From: Chitinophagaceae bacterium UBA1931
GTDB lineage: Bacteria > Bacteroidota > Bacteroidia > Chitinophagales > Chitinophagaceae
Length of the DNA stretch: 64,000 bases
Assembly: GCA_002337125.1 (NCBI GenBank)
Contig: DDFJ01000001.1
Location: 967,342-1,031,341, forward strand
Reading direction: 5' to 3'
In this document: piece after piece, positions 1 through 64,000 of the stretch
How the letters are laid out: every line of letters starts with the position of its first letter
How positions within the stretch are numbered: position 1 is the first letter of the stretch
Notes under the pieces: generated by a model
Told to the model about the DNA's origin: nothing
Seen by the model: only the letters and a program-made list of their open reading frames with translations
The model's database searches: none
Translations under genes and position numbers: made by a program

Positions 1-1854
1 TGCAGGTAAATGATTCTTCATCCAGCTGAGAATTGCTGCAATGCCTGCTGCAATTTCCTGCGCACTATCGTCGGTGAAATTATTAACGCCAATGGTTACT
101 ACAATCAGTTTGGGTTTTGCAGTGGCATAAGCTCCATGCTGCAACCGCCACAGTATATGTTGTGTACGGTCGCCACTAATACCTGCACTGATCCATTTGT
201 AAGGCTTAAATGCTGCTGTGAAAGCATCCAGACCGGGTTTGTATGTAACGTTGGGTCTGTCTCCGCCAATGCCCTGCGTAATGGAGTTACCGAGAAAAAC
301 AATATCGGCTCCGTTACCATTGAGCAGTAATGAATCAATGTCGCTGTTTTGTTTCCACCAGTCGGCAGCTTCCTTCCACCCTGCTGCCGAACGGTATTCG
401 GCTGATGGCGCAGCAACTGTTGCAAAATTTGTTTTATGATTGGTGGCTCTTAAAATAAAATCAACAATGGGCGAAGGATTGGGCAAACTGTGCGGGTGAT
501 GTTTTACGCCTGCTTTATGAATAACCGTAATAGAGCCGCCTGCTTTTTTAACGGCAGCTTCAAACGGGTTGGTGTTTTCGTCAACAGGTACAACTTCATC
601 AGCATCGCCCACCACATGCAGCATGGGAAAACCAAGGCGTGCAATTTTTTCAGCATTATCCAGCGGACTGTTATGAAACTGCAACGCTTCTTCTTCCGTT
701 AATGCATAATCCTTTTTAAATATTTCCCAATCTTCTTTACTGCCGGGGCCTTTTCCTTTACCACCGGGCCAGCTTCGTGGATCAAGCACAGGAGCATCGG
801 CATACACACAGGCAACTTTGCCGGGGTTGGCCAATGCCCAGTTGTACACGTACATACCGCCTCGGCTCATACCTTCCAGCACAACTTTTTTCGATAGTCC
901 GGCTTTGTGCATGTAGCTGTAAAATTTATTCCAGGTGGTAACGGCTTCTTTGTTACCGAAAAGTTCAGCCACATCGCAATACACTACATGAAAACCTCTT
1001 TCCAGCAGGGCAATATCGGTTTGCGGTTCGTGCCCCCAGAAACGTGCACGCCAGATCCATGGTAAACCTTCAGCAGCTTTTTTGGGTTTAACAACTTTAC
1101 ATGCATGGTTGCTGAAAACAAAATCGGCACATTCATAACCATAAAACGAGCTGATCTTTTTTTCTTCGCTGATGAATGAAAAGATGTTGAATGATTTTTT
1201 GCTGTTGAGCATTACTGCTTCATATAAACGTTTGGCAATAATGGTTGCGCCTAATGAGGAAGGATGAATACCATCGGGCAACAGCTCGGGCTTATCAATA
1301 AACAGCGAATACAAATCAATGACTTCGCACCCCGTTTTGTATGCAACATTTTGAATATGCGGAATGATTTGCTGCCTGATTACGGGATCATAAATCTGGT
1401 TACTGTCTTTCATAAACGATGGAACAGGAAGCAGCAAAATAATGCGTGGCGCCGATGGCAGCTGGCGCAGTGAATCAATTAAATCGTTATAATCATTTTC
1501 AAATTCGTTGAGGAATGGTCGGTTGATGGCTTTACTATCGTTGGTGCCGAGTTTAATAAAAACAATATCCGGGTTGCTGGCAATGGCTTTTTTAAACTCA
1601 GCTGTTGCCCAATAGGGATAGTTTCCTTTGCGGAGTAAGGTTCGTCCGCTAACACCGAAATTCATAACCTGGTAACCATTGCCCAGCATGTTTTGTAACT
1701 GCTGCGGGTAACTGTTTTTTTCACGGTTGGCCACTCCCGACCCGTAAGTAATACTGTTGCCAATACAGGCTATGCGTATTGTTTGGGCAATGGATGAAAT
1801 GGTTGCTGTTGCTGAAACTAAAACAATAAGAAAGATTTTTTTTACCGGAAGCAT
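1..1854 (-). CDS. Multi-domain carbohydrate esterase (SGNH/GDSL domain, alpha/beta-hydrolase domain, second SGNH domain). The 3' end runs off the window.
   Basis: Absent from the ORF track because no stop lies inside the window. My minus-strand translation from the ATG at 1854 reads MLPVKKIFLIVLVSATATISSIAQTIRIACIGNSITYG (signal peptide plus SGNH block I). A central LEGMSRGG nucleophile elbow lies near 857-880. A second ADIVFLGNSITQG block lies near 262-300. The frame stays open to position 1. Confidence 0.75.
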   Translation of the reverse strand, partial: MLPVKKIFLIVLVSATATISSIAQTIRIACIGNSITYGSGVANREKNSYPQQLQNMLGNGYQVMNFGVSGRTLLRKGNYPYWATAEFKKAIASNPDIVFIKLGTNDSKAINRPFLNEFENDYNDLIDSLRQLPSAPRIILLLPVPSFMKDSNQIYDPVIRQQIIPHIQNVAYKTGCEVIDLYSLFIDKPELLPDGIHPSSLGATIIAKRLYEAVMLNSKKSFNIFSFISEEKKISSFYGYECADFVFSNHACKVVKPKKAAEGLPWIWRARFWGHEPQTDIALLERGFHVVYCDVAELFGNKEAVTTWNKFYSYMHKAGLSKKVVLEGMSRGGMYVYNWALANPGKVACVYADAPVLDPRSWPGGKGKGPGSKEDWEIFKKDYALTEEEALQFHNSPLDNAEKIARLGFPMLHVVGDADEVVPVDENTNPFEAAVKKAGGSITVIHKAGVKHHPHSLPNPSPIVDFILRATNHKTNFATVAAPSAEYRSAAGWKEAADWWKQNSDIDSLLLNGNGADIVFLGNSITQGIGGDRPNVTYKPGLDAFTAAFKPYKWISAGISGDRTQHILWRLQHGAYATAKPKLIVVTIGVNNFTDDSAQEIAAGIAAILSWMKNHLPA

Positions 1855-2070
1855 AGCTGTTATCTGTAATTTATTATGATGGATGATGTGCTGAAACCTG
1901 TGTAAGATAGTACATGCTTTTATTGGCTGTGCCTGTTCACTGCATTTTTGAACAACCGTTTGCATGCTGCATTGAACATGATAGTGCAAGCTGGTTGGGT
2001 GTTCTTACGTTCTTTGGCGCAGGTCTCCCGACCTGATGCCAACAGTTACTTGGTAAAAAAGCTCAGTGAA

Positions 2071-2205
2071 TTAAATCAAGAGTAAGCAATCCTTTTTCCT
2101 TATCGCATGATAATCTTTTGCACTGCTGTACAACCATTCTTGTGCAGAAAGAACATAACCTGCACGTACAGGATTTTCATGCACATCGGTAAAACGTTGT
2201 TTGTT
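2071..2205 (-). pseudogene. C-terminal remnant (44 codons) of an IS200/RayT-like Y1 (REP-associated tyrosine) transposase
   Basis: The minus-strand translation is NKQRFTDVHENPVRAGYVLSAQEWLYSSAKDYHAIRKKDCLLLI*. The HENPVRAG...W.YSS pattern is the conserved C-terminus of Y1_Tnp-family proteins. An in-frame stop lies immediately upstream (2206-2208), and there is no room for the N-terminal catalytic part. Confidence 0.6.
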
Positions 2206-2233
2206 TTAGCAGTTGCCTGTAATGTGTAAAACA

Positions 2234-2259
2234 AAAAGCCGGTTAGTTAACCGGCTTTA
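2234..2259 (-). terminator. Rho-independent terminator downstream of the DUF4382 gene
   Basis: The sequence aaaaagccggttagttaaccggcttt forms a GC-rich hairpin (agccggt/accggct). On the minus strand it is followed by a T-tract. It starts 23 nt after the stop at 2282. Confidence 0.6.
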
Positions 2260-2281
2260 TAAAAGTATTTATTGAGTTCTG

Positions 2282-3166
2282 TTATTTTTTAAGAGTTACC
2301 AATGGTATTTTTGTTTCAGCACCTGCACGAACGGTGATGTTTTGTATGGTGGTGTCTCTGTACCCGTTGGGTGATGTAAAGGACAAATTGTACACCCCGG
2401 CTTTCAATCCTCTTATTTTAAATTCACCATCATGCTCTTCCGGTATGGCCAGTGCAGAATCAGTACTGTTGTAAGCCTTGATGATGGCTTTTGCATCAGG
2501 TGGTGCCACTTTTCCTTCAATGCTTCCGGTGCTATGTTCAGCAAACGGAACAATGAATGGCTTCAGGTAATACATGCCGTTACGCATTACCACTGATTCG
2601 CAAACATTAAAATCGAGCCAGATGCTGGAATTTCCCCTGTGATCATCATCTTCATCTTCGTTGTCAATTTTTACATACACATAATTTGATGTTCCGGGCA
2701 GGAGGTTTAACGGGTAGCTTACACCAGTTGCAACTACACGGCTGCCTGTGCCTAAGGTAATTCTTATTTTACGGATTGCACCTGCCGGCAGATTAACGGT
2801 GCCCAGTAAGGTATCAACTCCATTTCTCAGATTCATTACGTTATAAATACCGGGACTAATGGCAAGGGTATCCCAGTAACCATAACTATCATGATCATGA
2901 TGGTCATCATCTTCATTTGCATCATGGTCGCCATAATGATCATCTGCCATATGCTCACGGCTTGTATCGATTTTTACTTCCACATAGCGGATATCAACAA
3001 AAAACGAATCAAAGTTGCATGGATGATCAGTAAGAAAAACAGAAAGCTTTTTTGAATTGTTGGCTGCATTTGCAGAGTTTTCTTTTTTACAGGCATTAAT
3101 GATAAATAAAGTGGCCAGTAACAGAAATGAAAAGAAAAGGGCATTGCTGAGTTTCAGCTTCTTCAT
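2282..3166 (-). CDS. DUF4382-like lipoprotein with C-terminal carboxypeptidase-regulatory-like beta-sandwich. Contains His/Asp-rich insertions.
   Basis: 294-aa ORF with a lipobox-like leader (LFIINAC). LSVFLTDHPCNFDSFFVDIRYVEVKI resembles the DUF4382 N-terminus. Acidic/His tracts are DDHYGDHDANEDDDHHDHDSYGY and DNEDEDDDHRGN. Confidence 0.65.
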   Translation of the reverse strand: MKKLKLSNALFFSFLLLATLFIINACKKENSANAANNSKKLSVFLTDHPCNFDSFFVDIRYVEVKIDTSREHMADDHYGDHDANEDDDHHDHDSYGYWDTLAISPGIYNVMNLRNGVDTLLGTVNLPAGAIRKIRITLGTGSRVVATGVSYPLNLLPGTSNYVYVKIDNEDEDDDHRGNSSIWLDFNVCESVVMRNGMYYLKPFIVPFAEHSTGSIEGKVAPPDAKAIIKAYNSTDSALAIPEEHDGEFKIRGLKAGVYNLSFTSPNGYRDTTIQNITVRAGAETKIPLVTLKK

Positions 3167-3361
3167 ACAGAATTTTTTTTAATTGTTAAAAATGGTACTA
3201 CAGGAAATTGTATATAGTGTTTACAAATGATGCCCGTAGAATTCATTTTCTGAATTCTGAAGCTGGATTGGTATTACTAACGTTTCAAATTTCAAGCCAA
3301 GCCGGGATCAGGGCTATATTATTTTTTTGATCAGGGCATAGCCGGGACTTTTTGGCGCAGT

Positions 3362-3781
3362 TTATATTCTTATTTTGATTGTAATTGCAGGCATTGATTT
3401 TACGGCGAAGGATTTATAATGTGGCACAATTATTTGCTGATTGCTGAACGAAATTTTTGCTGCTTTACGGGCATTGGTACCTGCAGTAACAAAGAAGGGA
3501 ATACTTGCAATATCAACGAGCGAACCCACCGAAAAAATAGTCATGCCTATTGCCTGTCCTTCACTGAAAATTTCAAACCAACCTGTTGGTTTTTCTGCTG
3601 TGGCTGTAACAATAGCACCTGTTACCATCATTGCTGTTCCTGTAAAAATCATTACAGTTCCCATTGTTTTCTGTTTTTTACTTCTAAGAAGGTAATCTTC
3701 CTTTGTGCGTTGATGTGAATCCTGGGCTGTGATACAGCTAAAAAAAAACAGGCATAAGATAGATACAAACAGCTTTCTCAT
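3362..3781 (-). CDS. Hypothetical small membrane protein with signal peptide
   Basis: 139-aa ORF with leader MRKLFVSILCLFFFSCITAQ and two hydrophobic Gly/Thr/Ala-rich helices. I recognise no family. Confidence 0.5.
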   Translation of the reverse strand: MRKLFVSILCLFFFSCITAQDSHQRTKEDYLLRSKKQKTMGTVMIFTGTAMMVTGAIVTATAEKPTGWFEIFSEGQAIGMTIFSVGSLVDIASIPFFVTAGTNARKAAKISFSNQQIIVPHYKSFAVKSMPAITIKIRI

Positions 3782-3887
3782 ATTGATGGTTTTAGTTGCT
3801 TAGTAAATTATACTTTTCCGCCAGGAAAGAAAATGATGAAGATCATCGTATGTTTTTATTGCATTTGATGGATGTAAAACAACCGTT

Positions 3888-6173
3888 TTGCAGAAATTGT
3901 ATAACTTCTTCTCTCCTTCTTATATTCCTTACACAAACAACCAACGATCCTTTAATTTTGTAACTGTGGATTATATTAAAGAATACCGCAAGTTTGTTAA
4001 CAGCTACAATTTTGCTTTTGCTGTAAGGGTAACTGCAGCAACAACGCTGCCGGCAATTGTTCTTTCCTATTTCAATCTTTTTCATGTTGGCCTGGTGGCA
4101 TCGTTAGGTGCTATGACGGTGAGTAATGCTGATGTGCCCGGCCCTGTGCACCGCCGCTTTAATGCCATGACGGCAACGCTGGTGCTTAATTTCTGTATTG
4201 CATTGCTTACAGGCTTCAGCAGTAAAAGCCCGGTGCTGGTAACCATTCTTGTGGCGGTATTGTGTTTTGCCTTAACTATTATTGCGGTGTTTGGCACCCG
4301 TGTTAATACAGTTGGTTTTGCAGGGTTGATCATTATGGTGCTTACGCTCGACAGTGTACGAAGCGGCTGGGAAGTTTTGTATAACGGGTTGTATTTGCTG
4401 GCAGGCAGTATGTGGTATATGTTGCTGAGCCTTGCACTATTCAGAATAAGACCTTACCGTATTATTCAACAGGCATTGGGCGAATACATTTTTTCTATTG
4501 CAGGTTATTTAAATACACGTTCACATTTTTACAGCGAAACGGTTGATTACGATAAAACCTATAAGAACCTGATGCTGCAGCAGCAGGATATACATGATAA
4601 ACAGGAAATGTTGCGGGAGATGCTGTTAAAGAGCCGCAGTATTACTAGGCAATCAACAGTAACCAGCCGTACGTTGCTGGTGATTTTTATTGATACGATT
4701 GATTTGTTTGAAAAAATAACGGGAGCTGTTTACAACTATCAATCCATGCACAAGCGCTTTGATGAAAGCGGCATATTGAAGGCCTTTCAATCGTTTATTA
4801 TTGATATGGTGAATGAGCTGGAAGAAATTGGTCTTGCAGTACAGAGCGGGAATGCATCAAAGGCAAGCAAGAGTCTGAATAACTCCATACAGGCGCTGAA
4901 AAAAGATTTTGTACTTTTTGTAGCTGAGCACAGCGATACAGAAAATATCGGCGCACTGGTGAGTATGCAAAAGATTATGGAGTCGATGGAAGATATATCG
5001 ATGCGGCTTTATACCCTGCATCATTATACACGTTATGATCAAAGGCGTGTAAAAGATTTTAAACCTTCCGGCAAACTTTCCGATTTTGTACAACCAACCA
5101 ATTTCGACAAACAGCTGCTCATCGAAAACCTGTCGTTTAAGTCCAATACATTCCGTCATGCATTAAGGGTGAGTATTGCCACCACGGTTGGTTATCTTGT
5201 TGCCCGTGGTTTAGATCTTGGGCACAGTTACTGGGTGTTGCTCACCATTCTTGTTATTCTGAAACCCAGCTACAGTTTAACCAAACAACGGAACTACAAC
5301 CGTTTAATTGGTACAATCATCGGTGTGCTTTTTGGTGTGGGTGTTTTATTTGTTATCGGCAATCAATACTGGCTGCTGGGTGTAATGATTGCGTTGATGC
5401 TGTTATGTTTCAGTTTTATACGTACCAATTATTTTGTTGGTGTGATTTTTATGACGGCGTATTTGATCCTGTTCTTTTTCATGCTTGATCCAAAGAACTT
5501 TGTCGACCTGCTGGAGAACAGGATTGTTGATACAGCCATTGGATCGGTGATTGCTTTTATTGCTACGTATATTCTTGCACCTAACTGGGAAAAAGATCAG
5601 CTGAAAGATTTTATGCAGGAAGCAATTGAAAAATCGAGAGATTATTTTGTTACGGTATCAGATGCGTTTACAAAAGGCCACATGGACGATCATACATACA
5701 GGTTAAGCCGCAAAGAAGCATTCGTGGCGCAGGCAAATCTTTCTGGCGGTTTTACACGTATGTTAAACGAACCAAAGCGTAAACAACACAAGGCAAACCA
5801 GGTGCACCAGTTTACGGTACTGATTAATGTATTAAACTCGCATATAGTTACACTGGCCGATTTTGCACAGAAGTATGCAGCAAAATATGCAACAACAGAA
5901 CTGGTTCCTGTTACAGAAGATGTATCGGCTGAATTAACAGAAGCAAAAAATATTTTAGCGAAAGAAGAAATTGATGATGCAGAAAAAATTCATGCAGATG
6001 CGTTGAGAGAAGATATTAAAGACATTGAAGCAATACGCAGAAAAGAACTGCAGCAGGGATTAACCAATACAGAAACAGAGGCCACTCTTACAGAATACAA
6101 ACCCATACTTGATCAGTATTTGCTGATCAGCCGTATATCGGGTGACATAAAGAAATTAGCTGCGGAGGTATAA
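3888..6173 (+). CDS. FUSC/YccS-family integral membrane protein
   Basis: 761-aa ORF with two multi-helix hydrophobic blocks separated and followed by long helical soluble regions. N-terminal FAFAVRVTAATTLPAIVL and second-block FRHALRVSIATTVGYLV match the YccS/FUSC duplicated architecture. Confidence 0.75.
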   Translation: MQKLYNFFSPSYIPYTNNQRSFNFVTVDYIKEYRKFVNSYNFAFAVRVTAATTLPAIVLSYFNLFHVGLVASLGAMTVSNADVPGPVHRRFNAMTATLVLNFCIALLTGFSSKSPVLVTILVAVLCFALTIIAVFGTRVNTVGFAGLIIMVLTLDSVRSGWEVLYNGLYLLAGSMWYMLLSLALFRIRPYRIIQQALGEYIFSIAGYLNTRSHFYSETVDYDKTYKNLMLQQQDIHDKQEMLREMLLKSRSITRQSTVTSRTLLVIFIDTIDLFEKITGAVYNYQSMHKRFDESGILKAFQSFIIDMVNELEEIGLAVQSGNASKASKSLNNSIQALKKDFVLFVAEHSDTENIGALVSMQKIMESMEDISMRLYTLHHYTRYDQRRVKDFKPSGKLSDFVQPTNFDKQLLIENLSFKSNTFRHALRVSIATTVGYLVARGLDLGHSYWVLLTILVILKPSYSLTKQRNYNRLIGTIIGVLFGVGVLFVIGNQYWLLGVMIALMLLCFSFIRTNYFVGVIFMTAYLILFFFMLDPKNFVDLLENRIVDTAIGSVIAFIATYILAPNWEKDQLKDFMQEAIEKSRDYFVTVSDAFTKGHMDDHTYRLSRKEAFVAQANLSGGFTRMLNEPKRKQHKANQVHQFTVLINVLNSHIVTLADFAQKYAAKYATTELVPVTEDVSAELTEAKNILAKEEIDDAEKIHADALREDIKDIEAIRRKELQQGLTNTETEATLTEYKPILDQYLLISRISGDIKKLAAEV

Positions 6174-6204
6174 TGTAGCGGAGTTATTGCTGCAAGAAAA
6201 GAGT

Positions 6205-6825
6205 TCATTCGTCATATTCCGATTTCCATCCGATTTTCTTTTGTACTTGTTCAAAAGTTGCATTGCTGATGCTTAGTACCTGTCCTCTCTTGTTAATGTA
6301 ACCTGCCTGTTTGCATTCAATGATGTAATGTTTATCCTCATTCTCTCCTTCGCAGCACCAGAGTTTTTCATTGCATTTTTTGCCAATGAGTGCTTTACCC
6401 TTGTAAAAACTTGATGCAGCTTCAAACTGAGGTTTAATCACAATTTCGCCTTTATAATTTGCGAAACCGATTTTACCGCTGTCATTAACAATTCGTATCA
6501 TCCCTTCTCTTAATCCATCGGGTGATGGTTCTCCGCTGCTGGTATTATACACCTTGAAAAGAGGCTTTTCATTTTTATCAATAGCCCACCACCCGCTTTT
6601 TCCCTTTATACCCACTATTGCAAAATATTGAATTGTATCGCTGAAGCACACGTAATATTTTGCAGTATCAAGCCTTGTGATAGTATCACCTCTTTGATTA
6701 ATAAAAACGTAACCAAACTTTTGTTGATCAGTTGTGTCTTGCCGAACCAGCAAATAGTGATGTGGCTTTTGTGCAAAAGAAACAATTGAAACAAGCGATG
6801 CAATGATGAATAAAAGTGTTTTCAT
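6205..6825 (-). CDS. WG-repeat-containing secreted protein
   Basis: 206 aa with a signal peptide. Repeated G(K/W)(W/I)G(F/A)I(D/N)..G..VI.P.F motifs are present (GKSGWWAIDKNEKPLFKVY, GKIGFANYKGEIVIKPQFEAASSF). Confidence 0.7.
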   Translation of the reverse strand: MKTLLFIIASLVSIVSFAQKPHHYLLVRQDTTDQQKFGYVFINQRGDTITRLDTAKYYVCFSDTIQYFAIVGIKGKSGWWAIDKNEKPLFKVYNTSSGEPSPDGLREGMIRIVNDSGKIGFANYKGEIVIKPQFEAASSFYKGKALIGKKCNEKLWCCEGENEDKHYIIECKQAGYINKRGQVLSISNATFEQVQKKIGWKSEYDE

Positions 6826-6850
6826 ATCAGTTTATATTAAACAATATTCT

Positions 6851-7972
6851 TTATTGCTTTACATTCCACTTCGCCAGCCATTTGTTGTATTGCTTTTGTA
6901 ACGATTCAAAATTATCGTAGTACCAGCTGTAGCCATTGCGGCGTTCGCTGCCGATTTCTGCAAGTGTTGGTTTTTTAATTCCATCCCTGTCGCAGAAGAA
7001 AGGTTTCTCCGTATCAAGATCATAAAACCTTGCCAGCAATGGTACTGCAGTTGCATCTTCCACCAATACTACATTTTTCTTACCATCAGCACCCGGTTGA
7101 TTCACCAGTTTAACACCGGTTATCTTATGTGCATCCATCCACTTCACAGCCGATGTTACTGCTGCAATAATTTCAGGTGAAGGATGTTCAATTTCCATGA
7201 GCAGTTGCACAATACCAACTGACTCTGCACCGCTGAACGATGCAAGTTCGTAAGTCCGTGCATTGGCAGGTGCCAATGTAAACTCATCGTGTTGCGCACA
7301 CCACACTGTTAACTGTTTGTTCTTTTTGATCTGTGTGTTTAAAATACATTCAATGCCTTTGCTGTAAGCTTTCTGTATCTTTTCTTTTTTAGCAGCATCA
7401 ACAGGTATTGTATTGAAAGGTTTTGCTGAAGCTGCCACTTCACGCAGCAGTCTTAATACATTCACCATTGCATTATCGTTGTAGGTGATGTGCGATGCAT
7501 ATGAAACCGACTTACCATCCCTGAATGGGTAAAACTGCGGCCAGCCTCCGTTCTTATATTGTGCTTCCAGTAAAAAGTCAATGGCTTTGCTGAATGCTTT
7601 GGCATAACGTTCATCAGCACCTGCTGTGTACATCTTTGCAAGGAAAATCATTTCAGTTGTGGTGGCTCCGTTATCAATGGTTGACCCAACACCTGATCTT
7701 GATTCGATGATTTTGCTGCTGTCCTGCTTTGTCAGGGGAAGATGATAGGGTTTGTTCTTTTGCCAGCCGCCATTATCCTGCTGACAAAACAGAACTGTTT
7801 CAGCCACACGTTGTGCATCGGCAGTTGAGTACCATTGATCAGGCATTTGTGTTGCAACTTTTTTCCAGGAATATTTCAGGTAATCATCATTATTATTTTG
7901 TGCCACAACAGCTGAAGAAATGAACAGCAATACAATTAATGTCTGAAGTATTTTTTTGAATGAATTTATCAT
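6851..7972 (-). CDS. Pectate lyase, PelA/Pel-15E family (PL10)
   Basis: 373 aa with a signal peptide. Motifs CQQDNGGWQKN, GSTIDNGATTTE, QYKNGGWPQFYP and ITYNDNAMVNVLRLL match what I recall of PL10 enzymes. Confidence 0.75.
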   Translation of the reverse strand: MINSFKKILQTLIVLLFISSAVVAQNNNDDYLKYSWKKVATQMPDQWYSTADAQRVAETVLFCQQDNGGWQKNKPYHLPLTKQDSSKIIESRSGVGSTIDNGATTTEMIFLAKMYTAGADERYAKAFSKAIDFLLEAQYKNGGWPQFYPFRDGKSVSYASHITYNDNAMVNVLRLLREVAASAKPFNTIPVDAAKKEKIQKAYSKGIECILNTQIKKNKQLTVWCAQHDEFTLAPANARTYELASFSGAESVGIVQLLMEIEHPSPEIIAAVTSAVKWMDAHKITGVKLVNQPGADGKKNVVLVEDATAVPLLARFYDLDTEKPFFCDRDGIKKPTLAEIGSERRNGYSWYYDNFESLQKQYNKWLAKWNVKQ

Positions 7973-9535
7973 TGTTGAGTTGATTGTAATGTTTGTTTGT
8001 ATTGTAAACTTATATCTGTGAGATAAAATAAACTACTCAATTTTGTAAACTTAAACTCACTGAACCTCACTTCTCCTTTGCCCGATGCAAAAAGCCCCGG
8101 AAGTACACTCATAAAATCATACAAAGTGTTATGATGATAGCCGGATATATCCATGCCCCATGATTCTTTCGTCCACTTAACACCATCATAACTGTAATAA
8201 CCCGTAACGATATTGTTGATGTTCCTGATTTTTAACCAGAGCAGGTTATTGCCGCTGTGTTCAAAGCTGGCTTTTGTATAACCTTTTCTCCAGCGGTAAC
8301 GCTTTTTACTGTCGAAGGAAGTACCTACATAAAAATCGGCATTGTAAAAAAGCAGAATGCCTGCTGCAGTGGCAGAATCTTTATCAATACGTACGCTTAT
8401 TTCATAATTATGTACACCGGGTACAAACATCATGGGGATGATTCGTGTGGTGTTTTTCCCTGTGCCCTGAGTGTGAGCACACCGTTATTCACCTGTACCC
8501 TTGTTGAATCGAACTGTTTGTAAAACTTCCATTCAAGTCCCACACGGAAGTCGCTGAGTTTGGCAAGCCGTTCATCTTTTTGTGTGGAAATGATGGGCTG
8601 TTGAATAGGTTGGGCAACCTTTGCTCCTGTGGGTGCAGTAATCCAGCCATCTTTCGTAAATGTAACCGGCTCCAGTAATGTTTGCCTGCCCATGGTTAAA
8701 AAATCCTTTTCATAAGCATGGTAAATGATCCACCATTTGCCATCGGGTGCATCAATCAATGAACCATGCCCCCTCGACCACCACCTGTCTTTATCGCTAT
8801 ATGTATGTACCAGCGGGTTATTGGGAGCATTTACCCATGGCCCGTTGATGGAAGTTGAACGTGCAACGGTAACCATGTGTGATGTAGCTGGCCCGGCAGT
8901 ACCACCTTCGGCACAAAGCAGGTAATAGTACCGACCAATCTTCTTCACTTTAGGGCCTTCCAATGCAAAACCTTCAGTATCCCATTCATCGGGGAACTTC
9001 CATCCGTCATATACCTTTTCCAAAGTGCCTTGTATGGATGATAAGCCGTCGGTAGTAAGTTTAACTCTTGTGCCGCCGCTGAGGAAAAGCCAGCGCTGAC
9101 CGGATTCATCAGCAATATGGCAGGGATCAATCCCTCCAACATGCAGATCATAAGGCTGGCTCCACGGGCCATAAGGCGAATCGGCCATTACCACAAAGTT
9201 GCCCCTGCCTGAAACGGTGAAATAGATATAATACTTGCCCTGGTATTTACAGATATCGGGTGCCCAAACGGAACCGAGGTAAGTGCGGAGCGCATAGCTG
9301 ATGGGCTGCCAGTTTACCAGGTCGGTTGAATGCCAAACCGTAAGCCCGGGCAGGTAATCAAACGCCAATGGGTCATGTAATAGTCTTTCCCGTCCCTCAC
9401 TATCGTTGGATCGGGATAATCGCCACCCAAAACGGGGTTTAAAAAAACATGATTGTTTTTTGAAGATTGAGCGTCTAGTTCTGCGGCTGAAAAAAGCAAT
9501 AATACGATCAGTAAGGTTTTAAAAACGGATTGCAT
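7969..9535 (-). pseudogene. GH43 beta-xylosidase/arabinofuranosidase-like gene split into three ORFs by two frameshifts
   Basis: ORF 9314-9535 gives a signal peptide plus NPVLGGDYPDPTIVRDGKDYYMTH. ORF 8430-9368 continues in another frame with AFDYLPGLTVWHSTDLVNWQP...WAPDI...EGPKV (GH43 propeller). ORF 7969-8433 gives the C-terminal concanavalin-like beta-sandwich domain. The junctions lie near 9365-9375 and at the GGGG run 8434-8437. Confidence 0.75.
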
Positions 9536-9895
9536 ATTTATATAAATGTGTGAAGTTATATTGAAAGGTATTGAAGAAATAAACGCAGAAGCTTAATTTG
9601 TTTCTTTGGTAACAAACATTGTTGCCGGAAAACATGATTATATGAAAGAAATGCTTGATTTTCATTGGAGAAAATTGATTGGATGAAACAGAATGACTAT
9701 AAAATTCAGCATCATGAATTGTGACGGCAGCTATTAATTTAAATGAGAATGATCAGTTGTTTTAACACTGAGTTTCTTATTTTTGCGGCCGTGCTGATCA
9801 TATTAAAATACATACACACTGTTAACCCAAAAGAAAGAAACCTGCTACACGTCAATTTTTCTTTCACCCCCATTATAAACCAGCCTTTTTTATTG

Positions 9896-9913
9896 CTTTT
9901 TGAGCTCAAAAAG
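9896..9913. promoter_or_regulatory. Perfect 18-bp palindrome in the leader of the polysaccharide locus (candidate operator)
   Basis: ctttttgagctcaaaaag is self-complementary over all 18 nt. It lies about 160 bp upstream of the Wza-like start (10071), inside a 535-bp non-coding AT-rich region. Confidence 0.3.
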
Positions 9914-10070
9914 AGGTATTGGTAACATAATAAGCAATGTTAATAGTTGTTTGTATTTCTCATTAAATTTGATTTTCACGGGCACTCTTTTGCACACGAT
10001 GTGACTGAGGTGGCGAAGCTTTTGAATTAGTTTACCTTAGTTTTATAATAAATTTATTCAATATTCACTC

Positions 10071-12491
10071 ATGCTATATTTTAAGAAAACGTTTTCCCTG
10101 CTATTGCTGAGCTTGTTGATGACACTGAAACTGGCGGCTCAGCTTCCTGCTGATTTAAGCCAGTTTAAATCATCTCAGATTACTGATGAGCAATTGCAGC
10201 AGTATGTTATGCGTGCTCAGTCGGCAGGTTTAACGGAAGACCAGGTTGTACTTGAATTTCAAAAACGTGGAATGCCTGAAGCAGAAGTGCAGTTGCTGCT
10301 GGAAAGAATAAAAAACCTTTCTTCAGGATCTGCAACTCAAACCGGCAGTCAGCCTACCGATAAACCAGCTACAGGCAAAAGAATATTAAAAGGTGAGCAA
10401 ACATTGTTTCAGCCAATTGAAAATCCATCAAGGGTTTTTGGAGCTGATTTGTTTACAGGCACTGATCCTTTGTTTGTACCAAATTTAAAAATGGCCACAC
10501 CTAAATCTTATATTATTGGCCCGGAAGATGAATTGCAGCTGGATATTTATGGTTACAATATTTCAAGCCAGAAACTGATTGTATCGCCCGATGGTTTTGT
10601 GAATATTAAATATGCAGGATTAATTAACCTGAGTGGTTTATCCATTGAACAGGCAACAGGCATCATTAAATCAAGATTAACAAAATACTACCCTACTCTT
10701 TCTTCTGGCGATACAAAGATTCAGTTAACTCTTGGTTCCATCAGAACAATACAGGTTACGATAGTTGGTGCTGTTAAAAAGCCGGGAACAGTTTCTCTTC
10801 CTTCACTGGCAACATTGTTTAATGCGCTGTATGCTTGTGGTGGCCCGCTTGATAACGGATCATTCAGAAATATTGAACTCATCAGGAATAATAAAACAAT
10901 TGTTGTTGCTGATCTGTACCAGTTTATTCAAACAGGAAATCAATCAGCAAACATTCCTTTACGGGATAATGATGTTATCCGCATTCCTTATGCAGCAAAC
11001 CAGGTTGTAATGGAAGGTGGCATCAACAAAACAGGCATCTTTGAAATAAAGAAAGGTGAAACTGTAAACCAAGTAATGGATTATGCAGGTGGTTTCAGAA
11101 GAAATGCATTTCGTGGCAGAATAACCGGAACACGTTTTACAGAAATTGAACGCAAAGTGATTGATATTCCTGAAGCATCTTATTCTTCTTTTCAATTACA
11201 AAATGGCGATTCACTTTATGTTGATACAGTAATTAACCGTTACCAGAACAGAATTATTATTACAGGCTCAGTTATAAAGCCCGGAACATATTCACTTGAA
11301 CCCGGCATGAGTGTAAAGCAACTGGTAGAAAAAGCACATGGATTAAAAGACGATGCATTTACGGGAAGAGCAATGATTACTCGCAGGCGTGCCGATTTAA
11401 CAAAAGAAATCATCAGCATCAACCTGAAGGATATGTTGCTTGGCAATGAAAGCTTTCTTCTGCAAAAAGAGGATAGTCTGCATATAGTATCTGTGCTTGA
11501 ATTAAAAGACAGGTTTACAGTAACTATTAATGGCCCTGTAAAAAATCCCGGCGAATATTTGTTTGAAGATTCCTTAACACTGCAATCATTGATTTTACAA
11601 GCCGGCGGTTTCCTTGACCTTGCAACAGCAACAGGAATTGAAGTTGGTCGACGCAAAAAAGATATCAATGTAACTGAGAAAGGCACTGCTACAACAGAAA
11701 TTTTTTCACTGGCACTTACAAAAGACATCAGTAAACTGGGAGCTGATTTTTATCTGCAGCCTTATGATGTTATCAGTATTAAAACAGATCCCTCAAAACT
11801 TAAACAGACGAATGTAAAGCTTAGTGGTGAAGTAATGTATGAAGGTGTGTATACACTTGCTTATCCTGATGAACGTTTAAGTTCTGTTATTAAACGTGCA
11901 GGTGGCCTGCTACCCTACGCTAATTTAAACGGGGCAAAACTCGTACGTAAAAAAATTGAAGTAGATACAAGTAACATTAAACGGCTGTTACTTTTTTCAA
12001 ATAAGAAAACTGCACAGGGAGATTCAGTACTTGCTTACCAGGAAAAACAATTAAGCAATGAACAGGTTTTTGTTGCACTTGATTTAAAAAAGATTATCAC
12101 TAACCCCGGCACCATTGATGATATTACATTAAAAGATGGTGATGAGTTGGTAGTTCCACGTATAGATAATACAGTTACAATTGACGGGCAGGTTTTAAGT
12201 CCGGTGAAAGTACAATACGATCCACATTTGCGTTTTATCAATTACGTTTCAGCAGCAGGAGGATTTACAAAAACTGCTTTGAAAAGAGGTGCATTTGTTG
12301 TTTATCCTAACGGACGTGCAAAACGAACCACAAATTTCCTTGGAATAAAATTCCGTCCGAAAGTACAACCAGGAAGTTCAATATATGTTCCGGTTAAACC
12401 GGAAGGAAAAAGTTTTGATGCAGCCAAAGCAGGGATACTTGTATCGGCCCTTTCAGCAATTATGACGGGGTTGATTTTGATTTTTAAATAA
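10071..12491 (+). CDS. wza: Polysaccharide export outer-membrane protein, Wza-like long Bacteroidota form (Poly_export plus multiple SLBB domains)
   Basis: 806 aa with a signal peptide. IIGPEDELQLDIYG is the Poly_export motif. V.V.G.V..PG..Y SLBB-type units recur (VTIVGAVKKPGTVSL, IIITGSVIKPGTYSL, VTINGPVKNPGEYLF, VKLSGEVMYEGVYTL, VTIDGQVLSPVKV). There is a C-terminal hydrophobic helix. Confidence 0.9.
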   Translation: MLYFKKTFSLLLLSLLMTLKLAAQLPADLSQFKSSQITDEQLQQYVMRAQSAGLTEDQVVLEFQKRGMPEAEVQLLLERIKNLSSGSATQTGSQPTDKPATGKRILKGEQTLFQPIENPSRVFGADLFTGTDPLFVPNLKMATPKSYIIGPEDELQLDIYGYNISSQKLIVSPDGFVNIKYAGLINLSGLSIEQATGIIKSRLTKYYPTLSSGDTKIQLTLGSIRTIQVTIVGAVKKPGTVSLPSLATLFNALYACGGPLDNGSFRNIELIRNNKTIVVADLYQFIQTGNQSANIPLRDNDVIRIPYAANQVVMEGGINKTGIFEIKKGETVNQVMDYAGGFRRNAFRGRITGTRFTEIERKVIDIPEASYSSFQLQNGDSLYVDTVINRYQNRIIITGSVIKPGTYSLEPGMSVKQLVEKAHGLKDDAFTGRAMITRRRADLTKEIISINLKDMLLGNESFLLQKEDSLHIVSVLELKDRFTVTINGPVKNPGEYLFEDSLTLQSLILQAGGFLDLATATGIEVGRRKKDINVTEKGTATTEIFSLALTKDISKLGADFYLQPYDVISIKTDPSKLKQTNVKLSGEVMYEGVYTLAYPDERLSSVIKRAGGLLPYANLNGAKLVRKKIEVDTSNIKRLLLFSNKKTAQGDSVLAYQEKQLSNEQVFVALDLKKIITNPGTIDDITLKDGDELVVPRIDNTVTIDGQVLSPVKVQYDPHLRFINYVSAAGGFTKTALKRGAFVVYPNGRAKRTTNFLGIKFRPKVQPGSSIYVPVKPEGKSFDAAKAGILVSALSAIMTGLILIFK

Positions 12492-12514
12492 ACATTCCAT
12501 CTAATAACAATCGC

Positions 12515-13588
12515 ATGAGCCAGGACCAAACAAAATCCAGCGACGAAATATCTTTAAAAGAAACAGTTTTAAAGTTAAAAGAAATATGGGGGTACTTACT
12601 TACTAAATGGTATGTTATTTTGATTTCCGGTTTAATAGGTGGTGGTGCAGGCTTAACCTATACCTTGCTCACTCCTTTAAAATATATATCACGGTTAACA
12701 TTTGTAGTCGAAGAAAGTAAAGCAGGTGTTGGTGGTTTGGCTGTACTTGCAGGACAATTGGGATTTGATATGGGTGGAAGTTCAGGTGGGGTATTTTCAG
12801 GTGATAACGTTTTACTTTTTTTGAAAAGTGAAAGTCTATCTCGTGAGATTTTACTTACCAAATATGATTCTGTAGGAAATATTTTACTTGCCGATAAATA
12901 TGCGGAAGTGAATAAGTTAAAAACAAAATGGAAGAATAATAAAAAAATTCATAGGGAAATTCTTTTTTCAAAATATAAAGATGGCAATTTACCAAGGCTG
13001 GAAGACAGCCTAATGCAAATAATGATAAAACAAATACTGGAAAAAGAGTTATCTGTAGAAAAGCTAGATAAAAAATCTTCTTTTATTGAGGTCGTTGTTA
13101 CAACTCGTGATGAATTGTTAAGCAAATATTACAGCGAACGGCTTGTAAAAATAGCAACTGATCATTATGTGGAATCTAAAATAAAAATAAAAGCTTTAAA
13201 CGTGGCAAAGCTCCAAAGAAGAGCTGACAGCCTTGGTGCTTTACTGAACAACAGAACTTATTCTGCAGCCGCTACTCAGCAAACTTTGGTTGACGTAAAT
13301 CCTGCCCTTCGTACGGCACCCGTAACAGCTGAAATTACAGCTAGAGATAAAACAATGTTGGCAACAATCTTTGCTGAGGTTACTAAGAATTTAGAAATTG
13401 CTAAAGTAGCATTGAGTCAGGAAACTCCCGTTATTCAGATTGTTGATGAAAGCTCTCTGCCACTCAAATTAGAAAAGAAAAGTAAGCCTGTATTTATTAT
13501 TGGTGCTACGCTTGTAATGGCAATCATTAGTGCATTGTTTCTTTTATTCAAACATTTCTGGCAAGAGATGTTAAATGGTAATCCTTAA
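12515..13588 (+). CDS. wzz: Wzz-type chain-length determinant protein (no tyrosine-kinase domain)
   Basis: 357 aa with TM helices at the N- and C-termini flanking a coiled-coil periplasmic region. The N-terminal EISLKETVLKLKEIWGYLLTKWYVILISGLIGG pattern is typical of the Wzz/PCP family. No Walker A/B or Tyr-rich tail is present. Confidence 0.8.
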   Translation: MSQDQTKSSDEISLKETVLKLKEIWGYLLTKWYVILISGLIGGGAGLTYTLLTPLKYISRLTFVVEESKAGVGGLAVLAGQLGFDMGGSSGGVFSGDNVLLFLKSESLSREILLTKYDSVGNILLADKYAEVNKLKTKWKNNKKIHREILFSKYKDGNLPRLEDSLMQIMIKQILEKELSVEKLDKKSSFIEVVVTTRDELLSKYYSERLVKIATDHYVESKIKIKALNVAKLQRRADSLGALLNNRTYSAAATQQTLVDVNPALRTAPVTAEITARDKTMLATIFAEVTKNLEIAKVALSQETPVIQIVDESSLPLKLEKKSKPVFIIGATLVMAIISALFLLFKHFWQEMLNGNP

Positions 13589-13771
13589 TAATTTCAGAAT
13601 CTCTATTCCTCCAGATAATAATAGAAAAAAAATTAAGGATAGCAATCCATATAATAGTAGTATAAAAATATTTCGATAAAAATCCGAAAAAAATAAAATC
13701 ATATTGAAAAAATTAATTTGATACTAAATATATTCTTTACATATCCCTATTAATTTACTACTATTTAAGAT

Positions 13772-15133
13772 TTGATTTCACGATTTAAATATTTATTCCG
13801 CAACCCAATTAATAAAAATATTGGCGCTAATTTTTTTGGAGTTTTAATTACATTGCTTAATCAAATTCTAATGATCCCGATTTTTTTAAACAATTGGGGA
13901 ATTGACAAATATGGAGACTGGATAGTTCTCACTTCATTATCTGGATTTTTAACAATGACTGATGTCGGATTAAATTCAGTTACTGCAAATCAATTTGCAA
14001 TCAGATATACTGAGGGGAAAAAAAACGAATGCAATAGTTTAATTGCAAATAACTACTTTTTCCTTTCTATTTTATCTATAATTTTTATTAGTGCTTCATT
14101 ATTATACTTAGTATTTGGGAATATTAATCGTGATTTTGATATTAGAGTTACGAGTTTAAAAGTTACAAGAATTGTATTTTTTCTACTTGAGATAAAGATT
14201 TTTATTTTCATGTTCAGTACTATTCCAAATGCTATATACCGTGCTGTATCTTTATTTTCGAGAGCCATGTTTTTAGACAATCTGGTTCGGCTAGCAGAAA
14301 CGATTTTTCTTTTTACAGGCGTTACTCTAAAGCTGGATATACAGTTAATCGTATTCTTAATGCTAACACCTGGAATTTTTATTTTAATTTTTAAATACTT
14401 TGATACTAATAAATACATTAAATATTCTTTCTCAACAACAAGTATAAATTTACGTTTACTAAGAAGCACAGTATTACCTTCATTTGGATTTCTTGCATTT
14501 CCTGTTAGTAATGCAATAGTTCAGCAAGGAATTACTTTGGTCGTTAATAGTTTTATGGGGGCCAGCGCAATGGTTCTATTTAATACAACAAGAACATTGG
14601 TAGGTTTTATTAAACAGTTGACGAACATTATTGCGATGGCTGTTTGGCCTGAATTGTCAATAGCATATGGAAAAAAGGATTATAAAAAAATGCAAAATAT
14701 TCATCATAATTCCGTTGCTATATCAACTGCTTTGACTGTTTTTGCCTCCATTTTTGTAATGTGCTTCGGAAAATTTATTTATGAAGTATGGACAACAAAC
14801 AAGTTGGCTTTTAATGGTTATTTAATGATGTCTTTTCTATTGATGCTTTTGGCAAATAATGGTTGGTACACAAGCAGCATGAGCTTAATGGCTACAAACC
14901 AACATACCAAATTAGGTATTTACTATCTTGTATTAGCCACTACTTCAATAGGTATGGTTTATATACTAATGCTGATTTATCCGAAAATTGAATTAGTACC
15001 AGTCTGTTTATTAATTATAGATACGCTTTTGTCTATCTGGGTTGTAAAGCGGGTATTGATATTAACGAAAGACAATTTCAATAATATGCTTTCCGGGATA
15101 TATACACAGCTAAATTTTATAAAAAAATTGTAA
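13772..15133 (+). CDS. wzx: Wzx-like oligosaccharide flippase (MOP superfamily)
   Basis: 453-aa polytopic hydrophobic protein positioned within a polysaccharide locus. The ORF-track start is a TTG, so the true start is uncertain. Confidence 0.7.
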   Translation: MISRFKYLFRNPINKNIGANFFGVLITLLNQILMIPIFLNNWGIDKYGDWIVLTSLSGFLTMTDVGLNSVTANQFAIRYTEGKKNECNSLIANNYFFLSILSIIFISASLLYLVFGNINRDFDIRVTSLKVTRIVFFLLEIKIFIFMFSTIPNAIYRAVSLFSRAMFLDNLVRLAETIFLFTGVTLKLDIQLIVFLMLTPGIFILIFKYFDTNKYIKYSFSTTSINLRLLRSTVLPSFGFLAFPVSNAIVQQGITLVVNSFMGASAMVLFNTTRTLVGFIKQLTNIIAMAVWPELSIAYGKKDYKKMQNIHHNSVAISTALTVFASIFVMCFGKFIYEVWTTNKLAFNGYLMMSFLLMLLANNGWYTSSMSLMATNQHTKLGIYYLVLATTSIGMVYILMLIYPKIELVPVCLLIIDTLLSIWVVKRVLILTKDNFNNMLSGIYTQLNFIKKL

Positions 15134-15210
15134 AAAATAATGTTTTTCTTATCTACACAATTTTTTTCTAAAATATTTCTTACAAAATCAACCACCATTA
15201 TCGTCTAACT

Positions 15211-16449
15211 ATGAAAGTTAAAATATCCTCTTTCACACCGCTTTTTTTTCCATATACAGCACAGCATGTTTCTCAATTTTCGGAAACAACATTTATACAA
15301 GGATTATATCCTACTAAATTTGCTTTACAAATTCTCAAATCAATTGATTTCATTTTCAGAACTAATTTTAGCAAAAAAATTCAGAAACGAATTCCAAAGA
15401 ATTTCTGTGGAAAGAATATTGGAATAGGCATTCCTGAAATTTTGATGATTATTGGATTGAAGATGAAGAAAAAAAAATCTGGAATACAGTCAAGTGCGCA
15501 TATTTTATATGGCTGGCTATCAAAGAAGTATTTATCAGATGCAGATATATTTCATGTTCGAAGTGGTTCAGGAAGAGGGGGGGCAATTCAAGAAGCTAAA
15601 AAAAACAACATTGTTGTCATAACAGATCATTCCATCGCTCATCCTAAAACAATGGAATCAATCTTATTAGATGAGTATGAAAAATACCAAATCCCTTTTG
15701 AATTTTCGAATTGTTTTTGGGATCAAGTACTCCAAGATTGTGAAGAAGCTGATTATTTATTGGTAAACAGTGATTTTGTAAAAAAGAGTTTTCTTACAAA
15801 TGGATATGACCCGGGTAAAATTAGAGTTATATACCTAGGTGTACGGGAAGATTTCTGGGGATGTAAAAAAAAATATGATCTAACAGAAGTCTTTAATCTT
15901 CTTTTTATTGGAGAATTTGGCTTCAGAAAAGGCTGTGAGTATCTGTTAAAATCATTAAGCCTTATAAAACAAAAAGGGATTAATTTCAAATTAACAGTTA
16001 TCGGACCTTATGACTCATTTCAATCTGTAATAACTAATTATAACACAGAGCAAGTAGATTTTAAAGGCGGAGTTCCATATGATGATTTGAAAAATTACTA
16101 TGCAAATTCCGACGCATATATTTTCCCTTCTCTTTGCGAGGGGTCTACAATGGCAGGCATGGAAGCCATGTCAGCAGGTTTGCCATGTATTTTTACTGAA
16201 AATTGTGGCGTCCCGGTAAAACATGGTGAGAATGGTTTAATTATTCCAATAAAAGATGAACATGCAATTGCTGACGCAGTAGAACTTTTGTATAGAAATA
16301 AATTAGTAAGAGAAAAGTTAGGAGCAAATGCAAGTCAAACAATTCGTGACAATTATAAATGGACTGATTACAGAAACAACATTGAGTCGTTTTATAATGA
16401 AGTAATCAGTTTAAAAACACCTCCTGATTTAAACAAAACTGCAGAATGA
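15211..16449 (+). CDS. Glycosyltransferase family 4 (GT-B)
   Basis: The C-terminal half contains FPSLCEGSTMAGMEAMSAGLPCIFTENCGVP...GENGLII, which is the E-x7-E GT4 signature. The start may lie downstream of the annotated ATG. Confidence 0.8.
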   Translation: MKVKISSFTPLFFPYTAQHVSQFSETTFIQGLYPTKFALQILKSIDFIFRTNFSKKIQKRIPKNFCGKNIGIGIPEILMIIGLKMKKKKSGIQSSAHILYGWLSKKYLSDADIFHVRSGSGRGGAIQEAKKNNIVVITDHSIAHPKTMESILLDEYEKYQIPFEFSNCFWDQVLQDCEEADYLLVNSDFVKKSFLTNGYDPGKIRVIYLGVREDFWGCKKKYDLTEVFNLLFIGEFGFRKGCEYLLKSLSLIKQKGINFKLTVIGPYDSFQSVITNYNTEQVDFKGGVPYDDLKNYYANSDAYIFPSLCEGSTMAGMEAMSAGLPCIFTENCGVPVKHGENGLIIPIKDEHAIADAVELLYRNKLVREKLGANASQTIRDNYKWTDYRNNIESFYNEVISLKTPPDLNKTAE

Positions 16450-17885
16450 AAACACGAAACATAACCGATGTTCAGTTGGATTTTTTAGTTTCTGCTTTGC
16501 ACCATGGCTTATTTATGTCCACCAGTGAAATTTTAAATTGGTTAAAAAAACAAAATGAAACAGTGCTTAGCAACATAACACAGGTCCCTTTAATTAATTT
16601 AAAAGGATGGGAATATGATGGGAAACAAATTAAACACCAGACAGGAAAATTCTTCAGCATTGATGGTATACGCATAACAACCAATTACAGAAACGTTAAT
16701 ACATGGGATCAGCCAATTATTAATCAACCTGAAATTGGATTTTTAGGATTTATTGTAAAAAAATTTAATGGAGTTTTCCATTTTTTAATGCAGGCAAAAA
16801 TTGAACCAGGAAATATTAATGTTGTTCAACTTTCTCCAACCTTGCAGGCAACTAGAAGCAATTATACAAGGGTGCATAACGGCTCTTCGCCAAATTACCT
16901 TGAATATTTTACAGGAGAAAAAAATGTTTCGGTTCTTGTAGATCAATTACAATCTGAACAAGGTGCACGTTTTTTACGAAAACGGAATCGCAATATTATA
17001 GTTGAAGTTGATGAAAATGAAGAGATCGAAATAAAAGATAATTTCATTTGGACCTCCTTAGGGCAAATAAAAGAGCTCTTGAATTATCCAAATGTTGTTA
17101 ACATGGACAGTCGTACGGTTATTTCCTGTGTTACATTCGGGAACTATTCAGAAGCGACGTTGAAACTATTGTTGTCGTTTCAGAAAATAGAACCAAAATT
17201 GGAATCAAAATCTGAATCTTTTCTCTTCTCTGTATTAAATCATGAAAATCATTTACACGATTTAAATTATATAATTCAATGGATAACCTCTTTAAAATTT
17301 AAATACGAATTAGATATTCAAAAAATCGATATACCTGAAATAAAACACTGGATATATAATGGGGATACTATTCGCCATGAAAAAGACAAATACTTTCAGG
17401 TTATTGGTGTCAAAGTTCAGATTCAAAACAGAGAAGTAGTTACATGGGATCAGCCAATGGTCAAATCATCTCAGGAAGGCTTAATGGGATTTCTGGTTAA
17501 AAAGATAAATGGTATTTATCATTTCCTTGTGCAGGCCAAATTGGAAGCCGGTAATTTTGACGTAATTGAACTTGCACCTACAGTTCAATGTCTGACAGGT
17601 AACTACAGAAATGGATTTAATGAGTACACCATCCCTTATTTAGAGTGCTTTGTTGATAATCCAAAAACAAAAATATGGTATTCAACCTTCCAAAGTGAAG
17701 AAGGCGGACGTTTCTTTCACGAACAAAACCTAAACATGATTGTAGAGGTTGAAGAAGATTTTCCCGACAGTACCGAAGAAAATTATTGCTGGATGACATT
17801 AAATCAAATGCTTTCATTTATTACATACAATAATTATTTAAATATAGCTGCAAGGAGTTTAATTTCTGCTATTCAATTTTATTAA
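16446..17885 (+). CDS. NDP-hexose 2,3-dehydratase (EvaA/TylX3 family, duplicated domain)
   Basis: Two tandem copies of the family signature are present. They are WDQPIINQPEIGFLGFIVKKFNGVFHFLMQAKIEPGNINVVQLSPTLQATRSNY and WDQPMVKSSQEGLMGFLVKKINGIYHFLVQAKLEAGNFDVIELAPTVQCLTGNY. There is a 4-nt overlap with the upstream gene. Confidence 0.9.
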   Translation: MKTRNITDVQLDFLVSALHHGLFMSTSEILNWLKKQNETVLSNITQVPLINLKGWEYDGKQIKHQTGKFFSIDGIRITTNYRNVNTWDQPIINQPEIGFLGFIVKKFNGVFHFLMQAKIEPGNINVVQLSPTLQATRSNYTRVHNGSSPNYLEYFTGEKNVSVLVDQLQSEQGARFLRKRNRNIIVEVDENEEIEIKDNFIWTSLGQIKELLNYPNVVNMDSRTVISCVTFGNYSEATLKLLLSFQKIEPKLESKSESFLFSVLNHENHLHDLNYIIQWITSLKFKYELDIQKIDIPEIKHWIYNGDTIRHEKDKYFQVIGVKVQIQNREVVTWDQPMVKSSQEGLMGFLVKKINGIYHFLVQAKLEAGNFDVIELAPTVQCLTGNYRNGFNEYTIPYLECFVDNPKTKIWYSTFQSEEGGRFFHEQNLNMIVEVEEDFPDSTEENYCWMTLNQMLSFITYNNYLNIAARSLISAIQFY

Positions 17886-17889
17886 GATA

Positions 17890-18924
17890 ATGATACGAAT
17901 TGGCATAATATGTCCGTCCGAAATTGCATTCAGGCGATTTTTGCCCGCATTGCAAAAAGATAGTGATTTTAAATTTATTGGAGTTGGCATAGCCAGTCCT
18001 ATCGAATGGTTTGGTAATTCGTTGGCTTCATCTTCGCCTGAAGAAATAAAGACTCAACAGGAAAATGAAATAGCCAAGGCTGAAAAATTTATCCATGCAT
18101 TTGGTGGCAAAATTTTTGAAAGCTATAGTTCTCTGGTATCATCGACTGCAATTGATGCTATATATCTGCCTCTTCCACCAGCACTGCATTTCAAATGGGC
18201 TAATATTTCTTTGAAGAATGGTAAACATGTTTTTGTTGAAAAGCCAGCAACGATAAATACAGATGATACTAAAGAACTTATTTCTTTTGCAAGAAGTAAA
18301 GAACTTGCATTACATGAAAATTATATGTTTTTGTATCACAGCCAAATAAAAGAAATTGATGAAGTAATTAGTTCCGGTGAAATTGGAGATGTAAGATTGT
18401 ATCGTATTTCTTTTGGATTTCCTAAAAGAGATAATGCAGATTTCCGGTATAACAAGTCACTCGGTGGAGGGGTACTCATTGATGCCGGTGGTTATACTAT
18501 CAAATATGCAGATTATTTATTGGGAAATACTGCCAGAGTAACTTGTGCTCAACTAAATTATATCGACGGTTTTAACGTCGACATGTTTGGATCTGCAACA
18601 ATGAAAAATGACAAAGGAGAAACCGCACAGCTATCTTTCGGAATGGATAATAATTATAAATGCGAACTTGAGATATGGGGAAGCAAAGGGATAATCACTA
18701 CCCAGCGCATTCTTACTGCACCTCCTGATTACACTCCTACTTATAACATTAAAAGAAATCAGACAATTGAAGAGAGAACTCTCCATGAAGATGACACATT
18801 TTTTAAATCATTACAACAATTTAAATCCTGTATAAATAGTGCTGATGTAAGAGAAAGTAATTATCGCAGAATACAAAGACAGGCAGATTTGATTGATCAA
18901 TTCAATAAAATCGTTACAGAATGA
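17890..18924 (+). CDS. Gfo/Idh/MocA oxidoreductase, probable NDP-hexose 3-ketoreductase (KijD10/TylC1-like)
   Basis: The N-terminus RIGIICPSEIAFRRFLPAL matches the IG..G...IA.RR.LPAL start of sugar 3-ketoreductases. It also has the EKP motif (VFVEKPAT). It sits immediately after the 2,3-dehydratase. Confidence 0.75.
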   Translation: MIRIGIICPSEIAFRRFLPALQKDSDFKFIGVGIASPIEWFGNSLASSSPEEIKTQQENEIAKAEKFIHAFGGKIFESYSSLVSSTAIDAIYLPLPPALHFKWANISLKNGKHVFVEKPATINTDDTKELISFARSKELALHENYMFLYHSQIKEIDEVISSGEIGDVRLYRISFGFPKRDNADFRYNKSLGGGVLIDAGGYTIKYADYLLGNTARVTCAQLNYIDGFNVDMFGSATMKNDKGETAQLSFGMDNNYKCELEIWGSKGIITTQRILTAPPDYTPTYNIKRNQTIEERTLHEDDTFFKSLQQFKSCINSADVRESNYRRIQRQADLIDQFNKIVTE

Positions 18925-19802
18925 AAAAATGTTTAATAATAGGTTCAAAAGGTTACTTAGGAAGGCATTTAGAGAATTATCTGTTGCAATCAGGAGTTGA
19001 AGTACTGTGTTATGATATAGCAGAAGATGTTTCAAGCAAAAACTATAAAACAATAGACTTAACAAAAAAAGACACATTAAAAGAAATAGAGCTTGATGCA
19101 GACTTTATTTTCTTTTTAGCAGGGATGACAGGAACCTTTATTGGCTTTGACATGTATGATAAATATATTTCAACAAATGAAATTGGACTATTAAATCTGC
19201 TTGACACAATTCGTCATTCAAAATACAGACCCCGAATAATTTTCCCATCAACCAGGTTAGTTTATAAAGGAGTTGACAGACCTCTGAAAGAAAATGATGA
19301 GAAAGAGACGAAAACAATTTATGCGGTAACCAAATTAGCTTGTGAAGGAATATTACAAGCTTATAGTGCAAATTTCGATATTGACTATACGGTATTCCGA
19401 ATTTGTGTTCCGTATGGGAATATATTTGATTCAGATTATTCGTATGGTGTAATTGGATCTTTTGTAAAAACGGCATCTGTAGGCAAAGACATAACTCTTT
19501 ATGGAGGAGGGAATATCAAACGAACATTTACATACATTGAAGATTTATGTTATCAAATGATTCAATGTTCTGTATCTGAAAAATCAAAAGGAGAAATATT
19601 CAATATTGGTGGAGAAATACTTTCCTTAAAGGATGTAGCTTTAACAATAGCAGGCAAATATAAAACCCAGGTCGTTGACGTTCCCTGGCCAGACAAGGAT
19701 TTTCGACTGGAAAGCAATCATACTTATTTTGATGATTTCAAAATACAGACTCTTATAGGTTCTATGACTTATAAAAAAATCTCTGATATATTTTCTGTTT
19801 AA
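18921..19802 (+). CDS. NAD(P)-dependent SDR epimerase/reductase, probable NDP-4-keto-2,6-dideoxyhexose 4-ketoreductase
   Basis: Shows the Rossmann motif IIGSKGYLGRHL and the catalytic YAVTKLACE (YxxxK). At 293 aa it is shorter than RmlB-type dehydratases. There is a 4-nt overlap with the upstream gene. Confidence 0.7.
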   Translation: MKKCLIIGSKGYLGRHLENYLLQSGVEVLCYDIAEDVSSKNYKTIDLTKKDTLKEIELDADFIFFLAGMTGTFIGFDMYDKYISTNEIGLLNLLDTIRHSKYRPRIIFPSTRLVYKGVDRPLKENDEKETKTIYAVTKLACEGILQAYSANFDIDYTVFRICVPYGNIFDSDYSYGVIGSFVKTASVGKDITLYGGGNIKRTFTYIEDLCYQMIQCSVSEKSKGEIFNIGGEILSLKDVALTIAGKYKTQVVDVPWPDKDFRLESNHTYFDDFKIQTLIGSMTYKKISDIFSV

Positions 19803-19835
19803 ATTGTAAGGGGTAAAAGTCAATTTACTTATTCA

Positions 19836-21107
19836 ATGAACAATATTAACATTAAGAAAAGTAAAGTATTTTTATTTCTGTATGCAATAGGCAGTGTAAT
19901 AATAATCCCTCTTGTTGGCCAACTTACATTTTCAGAAATACTTGTCGCTGTTTCTGTACCATTCCTGAGTTATAAAACTCTTTTTTCGAAATTTAAATCA
20001 CTGAACCAGTTATTAGTTGGATTTACAATCTTATTTTTTGGACAAGTAATAAGTGATATAATTAACCAAAGTGCAGTTAGTGACTTTTCCAGAGGTTGGG
20101 CATTGTTATTATCATCCTTCTTTTCAACATTATTTCTTATTTCACAGTTTTCAAAGAATGAGTCCAACTTGCTTTACTTCATTTTTTTATTATTCATAGT
20201 TCAATTGTTTTTTGGTTATGATGGTGGTGGATTTAATTCAATGGAAATTGGTGATAATTATTTTAAATACAGGTTTGCAGTTGCCTTAAACATGCTGACG
20301 ATCTTGTTAAGTTGCTATTATTATAAACGTGGCAAAAAGAATACAGCTACAATAATTATAATTCTAAACGGCATCGTTTCAATATTATTTGCAGCAAGAT
20401 CGAATGGTCTCATTCTGATAGTTTCCGGAATTATTCTTTTTTTTAAAGCCAATTCTATCCAGCTAAACTTCAAGAAAATATTCAAATACGCTTTTACCGG
20501 AACAATCTTACTATACATTTTATATGTTATTTATGCAAACCAGGTAGTCAATCATGATTTTGGAGGAATGAACTCAAAAAATCAGTTCGCTCTTATGTCA
20601 AATATTTACAATCCATTTGAACTAATAAAATATGGCAGAACTGATTTCTTTGTAACTCTATATGCCATAGTGAATAAGCCTGTTTTTGGGTATGGATCAT
20701 GGCCTGCGGACCCTGGCGGATATTACAGCACTCTGCTAAATATACTTTCAGGAGAACAATTATTTGACGAAACAGGCCATCTCCCGATTCATTCTATTTT
20801 GTTAGGTACTTGGGCAACAGCTGGTTTAATTGGCTTACTAGGCACTTTGTATTTATTTTTTTCTCTATTTAAAAGATTCTTTAAAATATATGTGAATAGT
20901 AAAACATCTGTTTTTTTGCCTTTAGTCATCGTTTTAACTATTGACATGTTTTGGACTTTTCTTTTCTCCCCCTTATCAGCCCTTCGTAGTTCTTTTCCTC
21001 TTTTTGCTGCTGCTATTATTATAGAGTTTCAGCAGCTGCAAAACATATCAGGTAATAATTTATCGAACCAAACTACATTAGCTAACAATACACTTAAGAA
21101 TATTTAA
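19836..21107 (+). CDS. wzy: O-antigen polymerase/ligase-like membrane protein (Wzy)
   Basis: 423-aa polytopic protein with a large loop followed by HSILLGTWATAGLIGLLG, a Wzy_C-like motif. Confidence 0.7.
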   Translation: MNNINIKKSKVFLFLYAIGSVIIIPLVGQLTFSEILVAVSVPFLSYKTLFSKFKSLNQLLVGFTILFFGQVISDIINQSAVSDFSRGWALLLSSFFSTLFLISQFSKNESNLLYFIFLLFIVQLFFGYDGGGFNSMEIGDNYFKYRFAVALNMLTILLSCYYYKRGKKNTATIIIILNGIVSILFAARSNGLILIVSGIILFFKANSIQLNFKKIFKYAFTGTILLYILYVIYANQVVNHDFGGMNSKNQFALMSNIYNPFELIKYGRTDFFVTLYAIVNKPVFGYGSWPADPGGYYSTLLNILSGEQLFDETGHLPIHSILLGTWATAGLIGLLGTLYLFFSLFKRFFKIYVNSKTSVFLPLVIVLTIDMFWTFLFSPLSALRSSFPLFAAAIIIEFQQLQNISGNNLSNQTTLANNTLKNI

Positions 21108-21108
21108 A

Positions 21109-21915
21109 ATGATTTTAATTTCAATAATAATAGCTACCTATAATGCCGGTAAAGACCTGCAAGCCTGCCTTGACAGTATTATCAGCCAAAAAAAAAATTA
21201 TATTGAGATAATAATAATCGATGGCAATTCAAGTGATAATACAAAAGAAATAATAAAAAGGAATGAGAATATAATTAGATATTGGGTGAGTGAACCAGAC
21301 AAAGGAATATATGATGCATGGAATAAAGGTATTTCACAAGCTAAAGGTAGCTGGATTATGTTCTTAGGAGCTGACGACCAACTATTGCACGGCTCACTAG
21401 ATATTTATAAAAAAGCCATCAGCGAACTAAAGAATGCAGACAATATTGATTTGATCTCTGCAAAAATGCAAATGGTTGATAAATATAACAGGCCAAAAAG
21501 AATTAAGGGTTCACATTTTGAGTGGCCGTTATTTTTAAAGAAAATGACAATAGCACATCCGGGGGCTTTACATTCTTCCCAATTATTTAAAAAAATTGGT
21601 AAATACAATACTGATTACCGAATCGTAGGTGATTATGAATTATTATTAAGAGCAGGCGCATCTTTAAACACCATTTTTATAAATGAAATTACCGTATTAA
21701 TGAAAGAAGGTGGGGTTAGCGACAATTCATCGGCCCTAAAAGAACACTATTTAGCCGTAATATCTACAACAAACTATTCAAAACTTAGGGCAAAAAAAGA
21801 TTTTGTTGTTTCTTATATAAAGTTTCAAATTCGAAAACACATACCTTTTATCACTTCAATATTTATAAAGAAAGCTACAAATAATGAGGATTCAATTCAT
21901 ATTACGAAACAATGA
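21109..21915 (+). CDS. Glycosyltransferase family 2
   Basis: Contains ISIIIATYNAGKDLQACLDSIISQ, IIDGNSSDNT and EPDKGIYDAWNKG (GT-A fold, DxD region). Confidence 0.85.
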   Translation: MILISIIIATYNAGKDLQACLDSIISQKKNYIEIIIIDGNSSDNTKEIIKRNENIIRYWVSEPDKGIYDAWNKGISQAKGSWIMFLGADDQLLHGSLDIYKKAISELKNADNIDLISAKMQMVDKYNRPKRIKGSHFEWPLFLKKMTIAHPGALHSSQLFKKIGKYNTDYRIVGDYELLLRAGASLNTIFINEITVLMKEGGVSDNSSALKEHYLAVISTTNYSKLRAKKDFVVSYIKFQIRKHIPFITSIFIKKATNNEDSIHITKQ

Positions 21916-23017
21916 ATTATATGGGGCCAATAGAGTTTTATTATCCATTGCAGATTATTTAAAAGCAAACAATCATGAAATTTCGATTCTTCTTCCATCA
22001 AAAGGTGGAATAACACAAGAGTTTGAAGACCGAAATATTCCGTACTATACGATTTTCTTTTTCCCTCCTTTTTTGTACTTCAGATTATCTCCAAAGTATC
22101 TTGCATGGCCAATTTTATTTTGTATAAATATTATCAAATTCTTTCCAATAGTAAACGTAGTTAGAAAATTTAACCCTGATATTATTTACTCTAACACCTC
22201 TGCAGAAAATATAGGGATCCTGATTTCAAAAATTTTAAAGAAAAAGCATATATCCCACATTCATGAGTTCATGTCGTTAGATTATGCGACGTTTTTTATA
22301 GCAGGCAAAAAAAACAAACAGGCATACATTAATCAAAGTGATGGAGTGATATTTGTTTCAAAAGCAGTTGCAAATTATATAATGGGGTCCAACACATTAA
22401 AGTCCAAACACAGAATAATTCCAAACGGAGTTCCAAATCCAGAAATAATTCTTCATAAAAAAACTTTGTCAGAAGAATTAAACTTTGGAATTGTTGGTAT
22501 TCTGTCGCCAGGAAAAGGGCAGGATTTAGCCATTGAATATTTTGCAAAACTACTTTTTCGTTATCCTAAATCAAAACTGCATATTTATGGAGATAAGGAA
22601 GGATGGTACAAAAAGAAAATTGTTCGGCTAATTAATAAACTCAATTTGCAGGAGAAAGTAATTCTTCATGGCTTTCAGCGAAATACTAATGCAATTTTCG
22701 AAACCCTCGATATTCTTTTTATGTTTTCGAAATCTGAAGGATTCGGAATGGTAACAGTTGAAGCCATGTTGCGAGGTGTGCCTGTTATAGGTTTCAACAA
22801 TGCCGGAACTGGCGAAATAATAACTGACAAACAAACCGGATGCTTATTCAATGATTACAATTCATTTCAAGATTCAGTATCTTATTTGATTTGCTCAAAT
22901 GATACTTATGAAAATATCCGTTCGCAAGCTCATATTACTGCCAAATCTCAATTTTGTGAATTGACTTTTACTCAAAACATTGAAAAGTTTATTAAACAAA
23001 TTGCCAACTCGAATTAA
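21884..23017 (+). CDS. Glycosyltransferase family 4 (GT-B)
   Basis: Contains FSKSEGFGMVTVEAMLRGVPVIGFNNAGTGEIITDKQTG (E-x7-E). It overlaps the upstream gene by 32 nt. Confidence 0.85.
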   Translation: MRIQFILRNNELYGANRVLLSIADYLKANNHEISILLPSKGGITQEFEDRNIPYYTIFFFPPFLYFRLSPKYLAWPILFCINIIKFFPIVNVVRKFNPDIIYSNTSAENIGILISKILKKKHISHIHEFMSLDYATFFIAGKKNKQAYINQSDGVIFVSKAVANYIMGSNTLKSKHRIIPNGVPNPEIILHKKTLSEELNFGIVGILSPGKGQDLAIEYFAKLLFRYPKSKLHIYGDKEGWYKKKIVRLINKLNLQEKVILHGFQRNTNAIFETLDILFMFSKSEGFGMVTVEAMLRGVPVIGFNNAGTGEIITDKQTGCLFNDYNSFQDSVSYLICSNDTYENIRSQAHITAKSQFCELTFTQNIEKFIKQIANSN

Positions 23018-23134
23018 AAATATATTAATGATGTACGTATTAACTAAAATAAAAATGATTGAATCGCAATATGAAACTTTATAAAACCTGCAATTAAAAA
23101 AAGATTTTATTCTGATACTAACAGTAAAAAATTA

Positions 23135-23911
23135 ATGCGAGTTTCAATCATAACAATTGTATATAATAATCAAAAGAATATTGCCGACTGTTTGCAATCT
23201 GTACACAGCCAAAACTATTCAAACATTGAGCATATAGTCATTGATGGAGGGTCAACGGATGGCACTCAGGAAAAAATAGCAAAATTCAATAAACATCTTT
23301 CCTGTTATATTTCAGAGAAAGATAATGGTTTATACAATGCACTTAACAAAGGGATAAAAAAAGCCACAGGTGATATCGTGGGAATTCTACATTCTGACGA
23401 TTTATTTTATAATGAAAATGTAATTTCAGATATCGTGGATTTCTTCCATAAAACAAATGCGGATTTAGTTTATGCAAATGGAATGTATGCAGACCAAAAA
23501 GATATAAGAAAAATTAAACGCTTTTATAAATCTTCGCCTTTTAAAAAATATTTTTTGAAATTTGGTTGGATACCTCTTCATACTACAATTTATGTTAAGA
23601 GAGATGTTTTCGAAAAGTATGGTTTATATGAAGAGTATTATAAAATTGCTAGTGATTATGAAATTTCATTAAGATGGTTTACAAGCAAAAAAATCACTAA
23701 AGCATTTCTTGATAAATGGGTTGTAAAAATGAGACTAGGTGGCAAAAGCACAACTCTTGGTCTTCAAAAGCTCAAGTCAAGTGAAGACCTTGCTATTATT
23801 AAGAAATACAACTTAAATGGATACTTTACACTAGCATTTAAAATATTAAGAAAGATCCCACAATACATATATCCTATGTTTATAAGTGTTAAAAAAGGTA
23901 AAAGAACTTAA
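23135..23911 (+). CDS. Glycosyltransferase family 2 (paralogue of 21109-21915)
   Basis: Contains VSIITIVYNNQKNIADCLQSVHSQ, VIDGGSTDGT and EKDNGLYNALNKG. It has the same architecture and length class as the other GT2. Confidence 0.85.
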   Translation: MRVSIITIVYNNQKNIADCLQSVHSQNYSNIEHIVIDGGSTDGTQEKIAKFNKHLSCYISEKDNGLYNALNKGIKKATGDIVGILHSDDLFYNENVISDIVDFFHKTNADLVYANGMYADQKDIRKIKRFYKSSPFKKYFLKFGWIPLHTTIYVKRDVFEKYGLYEEYYKIASDYEISLRWFTSKKITKAFLDKWVVKMRLGGKSTTLGLQKLKSSEDLAIIKKYNLNGYFTLAFKILRKIPQYIYPMFISVKKGKRT

Positions 23912-24006
23912 GTTTTAAAGTAAAAATATCTACTTTTAAAAATAGCTTTGAAGTTTAGTAAAAACATATTTAACAGCTTTTATAACTGCAGAAAAAGCCT
24001 ATCAAG

Positions 24007-25392
24007 ATGAGAGGGTCTACAAAAACGAAATATTTACAGCGTCTCTTTCTTGATTTTATTGTAATCACTTTTTGTTTTGTGCTTGTTCGAGTTTTATTCA
24101 AGAAATATCACGAACATATATTTGATCTACGTTCTTTTGTCTTACTCGGTTATATTTTATCTGCATGGTATTTTGCAGCTAAACTCACTAAACTTTACAC
24201 TGGATTTCTTGATCGCATTCTTTCAGCAGAATGGGTTGCCTTGATTAAAACTTATCTTACACATTTCCTTGCGGTAATTGCTGCATTATATTTTTTATCT
24301 AGAGATCCAATTCAAAACAAATGGTTTCTTATTGTCTTCGAGTTCCTACTTTTTTATTTTTTAGCAATTGAAAAATATTTAGCCCGATGGTATTTTGGAA
24401 GCCAACTCAGCGATCGATATAAAATACCTATAATTATTATAGGCACGGAAATACAAGGGATTAGATTTTATCAAAGGGTGCTTTTAAATTCAGCATATAA
24501 CTACAAATTGACAGGATTTATTGGAGAAACAGAACAACCATTAATTACGGATAAATATCTTGGCAAGATTGATGAACTGGACTCCGTTTTAAATCAGCAT
24601 TCAGATGTAGAAGAACTTATCATAGCATTACCTAACAGCTTAAACTATAAAATAAAAAAAATTATAAAATCAGGAGAAAAGAAGGCATTAAAAGTAAGAA
24701 TCGTGCCAGATTATTATGAATTTACAGAAACCTTTGGTATTTCTGACATAGCTTCAATACCAGTTATCTCTGTAAGAAAAATTTCCCTCGAAGACAGTGA
24801 AATCAGGCTCTTAAAAAGAGTATTTGATATTCTTTTTTCTACTTTTATTATTCTACTTGTTTTAAGCTGGTTATATCCAATTATAGCATTACTGATTAAA
24901 TTAGAATCAAAGGGACCTGTGCTTTTTAAACAATTACGGTCCGGACAGGCAAATAAGAATTTCTATTGCTACAAATTCAGGTCAATGAGATCTGACAATG
25001 ACAAACTAGATTTGCAGGCACAAAAAAATGACAGCAGGTTAACACGTATCGGAAAGTTTATACGAAAAACAAGCATTGACGAATTGCCCCAGTTTTTTAA
25101 TGTTTTAATTGGCAATATGTCGGTAGTAGGTCCAAGACCACATATGGTTGAACACACTGAAAAATATGCTGCAATAGTTGATGAATACATGATTCGTCAT
25201 TATGTTCAGCCAGGAATAACCGGCTGGGCACAGATTAATGGTTTCAGGGGAGAAACTAAAGATCCTTCCATGATGGAAGCTCGTATAAGACACGATATCT
25301 GGTATATTGAACATTGGAGTTTTTGGCTTGATCTGCAAATTATTATTCAAACAGTTATCAATGTTTTTAAAGGAGAAAAAAACGCATACTAA
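24007..25392 (+). CDS. Polyprenyl-phosphate hexose-1-phosphate transferase (WbaP/WcaJ-type initiating sugar transferase)
   Basis: It has N-terminal TM helices. The C-terminal Bac_transf domain reads KRVFDILFSTFIILLVLSWLYPIIALLIKLESKGPVLFKQLRSG...YKFRSM...TRIGKFIRKTSIDELPQFFNVLIGNMSVVGPRPH. Confidence 0.9.
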   Translation: MRGSTKTKYLQRLFLDFIVITFCFVLVRVLFKKYHEHIFDLRSFVLLGYILSAWYFAAKLTKLYTGFLDRILSAEWVALIKTYLTHFLAVIAALYFLSRDPIQNKWFLIVFEFLLFYFLAIEKYLARWYFGSQLSDRYKIPIIIIGTEIQGIRFYQRVLLNSAYNYKLTGFIGETEQPLITDKYLGKIDELDSVLNQHSDVEELIIALPNSLNYKIKKIIKSGEKKALKVRIVPDYYEFTETFGISDIASIPVISVRKISLEDSEIRLLKRVFDILFSTFIILLVLSWLYPIIALLIKLESKGPVLFKQLRSGQANKNFYCYKFRSMRSDNDKLDLQAQKNDSRLTRIGKFIRKTSIDELPQFFNVLIGNMSVVGPRPHMVEHTEKYAAIVDEYMIRHYVQPGITGWAQINGFRGETKDPSMMEARIRHDIWYIEHWSFWLDLQIIIQTVINVFKGEKNAY

Positions 25393-25436
25393 CTATTTTA
25401 ATTCCTGCTTCACAGGATAAAGAATCTATTTGTTAC

Positions 25437-27074
25437 ATGATGAAAAATGTTCAGAAAAGGCTATTTTCATTTATATTCCTCTGTTTTGTTTCGTTGACAT
25501 CATTTGCACAATCGCTTACAATCAATCATGAAAATGAGTTACTGGAGTTTAAAAAGAAAAACACAGACACTCATTATTCGTTTATGATGTACCCGTTAAC
25601 TGATGACTCTTTAGATACTTATCAATCTAAGCCTGTTAAAAAAATTATCTATAAAAAGGATTTTTCGTTTAGCATTTTTAATCCTGAATTTGTAACACGT
25701 TATAATAGTAAAGCTCCGTTTGGCTGGAATGATGGGACCATGATACCTAACAGAGGCTTTCAAAATATGACCACTACAGGCTTTTTCTTGAAAAAGAATT
25801 TTTTCTCTGTTCAGGTCAAACCAGAACTATTGTTAGTTCAGAATAAACCATTTCTAACATTTCCTGAAATATACAGCGATAACTTATGGGCAGTGAGGTA
25901 CAACCTTTTCAACCAGGTTGACAATCCTGAACATTTTACAAAAGTCAGGAAATTTTACCCCGGACAATCTAATATTAAATTAACCTTCAAAAAGTTATCG
26001 GCTGGTATTTCAACAGAAAACAGATGGTGGGGACCCGGACGTTATAACAGTATTTTAATGACTAATAATGCTCCCGGTTTCTTACATATTTTCCTTCAAA
26101 CAGAAAGACCAATAAATACCAAAATCGGGAGTTTTGAATTTCAGTTTATTGCCGGAGATATTTATGGTTCGGGTGAATTACCACCTGATACCGGAAGGAC
26201 AATCAACAATATAAGACTGTATAAAGCAAAGCCAGATAATGACAAGAGATACATCAATGGTTTAGTACTTGCATACCGGCCTTCTTTTGCCAAAGGTTTA
26301 TCATTAGGAATTGGAAGAGTTTTCTATTTGTACAAGACCGACAGGTTAAAAACATTTGACGGATATTTACCGGTATTTGGTGGTGTGTTTAAAAATGAAA
26401 CAACTAACGAGGACGAAAAAAAAAGAGATCAACTTCTTTCTGTTTACCTAAAACAACAATTTGAGAATGGTAAATCAGACATCTATCTTGAATTTGCAAG
26501 AAATGATCATGCATGGAATTTGCGGGATTTCATTTCCGATCCTTTTCATTCGAGGGCATACATAGCCGGGGTTAACAAATATTACAAACTACCCAAGCGT
26601 ACATTAAATATTAATATTGAAATTTCTGAACTAAGTAAATCAGCAAAAACAAATCCAAGAGCAACTCCTTATTGGTATACACATCACCAGGTTGTTCATG
26701 GTTATACTAATTACGGACAGGTACTTGGTGCAGGAATTGGCCCTGGTTCTGCTATGCAATCTGTAACGGCTGATTTCATCAAATCACCCACGAATAATTT
26801 CGGTTTTTACGTGTACCGCATTGAACGAAACAAAGATTTCTTTTATGATGCATTTCTTCCGACATATGAATATTACAGGAAGTGGGTGGATATGGTACTG
26901 GGATTCAAAATAAACAAATCGTTTAAATATTTCAATCTCTGTTCCAATATTAATTTCATACGATCTTACAACTATGAATGGCAGTATAATCCAACATCAC
27001 AAAACGGGCCATTGAAAGATGGGGTTGATATACTCAACTTATCTGCAAATGTTTCGCTTCAATACAAATTATAA
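25437..27074 (+). CDS. Outer-membrane beta-barrel protein, possibly Wzi-like capsule assembly protein
   Basis: 545 aa with a signal peptide. It shows alternating-hydrophobicity beta-strand character and a terminal aromatic/aliphatic strand (NVSLQYKL). It is the last gene of the polysaccharide locus. The family call comes from context plus general resemblance only. Confidence 0.5.
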   Translation: MMKNVQKRLFSFIFLCFVSLTSFAQSLTINHENELLEFKKKNTDTHYSFMMYPLTDDSLDTYQSKPVKKIIYKKDFSFSIFNPEFVTRYNSKAPFGWNDGTMIPNRGFQNMTTTGFFLKKNFFSVQVKPELLLVQNKPFLTFPEIYSDNLWAVRYNLFNQVDNPEHFTKVRKFYPGQSNIKLTFKKLSAGISTENRWWGPGRYNSILMTNNAPGFLHIFLQTERPINTKIGSFEFQFIAGDIYGSGELPPDTGRTINNIRLYKAKPDNDKRYINGLVLAYRPSFAKGLSLGIGRVFYLYKTDRLKTFDGYLPVFGGVFKNETTNEDEKKRDQLLSVYLKQQFENGKSDIYLEFARNDHAWNLRDFISDPFHSRAYIAGVNKYYKLPKRTLNINIEISELSKSAKTNPRATPYWYTHHQVVHGYTNYGQVLGAGIGPGSAMQSVTADFIKSPTNNFGFYVYRIERNKDFFYDAFLPTYEYYRKWVDMVLGFKINKSFKYFNLCSNINFIRSYNYEWQYNPTSQNGPLKDGVDILNLSANVSLQYKL

Positions 27075-27091
27075 GATTACAATTCATTAAT

Positions 27092-27122
27092 AAAAAAGGC
27101 GTTTCAATGAAACGCCTTTTTT
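27092..27122. terminator. Bidirectional rho-independent terminator between convergent operons
   Basis: aaaaaaggcgtttcaatgaaacgcctttttt has a perfect 8-bp GC-containing stem (ggcgtttc/gaaacgcc) flanked by an A-tract and a T-tract. It lies between the stops at 27074 (+) and 27158 (-). Confidence 0.85.
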
Positions 27123-27157
27123 ATTTTGTATGTTCGATGAAAGAGTCAACTTCATAA

Positions 27158-28633
27158 TCAGAGATTACGAATCCAGCCCTCGTAATAAACTGCAGCTTTT
27201 GATTCTGCGTTTTGCTGAAAACTGGTTTTGGTAAGTTTCAGTTGTTTTAATGCATCAATGTTTTTATACACGCCTGCTTTTAATCCGGCCATAAATGCTG
27301 CTCCTAAAGCTGACACATCAGCAATACCAATATTCACCACTTGTTTCTGTAACAGCTCAGCAATAAACTGCATCACAAATTTGTTGGAAGTAATACCACC
27401 ATCTGCATTCAGTTGCTGTAATGAAACACCGGCATCTATTTCCATAGCTGTTATCACATCTTTGATCTGGTAAGGAATGGATTCAAGTGCCGCACGTACA
27501 ATATGATTTTTAGTTGACCCAAAACTCAAACCAACAATTGACGCTCTCCTATCCATTTGCCAATGCGGCGAACCTAGTCCGCTGAAGGCAGGAATAAGGT
27601 AGACTCCACCGTTATCAGCAACAGCATTGGCCATTGCTTCTGTTTCTTTACTGTCGCTGAATAAATTTAATTCGTTCTTTATCCATTCAATTGTTGCACC
27701 GCAGGAAACAATCACACCTTCCAGTGCATAATCAACTCTTTCTTCGGTACTCCAGCAAATCGTTGTGACCATTCCATTAGCAGATTGAACAGGCTTGTTG
27801 CCGATGTTCATTAAAATACTGCAGCCGGTTCCCAATGTTGCTTTTGCAGTTCCTGTTTCAAAACAACCTTCTCCAAATGCAGCAGCATGTGAATCTCCAA
27901 TCATTCCTGTTACCGGTACTGCTGTTGAAAGCATGCCGTTCAATGTTGTTTCTCCAAAGAAAGAAGAAGATGGTTTTACCTGTGGTAGCTGAATACCTGT
28001 TAAGCCAAATACTTTGATCAGCTCTTCATCCCATTGCAATGAATGAAGATTAAAAAACATGGTACGTGATGCATTGGTATAATCTGTTGCATAGGATTGA
28101 CCATTGGTGAATTTGTACAACAACCAGGCATCAACTGTTCCAAAATATGCTTCACCTTTAGCAAGAGCTGCTTTTACAGTATCATTATTCTTCGATAACC
28201 AGATAAGTTTTGTAGCTGAGAAATAGGGATCAATCACCAACCCGGTTTTTTGCTGAATGGTTTCTGCAAGCCCCTGTTGTTTTAATTCTTCGCAGAGCTG
28301 CACAGAACGTTTACACTGCCATACAACAGCATTGTGCAAAGGCTTTCCATTTTTATCCCACAGCACAAACGTTTCACGTTGGTTGGAAATACCAATACCT
28401 GCAATTTTACTTTTGTGAAATCCTTTTTCAGCAAACTGCTGCAGGCATTTTTGCACTGAAGCAAGTACATTCTCATAAATCACCTCAGGTTCCTGTTCAA
28501 CAAAACCATTATCGGTATAATGAGTAAACAAAGGTTCAGAACCTTTGGCAACAGCCTGTCCCTTTTCATCAAAAATTAATGACTTGGTTGAGCTGGTACC
28601 CTGATCAATTGCTAAAATATATTTCGCAGACAT
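27158..28633 (-). CDS. FGGY-family carbohydrate kinase (glycerol-kinase-like paralogue; candidate ketopentose/apulose kinase)
   Basis: 491 aa with YILAIDQGTSSTKSLIFDEKG and GIGISNQRETFVLWDKNGKPLHNAVVWQCKRS. This is close to, but deviates from, the canonical GlpK (WQDRRT). It is co-operonic with a split transketolase. Confidence 0.85.
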   Translation of the reverse strand: MSAKYILAIDQGTSSTKSLIFDEKGQAVAKGSEPLFTHYTDNGFVEQEPEVIYENVLASVQKCLQQFAEKGFHKSKIAGIGISNQRETFVLWDKNGKPLHNAVVWQCKRSVQLCEELKQQGLAETIQQKTGLVIDPYFSATKLIWLSKNNDTVKAALAKGEAYFGTVDAWLLYKFTNGQSYATDYTNASRTMFFNLHSLQWDEELIKVFGLTGIQLPQVKPSSSFFGETTLNGMLSTAVPVTGMIGDSHAAAFGEGCFETGTAKATLGTGCSILMNIGNKPVQSANGMVTTICWSTEERVDYALEGVIVSCGATIEWIKNELNLFSDSKETEAMANAVADNGGVYLIPAFSGLGSPHWQMDRRASIVGLSFGSTKNHIVRAALESIPYQIKDVITAMEIDAGVSLQQLNADGGITSNKFVMQFIAELLQKQVVNIGIADVSALGAAFMAGLKAGVYKNIDALKQLKLTKTSFQQNAESKAAVYYEGWIRNL

Positions 28634-28646
28634 TGTTTATTTTTTT

Positions 28647-28664
28647 CACAGATTTACAGATGAG
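28647..28664. repeat. Short copy of the CACAGAT intergenic repeat family
   Basis: cacagatttacagatgag, 14 nt upstream of the kinase start codon. Confidence 0.5.
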
Positions 28665-28769
28665 TTCAAGCGTCCCCATTGTTCTGTTTTGTTTTGGGCA
28701 ACAGAATAAAACGAGAACAATAATAAAAGGCAGATAATGTTAAAACGTGCAGCAATCATTTTCCATTTT

Positions 28770-29732
28770 TTATGACAGCAATTTTTTTGCCTGTTCAGAA
28801 ATTCCTTCTGCACTTATTCCGTAATGTTTGAATATTTCAACCTGTGAACCACTCACTGTGTATTCATCTGGAATACCCATAATTTTAAACGGCCTGCAAT
28901 AACCATTCTGCAACAGGTAAGAAGCACAAGCTTCCCCAAGTCCGCCATTTACACTATGCTCTTCAACTGTAATGATTGCTTTTACTTTTCCTGCAAGTGC
29001 AGAAAGCAATTCCGTATCGAGTGGTTTAATTGTATGCATACTTACCACTGTTGCATTAATGCCGCTTTCTTTCAGCAATGCTGCAGCCTTTACTGCCGGA
29101 TCAACTGTTTCGCCATTGGCGATGATAGCAAGATCATCTCCTTCAGTAATCACTCTTCCTTTACCAAAAGCAAAAACTTCATTGCTGTTTTCTTTCAGCA
29201 AAGGCATTATTTTTTTACCGAAGCGTAGATAAACTGGTTGTTTACTTTCAGCAGCAAGTATTGTTGCCTGCTCGGTTTCATAATTATCAGCCGGAGCAAC
29301 AATGATGATATTATTGATTGCACGTAATGCAGCAAAATCATGCAGACTGTGATGTGTGCTTCCCAATGCTCCATAACTAACACCGGCACTGATACCAACT
29401 ACAGTAACAGGATGATCGCTGTAACAAATATCATTTTTGATTTGCTCCAATGACCTTGCAGTTAAAAAACATGCAGGTGATACAGCAAATACTTTTTTAT
29501 CGCATGAACCAAGTCCTGCGGCTACACCAACAAGGTTCTGTTCTGCAATACCCACTTCAACAATCTGCTTCGGAAACTTTTTACCAAACGGAACAAGTTT
29601 TCCCGAACCTCTTGAATCGCTTGTTACAGCAATGATGTTCTGATCAGTTTCTGCCAAACGCTGCAGTGTTTCTGAAAACACATCCTGGTTTGGTTTATCT
29701 CCTCCCGGAATAATATTTATTTGTTCTGCCAT
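28770..29732 (-). CDS. Transketolase, C-terminal (pyrimidine-binding) subunit of a split enzyme
   Basis: 320 aa with VEVGIAEQNLVGVAAGL and GSTHHSLHDFAALRAINNIIIVAPAD. Confidence 0.9.
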   Translation of the reverse strand: MAEQINIIPGGDKPNQDVFSETLQRLAETDQNIIAVTSDSRGSGKLVPFGKKFPKQIVEVGIAEQNLVGVAAGLGSCDKKVFAVSPACFLTARSLEQIKNDICYSDHPVTVVGISAGVSYGALGSTHHSLHDFAALRAINNIIIVAPADNYETEQATILAAESKQPVYLRFGKKIMPLLKENSNEVFAFGKGRVITEGDDLAIIANGETVDPAVKAAALLKESGINATVVSMHTIKPLDTELLSALAGKVKAIITVEEHSVNGGLGEACASYLLQNGYCRPFKIMGIPDEYTVSGSQVEIFKHYGISAEGISEQAKKLLS

Positions 29733-29767
29733 TATTTTAATTTTCTCTCACTGTTGCTAAAATACTT

Positions 29768-29796
29768 CTCACAGATTACACAGATTAACACAGAAA
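29768..29796. repeat. CACAGAT intergenic repeat
   Basis: ctcacagattacacagattaacacagaaa has three CACAGA units at 9-10 nt spacing. It lies between the two transketolase subunit genes. Confidence 0.7.
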
Positions 29797-29803
29797 TGCT
29801 TTG

Positions 29804-30634
29804 TTAATCATGTAAACTTGTGAGCAATTCATCAAGCTCACTTATTGCCTGTTCGTACTGTTCTTTGTTGGGAACTCCATGATGCCACTTCACTTCATTT
29901 TCCATGAAGCTTACGCCTTTTCCTTTAGTTGTATGCGCAATTACCATCGACGGTTTTCCTTTTTCAAATGGTAGTGCTGCAAATGTTGCCGATAATGCTT
30001 CTACATCATTACCATCAACTTCACGCACTGCCCAGCCAAAAGCTTTCCATTTTTCATCCAGCGGATCAGTATTACACACATCAGCGGTAGGCCCGGTTAT
30101 CTGCAATGTATTCTTATCAACAATAGCGCATAAGTTGTCGAGCTTGTAATGCGCAGCAGATAATGCAGCTTCCCAGTTACTACCTTCAGGCAACTCACCA
30201 TCGCCCATTAATATAAACACCCGGTAATCTTTCTGATCAAGTTTGGCTGCAAGTGCTGTACCTACACAAATAGGCAAACCATGCCCCAACGCTCCGGTGT
30301 TTTGTTCCACACCATTTACTTTACGTGTTGGATGACCAATGTATTTCGATTGGTATTTGCACAGTGTATCCAGATCTTCTTCCGGAAAAAAACCTTTGTC
30401 GGCCAGTACAACATATAAAGCTTCCACACAATGTCCCTTGCTTTGTACGTAACGGTCACGGTCGGGCGATGTAAAGTTTTGTGGCGATACATTCATCACT
30501 TTATTGTACAACACATTCAGGATATCTGTACTCGACAAACTTCCTCCTGTATGCCCGGCTTTGGCACCCACAATGTATTTGAGTATTTTTTTACGGTACC
30601 CGACTGATTTTTTCTTCAGTTCATTTGTATTCAT
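29804..30634 (-). CDS. Transketolase, N-terminal (TPP-binding) subunit of a split enzyme
   Basis: 276 aa with GHTGGSLSSTDIL, GALGHGLPICVG and GDGELPEGSNWEA. Confidence 0.9.
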   Translation of the reverse strand: MNTNELKKKSVGYRKKILKYIVGAKAGHTGGSLSSTDILNVLYNKVMNVSPQNFTSPDRDRYVQSKGHCVEALYVVLADKGFFPEEDLDTLCKYQSKYIGHPTRKVNGVEQNTGALGHGLPICVGTALAAKLDQKDYRVFILMGDGELPEGSNWEAALSAAHYKLDNLCAIVDKNTLQITGPTADVCNTDPLDEKWKAFGWAVREVDGNDVEALSATFAALPFEKGKPSMVIAHTTKGKGVSFMENEVKWHHGVPNKEQYEQAISELDELLTSLHD

Positions 30635-30642
30635 ACCTTATT

Positions 30643-30675
30643 CTCCCACAGATTTCTCAGATTAACACAGATAAG
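30643..30675. repeat. CACAGAT intergenic repeat
   Basis: ctcccacagatttctcagattaacacagataag fills most of the 49-nt gap between the isomerase stop and the transketolase-N start. Confidence 0.7.
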
Positions 30676-30683
30676 TTGAATGA

Positions 30684-32105
30684 TTAAATATGATTGTAGG
30701 TTTCCCAACCTAAATAGTTTTCAAATGCTTCTTTTAAAATGCCTGCTGTTTTGCTTGCATTCATCACTACATGATGTTCAAATCCATTGCGGCAAACATA
30801 TTTCATGAGCCCTTGCAGATCGCTGATCTGTGCAACAGCCCTGTTGCCAAATGTTTTCAATTCATCATTGGTTAATTCGCCTTCACCTACATAAGCTTTG
30901 ATAATGCCTTTGCAATCATCTGTACTGATACGGCCGAAAGTTAATGGCATTGCAGGTGTGCGGCCATCCAAAGCACCATAGGTATTTTCAGTTCCTACTG
31001 TTGTTCCAAGAATCGGAGCAGTACTGATGGTGATATCAGGCAGGAATGATTTAGCCCAGTTACCACAATGGAACAATACGCATTTTGTATCATCATCAGC
31101 ATAGTTATTATTCCAGTCAACCAATGCAGAAGGTGAACCACTTGCAAGCTGCATAGCATACATACTGAGCGTACCGGTTACATCCACTTCGCACGCAGAA
31201 GGCAACATATTTTCACTCATCATGCTCATGCTTGTACAAACATTACAACCATAGTTTTGTTGCAGTGAAGTCCAGCATTGAATAGCAGTTGCATCAAGTG
31301 AATTAGCTGCCATAAAATCAGCCAGCACCACATCTAATTTTGCAATCTGCACTAAACGGTCATTGGGTGTTAAACCAGTGTTGGTATATGCATGAATTTT
31401 TTCCAGCTTCTCTTTTACTGATTTATCCTCTGCGGTTAATTTATTAGCGTTGCCGAGTATTTCACTAAGGTCAACTGTTGTAACTGAAATACCATTGCGC
31501 TGCAAAATTTTTTCGCTGTAACGTACTGTATTGAAAGCTCCTGGTCTTGCACCAACAGCACCAATACGAACTTTACGCATACCTTTTACCACACGACAAA
31601 CAGCCACAAATTCTTTCAGGTCCTTGATAAATGATTCATCTGTTGGACGAACCACATGCTTTGTTGTTAATGAATATTTGATACCAAACTGGTACAGGTT
31701 ATTGCAGACAGAAATTTTTCCGCACCATGCATCTCTCCTGTTCACCACATCCAGTTTGCCCAAATCATCAGGATAACCCTGGATGAGCACCGGTACATTC
31801 AGCCCCGACCATTTAATGGTTTCAGCAACACCTTTCTCATCACCAAAATTTGGAAGTACCACAAGAATACCATCAATCTGTTCTGCATGTTGCTTAAACA
31901 ACTCTGCACATTTCTGTGCTTCAGCAAATGTTTCCACACCGCCAAGTTTTGTATCCGCATCACTTAACATGATGGGTGTAATGCCCAGCTTCGTAAAAAG
32001 ATCCAGTATTTCTGTTCTTGCTTCTGAAACTAATTTATCAGGAAAAAAATCCCTGTTACCAATGATCACTCCTAATGTGGACTGCTTGTAATGATTTGTG
32101 CTCAT
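30684..32105 (-). CDS. L-fucose/L-arabinose isomerase-superfamily sugar isomerase (about 470-aa subfamily)
   Basis: 473 aa with N-terminus LGVIIGNRDFFPDKLVSEAR and C-terminus FGRISTDD...GFEHHVVMN, typical of COG2407-type isomerases. Confidence 0.75.
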   Translation of the reverse strand: MSTNHYKQSTLGVIIGNRDFFPDKLVSEARTEILDLFTKLGITPIMLSDADTKLGGVETFAEAQKCAELFKQHAEQIDGILVVLPNFGDEKGVAETIKWSGLNVPVLIQGYPDDLGKLDVVNRRDAWCGKISVCNNLYQFGIKYSLTTKHVVRPTDESFIKDLKEFVAVCRVVKGMRKVRIGAVGARPGAFNTVRYSEKILQRNGISVTTVDLSEILGNANKLTAEDKSVKEKLEKIHAYTNTGLTPNDRLVQIAKLDVVLADFMAANSLDATAIQCWTSLQQNYGCNVCTSMSMMSENMLPSACEVDVTGTLSMYAMQLASGSPSALVDWNNNYADDDTKCVLFHCGNWAKSFLPDITISTAPILGTTVGTENTYGALDGRTPAMPLTFGRISTDDCKGIIKAYVGEGELTNDELKTFGNRAVAQISDLQGLMKYVCRNGFEHHVVMNASKTAGILKEAFENYLGWETYNHI

Positions 32106-32404
32106 AATATTAATTCTGAAAGTGACTAAATAAGTCTGTCATTGACAATTGATGATATTTTTTTGAATGAAACAAGAATACAATATTCGCCAATATTGAA
32201 TTTGCAAATACGATTAGTTCGCTAAAAGCAACATTAATTTTACAGGAAAGAAATAATGTAAAAAGCTGTCTTGCCGGCAACCGTTTCATTAGTAATAATT
32301 TTTCTGCAGACGAAAATTCTGACCAATAAAAGTACGCTTGCTATACCCCTGAAAAATGTGAGGTATCACTAAAAAGATGGAAAATATTACTATTTACGAA
32401 AAGC

Positions 32405-34633
32405 TTACTCCTGGAACACTTTTTTGAGATAGGCTGTATTGGCACCATAATTATACTTGGTGTCAGTTGGTTTTTTGGCATCACGGCTGCGTTCAATTAC
32501 CAGCCATCCGCTCCAACCCATTTCATCCAGTGTCTTTTTCACTTTGTACATATCGATCTGCGGATCGTTCTGCAGCCACACACTGTCTTTGTTGGTGGCA
32601 TGAATCATACTGATGCGGTCTTTGCCTAAAATTTTTAATTCGCTGATGAGATCCCTTCCTTCTTTTAACGGGTTGGAAAAGTTGAAATAGATTTTGATAT
32701 TGGGAGAACCGATTTCTTTCAGCAGCTGTACTTCTTCTTTTGCATTCAATGATGTTTCAATGCTGATGATGACACCTGCAGCTTCAGCCATTTTACCCAC
32801 CACTTTCAAACGGGCAACAACAGAATCACGAACGGAAGGATTTTTTTTGATATCACATTGCACACCTAATGGAAGGAAACCATATTTCACATTCATCAGC
32901 TTCATGGTTTTGATACAGTCTTCAATACTGCGGATGTATTCTTCTCTTCCGCAAAACGATTGTGCATAATAACCCGTCATTGCAAGACAAAAGATTTCAA
33001 CTTTATTTTCCTTTGCAGTTTTCAGGAATTGATTGCGCACAGTATCATTCAGCAACTGGTTATCAAATGTTGGTCTTGTGCCAAGTCCGCCCATATCAAC
33101 TTCTACACCATCAGCTTTTAGTTGAGCAGTTAATGTAATAGCACCAAGCTTTTGACGCTTGAGCAGCATCAGGTCAATCAAACCAATTTTATAGCGTTGA
33201 TTAGTTCTTGCCTTTTCAATTTCTTCAGCAAATACACGTTCAAGATTTTCAAATCCATGAATAGCATTAGCAGGAAGCTTTTCACCATTATCTCCAAACA
33301 CATACAAACTCTTTTCAGGTTCGATCGTGATTTTTGATTCATCTATTTTTCCTTCTGCATCCTGTACTGCTTTCAAATTCAGGTTAAGGTATTTTGCCAT
33401 GAAATTGTAAACAGCAATACGTTTATTAATTCCGAAATCATGTTTTTCTTCAGGCAAATGCACATTCGATACATTTTCCTGTTTGCCATACCAGCTATAC
33501 ATTTTCTGCAGGTAAAGAAAATCATGTTCAGGCATACGGTCTGTCCAATCACCTCCATCACTTACAATCAATTGCGGACGTGGCGCTGCCATTGCTGCCA
33601 GTTCCACATTATCTGTTCTTCCACCACAACTGTGAATATCCATTCCACTTTCACAAGGGCAACCACCATAGAAATAGGATGAAAGAGAAACAACAGGTGC
33701 AGAAAATTTAATGCGATCATCTAATGCAGTCATCAACACAGTATGACTTCCTGCTCCTGAACCACCGGTCATTGCAACACGACTTGTATCTGCATCTTTT
33801 TGTGACAGTAAATAATCAAGAATACGAATGCTTCCCAATGCCTGGATGGTCATTGATAAACTTCTGCGATGATCTTCGGGTTTAAACTGCAACAACGATT
33901 CGCCCCATGCAAACAAATCATAACTGAAAGCCATTGCTCCCATTTTTGCCAATGCTGCACAACGGTACTGGCAATCGGCACGGTAACGTTGTTTTTCCCA
34001 ATGACCATCTGGATTTAATATCACCGGAATTTTTCCTTTATACTTCAACGGTTTGTATAATGAACCATTCACCCACAAGCCGGGTAAAATTTCAATCGCA
34101 ATATTTTCAACTGTATAACCATCAAATACACGTTTGGGCGTAATGATTGGTTTGCTGTTGGGCGATGCAGGAAGATGTGTTAGTTGCAATGCTTCTTTTA
34201 AACAAGGCTTCAGATCCTGTTTACGTTTTTCCCATTCATCCAATGTTTTGTATTGTGCTGCAATACGGTCTAACTCTGCCCAGCCATCTTCAACAGACCA
34301 GCGGTAATATTCATACACACTGAGTTTATACTGTTTATCTTTTTCTTTCTTTGCTTTCAGTTCAAGCGGCTTCAGGATATTATCCAGTGTTACTTCCACA
34401 TCAGGCCTGTATTTCCATTCTGCATAAGTTACCTTTTTATTCACAACCATACTATCAGCATACTTGATCGTGATGCCATACTTTTTCTGTACATCATTCA
34501 ATATTTCTTTTAATGGTTTGACGTATTGATTGTCTGTATTCAATTGTGAAAATGAATTAAACCACAACGACACAAAAACACAAAGAAGCAGAATTGTTTT
34601 TTTACCCGATTGAAATGATCTTACCAATTGCAT
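32405..34633 (-). CDS. Secreted fusion protein: N-terminal alpha/beta-hydrolase (esterase-like) domain plus C-terminal xylose-isomerase-like TIM-barrel (sugar phosphate isomerase/epimerase) domain
   Basis: 742 aa with a signal peptide (ILLLCVFVSLWFNSFSQ). The hydrolase core has VAMTGGSGAGSH as nucleophile-elbow variant. From about residue 490, IGLIDLM...VEIFCLAMTG...VIISIETS...WSGWLVIERS matches AP_endonuc_2-type TIM barrels. Confidence 0.7.
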   Translation of the reverse strand: MQLVRSFQSGKKTILLLCVFVSLWFNSFSQLNTDNQYVKPLKEILNDVQKKYGITIKYADSMVVNKKVTYAEWKYRPDVEVTLDNILKPLELKAKKEKDKQYKLSVYEYYRWSVEDGWAELDRIAAQYKTLDEWEKRKQDLKPCLKEALQLTHLPASPNSKPIITPKRVFDGYTVENIAIEILPGLWVNGSLYKPLKYKGKIPVILNPDGHWEKQRYRADCQYRCAALAKMGAMAFSYDLFAWGESLLQFKPEDHRRSLSMTIQALGSIRILDYLLSQKDADTSRVAMTGGSGAGSHTVLMTALDDRIKFSAPVVSLSSYFYGGCPCESGMDIHSCGGRTDNVELAAMAAPRPQLIVSDGGDWTDRMPEHDFLYLQKMYSWYGKQENVSNVHLPEEKHDFGINKRIAVYNFMAKYLNLNLKAVQDAEGKIDESKITIEPEKSLYVFGDNGEKLPANAIHGFENLERVFAEEIEKARTNQRYKIGLIDLMLLKRQKLGAITLTAQLKADGVEVDMGGLGTRPTFDNQLLNDTVRNQFLKTAKENKVEIFCLAMTGYYAQSFCGREEYIRSIEDCIKTMKLMNVKYGFLPLGVQCDIKKNPSVRDSVVARLKVVGKMAEAAGVIISIETSLNAKEEVQLLKEIGSPNIKIYFNFSNPLKEGRDLISELKILGKDRISMIHATNKDSVWLQNDPQIDMYKVKKTLDEMGWSGWLVIERSRDAKKPTDTKYNYGANTAYLKKVFQE

Positions 34634-34647
34634 AATGAATGATTTTA

Positions 34648-36216
34648 TTATTCAGCAGAATAAATGACCTGACTTTTTTTACGTAACTCCTTCCAGCCAC
34701 TGATCAGCAAATTTCTATCCACTTCCTGTTTTGGAAAGAACAGGCTGGTGACATAACCGATCACCACAACTACAAGATGACTGTACACACCCAGCATTAA
34801 TTTATGTTGTTTGAAATTATAATTGCCCAGGTCAAGCAGCAAACGTTTTTCATTACCCAAACCAATTTTAGTAGATGTAAGCAATGCATACGCAGTGAAA
34901 ATAATACAGGCAATAATCCCGATTGTTACACCTTGCTTATTTGCTCTTGAACTGAATAGGCCTAAAAGAAATATTCCAGCAATACCACCGGAGAAGATTG
35001 CATACAATGTAAACACAATGCCCAATACACCTTCATCACCAGCAAGCAGATACAAAGCACCAATAGCAACAGCTAAAAAGCCAGCAATAAATACGAGCCA
35101 CTTACCCACTTTCAGGTATTCTTCATCTGTGCGTCCGGGACGGATTTTCTTGTAATAATCTTCCACACCAACTGCAGCAATACAATTTAAATCAGCACCA
35201 AGACTGCAGATAGCTGCAGATACCAGCGATGATAAAATCAAACCAACAACACCGGGCGGCAATTGTGATACGATGAAATGCGGGAACACAGCATCAGCCC
35301 TGATACCAGCAGGTAAAGGGTTCTGTTGATAAAACACAAACAAACCTGTGCCGATAAACATAAACAAAGCCCATACAGGAACAATTAAAAAAACACCCAT
35401 CAATGCGGCTTTGATTGCAGAACGATCTGACTTTGCTGTTAAATAACGTTGCACGATTGTCTGGTCAGTTCCGTATTTCTGGATGGCATAAAATATTCCG
35501 TTGATAGCCATTACCCAGAAGGAAAGTTTTGTAAAATTGAAATTATAAGGTCCGAAGCCGGTATGTTTATTTTCACTGGCAATTTTCCATACTTCAGCAG
35601 GCCCGCCATTAACAGAAAACAAAATAATGGCAAGACAGGCAATGCCACAGGCAAACAACATAAAACCCTGCAGTACATCCAGCCATATCACCGCTTCAAT
35701 TCCTCCCAGCAATGCAAGCACAATAATCGCTATTCCGATAATAAACAGGATGATCAATGTATTTACTCCCGTCATGTTTGACAAGGCTAACGATACAAGA
35801 AAAAACACCGTTCCCATTTTTGAAAAATGCGACAACACAAAACTGGTGGAACTATAGTATCGTGCAAACAAACCAAAACGCTTTTCAAAATATTCGTAAG
35901 TACTTAAACCAATTGCATGACGGAACAACGGAACCACAAACCAGATTAAACTCAGCAACACAATCGGCACCATCAAACCCTGCACCAGCAAAATCCAGTT
36001 CGATGAAAAACCTTCGCCGGGATAAGCAAGAAAAGTAATACTGCTGATGAGTGTTGCAAGTATGGACAAACCAATTGCCCATGAAGGCATTTTTCCTTTT
36101 GCAAGAAAATAACTGGAAGTTGATTTCTGTTTATGTGCAAAGCTGAAACCGAGGTACAGCACAATGCTGATGAAACTGAAAATAATAATGTAATCAATGA
36201 TGTGTAAATGATTCAT
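34648..36216 (-). CDS. Sodium:solute symporter (SSS family)
   Basis: 522-aa polytopic protein with FLAKGKMPSWAIGLSILATLISSITFLAYPG, typical of the SSF family. Confidence 0.9.
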   Translation of the reverse strand: MNHLHIIDYIIIFSFISIVLYLGFSFAHKQKSTSSYFLAKGKMPSWAIGLSILATLISSITFLAYPGEGFSSNWILLVQGLMVPIVLLSLIWFVVPLFRHAIGLSTYEYFEKRFGLFARYYSSTSFVLSHFSKMGTVFFLVSLALSNMTGVNTLIILFIIGIAIIVLALLGGIEAVIWLDVLQGFMLFACGIACLAIILFSVNGGPAEVWKIASENKHTGFGPYNFNFTKLSFWVMAINGIFYAIQKYGTDQTIVQRYLTAKSDRSAIKAALMGVFLIVPVWALFMFIGTGLFVFYQQNPLPAGIRADAVFPHFIVSQLPPGVVGLILSSLVSAAICSLGADLNCIAAVGVEDYYKKIRPGRTDEEYLKVGKWLVFIAGFLAVAIGALYLLAGDEGVLGIVFTLYAIFSGGIAGIFLLGLFSSRANKQGVTIGIIACIIFTAYALLTSTKIGLGNEKRLLLDLGNYNFKQHKLMLGVYSHLVVVVIGYVTSLFFPKQEVDRNLLISGWKELRKKSQVIYSAE

Positions 36217-36231
36217 ACAATCGTTTTTTAT

Positions 36232-36290
36232 CTCTCACAGATTTCTCTGATTAACACAGAAAAAAAATCTGTGAACATCTGTGCAACCTG
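36232..36290. repeat. CACAGAT intergenic repeat, extended copy with inverted units
   Basis: ctctcacagatttctctgattaacacagaaaaaaaatctgtgaacatctgtgcaacctg. The cacaga-A7-tctgtg part can form a hairpin. It occupies the 80-nt gap between the DUF1537 kinase stop and the SSS start. Confidence 0.7.
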
Positions 36291-36296
36291 TAAACT

Positions 36297-37415
36297 CTAT
36301 TCAAATATCTTTTTAACTTCTTCTGCCAATGGATAACTGCCGGGCTTTACAGTAATAAACCATCCACCTGCTTTCATCCGCACCACACCCCTGCTAAATT
36401 CATTTACTGGAATGAGCTGATGAATATTCATTTCATGAAACAAAGCCATAGCTGAAGAACCACCTTCAACCAATACTTCTTTCACCTGGTTTTGTTGCAG
36501 CAGTTTCTTTACCACTTTCGCCATTACAGAACGCAGTGTTACCGCTGTTATTCCTGCAGGGATTTGTGCTGCATCAAAACCAACAATGATTTTCTGTTCA
36601 CTGTTAATCATCTCTTTGCAATGCAAAAACCACTGCTCATCTTCTTCACCAGCTATCAGCTTTTCGCTGAGGTATGCAACCAGCTGCTTTTTTTCAGCAA
36701 CAGCTTTTACATAATTCACCGACTGATCATAGGCTGTGCCACACACATACATAAAAGGTGCTTGCAACTGTAGCTGCTGCTGATTTTTTTGCTGAAACTT
36801 TTTTGCAAGAAGAGCTGTATAAAAATCACCTGCACCTGCAAGTACAAAAGCTGAATCAACTTTATCAGCCCATTGCTTCACATCAGCTTCAGTAGATGCT
36901 TCTCCAACAAAAATTTTATCGGCAGACAATTCATCTGTCGATTTCACAACTGCAACAGATGCATCATTCAATATCTGTTCAACAAGCGAACTCTTTGCAG
37001 GAAATTCAGGATCGGCTGCAAAACCTGTTTCCGCAACAGGCACACCCTGCACATAATAAATTCCGTTGCTGATGATTCTTCCCAATGAAGGATTCGCAGG
37101 TAGTACAAATGCTTTTGTTAATCCTGCAAGCCTCATCTGCAGTTTCAGTTCTTCTGTAACATAACCACGCAGAACCGAATCAATTTTTTTATAAATGAAA
37201 ACAGGTTTTAATTCCAGCAACTGTTTTAAAACCGTTGAAGTAATTTCTAAAGCTTTTTCTTTTTCAAACGAACGGCTGTCGGTTGATACAATCAGCACAT
37301 CAGCTGTTGTTGCAGCAACATCACCTGTACATAGTTCAGCTGTCAGTCCGTAACGCAGACTGATACCAGCTAACTCTGCTGCACCTGTAAAATCATCTGC
37401 AATAACGGCTATCAT
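36297..37415 (-). CDS. Four-carbon acid-sugar kinase (DUF1537 family; DtnK/DenK/OtnK-like)
   Basis: 372 aa. The N-terminus IAVIADDFTGAAELAGI is the hallmark DUF1537 motif. Its start directly abuts the PdxA-family gene (37415/37416). Confidence 0.85.
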   Translation of the reverse strand: MIAVIADDFTGAAELAGISLRYGLTAELCTGDVAATTADVLIVSTDSRSFEKEKALEITSTVLKQLLELKPVFIYKKIDSVLRGYVTEELKLQMRLAGLTKAFVLPANPSLGRIISNGIYYVQGVPVAETGFAADPEFPAKSSLVEQILNDASVAVVKSTDELSADKIFVGEASTEADVKQWADKVDSAFVLAGAGDFYTALLAKKFQQKNQQQLQLQAPFMYVCGTAYDQSVNYVKAVAEKKQLVAYLSEKLIAGEEDEQWFLHCKEMINSEQKIIVGFDAAQIPAGITAVTLRSVMAKVVKKLLQQNQVKEVLVEGGSSAMALFHEMNIHQLIPVNEFSRGVVRMKAGGWFITVKPGSYPLAEEVKKIFE

Positions 37416-38441
37416 TTATTTATGCTTTGACAGTTGTACCGCACTTTCAATTGCAAATATCATTGCATCTGCACTGGCAATTCCTTTTCCAGCAATTTCA
37501 AATGCAGTTCCATGATCAACTGATGTGCGTATAATTGGAAGACCTAATGTAATGTTCACACCTTTCACACTATCCATCTGTTGTTTTTCTGCATTCCATT
37601 TAAAGCCTGCAAGTTTAAACGGTATATGCCCCTGGTCGTGATACATTGCTACCACACCACCATATGCACCCATTGCTGCTTTTGCAAACATGGTATCAGG
37701 CGGCACAGGTCCTTCTACATCATAACCCAAACGTTTTGCTTCTTCAATTGCAGGAGCAATCTCTTCAATATCTTCTGTACCAAACAAACCATTATCACCC
37801 GAATGAGGATTCAATCCGGCAACACCAATTTTTAAATTTGTTTTTCCCAAACGTTTTAATCCATCAACAATCAGTTCTATTACCTGCACAATACGTTCCT
37901 TCTTCACCAGGTCGCAAGCCTGTCTCAGCGATACATGCGTACTTACATGAATCACATTGATATTATCTTCCACCAGCAGCATTGCATATTTTTTTGTATT
38001 GGTGAAATGCGCATAAATTTCTGTGTGACCTGCAAAATGATGACCTGCTTCGTTGATTGATTTTTTGTTGATTGGTCCTGTAACAGTTCCATCAACTTCA
38101 TTTGCCAGCGCCAGTTCAATTGCTTTTTTCACAGCCTGGAAAGACGCTTCACCACACATAGCATCAATTTTACCAAACTGCAATTTGCTGATGTCAGTAA
38201 TATTCAAATCAAACACATCAATTGTACCCAACTCAAATTTTGCATCAGCTACTTTTGAAACAGCATTCACTTTTGCATTGAGATGAAGCAGATCAATAAT
38301 CTGCTGAAACACCACAGCATCACCAACAAGCAATGGCTTGCAGATTTCATGAATATGCGGTTGCAATAATGCTTTCACTCCTATTTCCGGCCCTATACTT
38401 GCCGGATCACCCATTGTAATTGCGAGAATTGGTTTACTCAT
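37416..38441 (-). CDS. pdxA2: PdxA-family NAD-dependent 4-phospho-acid-sugar dehydrogenase (decarboxylating), PdxA2-type
   Basis: 341 aa with ILAITMGDPASIGPEI, GLNPHSGDNGLFG and YHDQGHIPFK. Pairing with a DUF1537 kinase is the PdxA2 context. Confidence 0.85.
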   Translation of the reverse strand: MSKPILAITMGDPASIGPEIGVKALLQPHIHEICKPLLVGDAVVFQQIIDLLHLNAKVNAVSKVADAKFELGTIDVFDLNITDISKLQFGKIDAMCGEASFQAVKKAIELALANEVDGTVTGPINKKSINEAGHHFAGHTEIYAHFTNTKKYAMLLVEDNINVIHVSTHVSLRQACDLVKKERIVQVIELIVDGLKRLGKTNLKIGVAGLNPHSGDNGLFGTEDIEEIAPAIEEAKRLGYDVEGPVPPDTMFAKAAMGAYGGVVAMYHDQGHIPFKLAGFKWNAEKQQMDSVKGVNITLGLPIIRTSVDHGTAFEIAGKGIASADAMIFAIESAVQLSKHK

Positions 38442-38542
38442 TTCGTCTTTATTTTTAAAACCCCGTCAGCGATTGAAAACCTTGATGGCGGTTTATATCT
38501 TATTATTTTTTGTAATCAGCTTTTGTGCTTCTTAATTACTCC

Positions 38543-38559
38543 TGTTGCGTCGCACACTT
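38543..38559. repeat. Copy A of the conserved 17-mer TGTTGCGTCGCACACTT
   Basis: Exact 17/17 match with 58692-58708. Both copies lie in intergenic gaps of minus-strand operons. The core TGCGTCGCA is palindromic. Confidence 0.6.
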
Positions 38560-38584
38560 GTACGGCAATAACTCTATTCAACTT

Positions 38585-39508
38585 TTATAAACTAACAACG
38601 GGGTTTGATTGTAATGCTGCAAGCTTTTCAATCAAATCTGCGGCTTCTTCCTTACTTAAATTCTGCAGCGGAGGCATTACATATTCTTCACACAAACCTT
38701 TACTACGCATCAGCACTTTCAATGCCCATAAACTTTCACCTAATGTTTTTCCAGCTTGATAAAGATTGCCATACACATCACTCAGCTTCTGCATTTCGTA
38801 AGCTTTCGCATGATCTCCTTCTTCAACAGCATTCAACATCAGTTCATAAATTTCAGGAAGCAGGTTACCTGTACTTGGAATCAATCCATCACTTCCTCCA
38901 ATCAATGCATCAGCCGATTTTGCTGCCCAGCCAAGAAAATGCCCGAAGTCTTCACGATCCTTCCACAATTCAAGCGATTGTTTTAAACGTTCATCACTGC
39001 GTTCAGAATCTTTTGTAGCAATAATATTCGGGTGATGACTTAACTCATCAATCAGCTGCAACGGGATACTCATGTGCGTGGTTGCAGGAATATTGTAAAT
39101 AATTAACGGCAACGGAACTGCATCAGCCAGTGTTTCAAAATAAACTTTCATCTGTGTTTCCGTCAATGCATAATACGAAGGCAAGGTTGCTGCCAAAGCA
39201 TCTACAGCATGATCAGCACAAAACTTTGCAAACTCAATTGATTCAGCAACAATGTTGGATGAAATGCCGGCATATAAAATAGTACCTGCTTGTTTATTTT
39301 TTTCTGCAGCAATCACATACTGTTCTTTCAACTCTGTTGAAATGGATGCAGATTCACCTGTAGTACCAAGTATAAACGGTGAAACCTTATGTGTATAAAA
39401 CTGCTGAAATATTTTTTGTACTGCAGTTTCATCAATATGATATGCAGCTGTCAATGGTGTTACAGCCGGAACAATGACCCCTGTAAACTTTTTATTCTTC
39501 TTCATCAA
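38585..39508 (-). CDS. DapA/DHDPS-family class I (pyruvate-dependent) aldolase
   Basis: 307 aa with GVIVPAVTPL, ILGTTGESASIS and IIATKDSE (Schiff-base Lys context). Confidence 0.85.
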   Translation of the reverse strand: MMKKNKKFTGVIVPAVTPLTAAYHIDETAVQKIFQQFYTHKVSPFILGTTGESASISTELKEQYVIAAEKNKQAGTILYAGISSNIVAESIEFAKFCADHAVDALAATLPSYYALTETQMKVYFETLADAVPLPLIIYNIPATTHMSIPLQLIDELSHHPNIIATKDSERSDERLKQSLELWKDREDFGHFLGWAAKSADALIGGSDGLIPSTGNLLPEIYELMLNAVEEGDHAKAYEMQKLSDVYGNLYQAGKTLGESLWALKVLMRSKGLCEEYVMPPLQNLSKEEAADLIEKLAALQSNPVVSL

Positions 39509-40656
39509 TAAGCTGATTTAAAAATTGCCACTGCATCTTCTTCCTTAATTTCTCTCGGATTGTTTTTCAGCAGCCTTTGTATTTTCATTGCTTCCTGTGC
39601 CATTTGCGGAATGGTATCTTCTTTCACTCCCACTTCCCTCAACGTTGAAGGAATGCCACAGGCAGCATTTAACTCTTTAATTTTTGCAACACCTGCTTTT
39701 GCAGTAGCCCATGCATCACTCTGCCGTTCACAACCCAATGCCACTGCAACATCTGCATAACGATCAGGCGAAGCAACAATGTTGTATTCCATTACATAAG
39801 GCAACAGCACTGCATTGGATAAACCATGTGCCAGGTGATACATGCTTCCCAAAGGATACGACAACGCATGAACACCAGCAGTGTTCACCGGTCCAAGACA
39901 AAAACCTCCGTATAAACTTCCCATCGCTACTTTTTCCCTTGCTTCAACATCTGATCCGTTTTTAACTGCAGTAACAATGTTTGATGCAATTAAGCGCATG
40001 CCTTCGTATGCAAACATATCAATGAATGGCTGTGCGAATTTGTTGGTGTAAGCTTCCAGGCAATGTGTTAAAGCATCCATGCCGGTTGCAGCTGTAATGG
40101 AAGGAGGAACAGAAACCGTCAGTAACGGATCAACATAGACCACGTCAGGAACCAAAAAAGGACTGATGATTCCTTTCTTCTGGTTATCTGTATCATCAAC
40201 CAGGATTGCATTGGGCGATACTTCACTTCCTGTACCTGAAGTGGCAGGCACACAGATTAATTTTTTTGTTCTTCCTTTCAGCAAACCAATCCCAACATAT
40301 TCTCTTAACTGCTGTTGATTGTCTAATTGTGCTGCAACAAGCTTTGCCACATCCAGCACACTTCCGCCACCAATACCAATCACCACATCCGGATTAAACG
40401 GCTCCACTTTTTTCATCAGCTTTTCAAAATCACTGAAGTAAGGTTCGGCAACAATCGAAGTATCAATCATCACTTCAATTGATTGTTGTTTGAAAACAGC
40501 AACAAATTCATTGACGGTTTTCAGCAACGGTTCAATAGTTGCAACAAATATTTTTGAAGGATGATCTGCAAGTACATCATCAGCCAGTTGCGGCAATGTG
40601 CCATTGCCAACCACTAACTTACCGGGAAAAATAATTTTGAATGGATTGACAGACAT
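39505..40656 (-). CDS. Iron-containing (group III) alcohol dehydrogenase
   Basis: 383 aa with GIGGGSVLDVAK, the CVPATSGTGSE motif and the metal-binding His region DALTHCLEAY. Confidence 0.9.
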   Translation of the reverse strand: MSVNPFKIIFPGKLVVGNGTLPQLADDVLADHPSKIFVATIEPLLKTVNEFVAVFKQQSIEVMIDTSIVAEPYFSDFEKLMKKVEPFNPDVVIGIGGGSVLDVAKLVAAQLDNQQQLREYVGIGLLKGRTKKLICVPATSGTGSEVSPNAILVDDTDNQKKGIISPFLVPDVVYVDPLLTVSVPPSITAATGMDALTHCLEAYTNKFAQPFIDMFAYEGMRLIASNIVTAVKNGSDVEAREKVAMGSLYGGFCLGPVNTAGVHALSYPLGSMYHLAHGLSNAVLLPYVMEYNIVASPDRYADVAVALGCERQSDAWATAKAGVAKIKELNAACGIPSTLREVGVKEDTIPQMAQEAMKIQRLLKNNPREIKEEDAVAIFKSAY

Positions 40657-40665
40657 ATTGATCGT

Positions 40666-41649
40666 TTAATAAATCTTTTCAGAAAAGTTAACCGGAATCA
40701 GTGAAGGAATATCCACCTGTTTAATCTGCAACCTGTCGCACCACATCTGGAAACGATCATAAATCAGGTCGAGTGTTTTGCGCTGATCAGGAGTTAACTT
40801 GGTTGCAACTGCACGACTGATTGTACGTACAGGCAATCCACGTTTCTGTAAAAAGTATTTTGAACTCATGGGATAAGCCACATGAATCAACGGATCAACA
40901 CTTGTCAATTGTTCCTGCAGCCATGCAACATCATCCTGCTTTTCAGGATTGGTTGCATTGTTCACCATCCACACCATTACTTCGGGATAAAAGTTTCCTG
41001 AAATAGATGACATTCCTTTTGCACCCTGCAGCATACTGAAATGTGTATTAGGTGTATGTGCATCATAAAACTCAAGTTTTGTATTGCCTGTTTCTTTCAG
41101 CACATCTAATTTGCCTTTTACATTTTCATGCGTGATGGAAGTATCCTTATGATAAATCAAACGATTTGCAGAAAGTAACTGGCGGAATGTATCAGCAGGA
41201 ATAATGCGCTTGTAAGGAGCCGGGCACTCATACATACCCATCGGGATATTTTCTGTAAGCTTGAATATCTGTTCAAAATTGTGCAGCAGTACATCTTCAC
41301 CATCTTCTTCTTTTGCAAAGTGACCGGTGATCATGATCGCAGCATCAATTCCTGTATCATGAATCTTTTTGGTAAACTCTGCTTTATCAGCAATGGTTAA
41401 ACCAAACGAACCGGTTGCAACAATCGGCACACGACCATTTACTTTATTGACAATATGCTGTGTTAATTCAAGACGCTCATCTTCGGTAATGCTGAACATT
41501 TCACTGCTGAGGCAGTTGGCAAAAAAACCTTTCACACCTGCAGCCAGGTAAAACTCCACAAGAATACTTACCACATCAAGATCAACTTTAGCTTTCAGGT
41601 CAAACGGTGTAATCATCACCGGCACAAACTTACTTTCACTGTTATTCAT
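40666..41649 (-). CDS. Second DapA/DHDPS-family class I aldolase (divergent)
   Basis: 327 aa with PVMITPF, RVPIVATGSF and IYHKDTS (Lys). The usual GTTGE is replaced by CLSSEMF, which indicates a distinct subfamily. Confidence 0.8.
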   Translation of the reverse strand: MNNSESKFVPVMITPFDLKAKVDLDVVSILVEFYLAAGVKGFFANCLSSEMFSITEDERLELTQHIVNKVNGRVPIVATGSFGLTIADKAEFTKKIHDTGIDAAIMITGHFAKEEDGEDVLLHNFEQIFKLTENIPMGMYECPAPYKRIIPADTFRQLLSANRLIYHKDTSITHENVKGKLDVLKETGNTKLEFYDAHTPNTHFSMLQGAKGMSSISGNFYPEVMVWMVNNATNPEKQDDVAWLQEQLTSVDPLIHVAYPMSSKYFLQKRGLPVRTISRAVATKLTPDQRKTLDLIYDRFQMWCDRLQIKQVDIPSLIPVNFSEKIY

Positions 41650-41751
41650 TGCTATATGGCATTGATTTTAGAAAGAAAAAATTACAAAACTCAATACTAC
41701 AACTGTTCTGTTTTCTGCAAATGGAACATCCAACTATTTTAATGGAAGATG

Positions 41752-43362
41752 TTACAATTGCACATCACCACAGAAATGAACCTTGATACCCAGCTCGGCC
41801 AATGCAGCTGCTTTGATACGGCAGGCTTTATGAGCCGTTGCTTCATCAGGTGTATACACAACATGTATGTGATTTGCTTTATGTTTTGCCATCATCTGGT
41901 TTTGCGAAACTCCTTTCACAATTCCATGCATGATGGGCCATTGTGGATTTGTTGCATTCCAGCGGCGTTGTGTTTCTGCTTCGGGCAGATCAGCAACTTC
42001 ACCTACACCCAGGTCGCAATGAAGTTCATCTTTCACCAGGTAAATACGGCTCCATACAATTGAACCAGGTTTGCTGTTTCCTTTCAACGTACCACCACCT
42101 TTAGGGAAAAACATTGGCGGCTGACGGTCACTGCTTGCACCGGCATATCCATTAATGAAATGTGCTGCAGGTGCTGCACCTGAAATTAAAAACACCCACA
42201 CGAAAGCATCAGTCTTTTCATCTTTGTAATATTGTCCCCAACGCAGATCATGCAAGGTATTTTCTCCACTCATACCTAATTCATTCCACAATTTGTAAGT
42301 GATAAGCGAATCAAGTCCTGCACATTCATCCACTTCATTAAAGTGAGGAATAGCTTTTCCAGCAAACAATTCTTTTCCGTTTGTATCAAACACCGGAGGA
42401 CGTTCAGTGTTATTCAGTAAACCTTCCACCAGATCACTTGCTGCACAAATATCTTTCAGTCCCTGCTGGTATTGAATGCCGATTGTTGCACATCCAAACC
42501 AATCAGCCAAACGTACTGCAGCGATATACATTTTACATTGCTCAAGTGTTTGTTCTTTTGTCAGTTCAGTTGCATAATCAGTGCCCCAGTTAAACTTCAT
42601 TCCTTTATCAAGCAGCCATTGCAATACCGCATTTGCTTCTTCATCTTTCACCGTTAACATCTCTGCAAACAATGCACTCTGGCTGAGACGTTCTTTAAAG
42701 ACGCCTGTTTCATGTAAAACAGAATCAGGGATAATGGCATTATACATTCCCATACAACCTTCATCAAACACACCCATGATTGCTTTTTTCTTACGGAATG
42801 CTTTTGCAAATGCTCTTCCCTGCTCTTCTTCCTGCAAAGGAATTTTGATGAGATCAAAATCTTTTACATGACTGCAGTCGTGTGTAATCTTTCCTGTTTG
42901 TAACCATTCGGTCAAACCATCTAAGAAAAATGCATCATCAAAATTTTCACTCCACAAGGTGCTGTAGTTAACTCCTGCTTTTGTGAGTGAACCATTTAAA
43001 TTCAACAGACCAACAAGACCGGGCCATTCACCACTCCAGTTAGCAACTGTTAAGATGGGTCCTTTATGTGTGGTTAATCCTGCAAGCACATGATGACTGT
43101 ATTGCCATAAACTTTCTGCCACAATCAGTGCTGCATTTTCATCAATATGGCTGAACACTTCCATGCCCATTTTCTGTGAATCGATCAAGCCATGTTGCTT
43201 TGCAGCATCATAAGCATGTGTACGTTTAACGGTATAACCTTTTTTTGCCAATACTGCACTGAGTTGTTTTTCCATTTGTTCCTGTGCAGGCCAGCAGGTG
43301 ATATTTGCTGAAGGACGGGAATCGCCACTGGCAACTAAAATGATTTCTTTTGTATTGTTCAT
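41752..43362 (-). CDS. L-fucose isomerase (FucI)-superfamily sugar isomerase, about 540-aa subfamily
   Basis: 536 aa. The C-terminal pattern [19 protein letters not shown]...[15 protein letters not shown]...[10 protein letters not shown]...[10 protein letters not shown] parallels E. coli FucI (TRVNIIKG...LQIAEG...RTNSTWPTTWF...ANHGVLTIGH...IPVCMHN). The alignment was made from memory only. Confidence 0.6.
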
Positions 43363-43379
43363 ATAAAATGATTGTATTA

Positions 43380-44936
43380 TTAAGAAGATTGTTTTTTGAA
43401 TTTAGTAAACAGTACACCCACTAGAAAAATGGAAAGTGTACCCACAACGATGATCATGTTTTTATGTAAAGATGATTTTACAAATGAATATTCAGCTGGA
43501 ATACGATCAGAAAAAGTCATCCATAAAATCACGATCACGCCAGCAAGGGTGGCAATGATGGCTTCTGTGTTTTTTGTTTTTTTGCTGATGAGTCCCAGTA
43601 GAAACAGTCCAAGCATGCCACCTGCAAAAATGCCGCTCAGCTCCCACCATATATCCAACAAGCTTTTTGCACCAATCATGGCAAGACCTGTTGTTAAACC
43701 AATCAAACCAAACACAACTGTTGAAACATGCAGCAGGAACAATTTTTGCTTATCCGTTATTTCAGGTTTAAAATATTTCTGGTAAATATCAACTGTAAAA
43801 ACAGTTGCCGATGCATTCATGTTGCTGCTGATGGTACTCATTGCGGCCGATAGCAATGCTGAAACAATTAAACCAACCAAACCTGTGGGAATATTATTCA
43901 CCATAAAAAACGGCAACACTTTATCGCCATAATCAGAAGGTTTGAATGATGCAGCAAGTTGATGAATCTGCTCCTGTGTTGCTGATACACCTAAACGCTC
44001 TGCAGCCACCTGCAGTTTAACGGGATCAATTAATCCCGGTTGTGATTGATAAAATGCATACAGTGCTGTGCCAATCACAAAAAACAAAAACGATGCAGGT
44101 ACATAAATCCACACACATAACCAGATGGACTTACTTGCCTGTTTTGAGTTTTTAGCTGTATGGTAACGCTGAATATAATTCTGGTCCATACCAAAATTAT
44201 TCAGATTGATAAAGAAGCCATACAGGAGAATCACCCAGAAAGTTGATTGTGTAAAATCAGGTTTAAAACTGCCGAGACTTATTTTATGATCTGCCGTTGC
44301 AATCGCTGTGATCTTTGAAATACCACCGGGAATTTCTTTGATCACTAAAAATAAAATGAGCAATGCACCGAGTGTTTTAATCACACCTTGTGCAACTTCT
44401 GTCCATATCACAGCTTCCATTCCACCAAGAACGGTGTAGATGATGATACAGATACCCATTACAATCATAATGGATTGCATGCTGAAACCGGTTAATGCCT
44501 GCAAGCTTAATGCAATACCGAAAAAGATAGAGCCCATCCGTGCAAACTGCGTCAGCAAAAAACAAACAACTGCATATGTTCTTGCCCATGGGCCAAAACG
44601 TTTTTCAAGATTGGTGTATGCAGATATTTCACCTGTGTTTCTGTAAAATGGTACAAAATATTTTGATGCAAACCATGCAGCCAGCGGCATGGATATACTG
44701 AACACAAATGCATTCCAGTTGCTGCCAAATGCTTTGCCCGGCACTCCAAGAAATGTGTTACTGCTGAGAAAAGTTGCATAGATGGACAAACCAATTGCCC
44801 AGCCGGGAATTTTTCCTGAAGCTTTGGTAAACTGGTCGCTGTTTTTATTCTTACGTGAAAAATAAAAACCGATGCCTATCATCGCAAGCATATAACAGGC
44901 AATCACCGCAAGATCAATAAATGGCAAGTTGTGCAT
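43380..44936 (-). CDS. Sodium:solute symporter (SSS family)
   Basis: 518-aa polytopic protein with [30 protein letters not shown]. It is a paralogue of 34648-36216. Confidence 0.9.
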
Positions 44937-44946
44937 TTTGAAAACC

Positions 44947-47900
44947 TTAATCGTTAGTAGTTATACCGGTTATTTTTAATGCTCCCGGCCATTCTTTATT
45001 TACAATTTCTTTCAACTCCAGTTTAGAAGGATCTAACACAACATGTTTTATCCGTTCTCTTCTCCACGTATAAACAATGTGTACCATTCCATCTTTTGTT
45101 TGTATAACTGATGGGTATGAATACTGGCTGATTGGAGAATCTTCCAGTACAATAGCTGCATACCATGTTTTACCATCTTTACTGATTGCAACATTCAGCG
45201 GAGTGCGTGGTCCTTTCCCTTTGTACCATGTTGAGTCGGGTAATGTGTGATTATATACCAGTAACTGTCTTCCGTCTTTCAACGTTACTGCATCTGTTCC
45301 TGAATTATTATTGGGCAATGCGGAAGGTTTCATTGCAGACCATGTTTTACCGCCATCATAACTCCAGCTTTCGTTGATGGTTGTATTACGGCTGCGGCAT
45401 AAAATTTGCAAACGGCCATCTTTATATTTTAAAATACTTGGCTGTATTGCCTCAATTGTTTTTCCATCGTTGATGTCTTCACTCTTTGTCCATGTTTTAC
45501 CATAATCCGTAGTGAATTCAATATGCGCTTTCCAACCTGTTTTTTCTGTACTGCTTGGACAAAGCAAAACTCCATTGATGAGTTCAGGTTTGTTTTTAAT
45601 TGGTCCTAAAAATCCTTCAGGTAATGCTTCACGTTTGCTCCATGTACGACCATTGTCTTTGCTGCGCATCATCCATCCCGTCCAGCCGGCAACGTTAGGT
45701 CCTATTTTGTAGAACAATAACAATTCTCCGTTGGGCGCATAAAACAAAACAGGATTATAACAGGCATAACGCACTGAATCATTCATCACACCATCAGCAA
45801 CTTTTTCAGGAACAGTCCATTTACCTTTTACCAATCGGCTTGTCCATAAACAAACATCACTGTAACCTTCTTTTGTTCCGCCAAACCATGCAGCAATTAA
45901 ACCATCCGGTGTTTCAGCAATGGTGGAAGCATGGCTTTCAGGAAACGATGCACGGTTGAAAATAAATTCATCTGTCACCACTCCTTTCCTGTATTTAAAT
46001 GTTGATACAAAATGATAACTGCCTGAACCGATTTCAAACACAGCAGTTCTTCCTTCCATACCAATGAGCTTTACGCCGTTTGCCTTTGCTGCAGCAAGAT
46101 TATTTTCCATTACATCCTCACCTGAAGATGCAGGAATATAAACCACTGCTGAACTGTTTGCAGGAACAGTTATATCCCAGGTAAACTGCTGGTTCGTTTT
46201 CTTCCAGCTGCTCTTAATCGTTCCATAGAGTGTATTGTAAGATGCGGTTGCAAAATTCAACCCATCAATATTTTCGGGTTTCATGATAATCTTTTTGAAG
46301 CCCACTTCTGTTTCATCTGATTTAATACCTGCAACATGTTCATATAACCAGATCAGCAGATCACCAAGAATCATCACATGGTTTTGTGAGTTCATCCATG
46401 GATTTGCTGTATTACCATTCCACAACTCCCAGATAGTTGTTGCACCACTCTCAGCCATATAACCCCAGCTGGGATATGTTTTGTTTGATGCAAGTGTGAA
46501 TGAAATATCGGGATGCTGAAATTTCGTTAACGTTCTCATCAGCCATTGTGTACCTATTACACCTGTGCTGATATGCATATTTTTTTCAATCCTGATTTTT
46601 GTGTAGATATTATTGAATACTGCTTCTTTGTTCGCATTATCCACCATATCAAAATACAAAGGCAGTAAGTTAGACGTGATGCTGTTATTGGCGTAATATT
46701 TTTTCGAAGCATTGTAAAACTTATTGTTGAATGCCTGTTTCACATTTACAGCAAGAGATGCATATTCATTTACATCCTGCTCGTTATGACTGATCTTTGC
46801 AAATTTCTGCATCAATCCAAGAAGGTAATAATAGTATGATGAAGCGATCAGTTCTCCATCTGTATTCAGCATGCTGTCTTTTGCATGAATGAGTTCAAGA
46901 CTTTCGGGAGGTACACACCAATCACCATAGCTGTCTCTTGAAATGAGATAGTTCTTCATGTACTTTGTTTCCATCATCTTCATCCACTTACGCATGGATG
47001 GATAATGTTTTACAACCGATGCAGCATCACCAAACTGCCTGTACAGCATATCAGTGACTGTTAAATAAGTTCCGGGCCAGGTAACATTATCAGTATAATA
47101 TTTTTTGTAGGCAGGAACAATATCAGGAATAGTTCCTTCTTCAGTTTGGGCATCCTGCATATCGTTCAGCCATTTGGCATAAAGCTTAGCATTGTCAAAC
47201 AAAAAACTTTCGCCATAACAACCAATAGCATGATCGCCCAACCAGGGCTGACGTTCATCACGCTGCGGACAATCAACCGGCATTCCTTTGTAGTTGGATG
47301 AAATTCCCCACCATGCATTTTTCAATACTTTGTTGATGATGGTATCAGATGTCTGCAGTGAACCGGTTGTAGCAAATCCGTCATACACAACCATTCCTTC
47401 AAAATCATTTACAGTGGGAACACCCGGATAACCGGTGATTTCAACAAACCTGAAACCGTTGTAAATAAATGATGGATGCCAGACCTCCACACCAGTTCCT
47501 TTCAACGTGTAGATATTTGTTTGATAGGCGCTGCGAAGATTGGCAGTGTACAAGGAATCGTTTGGCTGTATGCTTTCCGCAAAACGCATGGTTACTTTTG
47601 TTCCTGCATTGCCTTTTACTTTCAGTTGTAACCAACCTGCAAAGTTTTGGCCCATATCAAGAACGTAAGTTGTAGTGCCTGTTTTTTTAATTGATAAAGG
47701 TTTGATGGTTTTCATCACACGCATTGGCTCATTCATCTGTGCACGAAGCACACCATCAGGAGCTTTTACAATTTCAGGTGTTAACCATTTCGAGTCATTG
47801 TAATTAATATTATTCCATCCAGTCAGTTCTTTTGTTGCATCATATTCTTCGCCATCGTATTCATTGGCTGTGCGTACAGGTCCATCCACATTCAGTTTCC

Positions 47901-48738
47901 AGCTTTCATCTGTTACAATGATTTGCTTTGAACCATTTGCATATTCAATTTCCAACTGAAGCAACATTTTAGGAAAACCGAAATTCAATAAACGATCGGT
48001 TTTAAAATTCTGGCGCATATTAAAGAAACGGCCATTGCCCAACGTTGCAGCAACAGCATTCTTTCCTGCACGCAGCATTGTTGTTACATCGTATGTATTG
48101 TACTGAACTGTTTTACGATAATCGGTTGGTGATGGAGTTAATACATTATTACCAACTTTCTTTCCGTTAATAAAGAGTTCGTACAAACCAAGACCAACGA
48201 TATAAACTTTCGCTGATTTGATTGTTTGTGCAGAAGTAAATTCTTTACGCAGGTAACGGGCCGATAATCTTGCATGCATCACCATGCTGTCCCATGCGGA
48301 TGCTTTATCATAACCAATCCATTTCCCTTTCCAGTCATCTTTGTTCAGCAAACCAATGCTGAAGTAAGCAGTTTTGCTCCATTCACTTGTTCCTTTATTC
48401 GTAACGATTTTTACTTTCCAATAACAGGTTGTTTTGCTTTGCAATGTTTTACCATTGTAAACAACATGCACCGACCGACCAGAACTGATTGTTCCTGAAT
48501 TCCATAAATCACCAATGTTCTGATTCAGCATTTCAACAGATGAAGCAACAATCAACTGGTACGACTGCTGCTGAACATTTCTTTGAGTTGAATTGATCTG
48601 CCAGCTTAAGCGTGGTTGTGTTACATCAATCCCCAATGGGTTTACCAGCATTTCGCAGTGGAGATCAGTAACAGACACTTGTGCCTGCATTGAAAGCACA
48701 CTCAAAAATCCAATCAGTAAAACAAAAATCCTTTTCAT
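44947..48738 (-). CDS. GH78 alpha-L-rhamnosidase fused to a C-terminal sialidase-fold (BNR/Asp-box) domain
   Basis: 1263 aa with a signal peptide. GH78 motifs are LHCEMLVNPLGIDVTQPRLSWQI and GMPVDCPQRDERQPWLGD. From about residue 895 (nt about 44950-46060) there are four Asp-boxes: SKDNGRTWS, TTDYGKTWT, SYDGGKTWS and SKDGKTWY. This region also has FPESHASTIAETPDGLIAAWFGG. There is a 1-nt TAATG stop/start overlap with the GH2 gene. Confidence 0.85.
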   Translation of the reverse strand: MKRIFVLLIGFLSVLSMQAQVSVTDLHCEMLVNPLGIDVTQPRLSWQINSTQRNVQQQSYQLIVASSVEMLNQNIGDLWNSGTISSGRSVHVVYNGKTLQSKTTCYWKVKIVTNKGTSEWSKTAYFSIGLLNKDDWKGKWIGYDKASAWDSMVMHARLSARYLRKEFTSAQTIKSAKVYIVGLGLYELFINGKKVGNNVLTPSPTDYRKTVQYNTYDVTTMLRAGKNAVAATLGNGRFFNMRQNFKTDRLLNFGFPKMLLQLEIEYANGSKQIIVTDESWKLNVDGPVRTANEYDGEEYDATKELTGWNNINYNDSKWLTPEIVKAPDGVLRAQMNEPMRVMKTIKPLSIKKTGTTTYVLDMGQNFAGWLQLKVKGNAGTKVTMRFAESIQPNDSLYTANLRSAYQTNIYTLKGTGVEVWHPSFIYNGFRFVEITGYPGVPTVNDFEGMVVYDGFATTGSLQTSDTIINKVLKNAWWGISSNYKGMPVDCPQRDERQPWLGDHAIGCYGESFLFDNAKLYAKWLNDMQDAQTEEGTIPDIVPAYKKYYTDNVTWPGTYLTVTDMLYRQFGDAASVVKHYPSMRKWMKMMETKYMKNYLISRDSYGDWCVPPESLELIHAKDSMLNTDGELIASSYYYYLLGLMQKFAKISHNEQDVNEYASLAVNVKQAFNNKFYNASKKYYANNSITSNLLPLYFDMVDNANKEAVFNNIYTKIRIEKNMHISTGVIGTQWLMRTLTKFQHPDISFTLASNKTYPSWGYMAESGATTIWELWNGNTANPWMNSQNHVMILGDLLIWLYEHVAGIKSDETEVGFKKIIMKPENIDGLNFATASYNTLYGTIKSSWKKTNQQFTWDITVPANSSAVVYIPASSGEDVMENNLAAAKANGVKLIGMEGRTAVFEIGSGSYHFVSTFKYRKGVVTDEFIFNRASFPESHASTIAETPDGLIAAWFGGTKEGYSDVCLWTSRLVKGKWTVPEKVADGVMNDSVRYACYNPVLFYAPNGELLLFYKIGPNVAGWTGWMMRSKDNGRTWSKREALPEGFLGPIKNKPELINGVLLCPSSTEKTGWKAHIEFTTDYGKTWTKSEDINDGKTIEAIQPSILKYKDGRLQILCRSRNTTINESWSYDGGKTWSAMKPSALPNNNSGTDAVTLKDGRQLLVYNHTLPDSTWYKGKGPRTPLNVAISKDGKTWYAAIVLEDSPISQYSYPSVIQTKDGMVHIVYTWRRERIKHVVLDPSKLELKEIVNKEWPGALKITGITTND

Positions 48739-51518
48739 TATTGTGCAGAAAAATTAAAGTATAAAGAAATATGCAAAGCCCTTGAAGGTTCTTTTTCGTA
48801 ATCGTAATAAATATTTTTGAAACCCATTGGCCCGGTTGTTTCGTTACGCTGGTTCTTTGTTCCGATGCTGCTTATACCCTGCATAAATGAAATATCACCC
48901 GAAGGGAACAACGGTTCATAATTATGCCACTGATCTGTTTTCCATGCAGGTGTAAACAAACGCAGAAACATTCCTTCTGTTTCACTTACAACTGTAAAAC
49001 GATTATTCTTTGTAAAGAAATAACCTCCGTAAAAATTGGAATAATAACCTTTGAATTCAGGATAGATCCATGGATTCTCTCCTGTTTCAGTTGCATTGTA
49101 TTGTTTATTCCAGACACCAAACTGTCCGCCTTTCATCCTGTTCTTCCAAATACGGTATGGTCCGTTACCCATATAAGTAACCGACTGAATTTCTTTTTCA
49201 GGAAATGAAAAGTTGATGCCTGCAAAATTGGTAAAGTATGCTGATGGAAAATAACTCACATCCAGTTTTATCCAACCCGATGGATAAACTGTCCACTTAA
49301 TCGTGTTGTAAGAATCTTTCTTATTAAATATTGATTCGATAACAAGATTTTTTCCATCCATGTAATGTTTGATGCCTTTGAAATTATTCACAGCTTCCTG
49401 CACAACAGGTCCGTTGTTAAACGGCAGATTACCACTTGCGTTTTTCACTGAAACAAGCAGACCGTTATTTTTATTGAACACTACAATCACATCTTTGATT
49501 GAAACAGTCAATAATGAATCAGCTTCTGAAGAATTGATTGCATTGTTTCCGTCTTTCACAACCATTCTTTCGCCTGTGCGTTTTGGACTGCTGATGATAA
49601 AACTCCAGGTAAATAATTCACGCTTATAAAAATCTGTGGCTGTTACATACAACACATCATAGTCATTCCATTCAGCCGGCATTTGTAACTGAAGCACACC
49701 CTTGTCACCGGGCTTAATATCAGTAGCAACTGCAGTTCCATCTTTCTCTTCTATATTTCTCAAACCAAACTTCCGCAGCTTCCATGTGAATGTACATTGA
49801 TTGATATTGGTAAAATGATAACGGTTTTCAATGTTCAGCTTTCCGTCAAATGCATCTGTAATTTCTTTTCGTTCAAAATAAACCGGGCTCCACACTTCTT
49901 TGATGGTATAATAACTTCCTTCCTTTTCATGATGCGGTCCAAGTATTCCGTCTGCTGCACGGTCTTTATCTGTATCAAGCGAATCATGCAGATCTTTTCT
50001 TACAACTGCATTATCTGCAAAGTCCCAGAGAAAACCACCTGCACTTAACGGGTTATGCCACATTTTTTCCCAGTAATCTTCCAGGCCTGCACCATGACCA
50101 CCATCAAACCATCCGTGAAGAAATTCGGTTGGCATTACAATCTCTTTACCGTTTTCATAATTGCCAATGCCATAATTGTATTCACGGTAATGCTGTGTAT
50201 CAAAACCTCCAAACAAATTCCATGGATGAACAACAGGACGTTGTTGAAAATCATATTGCGTAAACAAACTGTCCAGGTCAAGATTATGTCCACCTTCATT
50301 TCCGTTCGCCCAGAAAATAATGGAAGGATGGTTCATATCATGTACAATCATTTCCCCCACCAGTTTTGAACCAACCTTTGTATCATAATGACCATGCCAG
50401 CCGGTTAATTCATCCATTACAAACAACCCAAGCGAATCACATACATCCAAAAAATGATCATCGGGTGGATAATGACTCATCCGCACTGCATTCATGTTCA
50501 TGTCTTTGATGAGCTGCACATCTTCAATACTGTTCTGTTTGCTCATCGTTCTTCCTGTTTCCGGGCGGAAGGAATGACGGTTCACTCCTTTCATTTTCAC
50601 TTTCACACCATTGACATAAATACCATCTCTTTGTTTTACTTCAACTGTGCGGAAACCGATTTTTTTTGAAACAGAATGTACAATTTTTCCTTTTTTGTAA
50701 ACAGTAAATTCGCCAATATATAAAACCGGGTTCTCCGGATTCCATGCTGTTACATTTTTTATTTGTTTGCTGAATAAGAAATGTCCATAATTATCTCCTA
50801 CATCAATTGCATGAATTGTGTCGATCAATTTTCCTGTCGCATCTTTTAATGTAACAGTAGCTAAATCAGCTAAAAGAATATTAGTTGAAATAACACCAGT
50901 TAATAATCCTGAAGCTTTTGCATCAAAAGTAACACTGCCTATATTATTCTTAGGCAATACTTCTAACCATACCGGCCGGAAGATTCCGCCAAAAATCCAG
51001 AAGTCAGCCTTGCGTTCAGCTTCATTCACCGATTGATTGGCTGAATGTTTTGAAACAGTTACTTCCAGCAAATTTTCTTTGCCATACTTCAGCAGTTTTG
51101 TAATATCATATTTGAATGCATAAAAAGCACCTTGATGAATTTCACCTGCTGACCTGCCATTTACTTTCACCTCTGCATCGGTCATCACGCCTTCAAACAC
51201 AAGATTGATTGCTTTGTCTTTCCAGTTTGCAGGAACATTAAAACGATGCTTGTAAAATCCTTTTTCTTTTCCTCTTACACTGTCTTTTGCATAACCATAA
51301 TCGAATTTGCCAAATCCCTGTAACTCCCAGCAGGATGGAACAGCAATCGTTGTCCATTTATTGGCATTCATTCCACCGGTGCACATAAAATCCCAGTTCA
51401 CCGTTTGATCATTACCGGTGCCGGAGAGATACACTTTTTCTGTTTGCTGACCTAACAAGTCAAAAGTGAAAAGTGAAAAATAAAAAAGCAGTAACCCGTA
51501 TTGATATTTTTTACTCAT
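48738..51518 (-). CDS. Glycoside hydrolase family 2
   Basis: 926 aa with a signal peptide. Contains GVNRHSFRPETGR, NMNAVRMSHYPPDDHFLDVCDSLGLFVMDE and WANGNEG (acid/base). Confidence 0.85.
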   Translation of the reverse strand: MSKKYQYGLLLFYFSLFTFDLLGQQTEKVYLSGTGNDQTVNWDFMCTGGMNANKWTTIAVPSCWELQGFGKFDYGYAKDSVRGKEKGFYKHRFNVPANWKDKAINLVFEGVMTDAEVKVNGRSAGEIHQGAFYAFKYDITKLLKYGKENLLEVTVSKHSANQSVNEAERKADFWIFGGIFRPVWLEVLPKNNIGSVTFDAKASGLLTGVISTNILLADLATVTLKDATGKLIDTIHAIDVGDNYGHFLFSKQIKNVTAWNPENPVLYIGEFTVYKKGKIVHSVSKKIGFRTVEVKQRDGIYVNGVKVKMKGVNRHSFRPETGRTMSKQNSIEDVQLIKDMNMNAVRMSHYPPDDHFLDVCDSLGLFVMDELTGWHGHYDTKVGSKLVGEMIVHDMNHPSIIFWANGNEGGHNLDLDSLFTQYDFQQRPVVHPWNLFGGFDTQHYREYNYGIGNYENGKEIVMPTEFLHGWFDGGHGAGLEDYWEKMWHNPLSAGGFLWDFADNAVVRKDLHDSLDTDKDRAADGILGPHHEKEGSYYTIKEVWSPVYFERKEITDAFDGKLNIENRYHFTNINQCTFTWKLRKFGLRNIEEKDGTAVATDIKPGDKGVLQLQMPAEWNDYDVLYVTATDFYKRELFTWSFIISSPKRTGERMVVKDGNNAINSSEADSLLTVSIKDVIVVFNKNNGLLVSVKNASGNLPFNNGPVVQEAVNNFKGIKHYMDGKNLVIESIFNKKDSYNTIKWTVYPSGWIKLDVSYFPSAYFTNFAGINFSFPEKEIQSVTYMGNGPYRIWKNRMKGGQFGVWNKQYNATETGENPWIYPEFKGYYSNFYGGYFFTKNNRFTVVSETEGMFLRLFTPAWKTDQWHNYEPLFPSGDISFMQGISSIGTKNQRNETTGPMGFKNIYYDYEKEPSRALHISLYFNFSAQ

Positions 51519-51520
51519 AA

Positions 51521-53053
51521 TTATAACTTACCTGTAATCTTTTGCAACACTGGAGAAGAAGCCACTTTTTTTCCGTTCACCCACACAGTCAGTCCCTTTC
51601 CTTTCTTATATTTTGTTCCGTCTTCATCCCAAATGATGGTTACAATTTTCCCATGGTACAACACATTATCTAAACAAAACCATTTCCATTTATTGGCAGG
51701 AACCAACGGATTTACTTCAATAGTATCATCCCCTCTCGGACGTAAACCAAGCAATCCAGTTATTACTAAATCATTAAATGTTGAGTGATTGTAATAACGG
51801 CTACGCTCTGCATCGCCCATCAGCCAGTAACCTGTTTTTTCATCAAGGTATTCACCTACATAAGGTCGGCCACGATAGTACATTGACTCAACATAGGTTT
51901 GCAGCTGTTTAAAGTAATTACTGTCAGCAACATAATTCTGATTGTAATTATTCAACAGGTTAGCCATTGCTGTTAGCGTTTGCGATGTAGCGAAAGGCCA
52001 TACTGCCCCATCCCATTCGCAGGTGCCTGTACCATGTGTGCGGAACTGTGGATGACTTCTGTCGGCAGTTGTAATTCCAAATGGAGCAGAAAATGTTTTC
52101 GGATCAACAAGGTATTTCCATGCAACATTGTAGTTACTGTCGGGCATATTGAAATACCAGGGAATAAAACCAATTTCTTCTTTCACATGTGCCAAGGTAT
52201 CACCATGCTCTTTGAGTACTTCAAAAAAATTGTCTTTGCTGCTCCAGAGTTTTGCTTGTACAAGTTGTTTAATGGAATCAGCCTTTTTATAGTACAGCTG
52301 TGCAACATCAGTATTGCCATTCATCTTGGCGAGGTTTGCAATAGCTATTGCATTGCCATACATATATGCATTAATGGAAGGTCTTGCATTCTTCTCTTTT
52401 CTTCCGCCGCTGATGGTTTCTTCCATTGCATCACGCACATCGTATTGCCAGAATAAACCGCTGGCAGATTTTTTTTCCAGCTCCCAGTTTTTATAATCTT
52501 CTATAAGATCAGGCAATAAGCCAAGCACAAATTGTTTATCGTTGTTAACGAGATAGCGATTGTAAATCGCATCCATACTCCAACTGCTGTAAAAGCGAAG
52601 TTTCTTTAAAGGCTTACCTTCATTTCCCCTGTACCAGATGTTCAGGTTGTTATCCATGTAGGTTTTATCGTGCAGCCATCTTGATTCATAGACATGATGC
52701 CCCAATGCACTGGCGATAAGATTGTATTTATCCGCATAACTTCTCTGCACCAGAAATTCTGTGAACACAAATCCCTTTTCTGTTTTCTTGATGTGTTTAC
52801 GTAATGTCCACCAGCGGAAATAAAACATCTCTTCAAAGTTTTGCTGCGGACATTCAAACAACGGAACATTTTGTTTCATCCAGTTCCAAGCCTGTGCGTT
52901 TGGAATGGCCTGTTCAATATTGGGCGTTTCCATTGTGTTGAAATAATCAACATAATGTTTAAACTGATCGGCTTTAAGAACAAATGGTTTTTGTTGGGAT
53001 AAAGAAGATTGCGACAACAACAGAAAAAAAACAAAGAAGCACAAAGACTTCAT
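51521..53053 (-). CDS. Secreted (alpha/alpha)6-barrel glycoside hydrolase (MGH1/GH63-like; possibly GH142-like)
   Basis: The ORF track extends to 53131, but the signal peptide starts at MKSLCFFVFFLLLSQSSLSQ (ATG at 53053). CEWDGAVWPFATSQTLTAMANLL is a six-hairpin glycosidase motif. The family subtype is not verifiable by eye. Confidence 0.55.
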   Translation of the reverse strand: MKSLCFFVFFLLLSQSSLSQQKPFVLKADQFKHYVDYFNTMETPNIEQAIPNAQAWNWMKQNVPLFECPQQNFEEMFYFRWWTLRKHIKKTEKGFVFTEFLVQRSYADKYNLIASALGHHVYESRWLHDKTYMDNNLNIWYRGNEGKPLKKLRFYSSWSMDAIYNRYLVNNDKQFVLGLLPDLIEDYKNWELEKKSASGLFWQYDVRDAMEETISGGRKEKNARPSINAYMYGNAIAIANLAKMNGNTDVAQLYYKKADSIKQLVQAKLWSSKDNFFEVLKEHGDTLAHVKEEIGFIPWYFNMPDSNYNVAWKYLVDPKTFSAPFGITTADRSHPQFRTHGTGTCEWDGAVWPFATSQTLTAMANLLNNYNQNYVADSNYFKQLQTYVESMYYRGRPYVGEYLDEKTGYWLMGDAERSRYYNHSTFNDLVITGLLGLRPRGDDTIEVNPLVPANKWKWFCLDNVLYHGKIVTIIWDEDGTKYKKGKGLTVWVNGKKVASSPVLQKITGKL

Positions 53054-53120
53054 GACTCTTCCTGTCATTGAAACTTCCTGGTTCAAAAAAATTGTATTTA
53101 GAATTGATATTGATTTTATC

Positions 53121-54944
53121 CTACTCTGCACTTTTATATGTTTTTACACGATGAATGAAATAAACAGCTTCTTTATCTTTCTTATCTGCATTGGGTAAAT
53201 CATAATCCTGATCGGTTGGAGTATCCGCATTGGGAAAACGACGCAGAGAACCTGTTCTGAAAACCAAACGCTCAACTGATTCTACCGGCTGGAAACAAAG
53301 ATTAGGAGAAGCTTTACCGTTATTGATTGTTACATTATAAAACCGTGTGGTTGTATTTAATTCAATTTTGATTGTTACCGGTTCACCTGCATTGTATTTA
53401 CCAAGGCTTTTATTCCGATAGCCTTGCTTGGTTAAAAGGTTACCTGTTGAATCAAACATCAACCGTAATGTTGCCTGTCCTTTTTTATCCTGCAGTTCAA
53501 TTTCAAGATTACCTGTGTTGTTTTGTTTGGGTGTGATCGTGAATTCAACAACTACTCTTTTTGCTTCTGGAAATATCCGTTCTGCTTTTGCATAATCAAA
53601 CGGATCACTGTCGTGCAGTGCCAGTACTTTCTGCTGATTCAATTGTTCTGTTTGCACCCTGCACCATGCCGGGCTAAAAATATTCCACTCGTTTAATTCT
53701 GTTCCATCAGCCATTGACTTAAAATCATCATTCACATCTGTCGTTACTTTATCTTTCACAGGAACGTTAATCCTGCTTACCCAGATATCTTCCTTGTTCA
53801 TGCTGTAGGTGATCCACATATTATTATCAACAGGCTTTCCATCCGTTTCCTGGATTCCACGAACGTATTGTGGCCCGTAACTTTTGTACGCACCGCCATA
53901 ACGCAGAGATGTAATTTCACCGTTTATTAAAAGAAGATTTTTATAATTCAATCCATCATCACTGATGCTGATTGCAAGCGGCCAGCGAAACTCAGATGGA
54001 TTGTACACTGTTGCATATTTACCATCAGCAGTCCGTTGTCCCCATATTTTTGCATTTGCATTTACAAAACCCGGTGCTCTTAATGGATTGTACTGCCAGG
54101 TTTTTCCTTCATCAGCACTTGTACTTGTCAATGCATATTTCCACAAGCCCAGCACTTTTCCATTGGGAAGATGGTAATAGTTGAAAGCTTTGAAATCTTT
54201 CTTCAGCGGAATCAATGGATCAGTCCTGTCGCCTTCTTCAACTGTCTGCATCATCATCAACGGTGTGTTGAGAAATTCATCACATGCAGCAACAAAACCT
54301 TTGTCTTTAGAAGTTTTATAAAACGGGTAGCTTGTATTTTTTTCATTGAATGCGTGATTGTAGCGCAGGAAATAAATGGGGCCGAATGTTCCATCAGCTT
54401 TTATTTCCCTGATCACACGACCAATACCGTTACCATCATTCGGATCATCTTTTGCAGCAAGTACAATTCCATAAAAACCAATTGCAAATAAACGTTTGGC
54501 TTTTGATGTAAAAAATCCGATACGTTGATGCATCACAGCAAATGTATTTTTTGCTGTATCCTTTCCACCTTCTTTCACCGTTCCATCAGGAATTTTATAT
54601 GGAGGAAAAATTACGATTGGTGCAGACCAGTTATATCCGTCTTTTGAACACATGAGCAATGTTCTTCCCGGCGGCACATGTTCACCAACGGGATTGCTTA
54701 AGTATTCAAGATAAAATGTATTATTCCAGTAAGCAAGCATGGGTTGATGATTGTAGGTCCAGTTATTTACACCGGTATCAGCCCTGTTTGCACGCATCAC
54801 CTGGATATTATGCACGCCCACAACAGATGGCAGCTGCCCGTGATGATAATCTACATTCGACAATGTACTTCCTGTGTAATGAACAGTATCCTGCGCATTC
54901 ACACTTGCCGATAATAATAACAGTATATAAACGATTCTCTTCAT
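53121..54944 (-). CDS. Secreted Asp-box beta-propeller (sialidase-fold) protein with C-terminal beta-sandwich domain; candidate ulosonic-acid hydrolase (GH143-like?)
   Basis: 607 aa with a signal peptide. Asp-box-like motifs are SADEGKTWQ, CSKDGYNWS and SISDDGLNY. The C-terminal 200 aa are beta-rich. The family call is tentative. Confidence 0.45.
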   Translation of the reverse strand: MKRIVYILLLLSASVNAQDTVHYTGSTLSNVDYHHGQLPSVVGVHNIQVMRANRADTGVNNWTYNHQPMLAYWNNTFYLEYLSNPVGEHVPPGRTLLMCSKDGYNWSAPIVIFPPYKIPDGTVKEGGKDTAKNTFAVMHQRIGFFTSKAKRLFAIGFYGIVLAAKDDPNDGNGIGRVIREIKADGTFGPIYFLRYNHAFNEKNTSYPFYKTSKDKGFVAACDEFLNTPLMMMQTVEEGDRTDPLIPLKKDFKAFNYYHLPNGKVLGLWKYALTSTSADEGKTWQYNPLRAPGFVNANAKIWGQRTADGKYATVYNPSEFRWPLAISISDDGLNYKNLLLINGEITSLRYGGAYKSYGPQYVRGIQETDGKPVDNNMWITYSMNKEDIWVSRINVPVKDKVTTDVNDDFKSMADGTELNEWNIFSPAWCRVQTEQLNQQKVLALHDSDPFDYAKAERIFPEAKRVVVEFTITPKQNNTGNLEIELQDKKGQATLRLMFDSTGNLLTKQGYRNKSLGKYNAGEPVTIKIELNTTTRFYNVTINNGKASPNLCFQPVESVERLVFRTGSLRRFPNADTPTDQDYDLPNADKKDKEAVYFIHRVKTYKSAE

Positions 54945-54957
54945 GTTCTTTATTCAA

Positions 54958-56322
54958 TTAAAACTCTTCAACAACGGGTTTACCTTCCATCCATGCCGTC
55001 ATGTTTAATACAAGGTAATTCCAGTTTTGAAATCCTTTATTTAAAAGTGGTTCGCCTGTTTCAGGTTCATAGTATTCATGGAGTGCCCCATTCTTTTCAA
55101 AATCTTTTCCAAACATATTGATGGTTTTTGCTGCAAGCTCTTTCGCTTCTTTTGTATAACCATATTTAACCAGGCCTTTAAACACCATGTAGTTTGAAAT
55201 TCCCCAAACAGGCCCCCGCCAGTTTGATGGATTTGCACTTGCCCGTAAACTGTACATCTTCTCCATTTTTGAAAGAGTGCGCACACCTGCTGCACAGTTA
55301 AATGTTTTTGTATTAAGAAAATGTTCTTTCACAATACGATCTGCCTGTGCCGGTGTTGCAATGCCACACCACAAAGGCATAAAGCCTGTCCATACTTCAA
55401 TACGCTGAATCAAACAATCATAATCACGGGGATAGCCACTGTGAATATCAAATGTGCGACCCAATGTACTGTCGGGATTTTCTTTTACAGGTCTTAAGTT
55501 GATATCCACACTGTAGAAGAACCCGTCACGTTCATCCCAGCAGTTTTTCTGGATGGCATTTTTTAAATCAGCAGCATCCTGTTCAAATTCTTTTCCAACT
55601 TCAGGAATATGCAGCTGGTTGGCTAAATAAACCATTGCCAGCATTTCCTTATACATTAAACAGTTGAGATAAATCGATGCAGAACTTTTTGCCGGTCTGT
55701 AAAATGTGGCAGGATCATTATCTACTCCAATCGCCACATCGCTCTGCCAGAAAAATAAGCCGGTTGCTTTATCCCTGTGATGAGCTTTGTAGTTGTTCAC
55801 AAACGCCTGCAGGTGAAAAAACTTTTCTTTCAGCCATTGTGCATCGCCACCATTTTGTTTAGTGATGAATGCGGCATGTTGTGCAAGCACTGGTTTGTGC
55901 ATGTTTACATTGTAAATATTTTCAGGGCGGATATCTCTTGGTTTCGAATCGGCCCAGATGACAATGGGAATATAACCATCCCAGTTTCCGTATTGTAAAA
56001 AATTGAGCACACAACCCTGTTCATATTGAATAGCTTCCTGCTTGTCCTTTGCATTTCCAACGTCAGAAAGTATCTGGCGCAAAGCAATATTGCTTAACCA
56101 TGAATCCCAATCCCACAATACATTATCATATTGATTACTTCCGGGAGTAAGAAAAGGATATACCAATGATCCGCTTTCTTTGCGGTACATCAGTTTGTAA
56201 TCCTTGTAAATGTTTTCTTTTATAACAACAGAGAAATGTTTTAATGAATCACTTGTCTGACTGCTTGCTGATAAACCCAGCAGCAGTACTACAATCATGC
56301 AAAAATTTTTCCTCTTTGTCAT
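54958..56322 (-). CDS. (alpha/alpha)6-barrel glycoside hydrolase, trehalase/GH63-like (MGH1-like)
   Basis: 454 aa with a signal peptide. Contains LWDWDSWLSNIAL, GVRTLSK...NPSNWRGPVWGISNYMVFKGL and ALHEYYEPETGEPL. Confidence 0.65.
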   Translation of the reverse strand: MTKRKNFCMIVVLLLGLSASSQTSDSLKHFSVVIKENIYKDYKLMYRKESGSLVYPFLTPGSNQYDNVLWDWDSWLSNIALRQILSDVGNAKDKQEAIQYEQGCVLNFLQYGNWDGYIPIVIWADSKPRDIRPENIYNVNMHKPVLAQHAAFITKQNGGDAQWLKEKFFHLQAFVNNYKAHHRDKATGLFFWQSDVAIGVDNDPATFYRPAKSSASIYLNCLMYKEMLAMVYLANQLHIPEVGKEFEQDAADLKNAIQKNCWDERDGFFYSVDINLRPVKENPDSTLGRTFDIHSGYPRDYDCLIQRIEVWTGFMPLWCGIATPAQADRIVKEHFLNTKTFNCAAGVRTLSKMEKMYSLRASANPSNWRGPVWGISNYMVFKGLVKYGYTKEAKELAAKTINMFGKDFEKNGALHEYYEPETGEPLLNKGFQNWNYLVLNMTAWMEGKPVVEEF

Positions 56323-56356
56323 TATGTGCGGTTATTGTAATAAATGATCCGTGCTT

Positions 56357-57277
56357 TTATTTTCTTACAGCTGCTTTCAGCTTTTTAATCACTTTCTTCT
56401 TCACCACTACAATCGTTCCGTGTTTATGCCCTTCAGGCACTTTCACTTTATCCGATACGTTACTGAAATGTACAAAATCGGTTGTTGCAGAAGCATCATA
56501 GGTTTTCTTCCTGTAAGCGTCGTAATAAATCAGCCACCTGTCTTTCACCTTTACAACAGAAGGTCCTTCTGTAAAATTATCTGTAAATGCTTTTGACACA
56601 TCATGCCAAGGCCCATAAGGTGAATTGCTGAATGCCACTTTTATATCACGCTCAGGTCTTGTATTATCTTTCAGCACCAGCACATAATCATCTTTCTTAC
56701 GCTTTACAATCACTGCATCAATTACACTGAATTTCGGATCAAGAAATAATTTTGATTCAGTGAATGTTTTAAAATCGGGTGTTGTGGTTGCGTACAGTCG
56801 GTGATTGTTACTGTCTTCTTCAATTCCCCGTTCAAACCTGCCGGGAATACAACTTGCCCAAACAATGATGTATTGTTGCTTCACATCATCATAAAATAAT
56901 TCAGGCGCCCACACATTCACTGTTGTTGGTTCATTTTCCATCACACTGATAAAACGCTGATTGCTCCAGTGAATAAAATCTTTTGTTGAAGCATAACCAA
57001 AACCTCTGTCACCACGCCAGCTGCTTGTCCACACCAAATGAAATGTTCCATCAGGTCCCTGCAGCATCGAAGGATCACGCATCACTTTTTGATTGCCAAC
57101 AGTTGGTTTGAGAAAAACAGTATCAAGATCAGTCCATCGATAACCATCATAACTGTACAACATACGCAAACCTGCATCTGCCGGTTCATGAAAGGATGTA
57201 AACAGGTATGCCTTGTTTGAACAGGAAACAAGTAAAGTGAAAAGCAAAAAGTAAAAAATATTAAACAGAGACTTCAT
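56357..57277 (-). CDS. Glycoside hydrolase family 43-like five-bladed propeller
   Basis: 306 aa with a signal peptide. Contains MRDPSMLQGPDGTFHLVWT, WAPELFYDD and EGPSVVKVKDRWLIYYD. Confidence 0.7.
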   Translation of the reverse strand: MKSLFNIFYFLLFTLLVSCSNKAYLFTSFHEPADAGLRMLYSYDGYRWTDLDTVFLKPTVGNQKVMRDPSMLQGPDGTFHLVWTSSWRGDRGFGYASTKDFIHWSNQRFISVMENEPTTVNVWAPELFYDDVKQQYIIVWASCIPGRFERGIEEDSNNHRLYATTTPDFKTFTESKLFLDPKFSVIDAVIVKRKKDDYVLVLKDNTRPERDIKVAFSNSPYGPWHDVSKAFTDNFTEGPSVVKVKDRWLIYYDAYRKKTYDASATTDFVHFSNVSDKVKVPEGHKHGTIVVVKKKVIKKLKAAVRK

Positions 57278-57283
57278 TGATTT

Positions 57284-58675
57284 CTATTTTTCAAGAATTA
57301 ACACCCAGTCATTTCCATCTTTTTGTTCGCCTGCAGGATTAAACTCAACAATACCGTTTTTCTTTCCAAGGTTAAATGCAGTTTGTTTTCCATTAGAAGG
57401 ATTATACCAGCTTGCTTTCTTCACTGCAAAACCAAGCTTTGAACAATCAAGTTTAAAGTTCCTGCCTGTGTACGTATACACAAGTGCATATCCTTTACCT
57501 TTTGTTGCAAGTACATAATCATATTTTTCACCATTACCCACTATTAACTCCTGTGCTGGCACACGATCGAAATAAGTTTTACTGAGCAACAGTTTCTTGA
57601 GGTACTGCATTTGTGTTGCACCTGGCGCAAACAATTCATCTTTCCAGTTTTCACGAACACCAAAACTTCCGCCATGATTGCTTAATGTATAAAACTGCAT
57701 TATGGCATTATCACCATACGTAAAACCGGCACCACCTGCAAATACACACCAGTAAGCATAGCGACGAACATCGGCTGCTGTCCATCTTTTTTCTAAACTA
57801 TCGTGCAAACCATGCGGAATATTTTCATAAGATGGTTCACCATCCAAAGTTGGTTTAACAGGCTTCAATGCATAATCTGTTACAATAAATTTCCAGTTGT
57901 CTTCACCAAAATGATTTTTTTCTTTAGCAACTGTATCCTGTGCATAATCTTTATGTCCGCTCTGGAACATATTAAAATCAAGCCAGCTTTCGTTATGAAA
58001 CCATTCAGAAGATGAATATCTTCCTCTCGGATGAAATGTTTCCAGGTGATTGGGATCGTATTTCTTAATTGTACTTCCAATCATCTTCCACACATCCATT
58101 CCATCAGTACCGGGAATATCACCACCATTGAGCCAAACAATATTGCTTTTGCTTTTAAAACGTTGTGCAAGAAATTTCGCATACGCTTCAGCTTGCTGTA
58201 CATTCACTTTTCCACTTTTTACATTGCTTCCCCACACAGGCACCAATGCCATATACATTCCTCTTTTGGCTGCTTCATCAATAATATATTCCACATGATC
58301 CCAGTAATCATATGCAGTTGTATCACTGAATTTATTTCCTTCGGTTACGTTTGGTGTTGAAGCATCTGCATTCTTCAATGCATAATCACCATAATAGTTT
58401 TTAATCATCACATCATGCAGCACCATTACCTGGACAATGTTGAAGCCCTGTGCTTTTCTTGTATCAAGGTATTGCACGGCTTCTTCCCTGCTGCATTTTG
58501 CAAATAACAACCAGCCGGTATCACCCAGCCAGAAAAAAGGTTTACCATCAGCAGTTTGAAAAAAACGTTTATTTGCCGATACTTTAATTACAGGTAATTG
58601 AGCGTTTAATGATTCGTTTACAACTAAACTCATCATTAACAAAATGAGATATTTTTTTATGTTACGGGCTTTCAT
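57284..58675 (-). CDS. GH140-like (DUF4038 apiosidase-like domain plus C-terminal collagenase-type beta-sandwich)
   Basis: PFFWLGDTGWLLFAKCSREEAVQYLDTRKAQGFNIVQVMV is the DUF4038 N-terminal signature. The C-terminus is GYALVYTYTGRNFKLDCSKL...ASWYNPSNGKQT. The ORF-track start (58687) is a TTG. The ATG at 58675 (MKARNIKKYLILLMM) is more plausible. Confidence 0.75.
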   Translation of the reverse strand: MKARNIKKYLILLMMSLVVNESLNAQLPVIKVSANKRFFQTADGKPFFWLGDTGWLLFAKCSREEAVQYLDTRKAQGFNIVQVMVLHDVMIKNYYGDYALKNADASTPNVTEGNKFSDTTAYDYWDHVEYIIDEAAKRGMYMALVPVWGSNVKSGKVNVQQAEAYAKFLAQRFKSKSNIVWLNGGDIPGTDGMDVWKMIGSTIKKYDPNHLETFHPRGRYSSSEWFHNESWLDFNMFQSGHKDYAQDTVAKEKNHFGEDNWKFIVTDYALKPVKPTLDGEPSYENIPHGLHDSLEKRWTAADVRRYAYWCVFAGGAGFTYGDNAIMQFYTLSNHGGSFGVRENWKDELFAPGATQMQYLKKLLLSKTYFDRVPAQELIVGNGEKYDYVLATKGKGYALVYTYTGRNFKLDCSKLGFAVKKASWYNPSNGKQTAFNLGKKNGIVEFNPAGEQKDGNDWVLILEK

Positions 58676-58691
58676 TTCTGTTTTCAACTTT

Positions 58692-58708
58692 TGTTGCGTC
58701 GCACACTT
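58692..58708. repeat. Copy B of the conserved 17-mer TGTTGCGTCGCACACTT
   Basis: Exact match to 38543-38559. It lies 17 nt upstream of the ATG at 58675, in the 45-nt gap after the stop at 58733. Confidence 0.6.
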
Positions 58709-58732
58709 CGACTTTTTGTAATTCTTTTGTTC

Positions 58733-61700
58733 TTATTTCTTTTCCAGCCAAACAATACCGGCATGCTGAGGCACTGTAACTGAAATTATTTTCCCTGCTT
58801 CCACAATTGTTTCATCAGCAAGCAGCTGACCGTTTTGCAGGTTAATATATTTTACTTTGAACGATCCTTTTAATTTAGAAAGATCAATTTGTAGTTGCTT
58901 TTCATTACCGGCATAAACAATCATTCCGTTATTATTTGCCAATGCAGTTATTGTTTCAACCGGCAACATGGTTGCAGCAGCTTTCAAAAATGCTTTATCA
59001 GTTGTTGCAGGCAACACGGGTAATGAACCTCCGCCCATAAGCACAGCCCATCCATACTGATCCCAGCTGTCGGCAGAATACATCACTGCTTTTGCAGGAT
59101 ATTTCAAACGATATTCTTTCACTGCACGATAGACCTGTTCAAAACTTGTTTTCTTTGGTTTCAGTAAACGTGCATGCTGACGTGGTGCTAAATTTTGTCC
59201 GCCCTTTGGTTCATACGTTGTACCATCGGCCTGGTAATACCAGTAACGGATATCAATAATATCAATCACAGGATTGCGTTTAGGATCTGCAAGAATTGCA
59301 TCCTGCACATCTTTGGTTACGCTTAAACCAATAAGTTGTCTTTTCTTATTTGCTTTTTCCCAGCTGTTCACTGCATCTGTCCAGAACTGAACAAAATGCA
59401 AAGGGCCAGTAAACTCTTCACCAATTAATTGTATAACTCCGTTGTTGTCTTTGAAGTTATTCAGGCATTGCCAGATAAATTTTTTATGCAGTTCACGGCG
59501 AACAGCAACTGTTGTATCATAAAACTGTTCTGCCATGAAGAGACGTTTATCCCCGGCATAATTCACCGGCTCTGGAAAACCAACATTGTTGATGTTGTTG
59601 GCAGTACGCCACGGAAAATCTGCATAGTGTGCACCTGCTTCAATAATGTTATGTTGAAAATAATTCTGATGAACAAGGATCAATCCTTTCTGATCTGCAA
59701 GATCAGCAAACTGTTTCATCCTGTTCCAGTACCATTTATTATACTTCGTTAAATCATATTTGCTTAAACCATCCCATGCAGTTTCAATGCCTGTGCGAGC
59801 AAAAGGCAATTCATAAAAAGGTGCCCATACATCACCATCCATTCTGCGGATGCGTTCATGATCATCTCTTCTGCGTTCGTACCACAAAGCATAATGCTGT
59901 TCAATACCAATAGTGTTGCTTGCATGCATACTGTCTGTTACTTCATTCAGATCATCTGTAAAACCTCTGCCTGTACGTCCGGGAACAAAACGTGTAATAG
60001 CAGGTTTTGCATTCTTGAGATCATTGGCATGAATACCGCCTGTCCACCAGGGAACATCAGCACGCATTCCAACCTGCAGTTCATCACCACGCAACAACAC
60101 ACCATTCTTCATTTGAAATGCTGGTGCTTTTGCAACAACCGTTTCTTTCGGAATTCCAATTTCATCAATTGTTTTAATTCCTTTTGATACGATGTTAATG
60201 GGATTGCGTTGTGATGCATTTGCAATCCAGTCTTTCAGTAATAACCTGGGCTGATAAGCTTCTTTTGTTAATGCAGCTGCAACTTCCACACTGGGGCTGC
60301 TGCTTGCTTCTGTTTCAATTTTTAATAATTGCGATTGTGCATCGGTATTTTTATTCAAACGATCAGTAAGCTGAGCGTAGAATAAACTTCTTGGATTAAT
60401 AGAGTTATTTGATTCTGTCCAGTAACCATCACCAGCAAACTGGCTCCAGCTACCAAACGACCAGTTTTGTGCGGTTGGTGGTTTGTAGCAATCAATTCGT
60501 GCAGCAGAGCAATTCCAGAACAAACTGTTGGCAGCACTCCAGCCGGCACCTTGTCCATCCTGTCCACGATTACCAAAACGTAAAGCATTTCCATCGCTGT
60601 TCACCACATCAAATAAAATACCTGAAGACCAGCTGTCAATAGCACCGCTGAATTCATGTGCAAGATTTGATTCGCATTGTACAAAAGCATTTGGTCCTGC
60701 AGCACAATAACCTGTTGCAAAATCATGCATACCATCATAAGCAGCACAACGTTGAAATAAAGTTTGCTGTCCCGCTGTGTAAAATGTATTTCTTCTTTCA
60801 CCACCAATTTCAGAAACCGGTTGTTGTGAAATACAATCTTCGACTGTAACTCGTTTTGCAGTTTCAAGAATCATTACTGCAGACCCTGCAAAGTGCTGAA
60901 ACGTTAATTGACGGGCCCACACATCGTTTGCATTTTCAATGGTGATCGCCATCCAGCGGTGATCTTCATCTTTTGGATTGCTTTTATCAAACACAGAAAT
61001 CAGTTGCAGGTTTTCAACTCCCACATTACTGATTCTTCCATTCCATGTATAAGTTGAAATAAATCCTCCACCATAAGTAGTATCTAACGCAGTTGTAATT
61101 GGAGCATCAACTGTAATTTTATTTCCGTTCACTGATGTAACAGCCCTGTCGAAATACAAATCCCTTTCGCCGGGTTTCCAGCCAAGAGCTGTTATTCCAC
61201 CACCAAAATGATCTGTTCCTAATTCTTTAATCCAGTTCAGCGTTGATGGACGATGAATGATGATGTTATCGCCTGCTTTAAATGCAGATGCATTCGCTAC
61301 TGTAAATGAAAAAGCATTAACAGGTACATATACATCTGAAATCTTTTGTTCAGCTGAAACCTGTTTATCTTTTTTACCAACAATGCGAATGAGTGTAGCC
61401 CTGTCAGTGCCGGCACCAATCAGCTGTGTTCCTTTTTCATTTACCCCACTTCCTCTTAACACCACACCCGATGCTGCAATTTTCAATTGACCAAACACTT
61501 CATATTTTCCCGGCAGCAGCAATACTGCTCCACGAAAACCATTTGCATCCAACGGAAGTTTGCTCACATAATCAAGTGCCGCTTGTATGCGTGCAGTTGC
61601 ATCACCTGCTTTAACAGGCACAACTACTTTTACATCAACCATGGGAATAGATTGCTCAGAAGCTTTGTAACCGCAATAGGAAAAATCAGGAATGCGGTTG

Positions 61701-61849
61701 CCGAGCGAATCAGGAGTGTATGCTAATTTCTTCTCTGCATTAACGTATAATAATGGAACAGGCTTTACAGGTTTTTGCGCCTGTAAAGCCTGGTTCAAGA
61801 AAAATAAACTAATAACTAAAACAACGATATATGAAATTCTTTTTTTCAC
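58733..61849 (-). CDS. Large secreted right-handed beta-helix (pectin-lyase-fold) protein with an uncharacterised about 450-aa C-terminal domain
   Basis: 1038 aa with a GTG start and a signal peptide. GDATARIQAALDYVS...AVLLLPGKYEVFGQLKI resembles the Pectate_lyase_3/rhamnogalacturonase-like N-terminus. The C-terminal half (HYALWYERRRDDHERIRR...LILVHQNYFQHNIIEAGAHYADFPWR) resembles a family I only vaguely recall as a DUF. Confidence 0.5.
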   Translation of the reverse strand: MKKRISYIVVLVISLFFLNQALQAQKPVKPVPLLYVNAEKKLAYTPDSLGNRIPDFSYCGYKASEQSIPMVDVKVVVPVKAGDATARIQAALDYVSKLPLDANGFRGAVLLLPGKYEVFGQLKIAASGVVLRGSGVNEKGTQLIGAGTDRATLIRIVGKKDKQVSAEQKISDVYVPVNAFSFTVANASAFKAGDNIIIHRPSTLNWIKELGTDHFGGGITALGWKPGERDLYFDRAVTSVNGNKITVDAPITTALDTTYGGGFISTYTWNGRISNVGVENLQLISVFDKSNPKDEDHRWMAITIENANDVWARQLTFQHFAGSAVMILETAKRVTVEDCISQQPVSEIGGERRNTFYTAGQQTLFQRCAAYDGMHDFATGYCAAGPNAFVQCESNLAHEFSGAIDSWSSGILFDVVNSDGNALRFGNRGQDGQGAGWSAANSLFWNCSAARIDCYKPPTAQNWSFGSWSQFAGDGYWTESNNSINPRSLFYAQLTDRLNKNTDAQSQLLKIETEASSSPSVEVAAALTKEAYQPRLLLKDWIANASQRNPINIVSKGIKTIDEIGIPKETVVAKAPAFQMKNGVLLRGDELQVGMRADVPWWTGGIHANDLKNAKPAITRFVPGRTGRGFTDDLNEVTDSMHASNTIGIEQHYALWYERRRDDHERIRRMDGDVWAPFYELPFARTGIETAWDGLSKYDLTKYNKWYWNRMKQFADLADQKGLILVHQNYFQHNIIEAGAHYADFPWRTANNINNVGFPEPVNYAGDKRLFMAEQFYDTTVAVRRELHKKFIWQCLNNFKDNNGVIQLIGEEFTGPLHFVQFWTDAVNSWEKANKKRQLIGLSVTKDVQDAILADPKRNPVIDIIDIRYWYYQADGTTYEPKGGQNLAPRQHARLLKPKKTSFEQVYRAVKEYRLKYPAKAVMYSADSWDQYGWAVLMGGGSLPVLPATTDKAFLKAAATMLPVETITALANNNGMIVYAGNEKQLQIDLSKLKGSFKVKYINLQNGQLLADETIVEAGKIISVTVPQHAGIVWLEKK

Positions 61850-61940
61850 TTATGCCGGAATTTAGATTCTTAAAGTTACTGATCAACATTCGTCCGACAT
61901 AAAAGAATACCCGTAGAATTCCTGAAGCCGGGCGTTAAAT

Positions 61941-63590
61941 TTATTTAACCGCAGTTACCGGTTTTACATTCTTGATATCAACAAGACTGTTCAGGTAAAC
62001 CTCGATATTGCTGTAACCACTTTTTGTGATTTTCGCAGCATCTGAAGCATCTTTCGGATTCAGACCATTTTTGATTTCATATGCATCAGGCATACCATCA
62101 TTATCTGAATCTTTGTAAGGAGTACCTGCATAAACAGGATAACCACCTACCTGAACAGGATCAGTAATAATTCCTACTTTATACGAATCAATCGGCATGC
62201 GGCGATGTTTGAACTGTGTTGCAGGCAATGGAACATTCGGATCGAAATCAATTTTTCCTGTTGTTACCTGTTTAACAATTCTTGTATCAACGGCATCACG
62301 TTTAGGAAGTGTTGCACCTGCATTTGCCAATACAAATGTTTTGGCAGCTTCAGCACTAATGATTGTAAACTGAGGCATTGGCAAAGGAGTATTCCACTTC
62401 ATGTAAGGAGTATTCTCTCCTGCATTGGGTAATTCTTCCACCTGCACACCACCATTCCAGTTGTCCTTTGTTACTTCAGGATAACCTTCCATGATATTTC
62501 CGTTTACATAACAACGGCCATATACGTGATGATTTAATTTGCTTCTTCCGCTTTCTGGTTTCAGAATGCGATGACCAACATTGTTATCCTTTGGAGTTGC
62601 AGGGCCTGGTTTGAAGTAGTTATTGATGATGTTGTATTGTGCACGGTAATCGCCACCATCAACAGAACGGTGAACCCAGTTGAATACAACATTGTTTGCA
62701 AAATTGAATATACCATTCCAGCCAACAGAAGGATTACGTCCTGCATTGTTTGCCCAGAGATTACGAACAAAAGAACAGTTTTCACCACCTAATGTGCTGC
62801 CGAAAGCATGATTGTATGTATCAAGTGCTTCTCCAAAAATAGAGTTCTGAATAGTAATATTTGCTGTACCGAATTTATCTTCAATTTTTCCTGTGCTGTC
62901 ATTGTACATGTGACGATACATGCTCATGTTTTCATCCAGTCCCCAGCTTGCAGAAACGTGATCAATCATGATGTTACCAATGGGGTTACCACCAATTGCA
63001 TCATCTCTTCTTCCCACCCATGTTTCACCACGACGGAAACGCATATAACGAATGATTACATCATGTGTATTGATCCACACAGTTTCTCCTGCAATACAAA
63101 CACCATCACCAGGAGCAGACTGACCTTCAATAGTTACATATGGAGCACGGATGATAAGCGGAGATTTGATACGGATAATACCAGCCACATTAAACACAAT
63201 TATTCTTGCACCACCTTGCTCACAAGCCCAGCGAAAACTTCCGGGGCCATCATCATTTAAATTAGTTACAACAATCACACGACCACCACGGCCACCAAAT
63301 GTAAATTTACCACCACCTTCAGCACCTGGAAACGCAGCAAGATTTGATTGAGGCAGATCAGTTGGCCTGCTTGCAAAATCAATATAAGGTTTACCATTTC
63401 TTGCCTCCTGCTGAACAATTGGCCATGCAATTTTCCACATTGAATCGGAATGCGCATTGGCTGCAGCAATTAATGAATCGGATGACTTTTTAACGTCAGC
63501 CGGAATATCAGGATATTGTGCTTTAACACTTACCAAAGAGAAAAAGCAGATTGCCGCTAAAAACAGATTTTTTCTTTTTTGTTTCATCAT
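61941..63590 (-). CDS. Pectate lyase, PL1 family, with C-terminal Ca-binding-type DxDxDG motif
   Basis: 549 aa with a signal peptide. Contains GAEGGGKFTFGGRGGRVIVVTNLNDDGPGSFRWA, TIEGQSAPGDGVCI, IIRYMRFRRG and IMIDHVSASWGLDEN. It also has DSDNDGMPDAYE near the C-terminus. Confidence 0.85.
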   Translation of the reverse strand: MMKQKRKNLFLAAICFFSLVSVKAQYPDIPADVKKSSDSLIAAANAHSDSMWKIAWPIVQQEARNGKPYIDFASRPTDLPQSNLAAFPGAEGGGKFTFGGRGGRVIVVTNLNDDGPGSFRWACEQGGARIIVFNVAGIIRIKSPLIIRAPYVTIEGQSAPGDGVCIAGETVWINTHDVIIRYMRFRRGETWVGRRDDAIGGNPIGNIMIDHVSASWGLDENMSMYRHMYNDSTGKIEDKFGTANITIQNSIFGEALDTYNHAFGSTLGGENCSFVRNLWANNAGRNPSVGWNGIFNFANNVVFNWVHRSVDGGDYRAQYNIINNYFKPGPATPKDNNVGHRILKPESGRSKLNHHVYGRCYVNGNIMEGYPEVTKDNWNGGVQVEELPNAGENTPYMKWNTPLPMPQFTIISAEAAKTFVLANAGATLPKRDAVDTRIVKQVTTGKIDFDPNVPLPATQFKHRRMPIDSYKVGIITDPVQVGGYPVYAGTPYKDSDNDGMPDAYEIKNGLNPKDASDAAKITKSGYSNIEVYLNSLVDIKNVKPVTAVK

Positions 63591-63644
63591 TTATATTTTA
63601 CAAATCATTAGACGATTTAATGGCAGCAAACATGTCTTAAGGGC

Positions 63645-63681
63645 TAAAAAAGAAAGAGAAGATTTGGTGATCTTCTCTTTC
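63645..63681 (-). terminator. Rho-independent terminator/attenuator after the SusD-family gene
   Basis: A perfect 12-bp stem (gaaagagaagat / atcttctctttc) has a 6-nt loop. On the minus strand it is followed by TTTTTT. It starts 18 nt after the stop at 63699. Confidence 0.7.
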
Positions 63682-63698
63682 AAGTTATGTTGGTTTTT

Positions 63699-64000
63699 CT
63701 ATTGTCTTGCATTGAATGTACCAGCTGCACCATTGTAATCATTCCATCCGGTATTTTGTAACAACCATGGATTGAGTGAAAGTACAGTTGAACTTAAACC
63801 GGCTAAATAATAGTTAGGTCTGAAGTTCATTAAAACTGGTGTACCTGAAATGTTATCCATTGCCTGATCTGTTGTAGCAACTACCAGGTTATTATCGAAG
63901 AATGTTTTCAGGTTATTTAACTGAGCTGCAAAGTCTGTAGCATCAGGATCAACAGCAATACCAGTACGTGCACTTGTTAAAGGATCAGTACTACCTGCTG
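63699..64000 (-). CDS. SusD/RagB-family nutrient-binding lipoprotein, 3' end only (5' part beyond window)
   Basis: My minus-strand translation ends ...ATTDQAMDNISGTPVLMNFRPNYYLAGLSSTVLSLNPWLLQNTGWNDYNGAAGTFNARQ* (stop at 63699-63701). The LN.NL.QN.GW-type tail is characteristic of SusD homologues. It is absent from the ORF track because it is truncated. Confidence 0.65.
   Translation of the reverse strand, partial: AGSTDPLTSARTGIAVDPDATDFAAQLNNLKTFFDNNLVVATTDQAMDNISGTPVLMNFRPNYYLAGLSSTVLSLNPWLLQNTGWNDYNGAAGTFNARQ

Follow-up and report, generated by a model that had tools for sequence, protein, structure and literature searches.

In a Lacibacter (Chitinophagaceae) genome, a polysaccharide utilisation locus for the plant pectin RG-II ends with four genes, which raise the question of whether they form a route for the branched plant sugar D-apiose and, if so, with which kind of isomerase. 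The window, meaning the whole stretch of DNA that was analysed, is 64,000 nucleotides long. Its minus-strand block from 63590 to 27158 is a locus of the RG-II type, in which domain searches identify a BT_1020-like protein, a GH78+GH33 fusion, GH2, and DUF6298. An earlier note had predicted four co-directional ORFs at the end of this block. An ORF check of the window confirms all four at 27158–32105 on the minus strand, with their domains backed by Pfam and NCBIfam matches. The features are as follows.

27089–27125, no strand assigned: strong palindromic intrinsic terminator with a 17-bp stem, an A-run on one side and a T-run on the other
27158–28633, minus strand: FGGY kinase, 491 aa
28770–29732, minus strand: transketolase C-subunit, 320 aa
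29804–30634, minus strand: transketolase N-subunit, 276 aa
30684–32105, minus strand: isomerase, 473 aa
32106–32404, minus strand: intergenic region 5' of the isomerase, 299 bp, with the direct repeat AATATTG-GCG-AATATTG (read directly)
32405–34633: fusion of an esterase with a xylose-isomerase-like TIM domain, with a hydrophobic signal-like N terminus
57284–58687, minus strand: GH140-family apiosidase-like gene (PF13204 Apiosidase, 377 bits)

The gene order, which is observed directly, runs in transcription from the isomerase to the transketolase N-subunit, the C-subunit, and the kinase, with gaps of 49, 71, and 136 bp. On the minus strand, a stem-loop lies about 30 nt past the kinase stop codon and is followed by a T-run; this terminator is predicted to close both the four-gene operon and a convergent plus-strand capsule operon. 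The region 32106–32404 is a possible internal promoter or operator. No DeoR homologue, SorC regulator, or ABC transporter is found in the window. The esterase fusion is as the earlier note had described it, down to a signal-like N terminus. The GH140 gene of the note is also real, with its end at 58687 rather than 58675; it lies on the same strand, about 25 kb upstream of the operon in the direction of transcription. It is the likely source of free apiose.

Carter et al. 2018 (Nat Chem Biol 14:696) reportedly described a D-apiose transketolase pathway with ApsI, AplK, and AptA/AptB. The operon resembles this pathway (MetaCyc PWY-8089) by combining a split AptA/AptB-like transketolase, a GlpK-like FGGY kinase, and an aldose-ketose isomerase, as well as by AptB-type residue loss, AplK-type Q246S/F270S substitutions, and, in related loci, the SBP+DUF2291 type of ABC transporter. 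Judged from sequence, the four genes are quite probably the cytoplasmic D-apiose catabolic module of the RG-II locus, following the known transketolase route with an isomerase of the AraA fold. Herein, the GH140 apiosidase would release apiose, which would then be imported. The metal-dependent aldose-ketose isomerase (30684–32105) would convert apiose to apulose, and the GlpK-like kinase (27158–28633) would convert apulose to apulose-4-phosphate. The split ThDP transketolase (29804–30634 and 28770–29732) would transfer the C1–C2 glycolaldehyde unit of apulose-4-phosphate to glyceraldehyde-3-phosphate, yielding dihydroxyacetone phosphate and xylulose-5-phosphate. We infer every substrate and product of this scheme, as well as a transporter in the host genome and the regulation.

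The transketolase is encoded in two parts. By its sequence, 29804–30634 is assigned as the N-terminal, ThDP-binding subunit, AptA-like (Transketolase_N PF00456, 150 bits), which keeps the cofactor motif GDG...N and the histidines of GH, SKGH, and GHP. It shares 50–52% identity with AptA from E. coli, Rahnella, and Pectobacterium. For the generic split transketolase of Carboxydothermus hydrogenoformans (6YAK) the value is 49%, so that overall identity does not differentiate the two. Several positions are common to the N-subunit and AptA and different in 6YAK and human TKT, namely GHTG, Y62, Q64 before SKGH, GALGHG, EGSNWEAA, and WHH. Likewise, 28770–29732 is assigned as the C-terminal, pyrimidine-binding subunit, AptB-like (Transket_pyr PF02779 and Transketolase_C PF02780), with the cofactor Glu in IAEQN retained. 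It is 37–40% identical to AptB and 36% to 6YAJ of the Carboxydothermus enzyme, which is likewise built from two subunits. Where E. coli TktA has R358, H461, D469, Q474, and R520, the C-subunit carries Q, S, L, H, and K and AptB carries A, N, L, H, and G, whereas 6YAJ keeps all five residues (R, H, D, Q, and R). Four residues with which canonical transketolases bind substrate, R358, H461, D469, and R520, have thus been lost in parallel with AptB.

The kinase (FGGY_N and FGGY_C domains) scores 587 bits with the GlpK subfamily model NF000756, above the cut-off of 498, and 560 bits with the GlpK equivalog TIGR01311, below the cut-off of 590. It aligns over its full length with E. coli GlpK (PDB 1GLA) at 42% identity and keeps the catalytic D245 together with R83, E84, and W103 (GlpK numbering). 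Identity to AplK of E. coli, Rahnella, and Pectobacterium is 36–39%, or 36–38% in the comparison that sets the kinase nearer to GlpK. In contrast to GlpK, Ser replaces both Q246 and F270 of the glycerol pocket, a change that the three AplK and each of 42 operon kinases share; Y135 is kept, where AplK has Leu. The pocket is therefore best read as that of the AplK type and not as that of a glycerol kinase, and 27158–28633 is a GlpK-like FGGY kinase and putative apulose kinase (apulose to apulose-4-phosphate). For neither the kinase nor the transketolase, of which one generic split form was compared, does overall identity favor the apiose enzymes. Hence, the AptAB/AplK-type assignment is based on the residue signatures, these derived active-site residues being directly observed in common with AptB and AplK, and on gene context.

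For the isomerase, the only Pfam match is Fucose_iso_C (PF02952, 101 bits), and its only NCBIfam match is the sulfoquinovose isomerase SftI of the sulfoglycolytic transaldolase pathway (NF048012), which is weak with 90 bits against a cut-off of 700; the Rahnella homologue discussed below scores 116 bits, likewise far below, and no sulfoglycolysis genes lie nearby. SftI also belongs to this superfamily; it isomerises an uncommon sugar, in a step that precedes a C–C cleaving transferase. A phmmer search of the PDB by sequence gives no match, hhalign to E. coli AraA fails, and identity to AraA/FucI superfamily members (PDB 4R1Q, 2AJT, 1FUI) is 10–13%. The AlphaFold model (pLDDT 90.2) nevertheless shows the three-domain fold of this superfamily: Foldseek returns L-arabinose isomerases as best matches with a TM score of ~0.8, and FucI follows with 0.73–0.75. 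An L-arabinose-isomerase fold is thus confidently predicted. The candidate metal or catalytic residues are the invariant E306, D308, D330, H346, H444, and H445, the order and spacing of which appear to resemble those of the Mn site of AraA. Operon partners and the proposed branched substrate set the protein apart from AraA and FucI.

A bridge to the known apiose clusters is provided by Enterobacterales. The apiose cluster of Pectobacterium, E. coli ST131, and E. fergusonii is described in PMC13001218, where aplK, aptA, and aptB of E. coli SE15 are named and strains grow on apiose. In Pectobacterium sp., the cluster reads SBP–DUF2291–ATPase–permease–AptA–AptB–FGGY–PF01261 TIM barrel, with the last gene as the sole isomerase candidate, which is consistent with the TIM-barrel protein that the earlier note gives as the characterised apiose isomerase. 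On a Rahnella plasmid, the same transporter occurs together with an AptA that shares 82% identity with its Pectobacterium counterpart; here, a gene for a 472-aa "fucose isomerase" separates aptB from the kinase gene, and its product and the window isomerase are 55% identical. The two clusters are otherwise equivalent and differ in isomerase type. This pair supports, at the level of sequence, the proposal of the earlier note that a FucI/AraA-superfamily protein acts as a non-orthologous replacement. No homologue of the Pectobacterium PF01261 protein is found in the window or in 81 related loci. The window isomerase, with its AraA/FucI fold (PF02952), is an analogue and not a homologue of this TIM-barrel candidate. 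It is a putative D-apiose isomerase (D-apiose to apulose), unrelated to the TIM-barrel ApsI. A known pathway with a non-orthologous isomerase is therefore the probable reading. Compared with the enterobacterial clusters, the operon sits inside a Bacteroidota RG-II locus, the window lacks both an ABC transporter and a SorC regulator, and the operon proteins are only 36–52% identical to the enterobacterial apiose proteins.

The 81 loci were fetched by isomerase homology (62–91% identical orthologues) and span at least five phyla: Bacteroidota, Verrucomicrobiota, Planctomycetota, Chloroflexota, and Acidobacteriota. The order isomerase, N-subunit, C-subunit, kinase is conserved in 63 of them, as counted by an N-subunit gene within 4 kb downstream of the isomerase on the same strand. 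Individual genes are present as N-subunit in 68, C-subunit in 67, kinase in 56, SBP in 50, and DUF2291 in 40 loci, the SBP/DUF2291 transporter being of the type that the apiose clusters of E. coli, Rahnella, and Pectobacterium contain. A conserved association with genes related to apiose is observed directly. Fifteen loci have a GH140 apiosidase gene no more than 10 kb from the isomerase, which in L002 stands inside the operon; OiaK/OiaX-like genes, belonging to other apiose routes, occur in or beside five. In L063, the genes between kinase and SBP match OiaX (546 bits) and OiaK (492 bits) best in NCBIfam, with neither score reaching its 700-bit cut-off. Genes of RuBisCO-like proteins appear repeatedly, in L023, L026, L049, and L064, and several operons are flanked by the RG-II enzymes BT_1020-like, DUF6298, GH127, and GH78. 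At the position of the isomerase-upstream region, 26 loci have a DeoR regulator gene. Together with the AptB/AplK-type substitutions, the conserved order and the linkage to GH140, OiaK/OiaX-like, and SBP+DUF2291 genes support the apiose module that the earlier note had suggested.

Could the operon instead handle D-ribose or another ordinary pentose or ketopentose, with the isomerase making a D-ribulose-like ketose that is phosphorylated and passed by transketolase into the pentose phosphate pathway? AraA/FucI-fold enzymes normally take unbranched pentoses and hexoses, and 20 of the 81 loci have nucleoside-hydrolase-like PF07632 proteins alongside the operon. The SBP of related operons is most similar to the ribose-binding protein of Thermotoga maritima (2FN8, 362 bits), a ribopyranose binder, and keeps all seven polar ribose-contacting residues. 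However, the R. etli protein 5IBQ, presumably an apiose-binding SBP, aligns with the same seven residues; if it does bind apiose, the two sugars cannot be told apart from the sequence of the SBP. Ribose moreover needs only a ribokinase, while no PfkB kinase family recurs in the related loci, and a transketolase acting on xylulose-5-phosphate or ribose-5-phosphate would be expected to keep R358, H461, D469, and R520. With a GH140, OiaK/OiaX, and RG-II gene context that points to apiose, an ordinary pentose is unlikely.

Another rare sugar processed by the same enzyme logic, such as a tetrose (erythrose or threose via erythrulose) or a different RG-II component, is similarly doubtful. The C-subunit substitutions also occur in Rhizobium and Caballeronia clusters of unassigned substrate, where split transketolase and FGGY genes stand with SDR or GolD/DthD-type polyol dehydrogenases; hence, they mark a wider clade and not apiose specifically. 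In eight loci, mostly Chloroflexota, the isomerase is 62–65% identical and no transketolase is detected in the fetched DNA. Of the four that were inspected, three (L075, L080, L081) have a different FGGY kinase, only ~25% identical, beside the isomerase, and L079 has none; the Chloroflexota orthologues belong to another kind of cluster, which contains SIS, Zn-ADH, and DRL oxidoreductase genes. Yet R358 is lost in the window C-subunit and AptB, unlike in Rhizobium and Caballeronia, the window N-subunit clade has Y62 and Q64 in common only with AptA, and the Rahnella cluster is tied to Pectobacterium by its AptA. Cleavage of erythrulose-4-phosphate would also leave glycolaldehyde phosphate, which would have no obvious fate. 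Finally, some bacteria use a split transketolase for housekeeping, the kinase passes a GlpK subfamily cut-off, and overall identities are similar to those of generic enzymes. That a housekeeping transketolase and glycerol kinase lie by chance beside an unrelated sugar isomerase is nonetheless very improbable, given a gene order that persists in at least five phyla and comes with a transporter and regulator of its own, the replacement of Q246 and F270 in each of the 42 operon kinases, and the missing transketolase substrate-binding residues.

D-apiose is thus the favored candidate substrate. In a neighbor-joining tree of the isomerase family, transketolase-linked members stand on both sides of the deepest split. 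The label "non-canonical" used in the earlier note may be wrong, since isomerases of this type seem to be widely distributed among such clusters. The finding describes an uncharacterised isomerase family that is conserved across several bacterial phyla and whose fold differs from that of the characterised first enzyme of the pathway.

The catabolic operon of Chitinophagaceae bacterium UBA1931 consists of four genes, which were found where the earlier note had placed them, all on the minus strand.

30684-32105, minus strand: isomerase (473 aa; the only match to Pfam/NCBIfam is Fucose_iso_C of Pfam)
29804-30634, minus strand: transketolase N-subunit, TK-N (276 aa; Transketolase_N)
28770-29732, minus strand: transketolase C-subunit, TK-C (320 aa; Transket_pyr and Transketolase_C)
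27158-28633, minus strand: FGGY kinase (491 aa; FGGY domains)
27089-27125: palindromic terminator with a 17-bp stem, located after the kinase and facing a convergent capsule operon

Transcription runs from the isomerase via TK-N and TK-C to the kinase, with gaps of 49, 71, and 136 bp, and the isomerase is preceded by a gap of 299 bp. This intergenic region contains a direct repeat, AATATTG-GCG-AATATTG (32180-32200, minus strand), as a possible operator. A sigma-70 promoter scan, which is ill-suited to Bacteroidota, gave fewer sites than in shuffled controls and was discarded. The most likely reading of the operon is a four-step apiose route, with all substrates predicted from sequence. Herein, apiose would be released by a GH140 apiosidase, the isomerase would turn it into apulose, the kinase would yield apulose-4-phosphate, and the transketolase would move a glycolaldehyde unit to G3P, giving DHAP and xylulose-5-P.

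Apiose is a signature sugar of RG-II and apiogalacturonan, and the whole minus-strand stretch between 63590 and 27158 is a locus of the RG-II type. It holds DUF6298, a BT_1020-like protein, a GH78+GH33 fusion, GH2, and the GH140 apiosidase-like gene of which the earlier note had spoken (57284-58687; PF13204 at 377 bits). A 549-aa protein without Pfam match (61941-63590, minus strand) also occurs in seven of the related loci fetched for comparison (L005-L008, L014, L067, and L073; in L007 at 929-2578); in L005-L008, it occupies the same flank as DUF6298 and GH140. Directly upstream of the operon, a second catabolic module (34648-44936, minus strand) comprises, in order of transcription, an SSF transporter, a weakly FucI-like protein (536 aa), a DHDPS-family aldolase, Fe-ADH, a second DHDPS-family aldolase, a PdxA-like dehydrogenase, a DUF1537-type kinase, and another SSF transporter. 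Its DHDPS/PdxA/DUF1537/SSF core, with or without Fe-ADH, stands beside the isomerase operon in L035, L055, L057, L058, and L062. This module may degrade another RG-II acid sugar, for which aceric acid is a speculative candidate. On the plus strand, a capsule/exopolysaccharide locus with Poly_export/SLBB, a sugar transferase, and Wzi (10071-27074) has a GC content of 0.30-0.33, much below that of the neighboring PUL (0.38-0.41), and may have been acquired horizontally.

A sequence search of the isomerase against the PDB gave no match. Its AlphaFold model (pLDDT 90.2) exhibits the three-domain AraA/FucI fold, with 4R1Q as a Foldseek match at an E-value of 7e-24 and a TM-score of 0.81; TM-scores are about 0.8 to L-arabinose isomerases and 0.73-0.75 to FucI, at identities of 10-13%. 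E306, D330, H346, and H444/H445 vary little or not at all among the isomerases and are candidate residues of a Mn site. An hhalign comparison of the isomerase profile with E. coli AraA yielded no usable alignment. Proteins of this family are about 470 aa long, carry PF02952 only, and share 62-91% identity across phyla among the loci fetched; isomerases 99% identical to that of the window bear the name Lacibacter sp. (Chitinophagaceae). A neighbor-joining tree places the gammaproteobacterial isomerases as the sister group of all others, with transketolase-linked isomerases on both sides of this split and the window protein deep in the transketolase-linked clade.

Which isomerase is canonical can be appreciated from the enterobacterial apiose clusters. 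The Pectobacterium contig reads SBP-DUF2291-ATPase-permease-AptA-AptB-FGGY-PF01261 TIM barrel-SorC, SBP and DUF2291 being ABC transporter components and AptA/AptB the split apulose-4-phosphate transketolase. Hence, the sole candidate for the D-apiose isomerase ApsI in this cluster is a xylose-isomerase-like TIM barrel, which agrees with the earlier note. On a Rahnella aquatilis plasmid, with transporter and regulator as in Pectobacterium and an AptA 82% identical to the Pectobacterium one, a 472-aa "fucose isomerase" is found between aptB and the kinase. It shares 55% identity with the window isomerase over the full length of the latter, and further homologues were found in Klebsiella, Yersinia, Pasteurellaceae, and Vibrio. 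In Escherichia, for which aplK, aptA, and aptB of E. coli SE15 have been named, the cluster is without the apsI of Pectobacterium and has two oxidoreductases in its place, and the strains grow on apiose (PMC13001218). From the contents of these three clusters, the first step thus appears to have three solutions in equivalent clusters: a TIM barrel, an AraA-fold isomerase, and two SDRs. Among the same clusters (L001, L083, and L085), AptA is 78-82% identical.

BLAST with the Pectobacterium TIM-barrel protein recovered nothing homologous from the window or from 1.43 Mb of related loci, and the window isomerase shares no sequence similarity with ApsI as deduced from the Pectobacterium cluster. 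It may, nevertheless, function like ApsI although it stands outside that family. It is a probable non-orthologous replacement, as the earlier note had suggested, and no database name reflects this. Upstream of the isomerase, the window also encodes the fusion described earlier, a 742-aa protein in which an esterase-like domain is joined to a xylose-isomerase-like TIM barrel and whose N terminus is signal-like (32405-34633, minus strand); both halves are matched side by side in L035 and the TIM-barrel half alone in L060. This half was rejected as the real ApsI because of its missing similarity to the Pectobacterium protein and the signal-like N terminus.

For the transketolase and the kinase, a very unlikely rival explanation is that they are housekeeping genes. 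The window contains two separate, side-by-side transketolase subunit genes, like AptA/AptB, and both pairs are encoded with an AplK-type kinase (AplK being apulose kinase) and a putative apiose isomerase or transporter. TK-N is 50-52% identical to AptA versus 49% to the N-subunit of the generic split transketolase of Carboxydothermus (6yak), and TK-C is 37-40% identical to AptB versus 36% to the C-subunit (6yaj). In the neighbor-joining tree, which includes just this one generic split transketolase, the window clade and the AptA-containing clade are sisters, and 6yak falls outside both. For the test suggested in the earlier note, clustering with either AptAB or generic split Tkt, overall identity and neighbor-joining trees were uninformative as regards transketolase and kinase. 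Where overall identity does not settle the assignment, residue patterns do appear to discriminate. TK-C positions were mapped to E. coli TktA by motif correspondence with 6yaj, the TktA residues being taken as substrate-binding.

TK-C residues at five TktA positions (TktA; 6yaj; AptB; window clade of 52 sequences)
R358; R; A; Q or L
H461; H; N; S
D469; D; L; L
Q474; Q; H; H
R520; R; G; K

Derived residues of the predicted substrate channel are thus common to AptB and the window clade. Window TK-C itself has Q, S, L, and K at R358, H461, D469, and R520, meaning that these canonical Tkt substrate-binding residues are absent. The loss of D469 and of the distal phosphate-binding residues would fit a donor whose C3 is tertiary and whose phosphate is nearer by one carbon. 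TK-N, whose cofactor motifs are intact, has T29, Y62, Q64, H118, N153, and H252 in common with AptA; in contrast to both 6yak and human TKT, the two share GHTG, Y62, Q64 before SKGH, GALGHG, EGSNWEAA, and WHH. Some of the derived residues also occur in transketolases of Rhizobium and Caballeronia clusters, which retain R358.

The kinase passes the GlpK subfamily model of NCBIfam and fails the GlpK equivalog model (TIGR01311, cut-off 590), scoring 560 as compared with 495 for E. coli AplK; it is 36-38% identical to AplK versus 42% to E. coli GlpK. According to a bioRxiv paper, the accession of apulose kinase (EC 2.7.1.233) is UniProt Q6D5T8. Judging from the accession style, we take it to be from Pectobacterium atrosepticum. 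At the GlpK pocket positions Q246 and F270, the window kinase, 42/42 operon kinases, and three AplK all carry Ser, which would enlarge the polyol pocket, while R83, E84, W103, and D245 (GlpK numbering) are retained. Compared with glycerol kinase GlpK, the GDQQ motif is GDSH and F270 is Ser, leaving the glycerol-contact set incomplete. Enterobacterial AplK carries Y135L, whereas the window kinase and all 42 operon kinases have Tyr there. AplK is itself heterogeneous, with the Pectobacterium kinase only 44-46% identical to those of E. coli and Rahnella, suggesting that the kinase was replaced or diverged fast within the cluster.

A scan of species-representative genomes with a five-sequence isomerase alignment as query gave 80 loci, to which one Logan contig was added. 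Their genes were counted from a tblastn map and ORF clustering.

Genes found in the 81 isomerase loci
TK-N: 68/81
TK-C: 67/81
Kinase: 56/81
SBP: 50/81
DUF2291: 40/81
DeoR regulator: 26/81
PF07632, nucleoside-hydrolase-like: 20/81
GH140: 15/81

TK-N follows at most 4 kb downstream of the isomerase on the same strand in 63/81 loci, and the usual order is DeoR, isomerase, TK-N, TK-C, SBP, DUF2291, ATPase, permease, kinase. The window operon is a short form without the transporter, like that of Lacibacter luteus (L003) and many Verrucomicrobiota. GH140 is observed in 15 loci against an expectation of less than one in 1.43 Mb, given our assumed density of one or two genes per 5 Mb; in L002, a GH140-type gene lies inside the operon. 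L063 encodes, between kinase and SBP, a RuBisCO-like protein and a DUF1537 kinase (14729-17352), whose best NCBIfam models are OiaX (546 bits) and OiaK (492 bits) of other apiose routes, under the 700-bit cut-offs and far above the next matches. RuBisCO-like genes occur in four further loci (L023, L026, L049, and L064). Since these genes lie inside or beside the transketolase-route operon, two apiose routes may be encoded together.

PF07632 proteins (Sde182, nucleoside-hydrolase-like) stand beside the isomerase/transketolase operon in loci including L013-L016, L032, L033, L038, L040-L043, L045, L048, L056, and L059, and in L002 between isomerase and TK-N (11430-12887); they could act in freeing apiose or another furanose from glycosides. 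Some taxon labels deviate from the operons. In L034, a MAG contig labeled "Acinetobacter pittii," the operon is 90% identical to the Chitinophagaceae one, and those of L039, L047, L052, L053, and L058, labeled Alphaproteobacteria, Thalassovita, or Pseudomonadales, group with Bacteroidota or Verrucomicrobiota in trees. Mis-binning is likely at least for L034.

Two further rivals, both unlikely, concern the sugar. Ribose or another ketopentose would be favored by the transporter: the closest solved relative of the SBP of a related operon (L002, 16450-17394) is TM0958, the ribose-binding protein of Thermotoga maritima (2FN8; 362 bits), whose ligand is ribopyranose. However, seven polar ligand residues are identical in this protein, the operon SBP, and the Rhizobium etli protein of 5IBQ, which we take to be an apiose complex. 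The ligand residues were therefore dropped as a discriminator, and the SBP is, judged by these predicted contacts, neutral between ribose and apiose. TM0958 presumably adjoins genes for an isomerase-like protein, a GlpK-like kinase, and a split transketolase (TM0951-TM0954), and this "ribose" locus could merit re-examination. A different rare sugar is the other rival. In eight loci, mostly of Chloroflexota, no transketolase was detected alongside the isomerase in the DNA fetched, and the isomerase family may serve more than one route. In L075, L079, L080, and L081 (Chloroflexota and Terriglobia), isomerases 62-65% identical to that of the window lie in another cluster type without transketolase in the fetched DNA, consisting in L080 of SorC, SIS, Zn-ADH, a DRL-type oxidoreductase, the isomerase, a different FGGY kinase, an M24-like protein, and an ABC transporter. 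Upstream in L070, a PfkB kinase and a protein of the NAD-dependent epimerase family are found instead.

The apiose pathway is already known; what is new is the operon as a putative member of it in an RG-II PUL of Bacteroidota. The PF02952-only proteins are currently annotated merely as "L-fucose/L-arabinose isomerase family protein," and none of the source names of 240 homologues mentions apiose. NCBIfam has models for OiaK and OiaX and none matching AplK, AptA, AptB, or either isomerase type. In the full-text literature covered, which does not include Carter et al. 2018, no description of this isomerase type was found. To our knowledge, apiose consumption by pectin-degrading Bacteroidota and Verrucomicrobiota is little documented.

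On balance, we lean toward the view that the PF02952-only proteins of about 470 aa form a widespread family of D-apiose isomerases, AraA-fold analogues that stand in for the TIM-barrel ApsI, and that the operon of isomerase, split transketolase, and GlpK-like kinase, often with a "ribose-type" SBP and DUF2291 transporter, is an apiose regulon widespread among the plant-cell-wall degraders of Bacteroidota, Verrucomicrobiota, and Planctomycetota. Annotation pipelines now label its genes "glycerol kinase" and "transketolase," and the signatures Q246S/F270S of the kinase and H461S/N, D469L, and Q474H of TK-C would aid their annotation. If this view is true, apiose would be the actual sugar of some transporters and loci now annotated for ribose, and the first step of a recently discovered pathway would present a clear non-orthologous displacement. 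A protein family that is large, highly conserved, and as yet without a name would gain a function, and soil, freshwater, and gut metagenomes would gain a simple genomic marker of apiose use.

Follow-up and report, generated by a model that had tools for sequence, protein, structure and literature searches.

The plant pectin rhamnogalacturonan-II (RG-II) contains exactly two 2-keto-3-deoxy ulosonic acids, Kdo and Dha, and the locus described here raises the question of whether a single operon could serve the use of both. No gene-level catabolic pathway for either acid was found in the literature searched, in agreement with the first-pass annotation of this DNA, which knew of none for Dha. A 2026 RG-II preprint calls D-Kdo pathways in other gut microbes unconfirmed, and the RG-II degraders B. 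thetaiotaomicron and Flavobacterium are reported to secrete Kdo and not to use it, a point against the scheme set out below. We analyzed a 64-kb stretch of DNA (the window) carrying a gene module from a Lacibacter-like soil Chitinophagaceae host; within a polysaccharide utilisation locus for RG-II, this module would form the cytoplasmic 'finishing' part. In the reading that we consider moderately probable, the module comprises two sialic-acid-style catabolic units, one per ulosonic acid, with unit A serving Kdo and unit B serving Dha. This reading builds on direct observations of gene presence, family or fold membership, aldolase catalytic residues, gene order and RG-II context.

The eight open reading frames listed in the first-pass annotation were all recovered at the same coordinates on the minus strand. 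Profile searches (Pfam and NCBIfam) upheld their family assignments, except that of the isomerase, which was confirmed at fold level only, and the measured gaps reproduced the tight packing. More specifically, unit A starts with the sodium:solute symporter SSS1 (43380-44936), followed after 17 nt by the FucI/AraA-superfamily isomerase FucI536 (41752-43362) and after a further 102 nt by the class I aldolase DapA1, a divergent member of the DHDPS/NAL family (40666-41649). Unit B begins 9 nt beyond with an Fe-dependent alcohol dehydrogenase (Fe-ADH, 39505-40656), whose stop overlaps by 4 nt the TTG start of DapA2, a second DHDPS/NAL-family class I aldolase (38585-39508); an alternative ATG one codon downstream would leave a 1-nt overlap. 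After 143 nt comes a PdxA2-type NAD-dependent decarboxylating dehydrogenase (PdxA, 37416-38441), which abuts a short-form DUF1537 four-carbon acid-sugar kinase (36297-37415, gap of 0), and a second sodium:solute symporter, SSS2 (34648-36216), lies 80 nt further on. Every protein of the module has hundreds to thousands of homologues and the gene order is collinear across dozens of independent contigs; thus the cluster is not due to chance.

Both aldolases match the Pfam DHDPS family (96.3 bits for DapA1 and 132.8 bits for DapA2) and both fall under the dapA and nanA equivalog cut-offs of NCBIfam (dapA scores of 84 and 147, respectively, with a cut-off of 206). The Schiff-base lysine and the tyrosine of class I pyruvate aldolases are retained in the two proteins. 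DapA1 has an unusual CLSSE replacing GxTGE; DapA2 keeps GTTGE and YNIP, and the Arg138 of DHDPS is replaced (YNIPATT). The two symporters match Pfam SSF (E-values of 1e-40 and 1e-45) and TIGR00813 (226 bits for SSS1 and 233 bits for SSS2, cut-off 184), and the closest solved relative of each is the sialic-acid symporter SiaT (5nv9), with 239 bits for SSS1 (runner-up 157) and 265 bits for SSS2 (runner-up 160). The SiaT-like transporters and the NAL-like aldolases, two of each, match in number the two such acids of RG-II. We propose DapA1 as a candidate Kdo aldolase and DapA2 as a candidate Dha aldolase, and we infer the transporter pairing, in which SSS1 would carry Kdo and SSS2 would carry Dha.

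The PdxA protein matches Pfam PdxA with 349.9 bits and passes the TIGR00557 pdxA model (340 against a cut-off of 290). Compared with solved structures, it scores 289 bits with PdxA2 (2hi1) and 279 with D-threonate 4-phosphate dehydrogenase (6e85), as opposed to 168 with E. coli PdxA. Judged by these scores it belongs with the catabolic PdxA2 / D-threonate-4-phosphate dehydrogenases and not with housekeeping PdxA, which favors the PdxA2 role first suggested for it. Could the genes nonetheless be an ordinary biosynthetic or housekeeping dapA (lysine), pdxA (vitamin B6) and a generic alcohol dehydrogenase lying beside the polysaccharide utilisation locus by chance? The TIGR00557 match would fit, as would the labels of homologues ('4-hydroxy-tetrahydrodipicolinate synthase' or 'dihydrodipicolinate synthase family protein'). 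This explanation is nevertheless exceedingly improbable given the sub-threshold dapA scores of both DHDPS-family proteins, the loss of Arg138 in DapA2, the far closer relation of PdxA to catabolic PdxA2, and a gene order, taking in DUF1537, Fe-ADH, SSS and the RG-II glycosidases, that does not vary over dozens of loci.

Fe-ADH carries both its N- and C-terminal Pfam domains (Fe-ADH, ADH_Fe_C), and among solved structures it is closest to 1,3-propanediol oxidoreductase (212 bits) and the lactaldehyde reductase FucO (169 bits). In the kinase, the DUF1537 N-domain SBD_N is matched with 122 bits and the DUF1537 C-terminal Pfam domain with 19 bits, below its cut-off; relatives of the kinase have both domains. 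Its AF2 model (pLDDT 92.4) finds full-length matches to DUF1537 crystal structures only (TM up to 0.82), indicating at the level of the model that the two-domain fold is intact. The first-pass annotation had set D-threonate against a 3-oxo-tetronate as the substrate of this kinase. The best NCBIfam model is indeed D-threonate kinase, ahead of 3-oxo-tetronate kinase (126 versus 57 bits), but both scores are below cut-off (450 for D-threonate kinase). Since PdxA is likewise under the cut-off of the NCBIfam D-threonate-4-phosphate dehydrogenase (330 versus 583), D-threonate specificity is putative for this enzyme pair.

To assess conservation, DUF1537 homologues of 38-61% identity served as anchors for a set of loci, and only assessable cases were counted for each gene. 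Unit B has the same order throughout (Fe-ADH, DapA2, PdxA2-type dehydrogenase, DUF1537 kinase, SSS2), with frequent stop/start codon overlaps between its genes in related loci. Fe-ADH was present in 45/45 loci, DapA2 in 54/54, PdxA in 63/63 and SSS2, directly after the kinase, in 46/46. Within the unit, the kinase has evolved fastest, with a median identity of 50% versus 89% for PdxA. In loci L128, L158, L159, L161 and L164, unit B has neither SSS1 nor DapA1 beside it (the upstream side of L155 is truncated), and DapA2 is the sole aldolase of the unit-B-only loci L155-L164; DapA2 must therefore feed the alcohol dehydrogenase, the kinase and the dehydrogenase. Unit A consists of SSS1 (29 of 33 loci), an optional FucI/AraA-fold isomerase and DapA1 (36 of 39), behind a GH78-GH33 fusion. 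A FucI536 homologue was found in only 4/33 unit-B loci and was absent from 29/33, so that the seven genes grouped by the first-pass annotation are not one unit; DUF1537 and PdxA were also found in 0/81 loci anchored on the FucI-like gene. What remains of that proposal is two conserved units and an overall scheme that in-silico tests favor, with putative substrates. Some relatives carry an inserted FAH-family hydrolase and an aldehyde dehydrogenase, which have no role in the scheme.

For unit B, we propose that Dha released by GH143/GH142 would enter through SSS2 and be cleaved by DapA2 to pyruvate and a threo-configured C4 aldehydo-acid. Using NAD(P)H, Fe-ADH would then reduce the aldehyde to D-threonate, both the substrate and the direction of this reaction being part of the proposal. 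The DUF1537 kinase would produce 4-phospho-D-threonate and the PdxA2-type enzyme would oxidize and decarboxylate it to DHAP and CO2, for a redox-neutral net conversion of Dha + ATP to pyruvate + DHAP + CO2. Stereochemistry derived by hand from C5 and C6 gives D-threonate upon retro-aldol cleavage of 3-deoxy-D-lyxo-heptulosarate (Dha) followed by aldehyde reduction, the same result as in the first-pass annotation.

The kinase and dehydrogenase might instead scavenge free D-threonate or another plant tetronate on their own, co-located with two redundant ulosonic-acid aldolases whose products they would not take over, with Fe-ADH acting as a lactaldehyde/glycolaldehyde reductase for rhamnose or fucose breakdown. 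D-threonate kinase and PdxA2 are both named in NCBIfam and the PDB, and are said, in the 2016 work of Zhang et al., to make up a complete two-step pathway by themselves. FucO is among the relatives of Fe-ADH, GH78 rhamnosidases adjoin the module, and where unit B stands alone, an L-rhamnose catabolic cluster (RhaT-RhaEW-RhaI-RhaB) comes after it. Against this, 45-63 loci share one invariant, translationally coupled order of unit B, including loci with no rhamnose genes close by, the sole transporter of the unit is of sialic-acid and not tetronate type, and an aldolase inside the unit would be needless, making stand-alone scavenging quite unlikely.

DUF1537 and PdxA-family enzymes are also active on branched apiose-derived acids. 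A 2026 JBC paper mentions ApnO-OiaK for D-apionate. Unit B could act on a different acid of RG-II, for which aceric acid (3-C-carboxy-5-deoxy-L-xylose) is the most plausible choice, or on some other plant acid sugar. With aceric acid, reduction of the aldose by Fe-ADH would give an alpha-substituted tetronate, whose new primary alcohol would be the site phosphorylated by the kinase, and the PdxA2-type enzyme would oxidize and decarboxylate the product to a deoxy-ketose phosphate. The sub-threshold D-threonate scores of the kinase and PdxA and the rapid evolution of the kinase are compatible with this route, and aceric acid catabolism is likewise without description in the literature searched. 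However, direct action by a class I pyruvate aldolase requires a 2-oxo-4-hydroxy acid, which aceric acid is not, and the invariably present DapA2 would be left without a role. The SiaT-like SSS2 is also better suited to an ulosonic acid, and the annotated genes of the window and related loci include no RuBisCO-like protein like those of the known apionate routes. We see only a slim chance for this substrate and retain Dha as the proposed one.

Turning to unit A, FucI536 has two Pfam matches, both under gathering scores, and no sequence match in the PDB. The top 41 Foldseek matches of its AF2 model (pLDDT 82.5) are all L-fucose, D-arabinose or L-arabinose isomerases (best E-value 7.5e-20), with the D-arabinose isomerase 3a9r among the solved relatives, which supports the original FucI-superfamily call by fold. 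Among the 81 isomerase-anchored loci, 22 have a DHDPS-family aldolase near the isomerase, most of them also with an SSS, and five have BNR proteins 46-51% identical to the GH33-like domain of the window. In other taxa, mostly Bacteroidota, 13 loci have a ribulokinase near the isomerase, and in most it is directly downstream (a representative scores 635 bits against an NCBIfam equivalog cut-off of 428); no L-ribulose-5-phosphate epimerase was noted in the Bacteroidota loci with ribulokinase. Together, these neighbors point to a pentose product, which fits cleavage of Kdo to D-arabinose. No ribulokinase was found within the window. Pedobacter, Hymenobacter and Cytophagales have DapA1 homologues of 36-44% identity next to SSS, FucI536, a ribulokinase and BNR proteins. 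This low identity in other genera counts against the scheme, as does the aldolase beside the isomerase in four loci, which belongs to a third DHDPS lineage.

FucI-family enzymes act on L-fucose, and the isomerase may serve L-fucose or L-galactose from RG-II, with the unit A aldolase acting on another ulosonic or 2-keto-3-deoxy acid. L-fucose isomerases are the top fold matches of FucI536, GH95 genes flank the isomerase in Pedobacter, and the isomerase is missing from most unit-B loci. In Verrucomicrobiota and others, the genes after this isomerase encode a class II aldolase and a kinase resembling rhamnulokinase/fuculokinase, an arrangement that, in the Verrucomicrobiota, fits L-fucose equally well. 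We regard this alternative as fairly unlikely, as the above-cut-off ribulokinase indicates a pentulose product, the ribulokinase loci also carry SSS, DHDPS-family aldolase and GH33-like BNR genes, and the Bacteroidota loci have no noted epimerase. In the favored Kdo route, the secreted GH78-GH33 fusion would take off rhamnose and free Kdo, SSS1 would import it, DapA1 would cleave it to pyruvate and D-arabinose, and the FucI/AraA-fold isomerase would convert D-arabinose to D-ribulose. A ribulokinase, whose gene is beside the isomerase in other Bacteroidota, would yield D-ribulose-5-phosphate. We propose FucI536, on the basis of its modeled fold, as a candidate D-arabinose to D-ribulose isomerase that is facultative in the lineage of the window; in the 29 unit-B loci without it, the fate of D-arabinose is not explained by the scheme.

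Pfam annotation bears out a glycosidase block upstream on the same strand, consisting of the GH78 and BNR_2 fusion, GH2, a GH142-like protein, a BT_1020-like GH143, a GH140 apiosidase and others. The secreted GH78 alpha-L-rhamnosidase fused to a BNR_2 (GH33-like) domain (44947-48738, minus strand) is directly upstream of SSS1, with a 10-nt gap, and has a full GH78 domain set, a BNR_2 match of E 3e-90 and a signal-peptide-like N-terminus. GH78/GH33, fused or as separate GH78 and BNR genes, is upstream in 27/31 assessable DUF1537-anchored loci. GH33 is the family named for the RG-II Kdo hydrolase (PMC11214529). The fusion would trim side chain C of RG-II (Rha-alpha1,5-Kdo). Two overlapping genes on the minus strand, roughly 8 kb upstream of SSS1, encode a GH143-like protein (53121-54944) with a BT_1020-type beta-propeller (E 1e-116) and a sialidase-like CBM (E 5e-62), and a GH142-like (alpha/alpha)6 protein (51521-53131; MGH1-like_GH, E 3e-84). 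This pair, whose activities are presumably those of B. thetaiotaomicron BT1020, would degrade side chain D (Araf-Dha) and supply free Dha.

Homologous clusters, which might have avoided RG-II glycosidases, adjoin them instead: GH2, GH142, GH28, GH141, GH140 and GH143 are among the genes flanking the window module or related loci, a GH142-like gene lies at the edge of a syntenic Phnomibacter locus (L165), and GH143 adjoins unit-A loci in Hymenobacter. The glycosidase consistently adjoining the module is the Kdo-side GH78/GH33; flanks were inspected over 10 kb around the anchors, and the GH143 of the window, about 16 kb from the kinase, lies beyond that distance. On the other side of the module, SSS2 is followed in 36/40 assessable DUF1537-anchored loci by a secreted alpha/beta-hydrolase fused to a xylose-isomerase-like TIM barrel (32405-34633, minus strand, in the window), with AP_endonuc_2 at 71 bits, a weak GCE_fung match, an esterase-like GGSGAG, a signal-peptide-like N-terminus and no NCBIfam match. 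This fusion is a conserved companion of the module that probably acts on glycan outside the cytoplasm. If the two-branch reading is true, the locus would be an RG-II operon that imports and consumes both of the rare sialic-acid-like sugars of this polysaccharide, Kdo and Dha.

Every gene that the first-pass annotation had assigned to the candidate module for the ulosonic acids Kdo and Dha is present in the ORF list at its coordinates on the minus strand, and Pfam and NCBIfam scans agree with the families it had named: two SSS transporters (SSS1, 43380-44936; SSS2, 34648-36216), two DHDPS-family aldolases (DapA1, 40666-41649; DapA2, 38585-39508), an Fe-ADH (39505-40656), a PdxA (37416-38441), a kinase with the DUF1537 N-terminal domain (36297-37415) and an isomerase with a weak Fucose_iso match (41752-43362). 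Intergenic gaps within the module are 0-143 nt, and the stop of the Fe-ADH overlaps the start of DapA2. None of the module enzymes has a signal-peptide-like N-terminus in its first 50 residues; such an N-terminus was found on the GH78+BNR_2 fusion (44947-48738) directly upstream of SSS1 and on the esterase-TIM fusion downstream of SSS2. Over positions 30000-49500 the terminator scan gave none of note between genes, and promoter-like sites were rarer than in shuffled sequence, using a sigma-70 consensus that is not appropriate for Bacteroidota. Rfam and tRNA scans across the whole window returned no matches. The nearest relatives are annotated as Lacibacter and Chitinophagaceae, and the matches listed in the DapA2 homologue search were all at least 70% identical.

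Upstream of the module on the same strand, the family scan identified a glycosidase block of the rhamnogalacturonan-II (RG-II) type, comprising the GH78+BNR_2 fusion, a GH2, a GH142-like gene overlapping a BT_1020-type GH143, GH63-like and GH43-like genes, a GH140 apiosidase and DUF6298, with GH143 and GH142 lying 8 kb upstream of the module. RG-II, a constituent of vascular-plant primary cell walls, has been called the most complex of known glycans, and its depolymerisation has been worked out one enzyme at a time. We know of no such account for its rare acids, nor of any comparable catabolic module in the RG-II polysaccharide utilisation loci (PULs) of Bacteroides thetaiotaomicron. The window's PUL shares GH78, GH33-like, GH2, GH140, GH142, GH143 and GH43-like enzymes with those loci (Ndeh et al., 2017, 2026) and continues into transporter and enzyme genes putatively serving the rare acids. 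At the head of the glycosidase block (58733-63590, minus strand) are a 1038-aa DUF6298 protein and a 549-aa protein without a family match. The latter is 60-71% identical to genes in RG-II-type loci of Pedobacter/Hymenobacter (L008, L009 and L012), its homologue adjoins GH140 in L008 and L009, and it is probably a hitherto undescribed part of the RG-II-degrading machinery.

To see which genes travel together, we compared loci anchored on the kinase (83 loci, from a metagenome scan and three look-ups) with loci anchored on the isomerase (81 loci with 10-kb flanks, 80 of them from a scan of GTDB representative genomes and one the window's own contig). In the kinase-anchored set, a gene was counted only where the contig extends far enough. 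PdxA (63/63), DapA2 (54/54), SSS2 (46/46) and Fe-ADH (45/45) were present at every assessable locus. DapA1 was present at 36 of 39, SSS1 at 29 of 33, GH78/GH33 at 27 of 31 and the esterase-TIM fusion at 36 of 40. Gene order is constant: GH78/GH33, SSS1, the isomerase where present, DapA1, Fe-ADH, DapA2, PdxA, DUF1537, SSS2 and the esterase-TIM fusion. Locus L082, from the cultivable Lacibacter L. sediminis, shows this arrangement too. A divergent group (kinase 38-41% identical) has Fe-ADH, DapA2, PdxA, DUF1537 and SSS2 in the same order and no SSS1 or DapA1 match upstream, as seen on the sufficiently long contigs of L158, L159, L161 and L164; L128 is likewise without both. The earlier proposal of one conserved seven-gene set is not borne out, the isomerase occurring at 4 of 33 assessable kinase-anchored loci and DUF1537 and PdxA within 10 kb of the isomerase at none of the 81 isomerase-anchored loci. 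Given the kinase-anchored counts and the divergent loci with the downstream genes alone, the module consists of two units: a strict five-gene unit B (Fe-ADH, DapA2, PdxA, kinase, SSS2) and a looser unit A (SSS1, isomerase, DapA1).

The glycosidase adjoining the module is the GH78/GH33 of the proposed Kdo side. GH143 had no match in the 10-kb flanks of the DUF1537-anchored loci, a distance beyond which the window's own GH143 is located, at some 16 kb from the kinase. A GH142-like gene was found at the edge of the Phnomibacter locus L165. This locus and Aridibaculum L166 are isomerase-bearing Chitinophagaceae relatives with the whole module. Both carry a fumarylacetoacetate hydrolase (FAH)-family gene between the isomerase and DapA1 (11875-12711 in L165), and the extra genes of L166 (11739-12578 and 13770-15362) are the FAH-family gene and an aldehyde dehydrogenase between DapA1 and Fe-ADH; these insertions may point to an alternative oxidative branch. 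In the divergent group, a divergent DUF5060 and apiosidase-like (GH140-like) gene precedes unit B in L161 and L164, where flanks are annotated. After SSS2, L164 (7052-12940) encodes a 363-aa RhaT, a class II aldolase-SDR fusion, an L-rhamnose isomerase-like TIM barrel and an FGGY kinase, by annotation an L-rhamnose catabolic cluster; a 363-aa ORF also follows SSS2 in L155, L158 and L159.

The unit B kinase is of a short form (372 aa in the window). It scores 122 bits against PF07005, the N-terminal sugar-binding domain, and only 19 bits, below the 28.3 threshold, against the C-terminal nucleotide-binding domain PF17042; relatives at 50-63% identity have both. Full-length matches to its AlphaFold (AF2) model (pLDDT 92.4) are all DUF1537 crystal structures (TM ≤0.82, E ≤ 1e-19), and the motifs ADDFTGA, DSRS, KIDSVLRG, EGGS and KPGSY are conserved in the kinase alignment A2. 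The predicted structure is that of the DUF1537 two-domain architecture. The top curated model is D-threonate kinase at 126.3 bits, which falls short of the equivalog cut-off of 450 (NF047819), with 3-oxo-tetronate kinase at 56.8 bits. In the window the kinase abuts a PdxA2-type gene, not the OtnC/OtnI genes of oxo-tetronate routes, and unit B showed no decarboxylase of the class II aldolase type. The neighbouring PdxA scores 289 bits against PdxA2 (2hi1) and 279 bits against D-threonate 4-phosphate dehydrogenase (6e85), versus 165-169 bits against E. coli and Salmonella PdxA. By these scores it is of the catabolic PdxA2 / D-threonate-4-phosphate dehydrogenase type rather than a housekeeping enzyme; it passes the generic pdxA model TIGR00557 (340 > 290) and does not reach NF002891, the D-threonate-4-phosphate dehydrogenase model (330 bits versus 583). 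Across loci L082-L164, median identity is 50% for the kinase (range 38-61%) versus 89% for the abutting PdxA, the kinase evolving much faster.

The D-threonate pathway of DtnK and PdxA2 was reportedly described by Zhang and colleagues in PNAS in 2016; it is represented by NF047819 and NF002891 of NCBIfam and by PDB 6e85. As in that pathway, the window's kinase abuts a PdxA2-type decarboxylating dehydrogenase, and the expected products would be DHAP and CO2. Unlike the solved DUF1537 members, to which they are only 16-21% identical, module-type kinases are 357-391 aa long, and unlike DtnK and PdxA2 the pair is set between an aldolase/ADH pair and a sialic acid-type transporter in Bacteroidota PULs. 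From this placement, Dha would be a physiological source of D-threonate. Were the DUF1537/PdxA pair instead a stand-alone system for scavenging tetronates, there would be no explanation for its unvarying association with an aldolase, an ADH and such a transporter.

The two aldolases are only 22% identical to each other. Both are members of Pfam DHDPS (PF00701; DapA2 132.8 bits, DapA1 96.3 bits, gathering cut-off 22.1), and a MAFFT alignment with E. coli NanA (K165/Y137) and DapA (K161/Y133) indicates that both keep the Schiff-base Lys and the catalytic Tyr (YHKDTS and MYECP in DapA1, ATKDSE and IYNIP in DapA2). DapA1 has CLSSE where the family has GxTGE. Neither aldolase reaches the dapA equivalog TIGR00674 (DapA2 146.6 and DapA1 84.3 bits versus 206.15), and the Arg138 that binds aspartate semialdehyde is missing from both (YNIPATT in DapA2 and YECPAPY in DapA1 versus YNVPSRT in E. 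coli DapA). Housekeeping roles of DapA and PdxA in lysine and B6 synthesis are excluded because of scores, residues and context.

The Fe-ADH exceeds the gathering scores of both its N- and C-terminal domains (PF00465 124.8 bits, PF25137 194.6 bits) and reaches no NCBIfam equivalog, the lactaldehyde reductase model giving 249 versus 523. SSS1 and SSS2 pass TIGR00813 (226 and 233 bits, > 184), and their top solved relative is 5nv9 (239 and 265 bits; runner-up 157-160), which we take to be the sialic-acid symporter SiaT of P. mirabilis. Both transporters are, by similarity, SiaT-like, with SiaT as their nearest characterised relative. The module resembles sialic acid (nan) clusters (GH33 sialidase, SiaT/NanT and NanA) in logic and in protein families: a sialidase-fold BNR_2, SiaT-related SSS transporters, a DHDPS/NAL class I lyase with a Schiff-base Lys, and an aldose fragment that would be processed onward. 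Unlike in nan clusters, the aldolases do not reach the nanA / N-acetylneuraminate lyase cut-offs of NCBIfam (for DapA2 and DapA1, respectively, NF003164 108 and 45 bits versus 281; TIGR00683 87 and 22 versus 382), and there is no ManNAc kinase or epimerase. In their place stands either an isomerase of the FucI/AraA fold, joined by a ribulokinase in relatives, or the ADH-kinase-dehydrogenase chain, and the setting is a plant pectin RG-II PUL rather than host-glycan foraging.

How unit B could operate follows from the chemistry established for these families. DapA2 would cleave Dha to pyruvate and a C4 acid, OHC-C5(L)-C6(R)-COOH, whose aldehyde the Fe-ADH would reduce to give D-threonate; the kinase and PdxA2 would then convert D-threonate to DHAP and CO2 via 4-phospho-D-threonate. 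The net yield would be pyruvate, DHAP and CO2 per one ATP, and the route would be redox-neutral because the hydride used by the ADH is returned by PdxA2. The conversion of Dha to D-threonate proposed in the first-pass annotation withstood a re-derivation of the stereochemistry by hand: D-lyxo is C4 left, C5 left, C6 right, and after reduction, renumbering from the carboxylate puts C2 left and C3 right, the configuration of D-threonate. Since the non-pyruvate half is to become D-threonate, the substrate would be the lyxo 3-deoxy-heptulosaric acid, that is, Dha. DapA2 is the only aldolase in constant company of the kinase and PdxA, and the Fe-ADH is translationally coupled to it. It is possible that unit B acts on aceric acid or another acid, because its two terminal enzymes, kinase and PdxA, sit below their equivalog cut-offs; this would leave DapA2 without a role. 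By family chemistry, unit B most likely degrades Dha. A Weimberg-type oxidation of D-arabinose via DapA2 was rejected, since a sugar dehydrogenase, a lactonase and a dehydratase are all lacking.

The 536-aa isomerase of unit A falls below the Pfam gathering scores (Fucose_iso_C 29.1 versus 29.3; Fucose_iso_N1 21.6 versus 28) and has no NCBIfam match. A PDB sequence search was empty at E ≤ 1, and we therefore turned to structure prediction. All 41 Foldseek matches of the AF2 model (pLDDT 82.5, pTM 0.87) at E ≤ 1e-10 are FucI, D-arabinose isomerase or AraA, the best being 4c20 (E 7.5e-20, TM about 0.5), so that the enzyme is predicted to have the three-domain FucI/AraA fold. In alignment A1, residues E343/D345/E346, H371/D372 and H479/H494/H498 are invariant. 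The family is very large, with at least 8000 homologues and at least 595 confirmed matches in species-representative genomes, and its conservation is unusual: identity stays at 60-70% over a range of seven phyla or more (Bacteroidota, Verrucomicrobiota, Ignavibacteriota, Acidobacteriota, Chloroflexota, Armatimonadota and Latescibacterota).

Among the 81 isomerase-anchored loci, an Fe-ADH was found in one besides the window's contig (a 34%-identical antisense match) and a DapA2-like gene in four. In Bacteroidota the core pairs an SSS with a DHDPS-family aldolase downstream of it; its other members are an AraC regulator, the isomerase, a ribulokinase and BNR proteins. The aldolase is DapA1-like (36-44% identity) in 18 loci and of a third DHDPS lineage in 4. 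The ribulokinase is near the isomerase in 13 loci, mostly directly downstream, and one representative passes the NCBIfam equivalog cut-off. BNR proteins in five loci are 46-51% identical to the window's GH33-like domain, and GH95, GH2, GH140, GH43-like and GH143 also occur nearby. Kdo catabolism would call for this very set: a sialidase-fold enzyme, a SiaT-like transporter, a NAL-like lyase and a pentulose kinase that has no epimerase close by. Kdo would be cleaved to pyruvate and D-arabinose, and D-arabinose isomerised to D-ribulose and phosphorylated to D-ribulose-5-P.

The first step, a reversible cleavage of Kdo by DapA1, would be the reaction of Kdo aldolase (3-deoxy-D-manno-octulosonate aldolase, EC 4.1.2.23), an activity described in the 1960s to which, as far as we know, no gene is assigned; DapA1, a divergent DHDPS-family protein with a CLSSE motif, is a candidate. 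The second, D-arabinose to D-ribulose, would place the isomerase beside E. coli FucI/FucK/FucA and the Bacillus pallidus D-arabinose isomerase (PDB 3a9r), with which it shares the fold superfamily; identity is only 14-16% and its length is 536 aa versus about 590. In Verrucomicrobiota the genes after the isomerase encode a class II aldolase and a rhamnulokinase-like kinase, an arrangement that mirrors fucIKA, and in some phyla L-fucose may be what the isomerase acts on. In Bacteroidota, unlike E. coli fuc, its partner is a ribulokinase in place of a fuculokinase and aldolase, which speaks for a pentose in that phylum.

Directly downstream of the module, a second sugar pathway (27158-32105, minus strand) comprises a 473-aa Fucose_iso_C-type isomerase with a weak NCBIfam match to the sulfoquinovose isomerase SftI, a split transketolase (29804-30634 and 28770-29732) and a kinase passing the GlpK subfamily model. 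One possible role is the transketolase-dependent breakdown of a further RG-II sugar, for example apiose, for which a route of this type was reportedly described by Carter and colleagues in 2018. The FGGY kinase of this pathway (27158-28633) was considered for the ribulokinase that the module lacks and was rejected, because it passes the glycerol kinase model and sits with the split transketolase. Between this pathway and SSS2 lies the 742-aa secreted esterase-TIM fusion (32405-34633, minus strand), an esterase-like alpha/beta-hydrolase (GGSGAG) joined to a xylose-isomerase-like TIM barrel, with a weak glucuronoyl-esterase match and no NCBIfam model; it also follows SSS2 in related loci. Because of its signal-peptide-like N-terminus, it was discarded as a cytoplasmic pathway enzyme. 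Further along, a capsule/exopolysaccharide biosynthesis region (12001-26000), with genes including GT2 and a sugar transferase and a Wzi-like protein just beyond (25437-27074), has a GC content of 0.30-0.33 versus 0.38-0.41 in the rest of the window, which may reflect horizontal acquisition.

On balance we lean modestly towards the full two-branch model, in which unit A would serve Kdo and unit B Dha. More tentatively, and with doubt slightly outweighing confidence, we propose that the operon encodes the first pathways known at gene level for the two ulosonic acids of RG-II, with DapA1 as the gene for Kdo aldolase, DapA2 as a new Dha aldolase feeding the D-threonate kinase and PdxA2 via the Fe-ADH, and the isomerase as defining a large, uncharacterised family of D-arabinose (or L-fucose) isomerases. 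All enzyme families involved are already known; new would be their substrates and the joining of a nan-like front end to the D-threonate pathway. A full-text literature search found no genes for Dha catabolism, Kdo catabolism or Kdo aldolase. According to a preprint from the group that solved RG-II degradation, B. thetaiotaomicron secretes D-Kdo, most tested Flavobacterium strains release D-Kdo and D-apiose, and D-Kdo pathways in other gut microbes are called unconfirmed (Ndeh et al., 2026).

A conserved operon with complete, redox-balanced logic turns this gap into one that is testable with six soluble enzymes and two transporters. If the proposal is true, the orphan EC number 4.1.2.23 would gain genes, the NAL/DHDPS family a new specificity and D-threonate a natural source in plant Dha, and thousands of proteins now labelled 'dihydrodipicolinate synthase', 'PdxA' or 'fucose isomerase' would be annotated. 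The module would also serve as a marker for soil and rhizosphere bacteria that mineralise pectin fully as opposed to cross-feeding, and it would explain how some soil Bacteroidota could use the Kdo excreted by Bacteroides and Flavobacterium.

Follow-up and report, generated by a model that had tools for sequence, protein, structure and literature searches.

A GH78 rhamnosidase fused to a sialidase-fold propeller in a Chitinophagaceae locus for rhamnogalacturonan-II degradation: a probable counterpart of BT1013

Side chain C of rhamnogalacturonan-II (RG-II) has the structure Rha-alpha-1,5-Kdo-alpha-2,3-GalA, and one gene in the 64,000-nucleotide stretch of Chitinophagaceae bacterium UBA1931 DNA analysed here (the window) raises the question of whether a single polypeptide can remove first the rhamnose and then the Kdo, as a sequence-only reading had proposed. 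According to the ORF listing and translation, the gene is a single open reading frame with an ATG start, and the secreted protein of 1263 aa described earlier was borne out by the reading frame, its translation and a signal peptide recognised by eye, in which the same inspection found no lipobox cysteine. The stop codon of the upstream GH2 gene overlaps the start codon by 1 nt (TAATG), and 10 nt separate the stop codon from the next gene, which encodes a sodium:solute symporter. The Pfam domain matches of the whole protein are far beyond chance, and those of its N-terminal part are listed here together with the gene and the signal peptide.

44947..48738, minus strand: whole gene, encoding a secreted, probably bifunctional GH78 alpha-L-rhamnosidase / sialidase-fold (GH33-type) Kdo hydrolase (ORF, Pfam)
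48679..48738, minus strand: signal peptide MKRIFVLLIGFLSVLSMQAQ, aa 1-20, Sec type, judged by eye
46003..48672, minus strand: GH78 alpha-L-rhamnosidase module, aa 23-912 (Pfam; NCBIfam; PDB 6i60, 3w5m)
aa 23-132: Ig_Rha78A_N (Pfam)
aa 172-342: Bac_rhamnosid_N (Pfam)
aa 352-452: Bac_rhamnosid (Pfam)
46333..47370, minus strand: Bac_rhamnosid6H, the (alpha/alpha)6 catalytic domain, aa 457-802 (Pfam E 4e-103)
aa 804-879: Bac_rhamnosid_C (Pfam)
47251-47274, minus strand: DCPQRDER motif of the catalytic domain, aa 489-496, conserved in the 6i60 alignment
46420-46440, minus strand: TTIWELW motif of the catalytic domain, aa 767-773, conserved in the 6i60 alignment

The GH78 module is complete and its motifs are intact, with an N-terminal Ig domain, beta-sandwich domains, the (alpha/alpha)6 catalytic domain and a C-terminal beta-sandwich. 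Its PDB matches are rhamnosidases (6i60, E 4.5e-190; 3w5m, E 9e-154), and the NCBIfam rhamnosidase models match it far below their equivalog cut-offs. We take the catalytic Glu residues to lie in DCPQRDER and TTIWELW, as in SaRha78A.

The rest of the protein had been described as a complete BNR/sialidase-type propeller with four Asp-boxes and an SHASTI strand, and all of these motifs are present in the translation, at rechecked coordinates.

44950..46002, minus strand: six-bladed sialidase-fold beta-propeller, putative Kdo hydrolase domain, aa 913-1263 (Pfam, AF2, Foldseek, PDB profile)
aa 947-1221: BNR_2 (Pfam E 3e-90)
45640..45663, minus strand: Asp-box 1, SKDNGRTW, aa 1026-1033, blade 2
45490..45513, minus strand: Asp-box 2, TTDYGKTW, aa 1076-1083, blade 3
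45340..45363, minus strand: Asp-box 3, SYDGGKTW, aa 1126-1133, blade 4
45163..45183, minus strand: Asp-box 4, SKDGKTW, aa 1186-1192, blade 5

The completeness of the propeller was confirmed by the BNR_2 match, by an AF2 model with six blades (pLDDT 86.4, pTM 0.89) and by Foldseek, in which the best matches of this model were GH33 sialidases (E 1e-15, TM 0.73, identity ~16%). The Asp-box of blade 1 is degenerate. When a profile of the propeller was compared with the PDB, NanC/NanB matched at E 1e-15 and BT1020/GH143 (5mqr) at E 1e-6, and the Pfam search gave no Beta-prop_BT_1020 match in the domain; there is no solved structure for this propeller clade. The boundary placed at about residue 890 by the sequence-only reading was close, but the propeller really starts at ~913-920, exactly the residue at which stand-alone propeller homologues begin past their own signal peptide.

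In the active site, conservation was counted over 126 diverged representatives of the propeller family.

45919..45945, minus strand: FPESHASTI strand, aa 932-940, where sialidases carry the 'RIP' motif
45931-45933, minus strand: His936, in place of the first Arg of the triad (H in 122/126)
45442..45444, minus strand: Gln1099, at the position of the Tyr-activating Glu (NanB E541; HMM alignments; Q in 122/126)
45394..45396, minus strand: Arg1115, equivalent of the second Arg of the triad (NanB R557; HMM alignments; R in 126/126)
45205..45207, minus strand: Arg1178, equivalent of the third Arg of the triad (NanB R619; R in 120/126)
45115..45117, minus strand: Tyr1208, equivalent of the sialidase catalytic nucleophile (NanB Y653; HMM alignment; Y in 123/126)
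45058..45060, minus strand: Arg1227 (TWRRE), predicted on the active-site face of blade 6 (R in 111/126)

The Arg triad, Tyr and Glu of sialidases were thus recovered in part: the second and third Arg and the Tyr are present, but the first Arg is replaced by His and the Glu by Gln, so that the chemistry of the propeller may differ from that of classical sialidases. The equivalence of His936 to the first Arg follows from motif spacing in the alignment with the M. viridifaciens sialidase rather than from a structural alignment, and Arg1178 lies at most 2 residues off NanB R619 in the HMM alignment and exactly in place by the Asp-box spacing in M. viridifaciens. Thr1224 occupies the site of the Glu that would brace the first Arg in sialidases. 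Arg1227, whose place in the fold was derived from the secondary structure of the AF2 model, is a candidate stand-in for the absent first Arg. Approximately 15 polar residues, including the second and third Arg and the Tyr, are near-invariant among propeller representatives that share only 40-60% identity.

The survey of other genomes showed that the GH78-BNR architecture is widespread. It yielded at least 592 genomic relatives, in which the two parts are fused, split into adjoining genes or, in Bacteroidales, triple-fused with a TIM barrel. Among the best 80 loci of these relatives, 40 are fused and 33 carry a stand-alone propeller gene, mostly with its own signal peptide and with an orthologous GH78 gene directly upstream. 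The fusion also recurs, aligning end to end, in five or more other diverged lineages. A homologue in Dysgonomonas is 57% identical to the window protein over its full length and is encoded after GH88/105-like and GH140 apiosidase genes. Over 120 homologues, mean column conservation is higher for the propeller (0.82) than for the GH78 part (0.75). The propeller family itself comprises 721 clusters at E<=1e-30, mostly stand-alone, and its other fusion partners are GH2, an FGE-sulfatase-like domain and a melibiase-like domain.

The genomic context is an RG-II degradation locus. By Pfam, the neighbours in the operon encode a GH140 apiosidase, a BT_1020-like GH143 propeller (Dha hydrolase-like), DUF6298 and GH2; the BT_1020-type GH143 homologue lies 4.4 kb upstream, and the BT1020-type pair is encoded by two adjacent genes (53121-54944 and 51521-53131). 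Two genes on the downstream side may bear on the fate of the released sugar.

43380..44936, minus strand: sodium:solute symporter (Pfam SSF), directly downstream, candidate carrier for the freed sugar acid
40666..41649, minus strand: DHDPS/NAL-superfamily class I aldolase (Pfam DHDPS), candidate Kdo aldolase

The best PDB match of the aldolase was DHDPS, at E 1e-17 only, and the protein is far under every NCBIfam equivalog cut-off. The aldolase module had been placed about 1 kb downstream, but the first aldolase gene is really ~3.3 kb away, with the symporter between. In related loci the symporter follows the Kdo-hydrolase gene in 40 and the aldolase follows the symporter in 39, and this conserved synteny makes it plausible that freed Kdo feeds the downstream aldolase, whose substrate is putative. 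The earlier statement that the window lacks sialic-acid metabolism genes was essentially correct: no nanA, nanK or nanE equivalogs were found in the window, and its two DHDPS/N-acetylneuraminate-lyase-superfamily aldolases score far below the NanA cut-offs.

We consider it likely that the protein of this RG-II operon is a bifunctional exo-glycosidase, periplasmic or secreted, which takes first rhamnose and then Kdo off side chain C and corresponds, in a Lacibacter-like member of the Chitinophagaceae, to BT1013 of B. thetaiotaomicron. A single polypeptide with these two activities is supported by the BT1013 literature, the domain order, the RG-II locus, the synteny in Dysgonomonas, the conservation of the propeller, the presence of the second and third Arg and the Tyr, and the secreted homologues encoded by split genes. 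In the proposed mechanism, the N-terminal GH78 module would hydrolyse the terminal alpha-L-rhamnose 1,5-linked to Kdo; the propeller would then cleave the alpha-2,3 ketosidic bond between the Kdo thereby exposed and the backbone galacturonic acid, and a linker of under 10 residues would hold both sequential activities on one polypeptide. The freed Kdo may be taken up by the adjoining symporter and cleaved by the downstream DHDPS-family aldolase. Rhamnose would probably be removed before Kdo; only the fusion points to the linkage that the GH78 module cleaves, and the putative substrate of the propeller is Kdo, a choice over Dha or other ulosonic acids that is not readable from sequence.

Alternatively, the GH78 module might act on another rhamnosyl linkage of RG-II (chains A/B) or on another pectin, the fusion serving co-regulation and the propeller still hydrolysing Kdo that had been uncapped by another rhamnosidase. 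The GH78 enzymes of the B. thetaiotaomicron RG-II locus do vary in target, BT1019 being reported to act on a chain-B oligosaccharide, linkage specificity is not readable from the sequence, and the NCBIfam rhamnosidase equivalog models are matched far below their cut-offs. We regard this as unlikely, because in most of the best 80 loci the propeller is either fused to this GH78 orthologue or encoded directly downstream of it, because the fusion is collinear in the further diverged lineages, and because the GH78 domain of BT1013 has been assigned to chain C (PMC13501991). It is less likely still that the propeller hydrolyses another ulosonic acid, such as the Dha of chain D or the Kdo/Kdn-type sugars of bacterial or algal polysaccharides. 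The size of the propeller family, its mostly stand-alone members and its varied fusions suggest more than one substrate context, and the non-canonical active site leaves room on specificity, but a separate GH143 is encoded in the same operon, the propeller has no match to the Beta-prop_BT_1020 family, the fusion partner takes off the Kdo-capping sugar, and the BT1013 literature favours Kdo (PMC13501991).

The two substituted GH33 residues could also mean that the propeller is non-catalytic and, as a binding or structural module, brings the rhamnosidase to its substrate. This is very improbable for a domain that is conserved above the catalytic GH78 part, retains near-invariant polar residues, exists as a stand-alone secreted protein and has a homologous domain in BT1013 reported active as a Kdo hydrolase (PMC13501991). 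The fold and the best PDB matches are those of sialidases. NCBI-style annotation often labels such domains 'exo-alpha-sialidase'. A true sialidase or KDNase acting on sialoglycans is nevertheless barely credible, given the low identity to sialidases, the absence of the catalytic Glu and of the arginine of the RIP motif, the lack of nan equivalogs in the window, and the setting, a locus for plant pectin in a Chitinophagaceae lineage of soil or freshwater. A bifunctional enzyme for side chain C is thus the preferred reading.

Among known systems, BT1013 is the closest to this bifunctional enzyme. Its N-terminal GH78 alpha-L-rhamnosidase acting on chain C and its C-terminal Kdo hydrolase are both marked as experimentally validated (review PMC13501991), and it belongs to the RG-II PUL that the review summarises from Ndeh et al. 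2017. A GH78-Kdo hydrolase fusion has therefore already been described, and the idea is not new. The review leaves the Kdo hydrolase of BT1013 without a CAZy family, whereas Kdo hydrolase is counted elsewhere among the GH33 activities needed for RG-II breakdown (PMC9120202; PMC11214529), and CAZy enters it under GH33. A BT1013 deletion was counted among the mutants without enzymes initiating side-chain breakdown (bioRxiv 10.64898/2026.03.13.711244). BT1013 and the window protein share the order of a GH78 and a sialidase-like hydrolase on one secreted polypeptide, an RG-II locus with GH140, GH143 and GH2, and the proposed substrate. Furthermore, the gene order in Dysgonomonas matches that of BT1011 (unsaturated glycoside hydrolase), BT1012 (apiosidase) and BT1013 (PMC13501991; bioRxiv 10.64898/2026.03.13.711244). 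The window protein is probably the BT1013 orthologue, as judged by architecture, locus content and this gene order rather than by direct alignment. BT1013 was absent from the best-120 lists of the homologue searches and from the best 80 loci of the genome scan, so that its identity to the window protein is probably only ~40-55%, or else it stems from a different fusion lineage. The hosts differ (Chitinophagaceae versus Bacteroidaceae), and the symporter and aldolases lie directly downstream in the window, whereas free Kdo is reportedly secreted, not used, by B. thetaiotaomicron.

The triple fusion of GH78, BNR_2 and a xylose-isomerase-like TIM barrel (~1535 aa; Dysgonomonas, Tannerella and Prevotella-labelled MAGs) is collinear with the window protein over the first 1260 residues (57% identical), but adds a third domain, Pfam AP_endonuc_2, whose counterpart in the window is separate, in the C-terminal half of ORF 32405-34633 (53% identity). 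The GH33 exo-sialidases (S. pneumoniae NanB/NanC, the M. viridifaciens sialidase and B. thetaiotaomicron BT0455/4bbw) share with the propeller the six blades, the Asp-boxes and the second and third Arg and Tyr nucleophile at equivalent positions, but differ at His936, Gln1099 and Thr1224 and in overall identity (~16%), and the ulosonic acid proposed as substrate of the propeller, in contrast to theirs, has eight carbons and no N-acyl group. The sequence-only reading had named BT1020 and overlooked BT1013. BT1020 (GH143 Dha hydrolase and GH142 beta-L-arabinofuranosidase; PDB 5mqr) follows the same logic of two sequential RG-II side-chain enzymes per polypeptide, one partner being a sialidase-like propeller whose substrate is a 2-keto-3-deoxy sugar acid, but its propeller is of a different family, as the weak 5mqr match and the missing Beta-prop_BT_1020 match indicate.

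The protein of 1263 aa encoded on the minus strand by a single long ORF (44947-48738), as found in the ORF listing of the window, is an unannotated new case of a published architecture. Its translation carries the signal peptide MKRIFVLLIGFLSVLSMQAQ at the N-terminus and includes the FPESHASTI strand as well as the Asp-boxes SKDNGRTW, TTDYGKTW, SYDGGKTW and SKDGKTW, so every motif quoted in the sequence-only reading is present. The gene is tightly packed within its operon: its ATG overlaps the stop codon of the GH2 gene that precedes it (TAATG), and the downstream gene begins 10 nt past its own stop. The GH78 part claimed by the same reading is a complete five-domain Pfam architecture at residues 23-879, in which all five GH78 domains were found, including Bac_rhamnosid6H, the (alpha/alpha)6 catalytic domain with beta-sandwich flanks (E 4e-103). 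Solved rhamnosidases match this part (PDB 6i60, E 4.5e-190; 3w5m, E 9e-154), and the motifs DCPQRDER (aa 489-496) and TTIWELW (aa 767-773) align with the equivalent motifs of 6i60 and fit the patterns DCPxRDER and TxWExW. By analogy with SaRha78A, these two motifs would contain the catalytic Glu residues of GH78.

The published case of this architecture is BT1013 of Bacteroides thetaiotaomicron, for which a 2026 review (PMC13501991), citing the 2017 RG-II study, lists two activities on RG-II chain C as validated, namely alpha-L-rhamnosidase (GH78) for the N-terminus and KDO hydrolase for the C-terminus. The BT1013 deletion has been counted among the mutants without enzymes that initiate side-chain breakdown, and the neighboring BT1011 and BT1012 were described as an unsaturated glycoside hydrolase and an apiosidase, respectively (bioRxiv 10.64898/2026.03.13.711244). 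Furthermore, Kdo hydrolase is included in the GH33 activities of CAZy (list reproduced in PMC9120202), 'Kdo hydrolase (GH33)' is named among the enzymes needed for RG-II (PMC11214529), and a 2022 preprint gave Kdo and Dha as targets of GH33 members. The proposal of the sequence-only reading that the fusion removes Rha and then Kdo is therefore supported, because it equals the published function of the same architecture (PMC13501991), and by the same token it had already been published; that reading named the sister fusion BT1020 and left out BT1013. Both BT1013 and the window protein have the domain order GH78 then sialidase-like hydrolase on one polypeptide, and both are encoded among RG-II side-chain glycosidases (in the window GH140, GH143-type, DUF6298, GH2 and GH43-like). 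A homolog in Dysgonomonas capnocytophagoides is 57% identical over 1260 residues, and the gene order there (GH88/105-like, GH140 apiosidase, GH78-BNR homolog) is shared with BT1011-BT1012-BT1013. From the domain order, the type of locus, the relatives, and the D. capnocytophagoides gene order as a proxy, we infer that the window protein is an ortholog of BT1013. In protein searches with the window protein, with a Dysgonomonas triple fusion and with a profile of three diverged lineages, the best 120 matches listed were from Chitinophagaceae, Dysgonomonas and Prevotella; BT1013 was not among the best 120 of each search nor among the best 80 of at least 592 genomic relatives, and the two protein clusters examined contained no Bacteroides members.

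The sialidase-type propeller that had been read from the C-terminal part was borne out by the four canonical Asp-boxes, by the six blades of a structural model and by structural matches to GH33. BNR_2 of Pfam matches in full length (3-277 of 277) at residues 947-1221 with an E-value of 3e-90. The AlphaFold2 model of residues 913-1263, for which 21 homologs were used as input, has six four-stranded sheets (pLDDT 86.4, pTM 0.89), and its first Foldseek matches in the PDB were GH33 sialidases (E ~1e-15, TM 0.73, ~16% identity), with those of M. viridifaciens, P. gingivalis, P. acnes and human Neu2 at the top. When the PDB was searched by sequence, this propeller clade proved to have no solved member; the best matches were canonical sialidases, reached at E-values of 4e-7 with the single sequence, 1e-7 with a first profile (A1) and 8e-16 with another (A3). 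When the C-terminal 138 residues were the sole query, the single match was Dfer_1899 (5hx0), a protein of unknown function. Among the 120 closest full-length homologs, conservation is higher in the propeller (0.82) than in the GH78 part (0.75), and this conservation together with the conserved residues listed below is the pattern of an enzyme rather than of a passive module.

Conservation of candidate catalytic positions among 126 representatives sharing 40-65% identity with the query
His936: 122 of 126
Gln1099: 122 of 126, with Glu in only 3 of 126
Arg1115: 126 of 126
Arg1178: 120 of 126
Tyr1208: 123 of 126
Arg1227: 111 of 126

In profile alignments with the pneumococcal sialidases NanB and NanC, Tyr1208 falls on the nucleophile (NanB Y653) and Arg1115 on Arg2 of the sialidase Arg triad (NanB R557), while Arg1178 lies within 2 residues of Arg3 (NanB R619) and is spaced from the next Asp-box exactly as in the M. 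viridifaciens enzyme. The Tyr-activating Glu is absent from its expected position, that of NanB E541, where two independent HMM alignments placed Gln1099 instead. To judge from motif spacing relative to M. viridifaciens, His936 of FPESHASTI appears to be the counterpart of Arg1, the arginine of the RIP motif, and the family-conserved Arg1227 might stand in for Arg1. Spacing against the same enzyme suggests that a loop with the invariant residues Glu957 and Asp961 may correspond to the acid/base Asp loop; this is the sole low-confidence internal loop of the AlphaFold2 model, with low pLDDT at domain residues 45-48. An alternative registration was offered by a HMMER local alignment shifted by one blade, in which blade 2 of the query, with the first canonical Asp-box, was aligned with blade 1 of the M. 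viridifaciens and P. acnes enzymes and N995 with the RIP arginine. It was rejected because the matches to Arg2, Arg3 and Tyr are lost, whereas the unshifted registration has all three at the right spacings and is consistent with the long profile alignments to NanB/NanC. Of the sialidase triad, Tyr and Glu, the unshifted registration retains Tyr1208, Arg1115 and Arg1178, has Gln1099 in place of the Glu, and appears by motif spacing to have His936 at the Arg1 position; as read from the sequence, the active site is not that of a textbook GH33.

Upstream of the query gene, the following genes lie on its strand:

48738-51518, minus strand: GH2, upstream of the query gene
51521-53131, minus strand: MGH1-like (alpha/alpha)6 hydrolase
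53121-54944, minus strand: BT_1020-type GH143 propeller (E 1e-116) with sialidase-like CBM (E 5e-62) in Pfam
57284-58687, minus strand: GH140 apiosidase (E 2e-112)
further upstream genes, minus strand: GH63-like protein, GH43-like protein and DUF6298 protein

The glycosidase genes around the query gene lie on one strand with minimal gaps, and the locus is an RG-II degradation locus. A GH143 identity for the query propeller was rejected, since its Pfam matches include neither Beta-prop_BT_1020 nor the sialidase-like CBM, and a profile of 52 diverged stand-alone members of the propeller family (A3) reached NanC/NanB at E ~1e-15 but the GH143 enzyme BT1020 (5mqr) at 1e-6 only, which places the propeller nearer to GH33 than to GH143. 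Furthermore, a separate candidate for the Dha hydrolase (53121-54944) is already present in the locus, leaving Kdo as the natural substrate of the GH78-fused propeller. The BT1020-type pair is split in the window, where 53121-54944 and 51521-53131 are distinct genes with an 11-nt overlap and the latter is possibly the GH142 counterpart, whereas in B. thetaiotaomicron GH143 and its partner hydrolase form one protein, BT1020. For the 549-aa ORF at 61941-63590 (minus strand), which lies at the upstream limit of this glycosidase operon, Pfam gave no match at E<=0.001. A block of low GC content at about 10071-27074 on the plus strand (0.30-0.33, compared with about 0.40 elsewhere) encodes polysaccharide export and biosynthesis proteins and probably represents a variable capsule/EPS locus next to the RG-II genes:

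10071-12491, plus strand: Poly_export/SLBB protein
24007-25392, plus strand: Bac_transf sugar transferase
25437-27074, plus strand: Wzi

The architecture of a GH78 part followed by a BNR propeller recurs in other genomes. Across Bacteroidota, a scan of genomes for the propeller recovered at least 592 relatives, and in the best 80 of these loci the propeller is fused in 40, encoded by a stand-alone gene in 33 and cut by contig ends in 5. The stand-alone propellers (360-380 aa) each have their own signal peptide and begin at the residue where the fused domain also starts, and in most of these cases the orthologous GH78 gene is directly upstream on the same strand, a pattern typical of gene fusion and fission. 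Five or more additional, more diverged lineages of GH78-propeller fusions, including a large one in Prevotella, can be aligned with the window protein over its full length (39-45% identity). The propeller family comprises 721 clusters at E<=1e-30, which are mostly stand-alone, and other members have GH2 (P0269), an FGE-sulfatase-like domain (P0237) or a melibiase-like domain (P0313) as their fusion partner; it is therefore likely that this Kdo-hydrolase-like clade also serves other substrate contexts. According to a precomputed Pfam list, the 2688-aa JGI metagenome protein P0182 carries GH140 apiosidase, GH78, BNR_2 and TIM barrel domains on one polypeptide, with further domains that we take to be GH95-type, and is an extreme fusion of neighboring RG-II enzymes. 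The 90% cluster of the window protein includes a protein from a Lacibacter sp. MAG whose sole annotation is 'family 78 glycoside hydrolase catalytic domain'. Since the public names of the window protein and of hundreds of homologs are limited to this term or 'alpha-L-rhamnosidase', the Kdo-hydrolase half is systematically unannotated.

Downstream of the query gene, the same strand carries these genes:

43380-44936, minus strand: sodium:solute symporter, directly after the Kdo-hydrolase gene
41752-43362, minus strand: weakly FucI-like protein, below Pfam cut-offs
40666-41649, minus strand: first, divergent aldolase of the DHDPS/NAL superfamily
39505-40656, minus strand: lactaldehyde-reductase-like Fe-ADH
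38585-39508, minus strand: second aldolase, DHDPS family
37416-38441, minus strand: PdxA
36297-37415, minus strand: DUF1537/D-threonate-kinase-like protein
34648-36216, minus strand: second symporter
32405-34633, minus strand: esterase-like and TIM-barrel protein
within 27158-32105, minus strand: FGGY kinase, transketolase split into N and C halves in two genes, and isomerase-like protein (Fucose_iso_C)

The order GH2, GH78 with fused or separate propeller, symporter and aldolase is strongly conserved in related Chitinophagaceae loci; 40 related loci keep the symporter after the Kdo-hydrolase gene and 39 keep the first aldolase there, which supports a functional link. The idea of the sequence-only reading that released Kdo would feed the downstream aldolase is plausible, with uptake and cleavage of Kdo as putative steps: the genes at 40666-44936 could form a route from Kdo to pyruvate and D-arabinose, analogous to the Nan system for sialic acid. 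The FucI-like gene was found in only 5 of the related loci. The downstream transporter, the isomerase-like protein and the aldolases have no NCBIfam name at equivalog level, the FucI-like protein (41752-43362) has no PDB sequence match, and NCBIfam and PDB searches returned no close characterized relative of the first aldolase; the idea that the FucI-like protein is a D-arabinose isomerase is therefore a weak guess. A literature search gave nothing relevant on a Kdo aldolase at gene level or on a pathway of Kdo catabolism.

In about 20 loci, the genes of a second cluster (34648-40656, minus strand) are conserved together behind the first aldolase. Our guess is that this cluster serves Dha catabolism, by aldol cleavage to pyruvate and a C4 uronate, reduction to a tetronate, phosphorylation and PdxA-type oxidative decarboxylation to DHAP. 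The gene set within 27158-32105 resembles the transketolase-dependent D-apiose pathway, and it would fit the use of apiose released by the GH140 enzyme. The ORF at 32405-34633 encodes 742 aa, with an N-terminal half that resembles an esterase (weak match to GCE_fung) and a xylose-isomerase-like TIM barrel (aa 483-741) that shares 53% identity with the third domain (aa 1280-1538 in Dysgonomonas) of GH78-BNR_2-TIM triple fusions of about 1535 aa found in Dysgonomonas and other Bacteroidales; a counterpart is located at 7069-7845 of L063. In 27 loci this ORF comes behind the Kdo-hydrolase gene or behind the aldolase, and in NCBI calls the TIM part is sometimes a separate gene of 280 aa. The TIM barrel could be a third, unrecognized activity on side chain C.

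The two activities of the window protein are putative and are taken from the BT1013 literature. After export, the GH78 module would cleave the terminal alpha-L-rhamnose off O5 of Kdo, and the propeller would then hydrolyze the alpha-2,3 ketosidic bond to the backbone GalA, thereby freeing Kdo; this order is deduced from the chain C structure, and the linker of fewer than 10 residues would hold the two active sites together. The widespread clade of Kdo hydrolases with Tyr and two Arg, His for the RIP arginine and Gln for the Glu, possibly with a relocated third Arg (Arg1227), may not be classical GH33 in mechanism. The Chitinophagaceae symporter and divergent DHDPS-family aldolase would form a complete route of Kdo uptake and cleavage, so far uncharacterized. 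We regard the full combination, a mechanistically non-canonical Kdo-hydrolase clade, a hard-wired uncharacterized Chitinophagaceae module for Kdo uptake and cleavage, and the TIM barrel as a third chain-C activity, as tentative and rather doubtful.

The enzyme concept is not new, as the published model for B. thetaiotaomicron has since 2017 included a fusion of GH78 and Kdo hydrolase that acts on RG-II chain C. The survey of fused, split but adjacent, and triple-fused forms across Bacteroidota is useful for the annotation of RG-II loci in soil and rhizosphere bacteria, and the conserved downstream transporter and aldolase may define missing genes of bacterial Kdo catabolism. B. thetaiotaomicron and most of the Flavobacterium strains tested excrete Kdo and do not use it, and in other gut microbes no Kdo pathway has been confirmed; a module for Kdo uptake and cleavage would therefore be new, and the route proposed here for Chitinophagaceae would set them apart from B. 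thetaiotaomicron and most of those Flavobacterium strains, which are without it.
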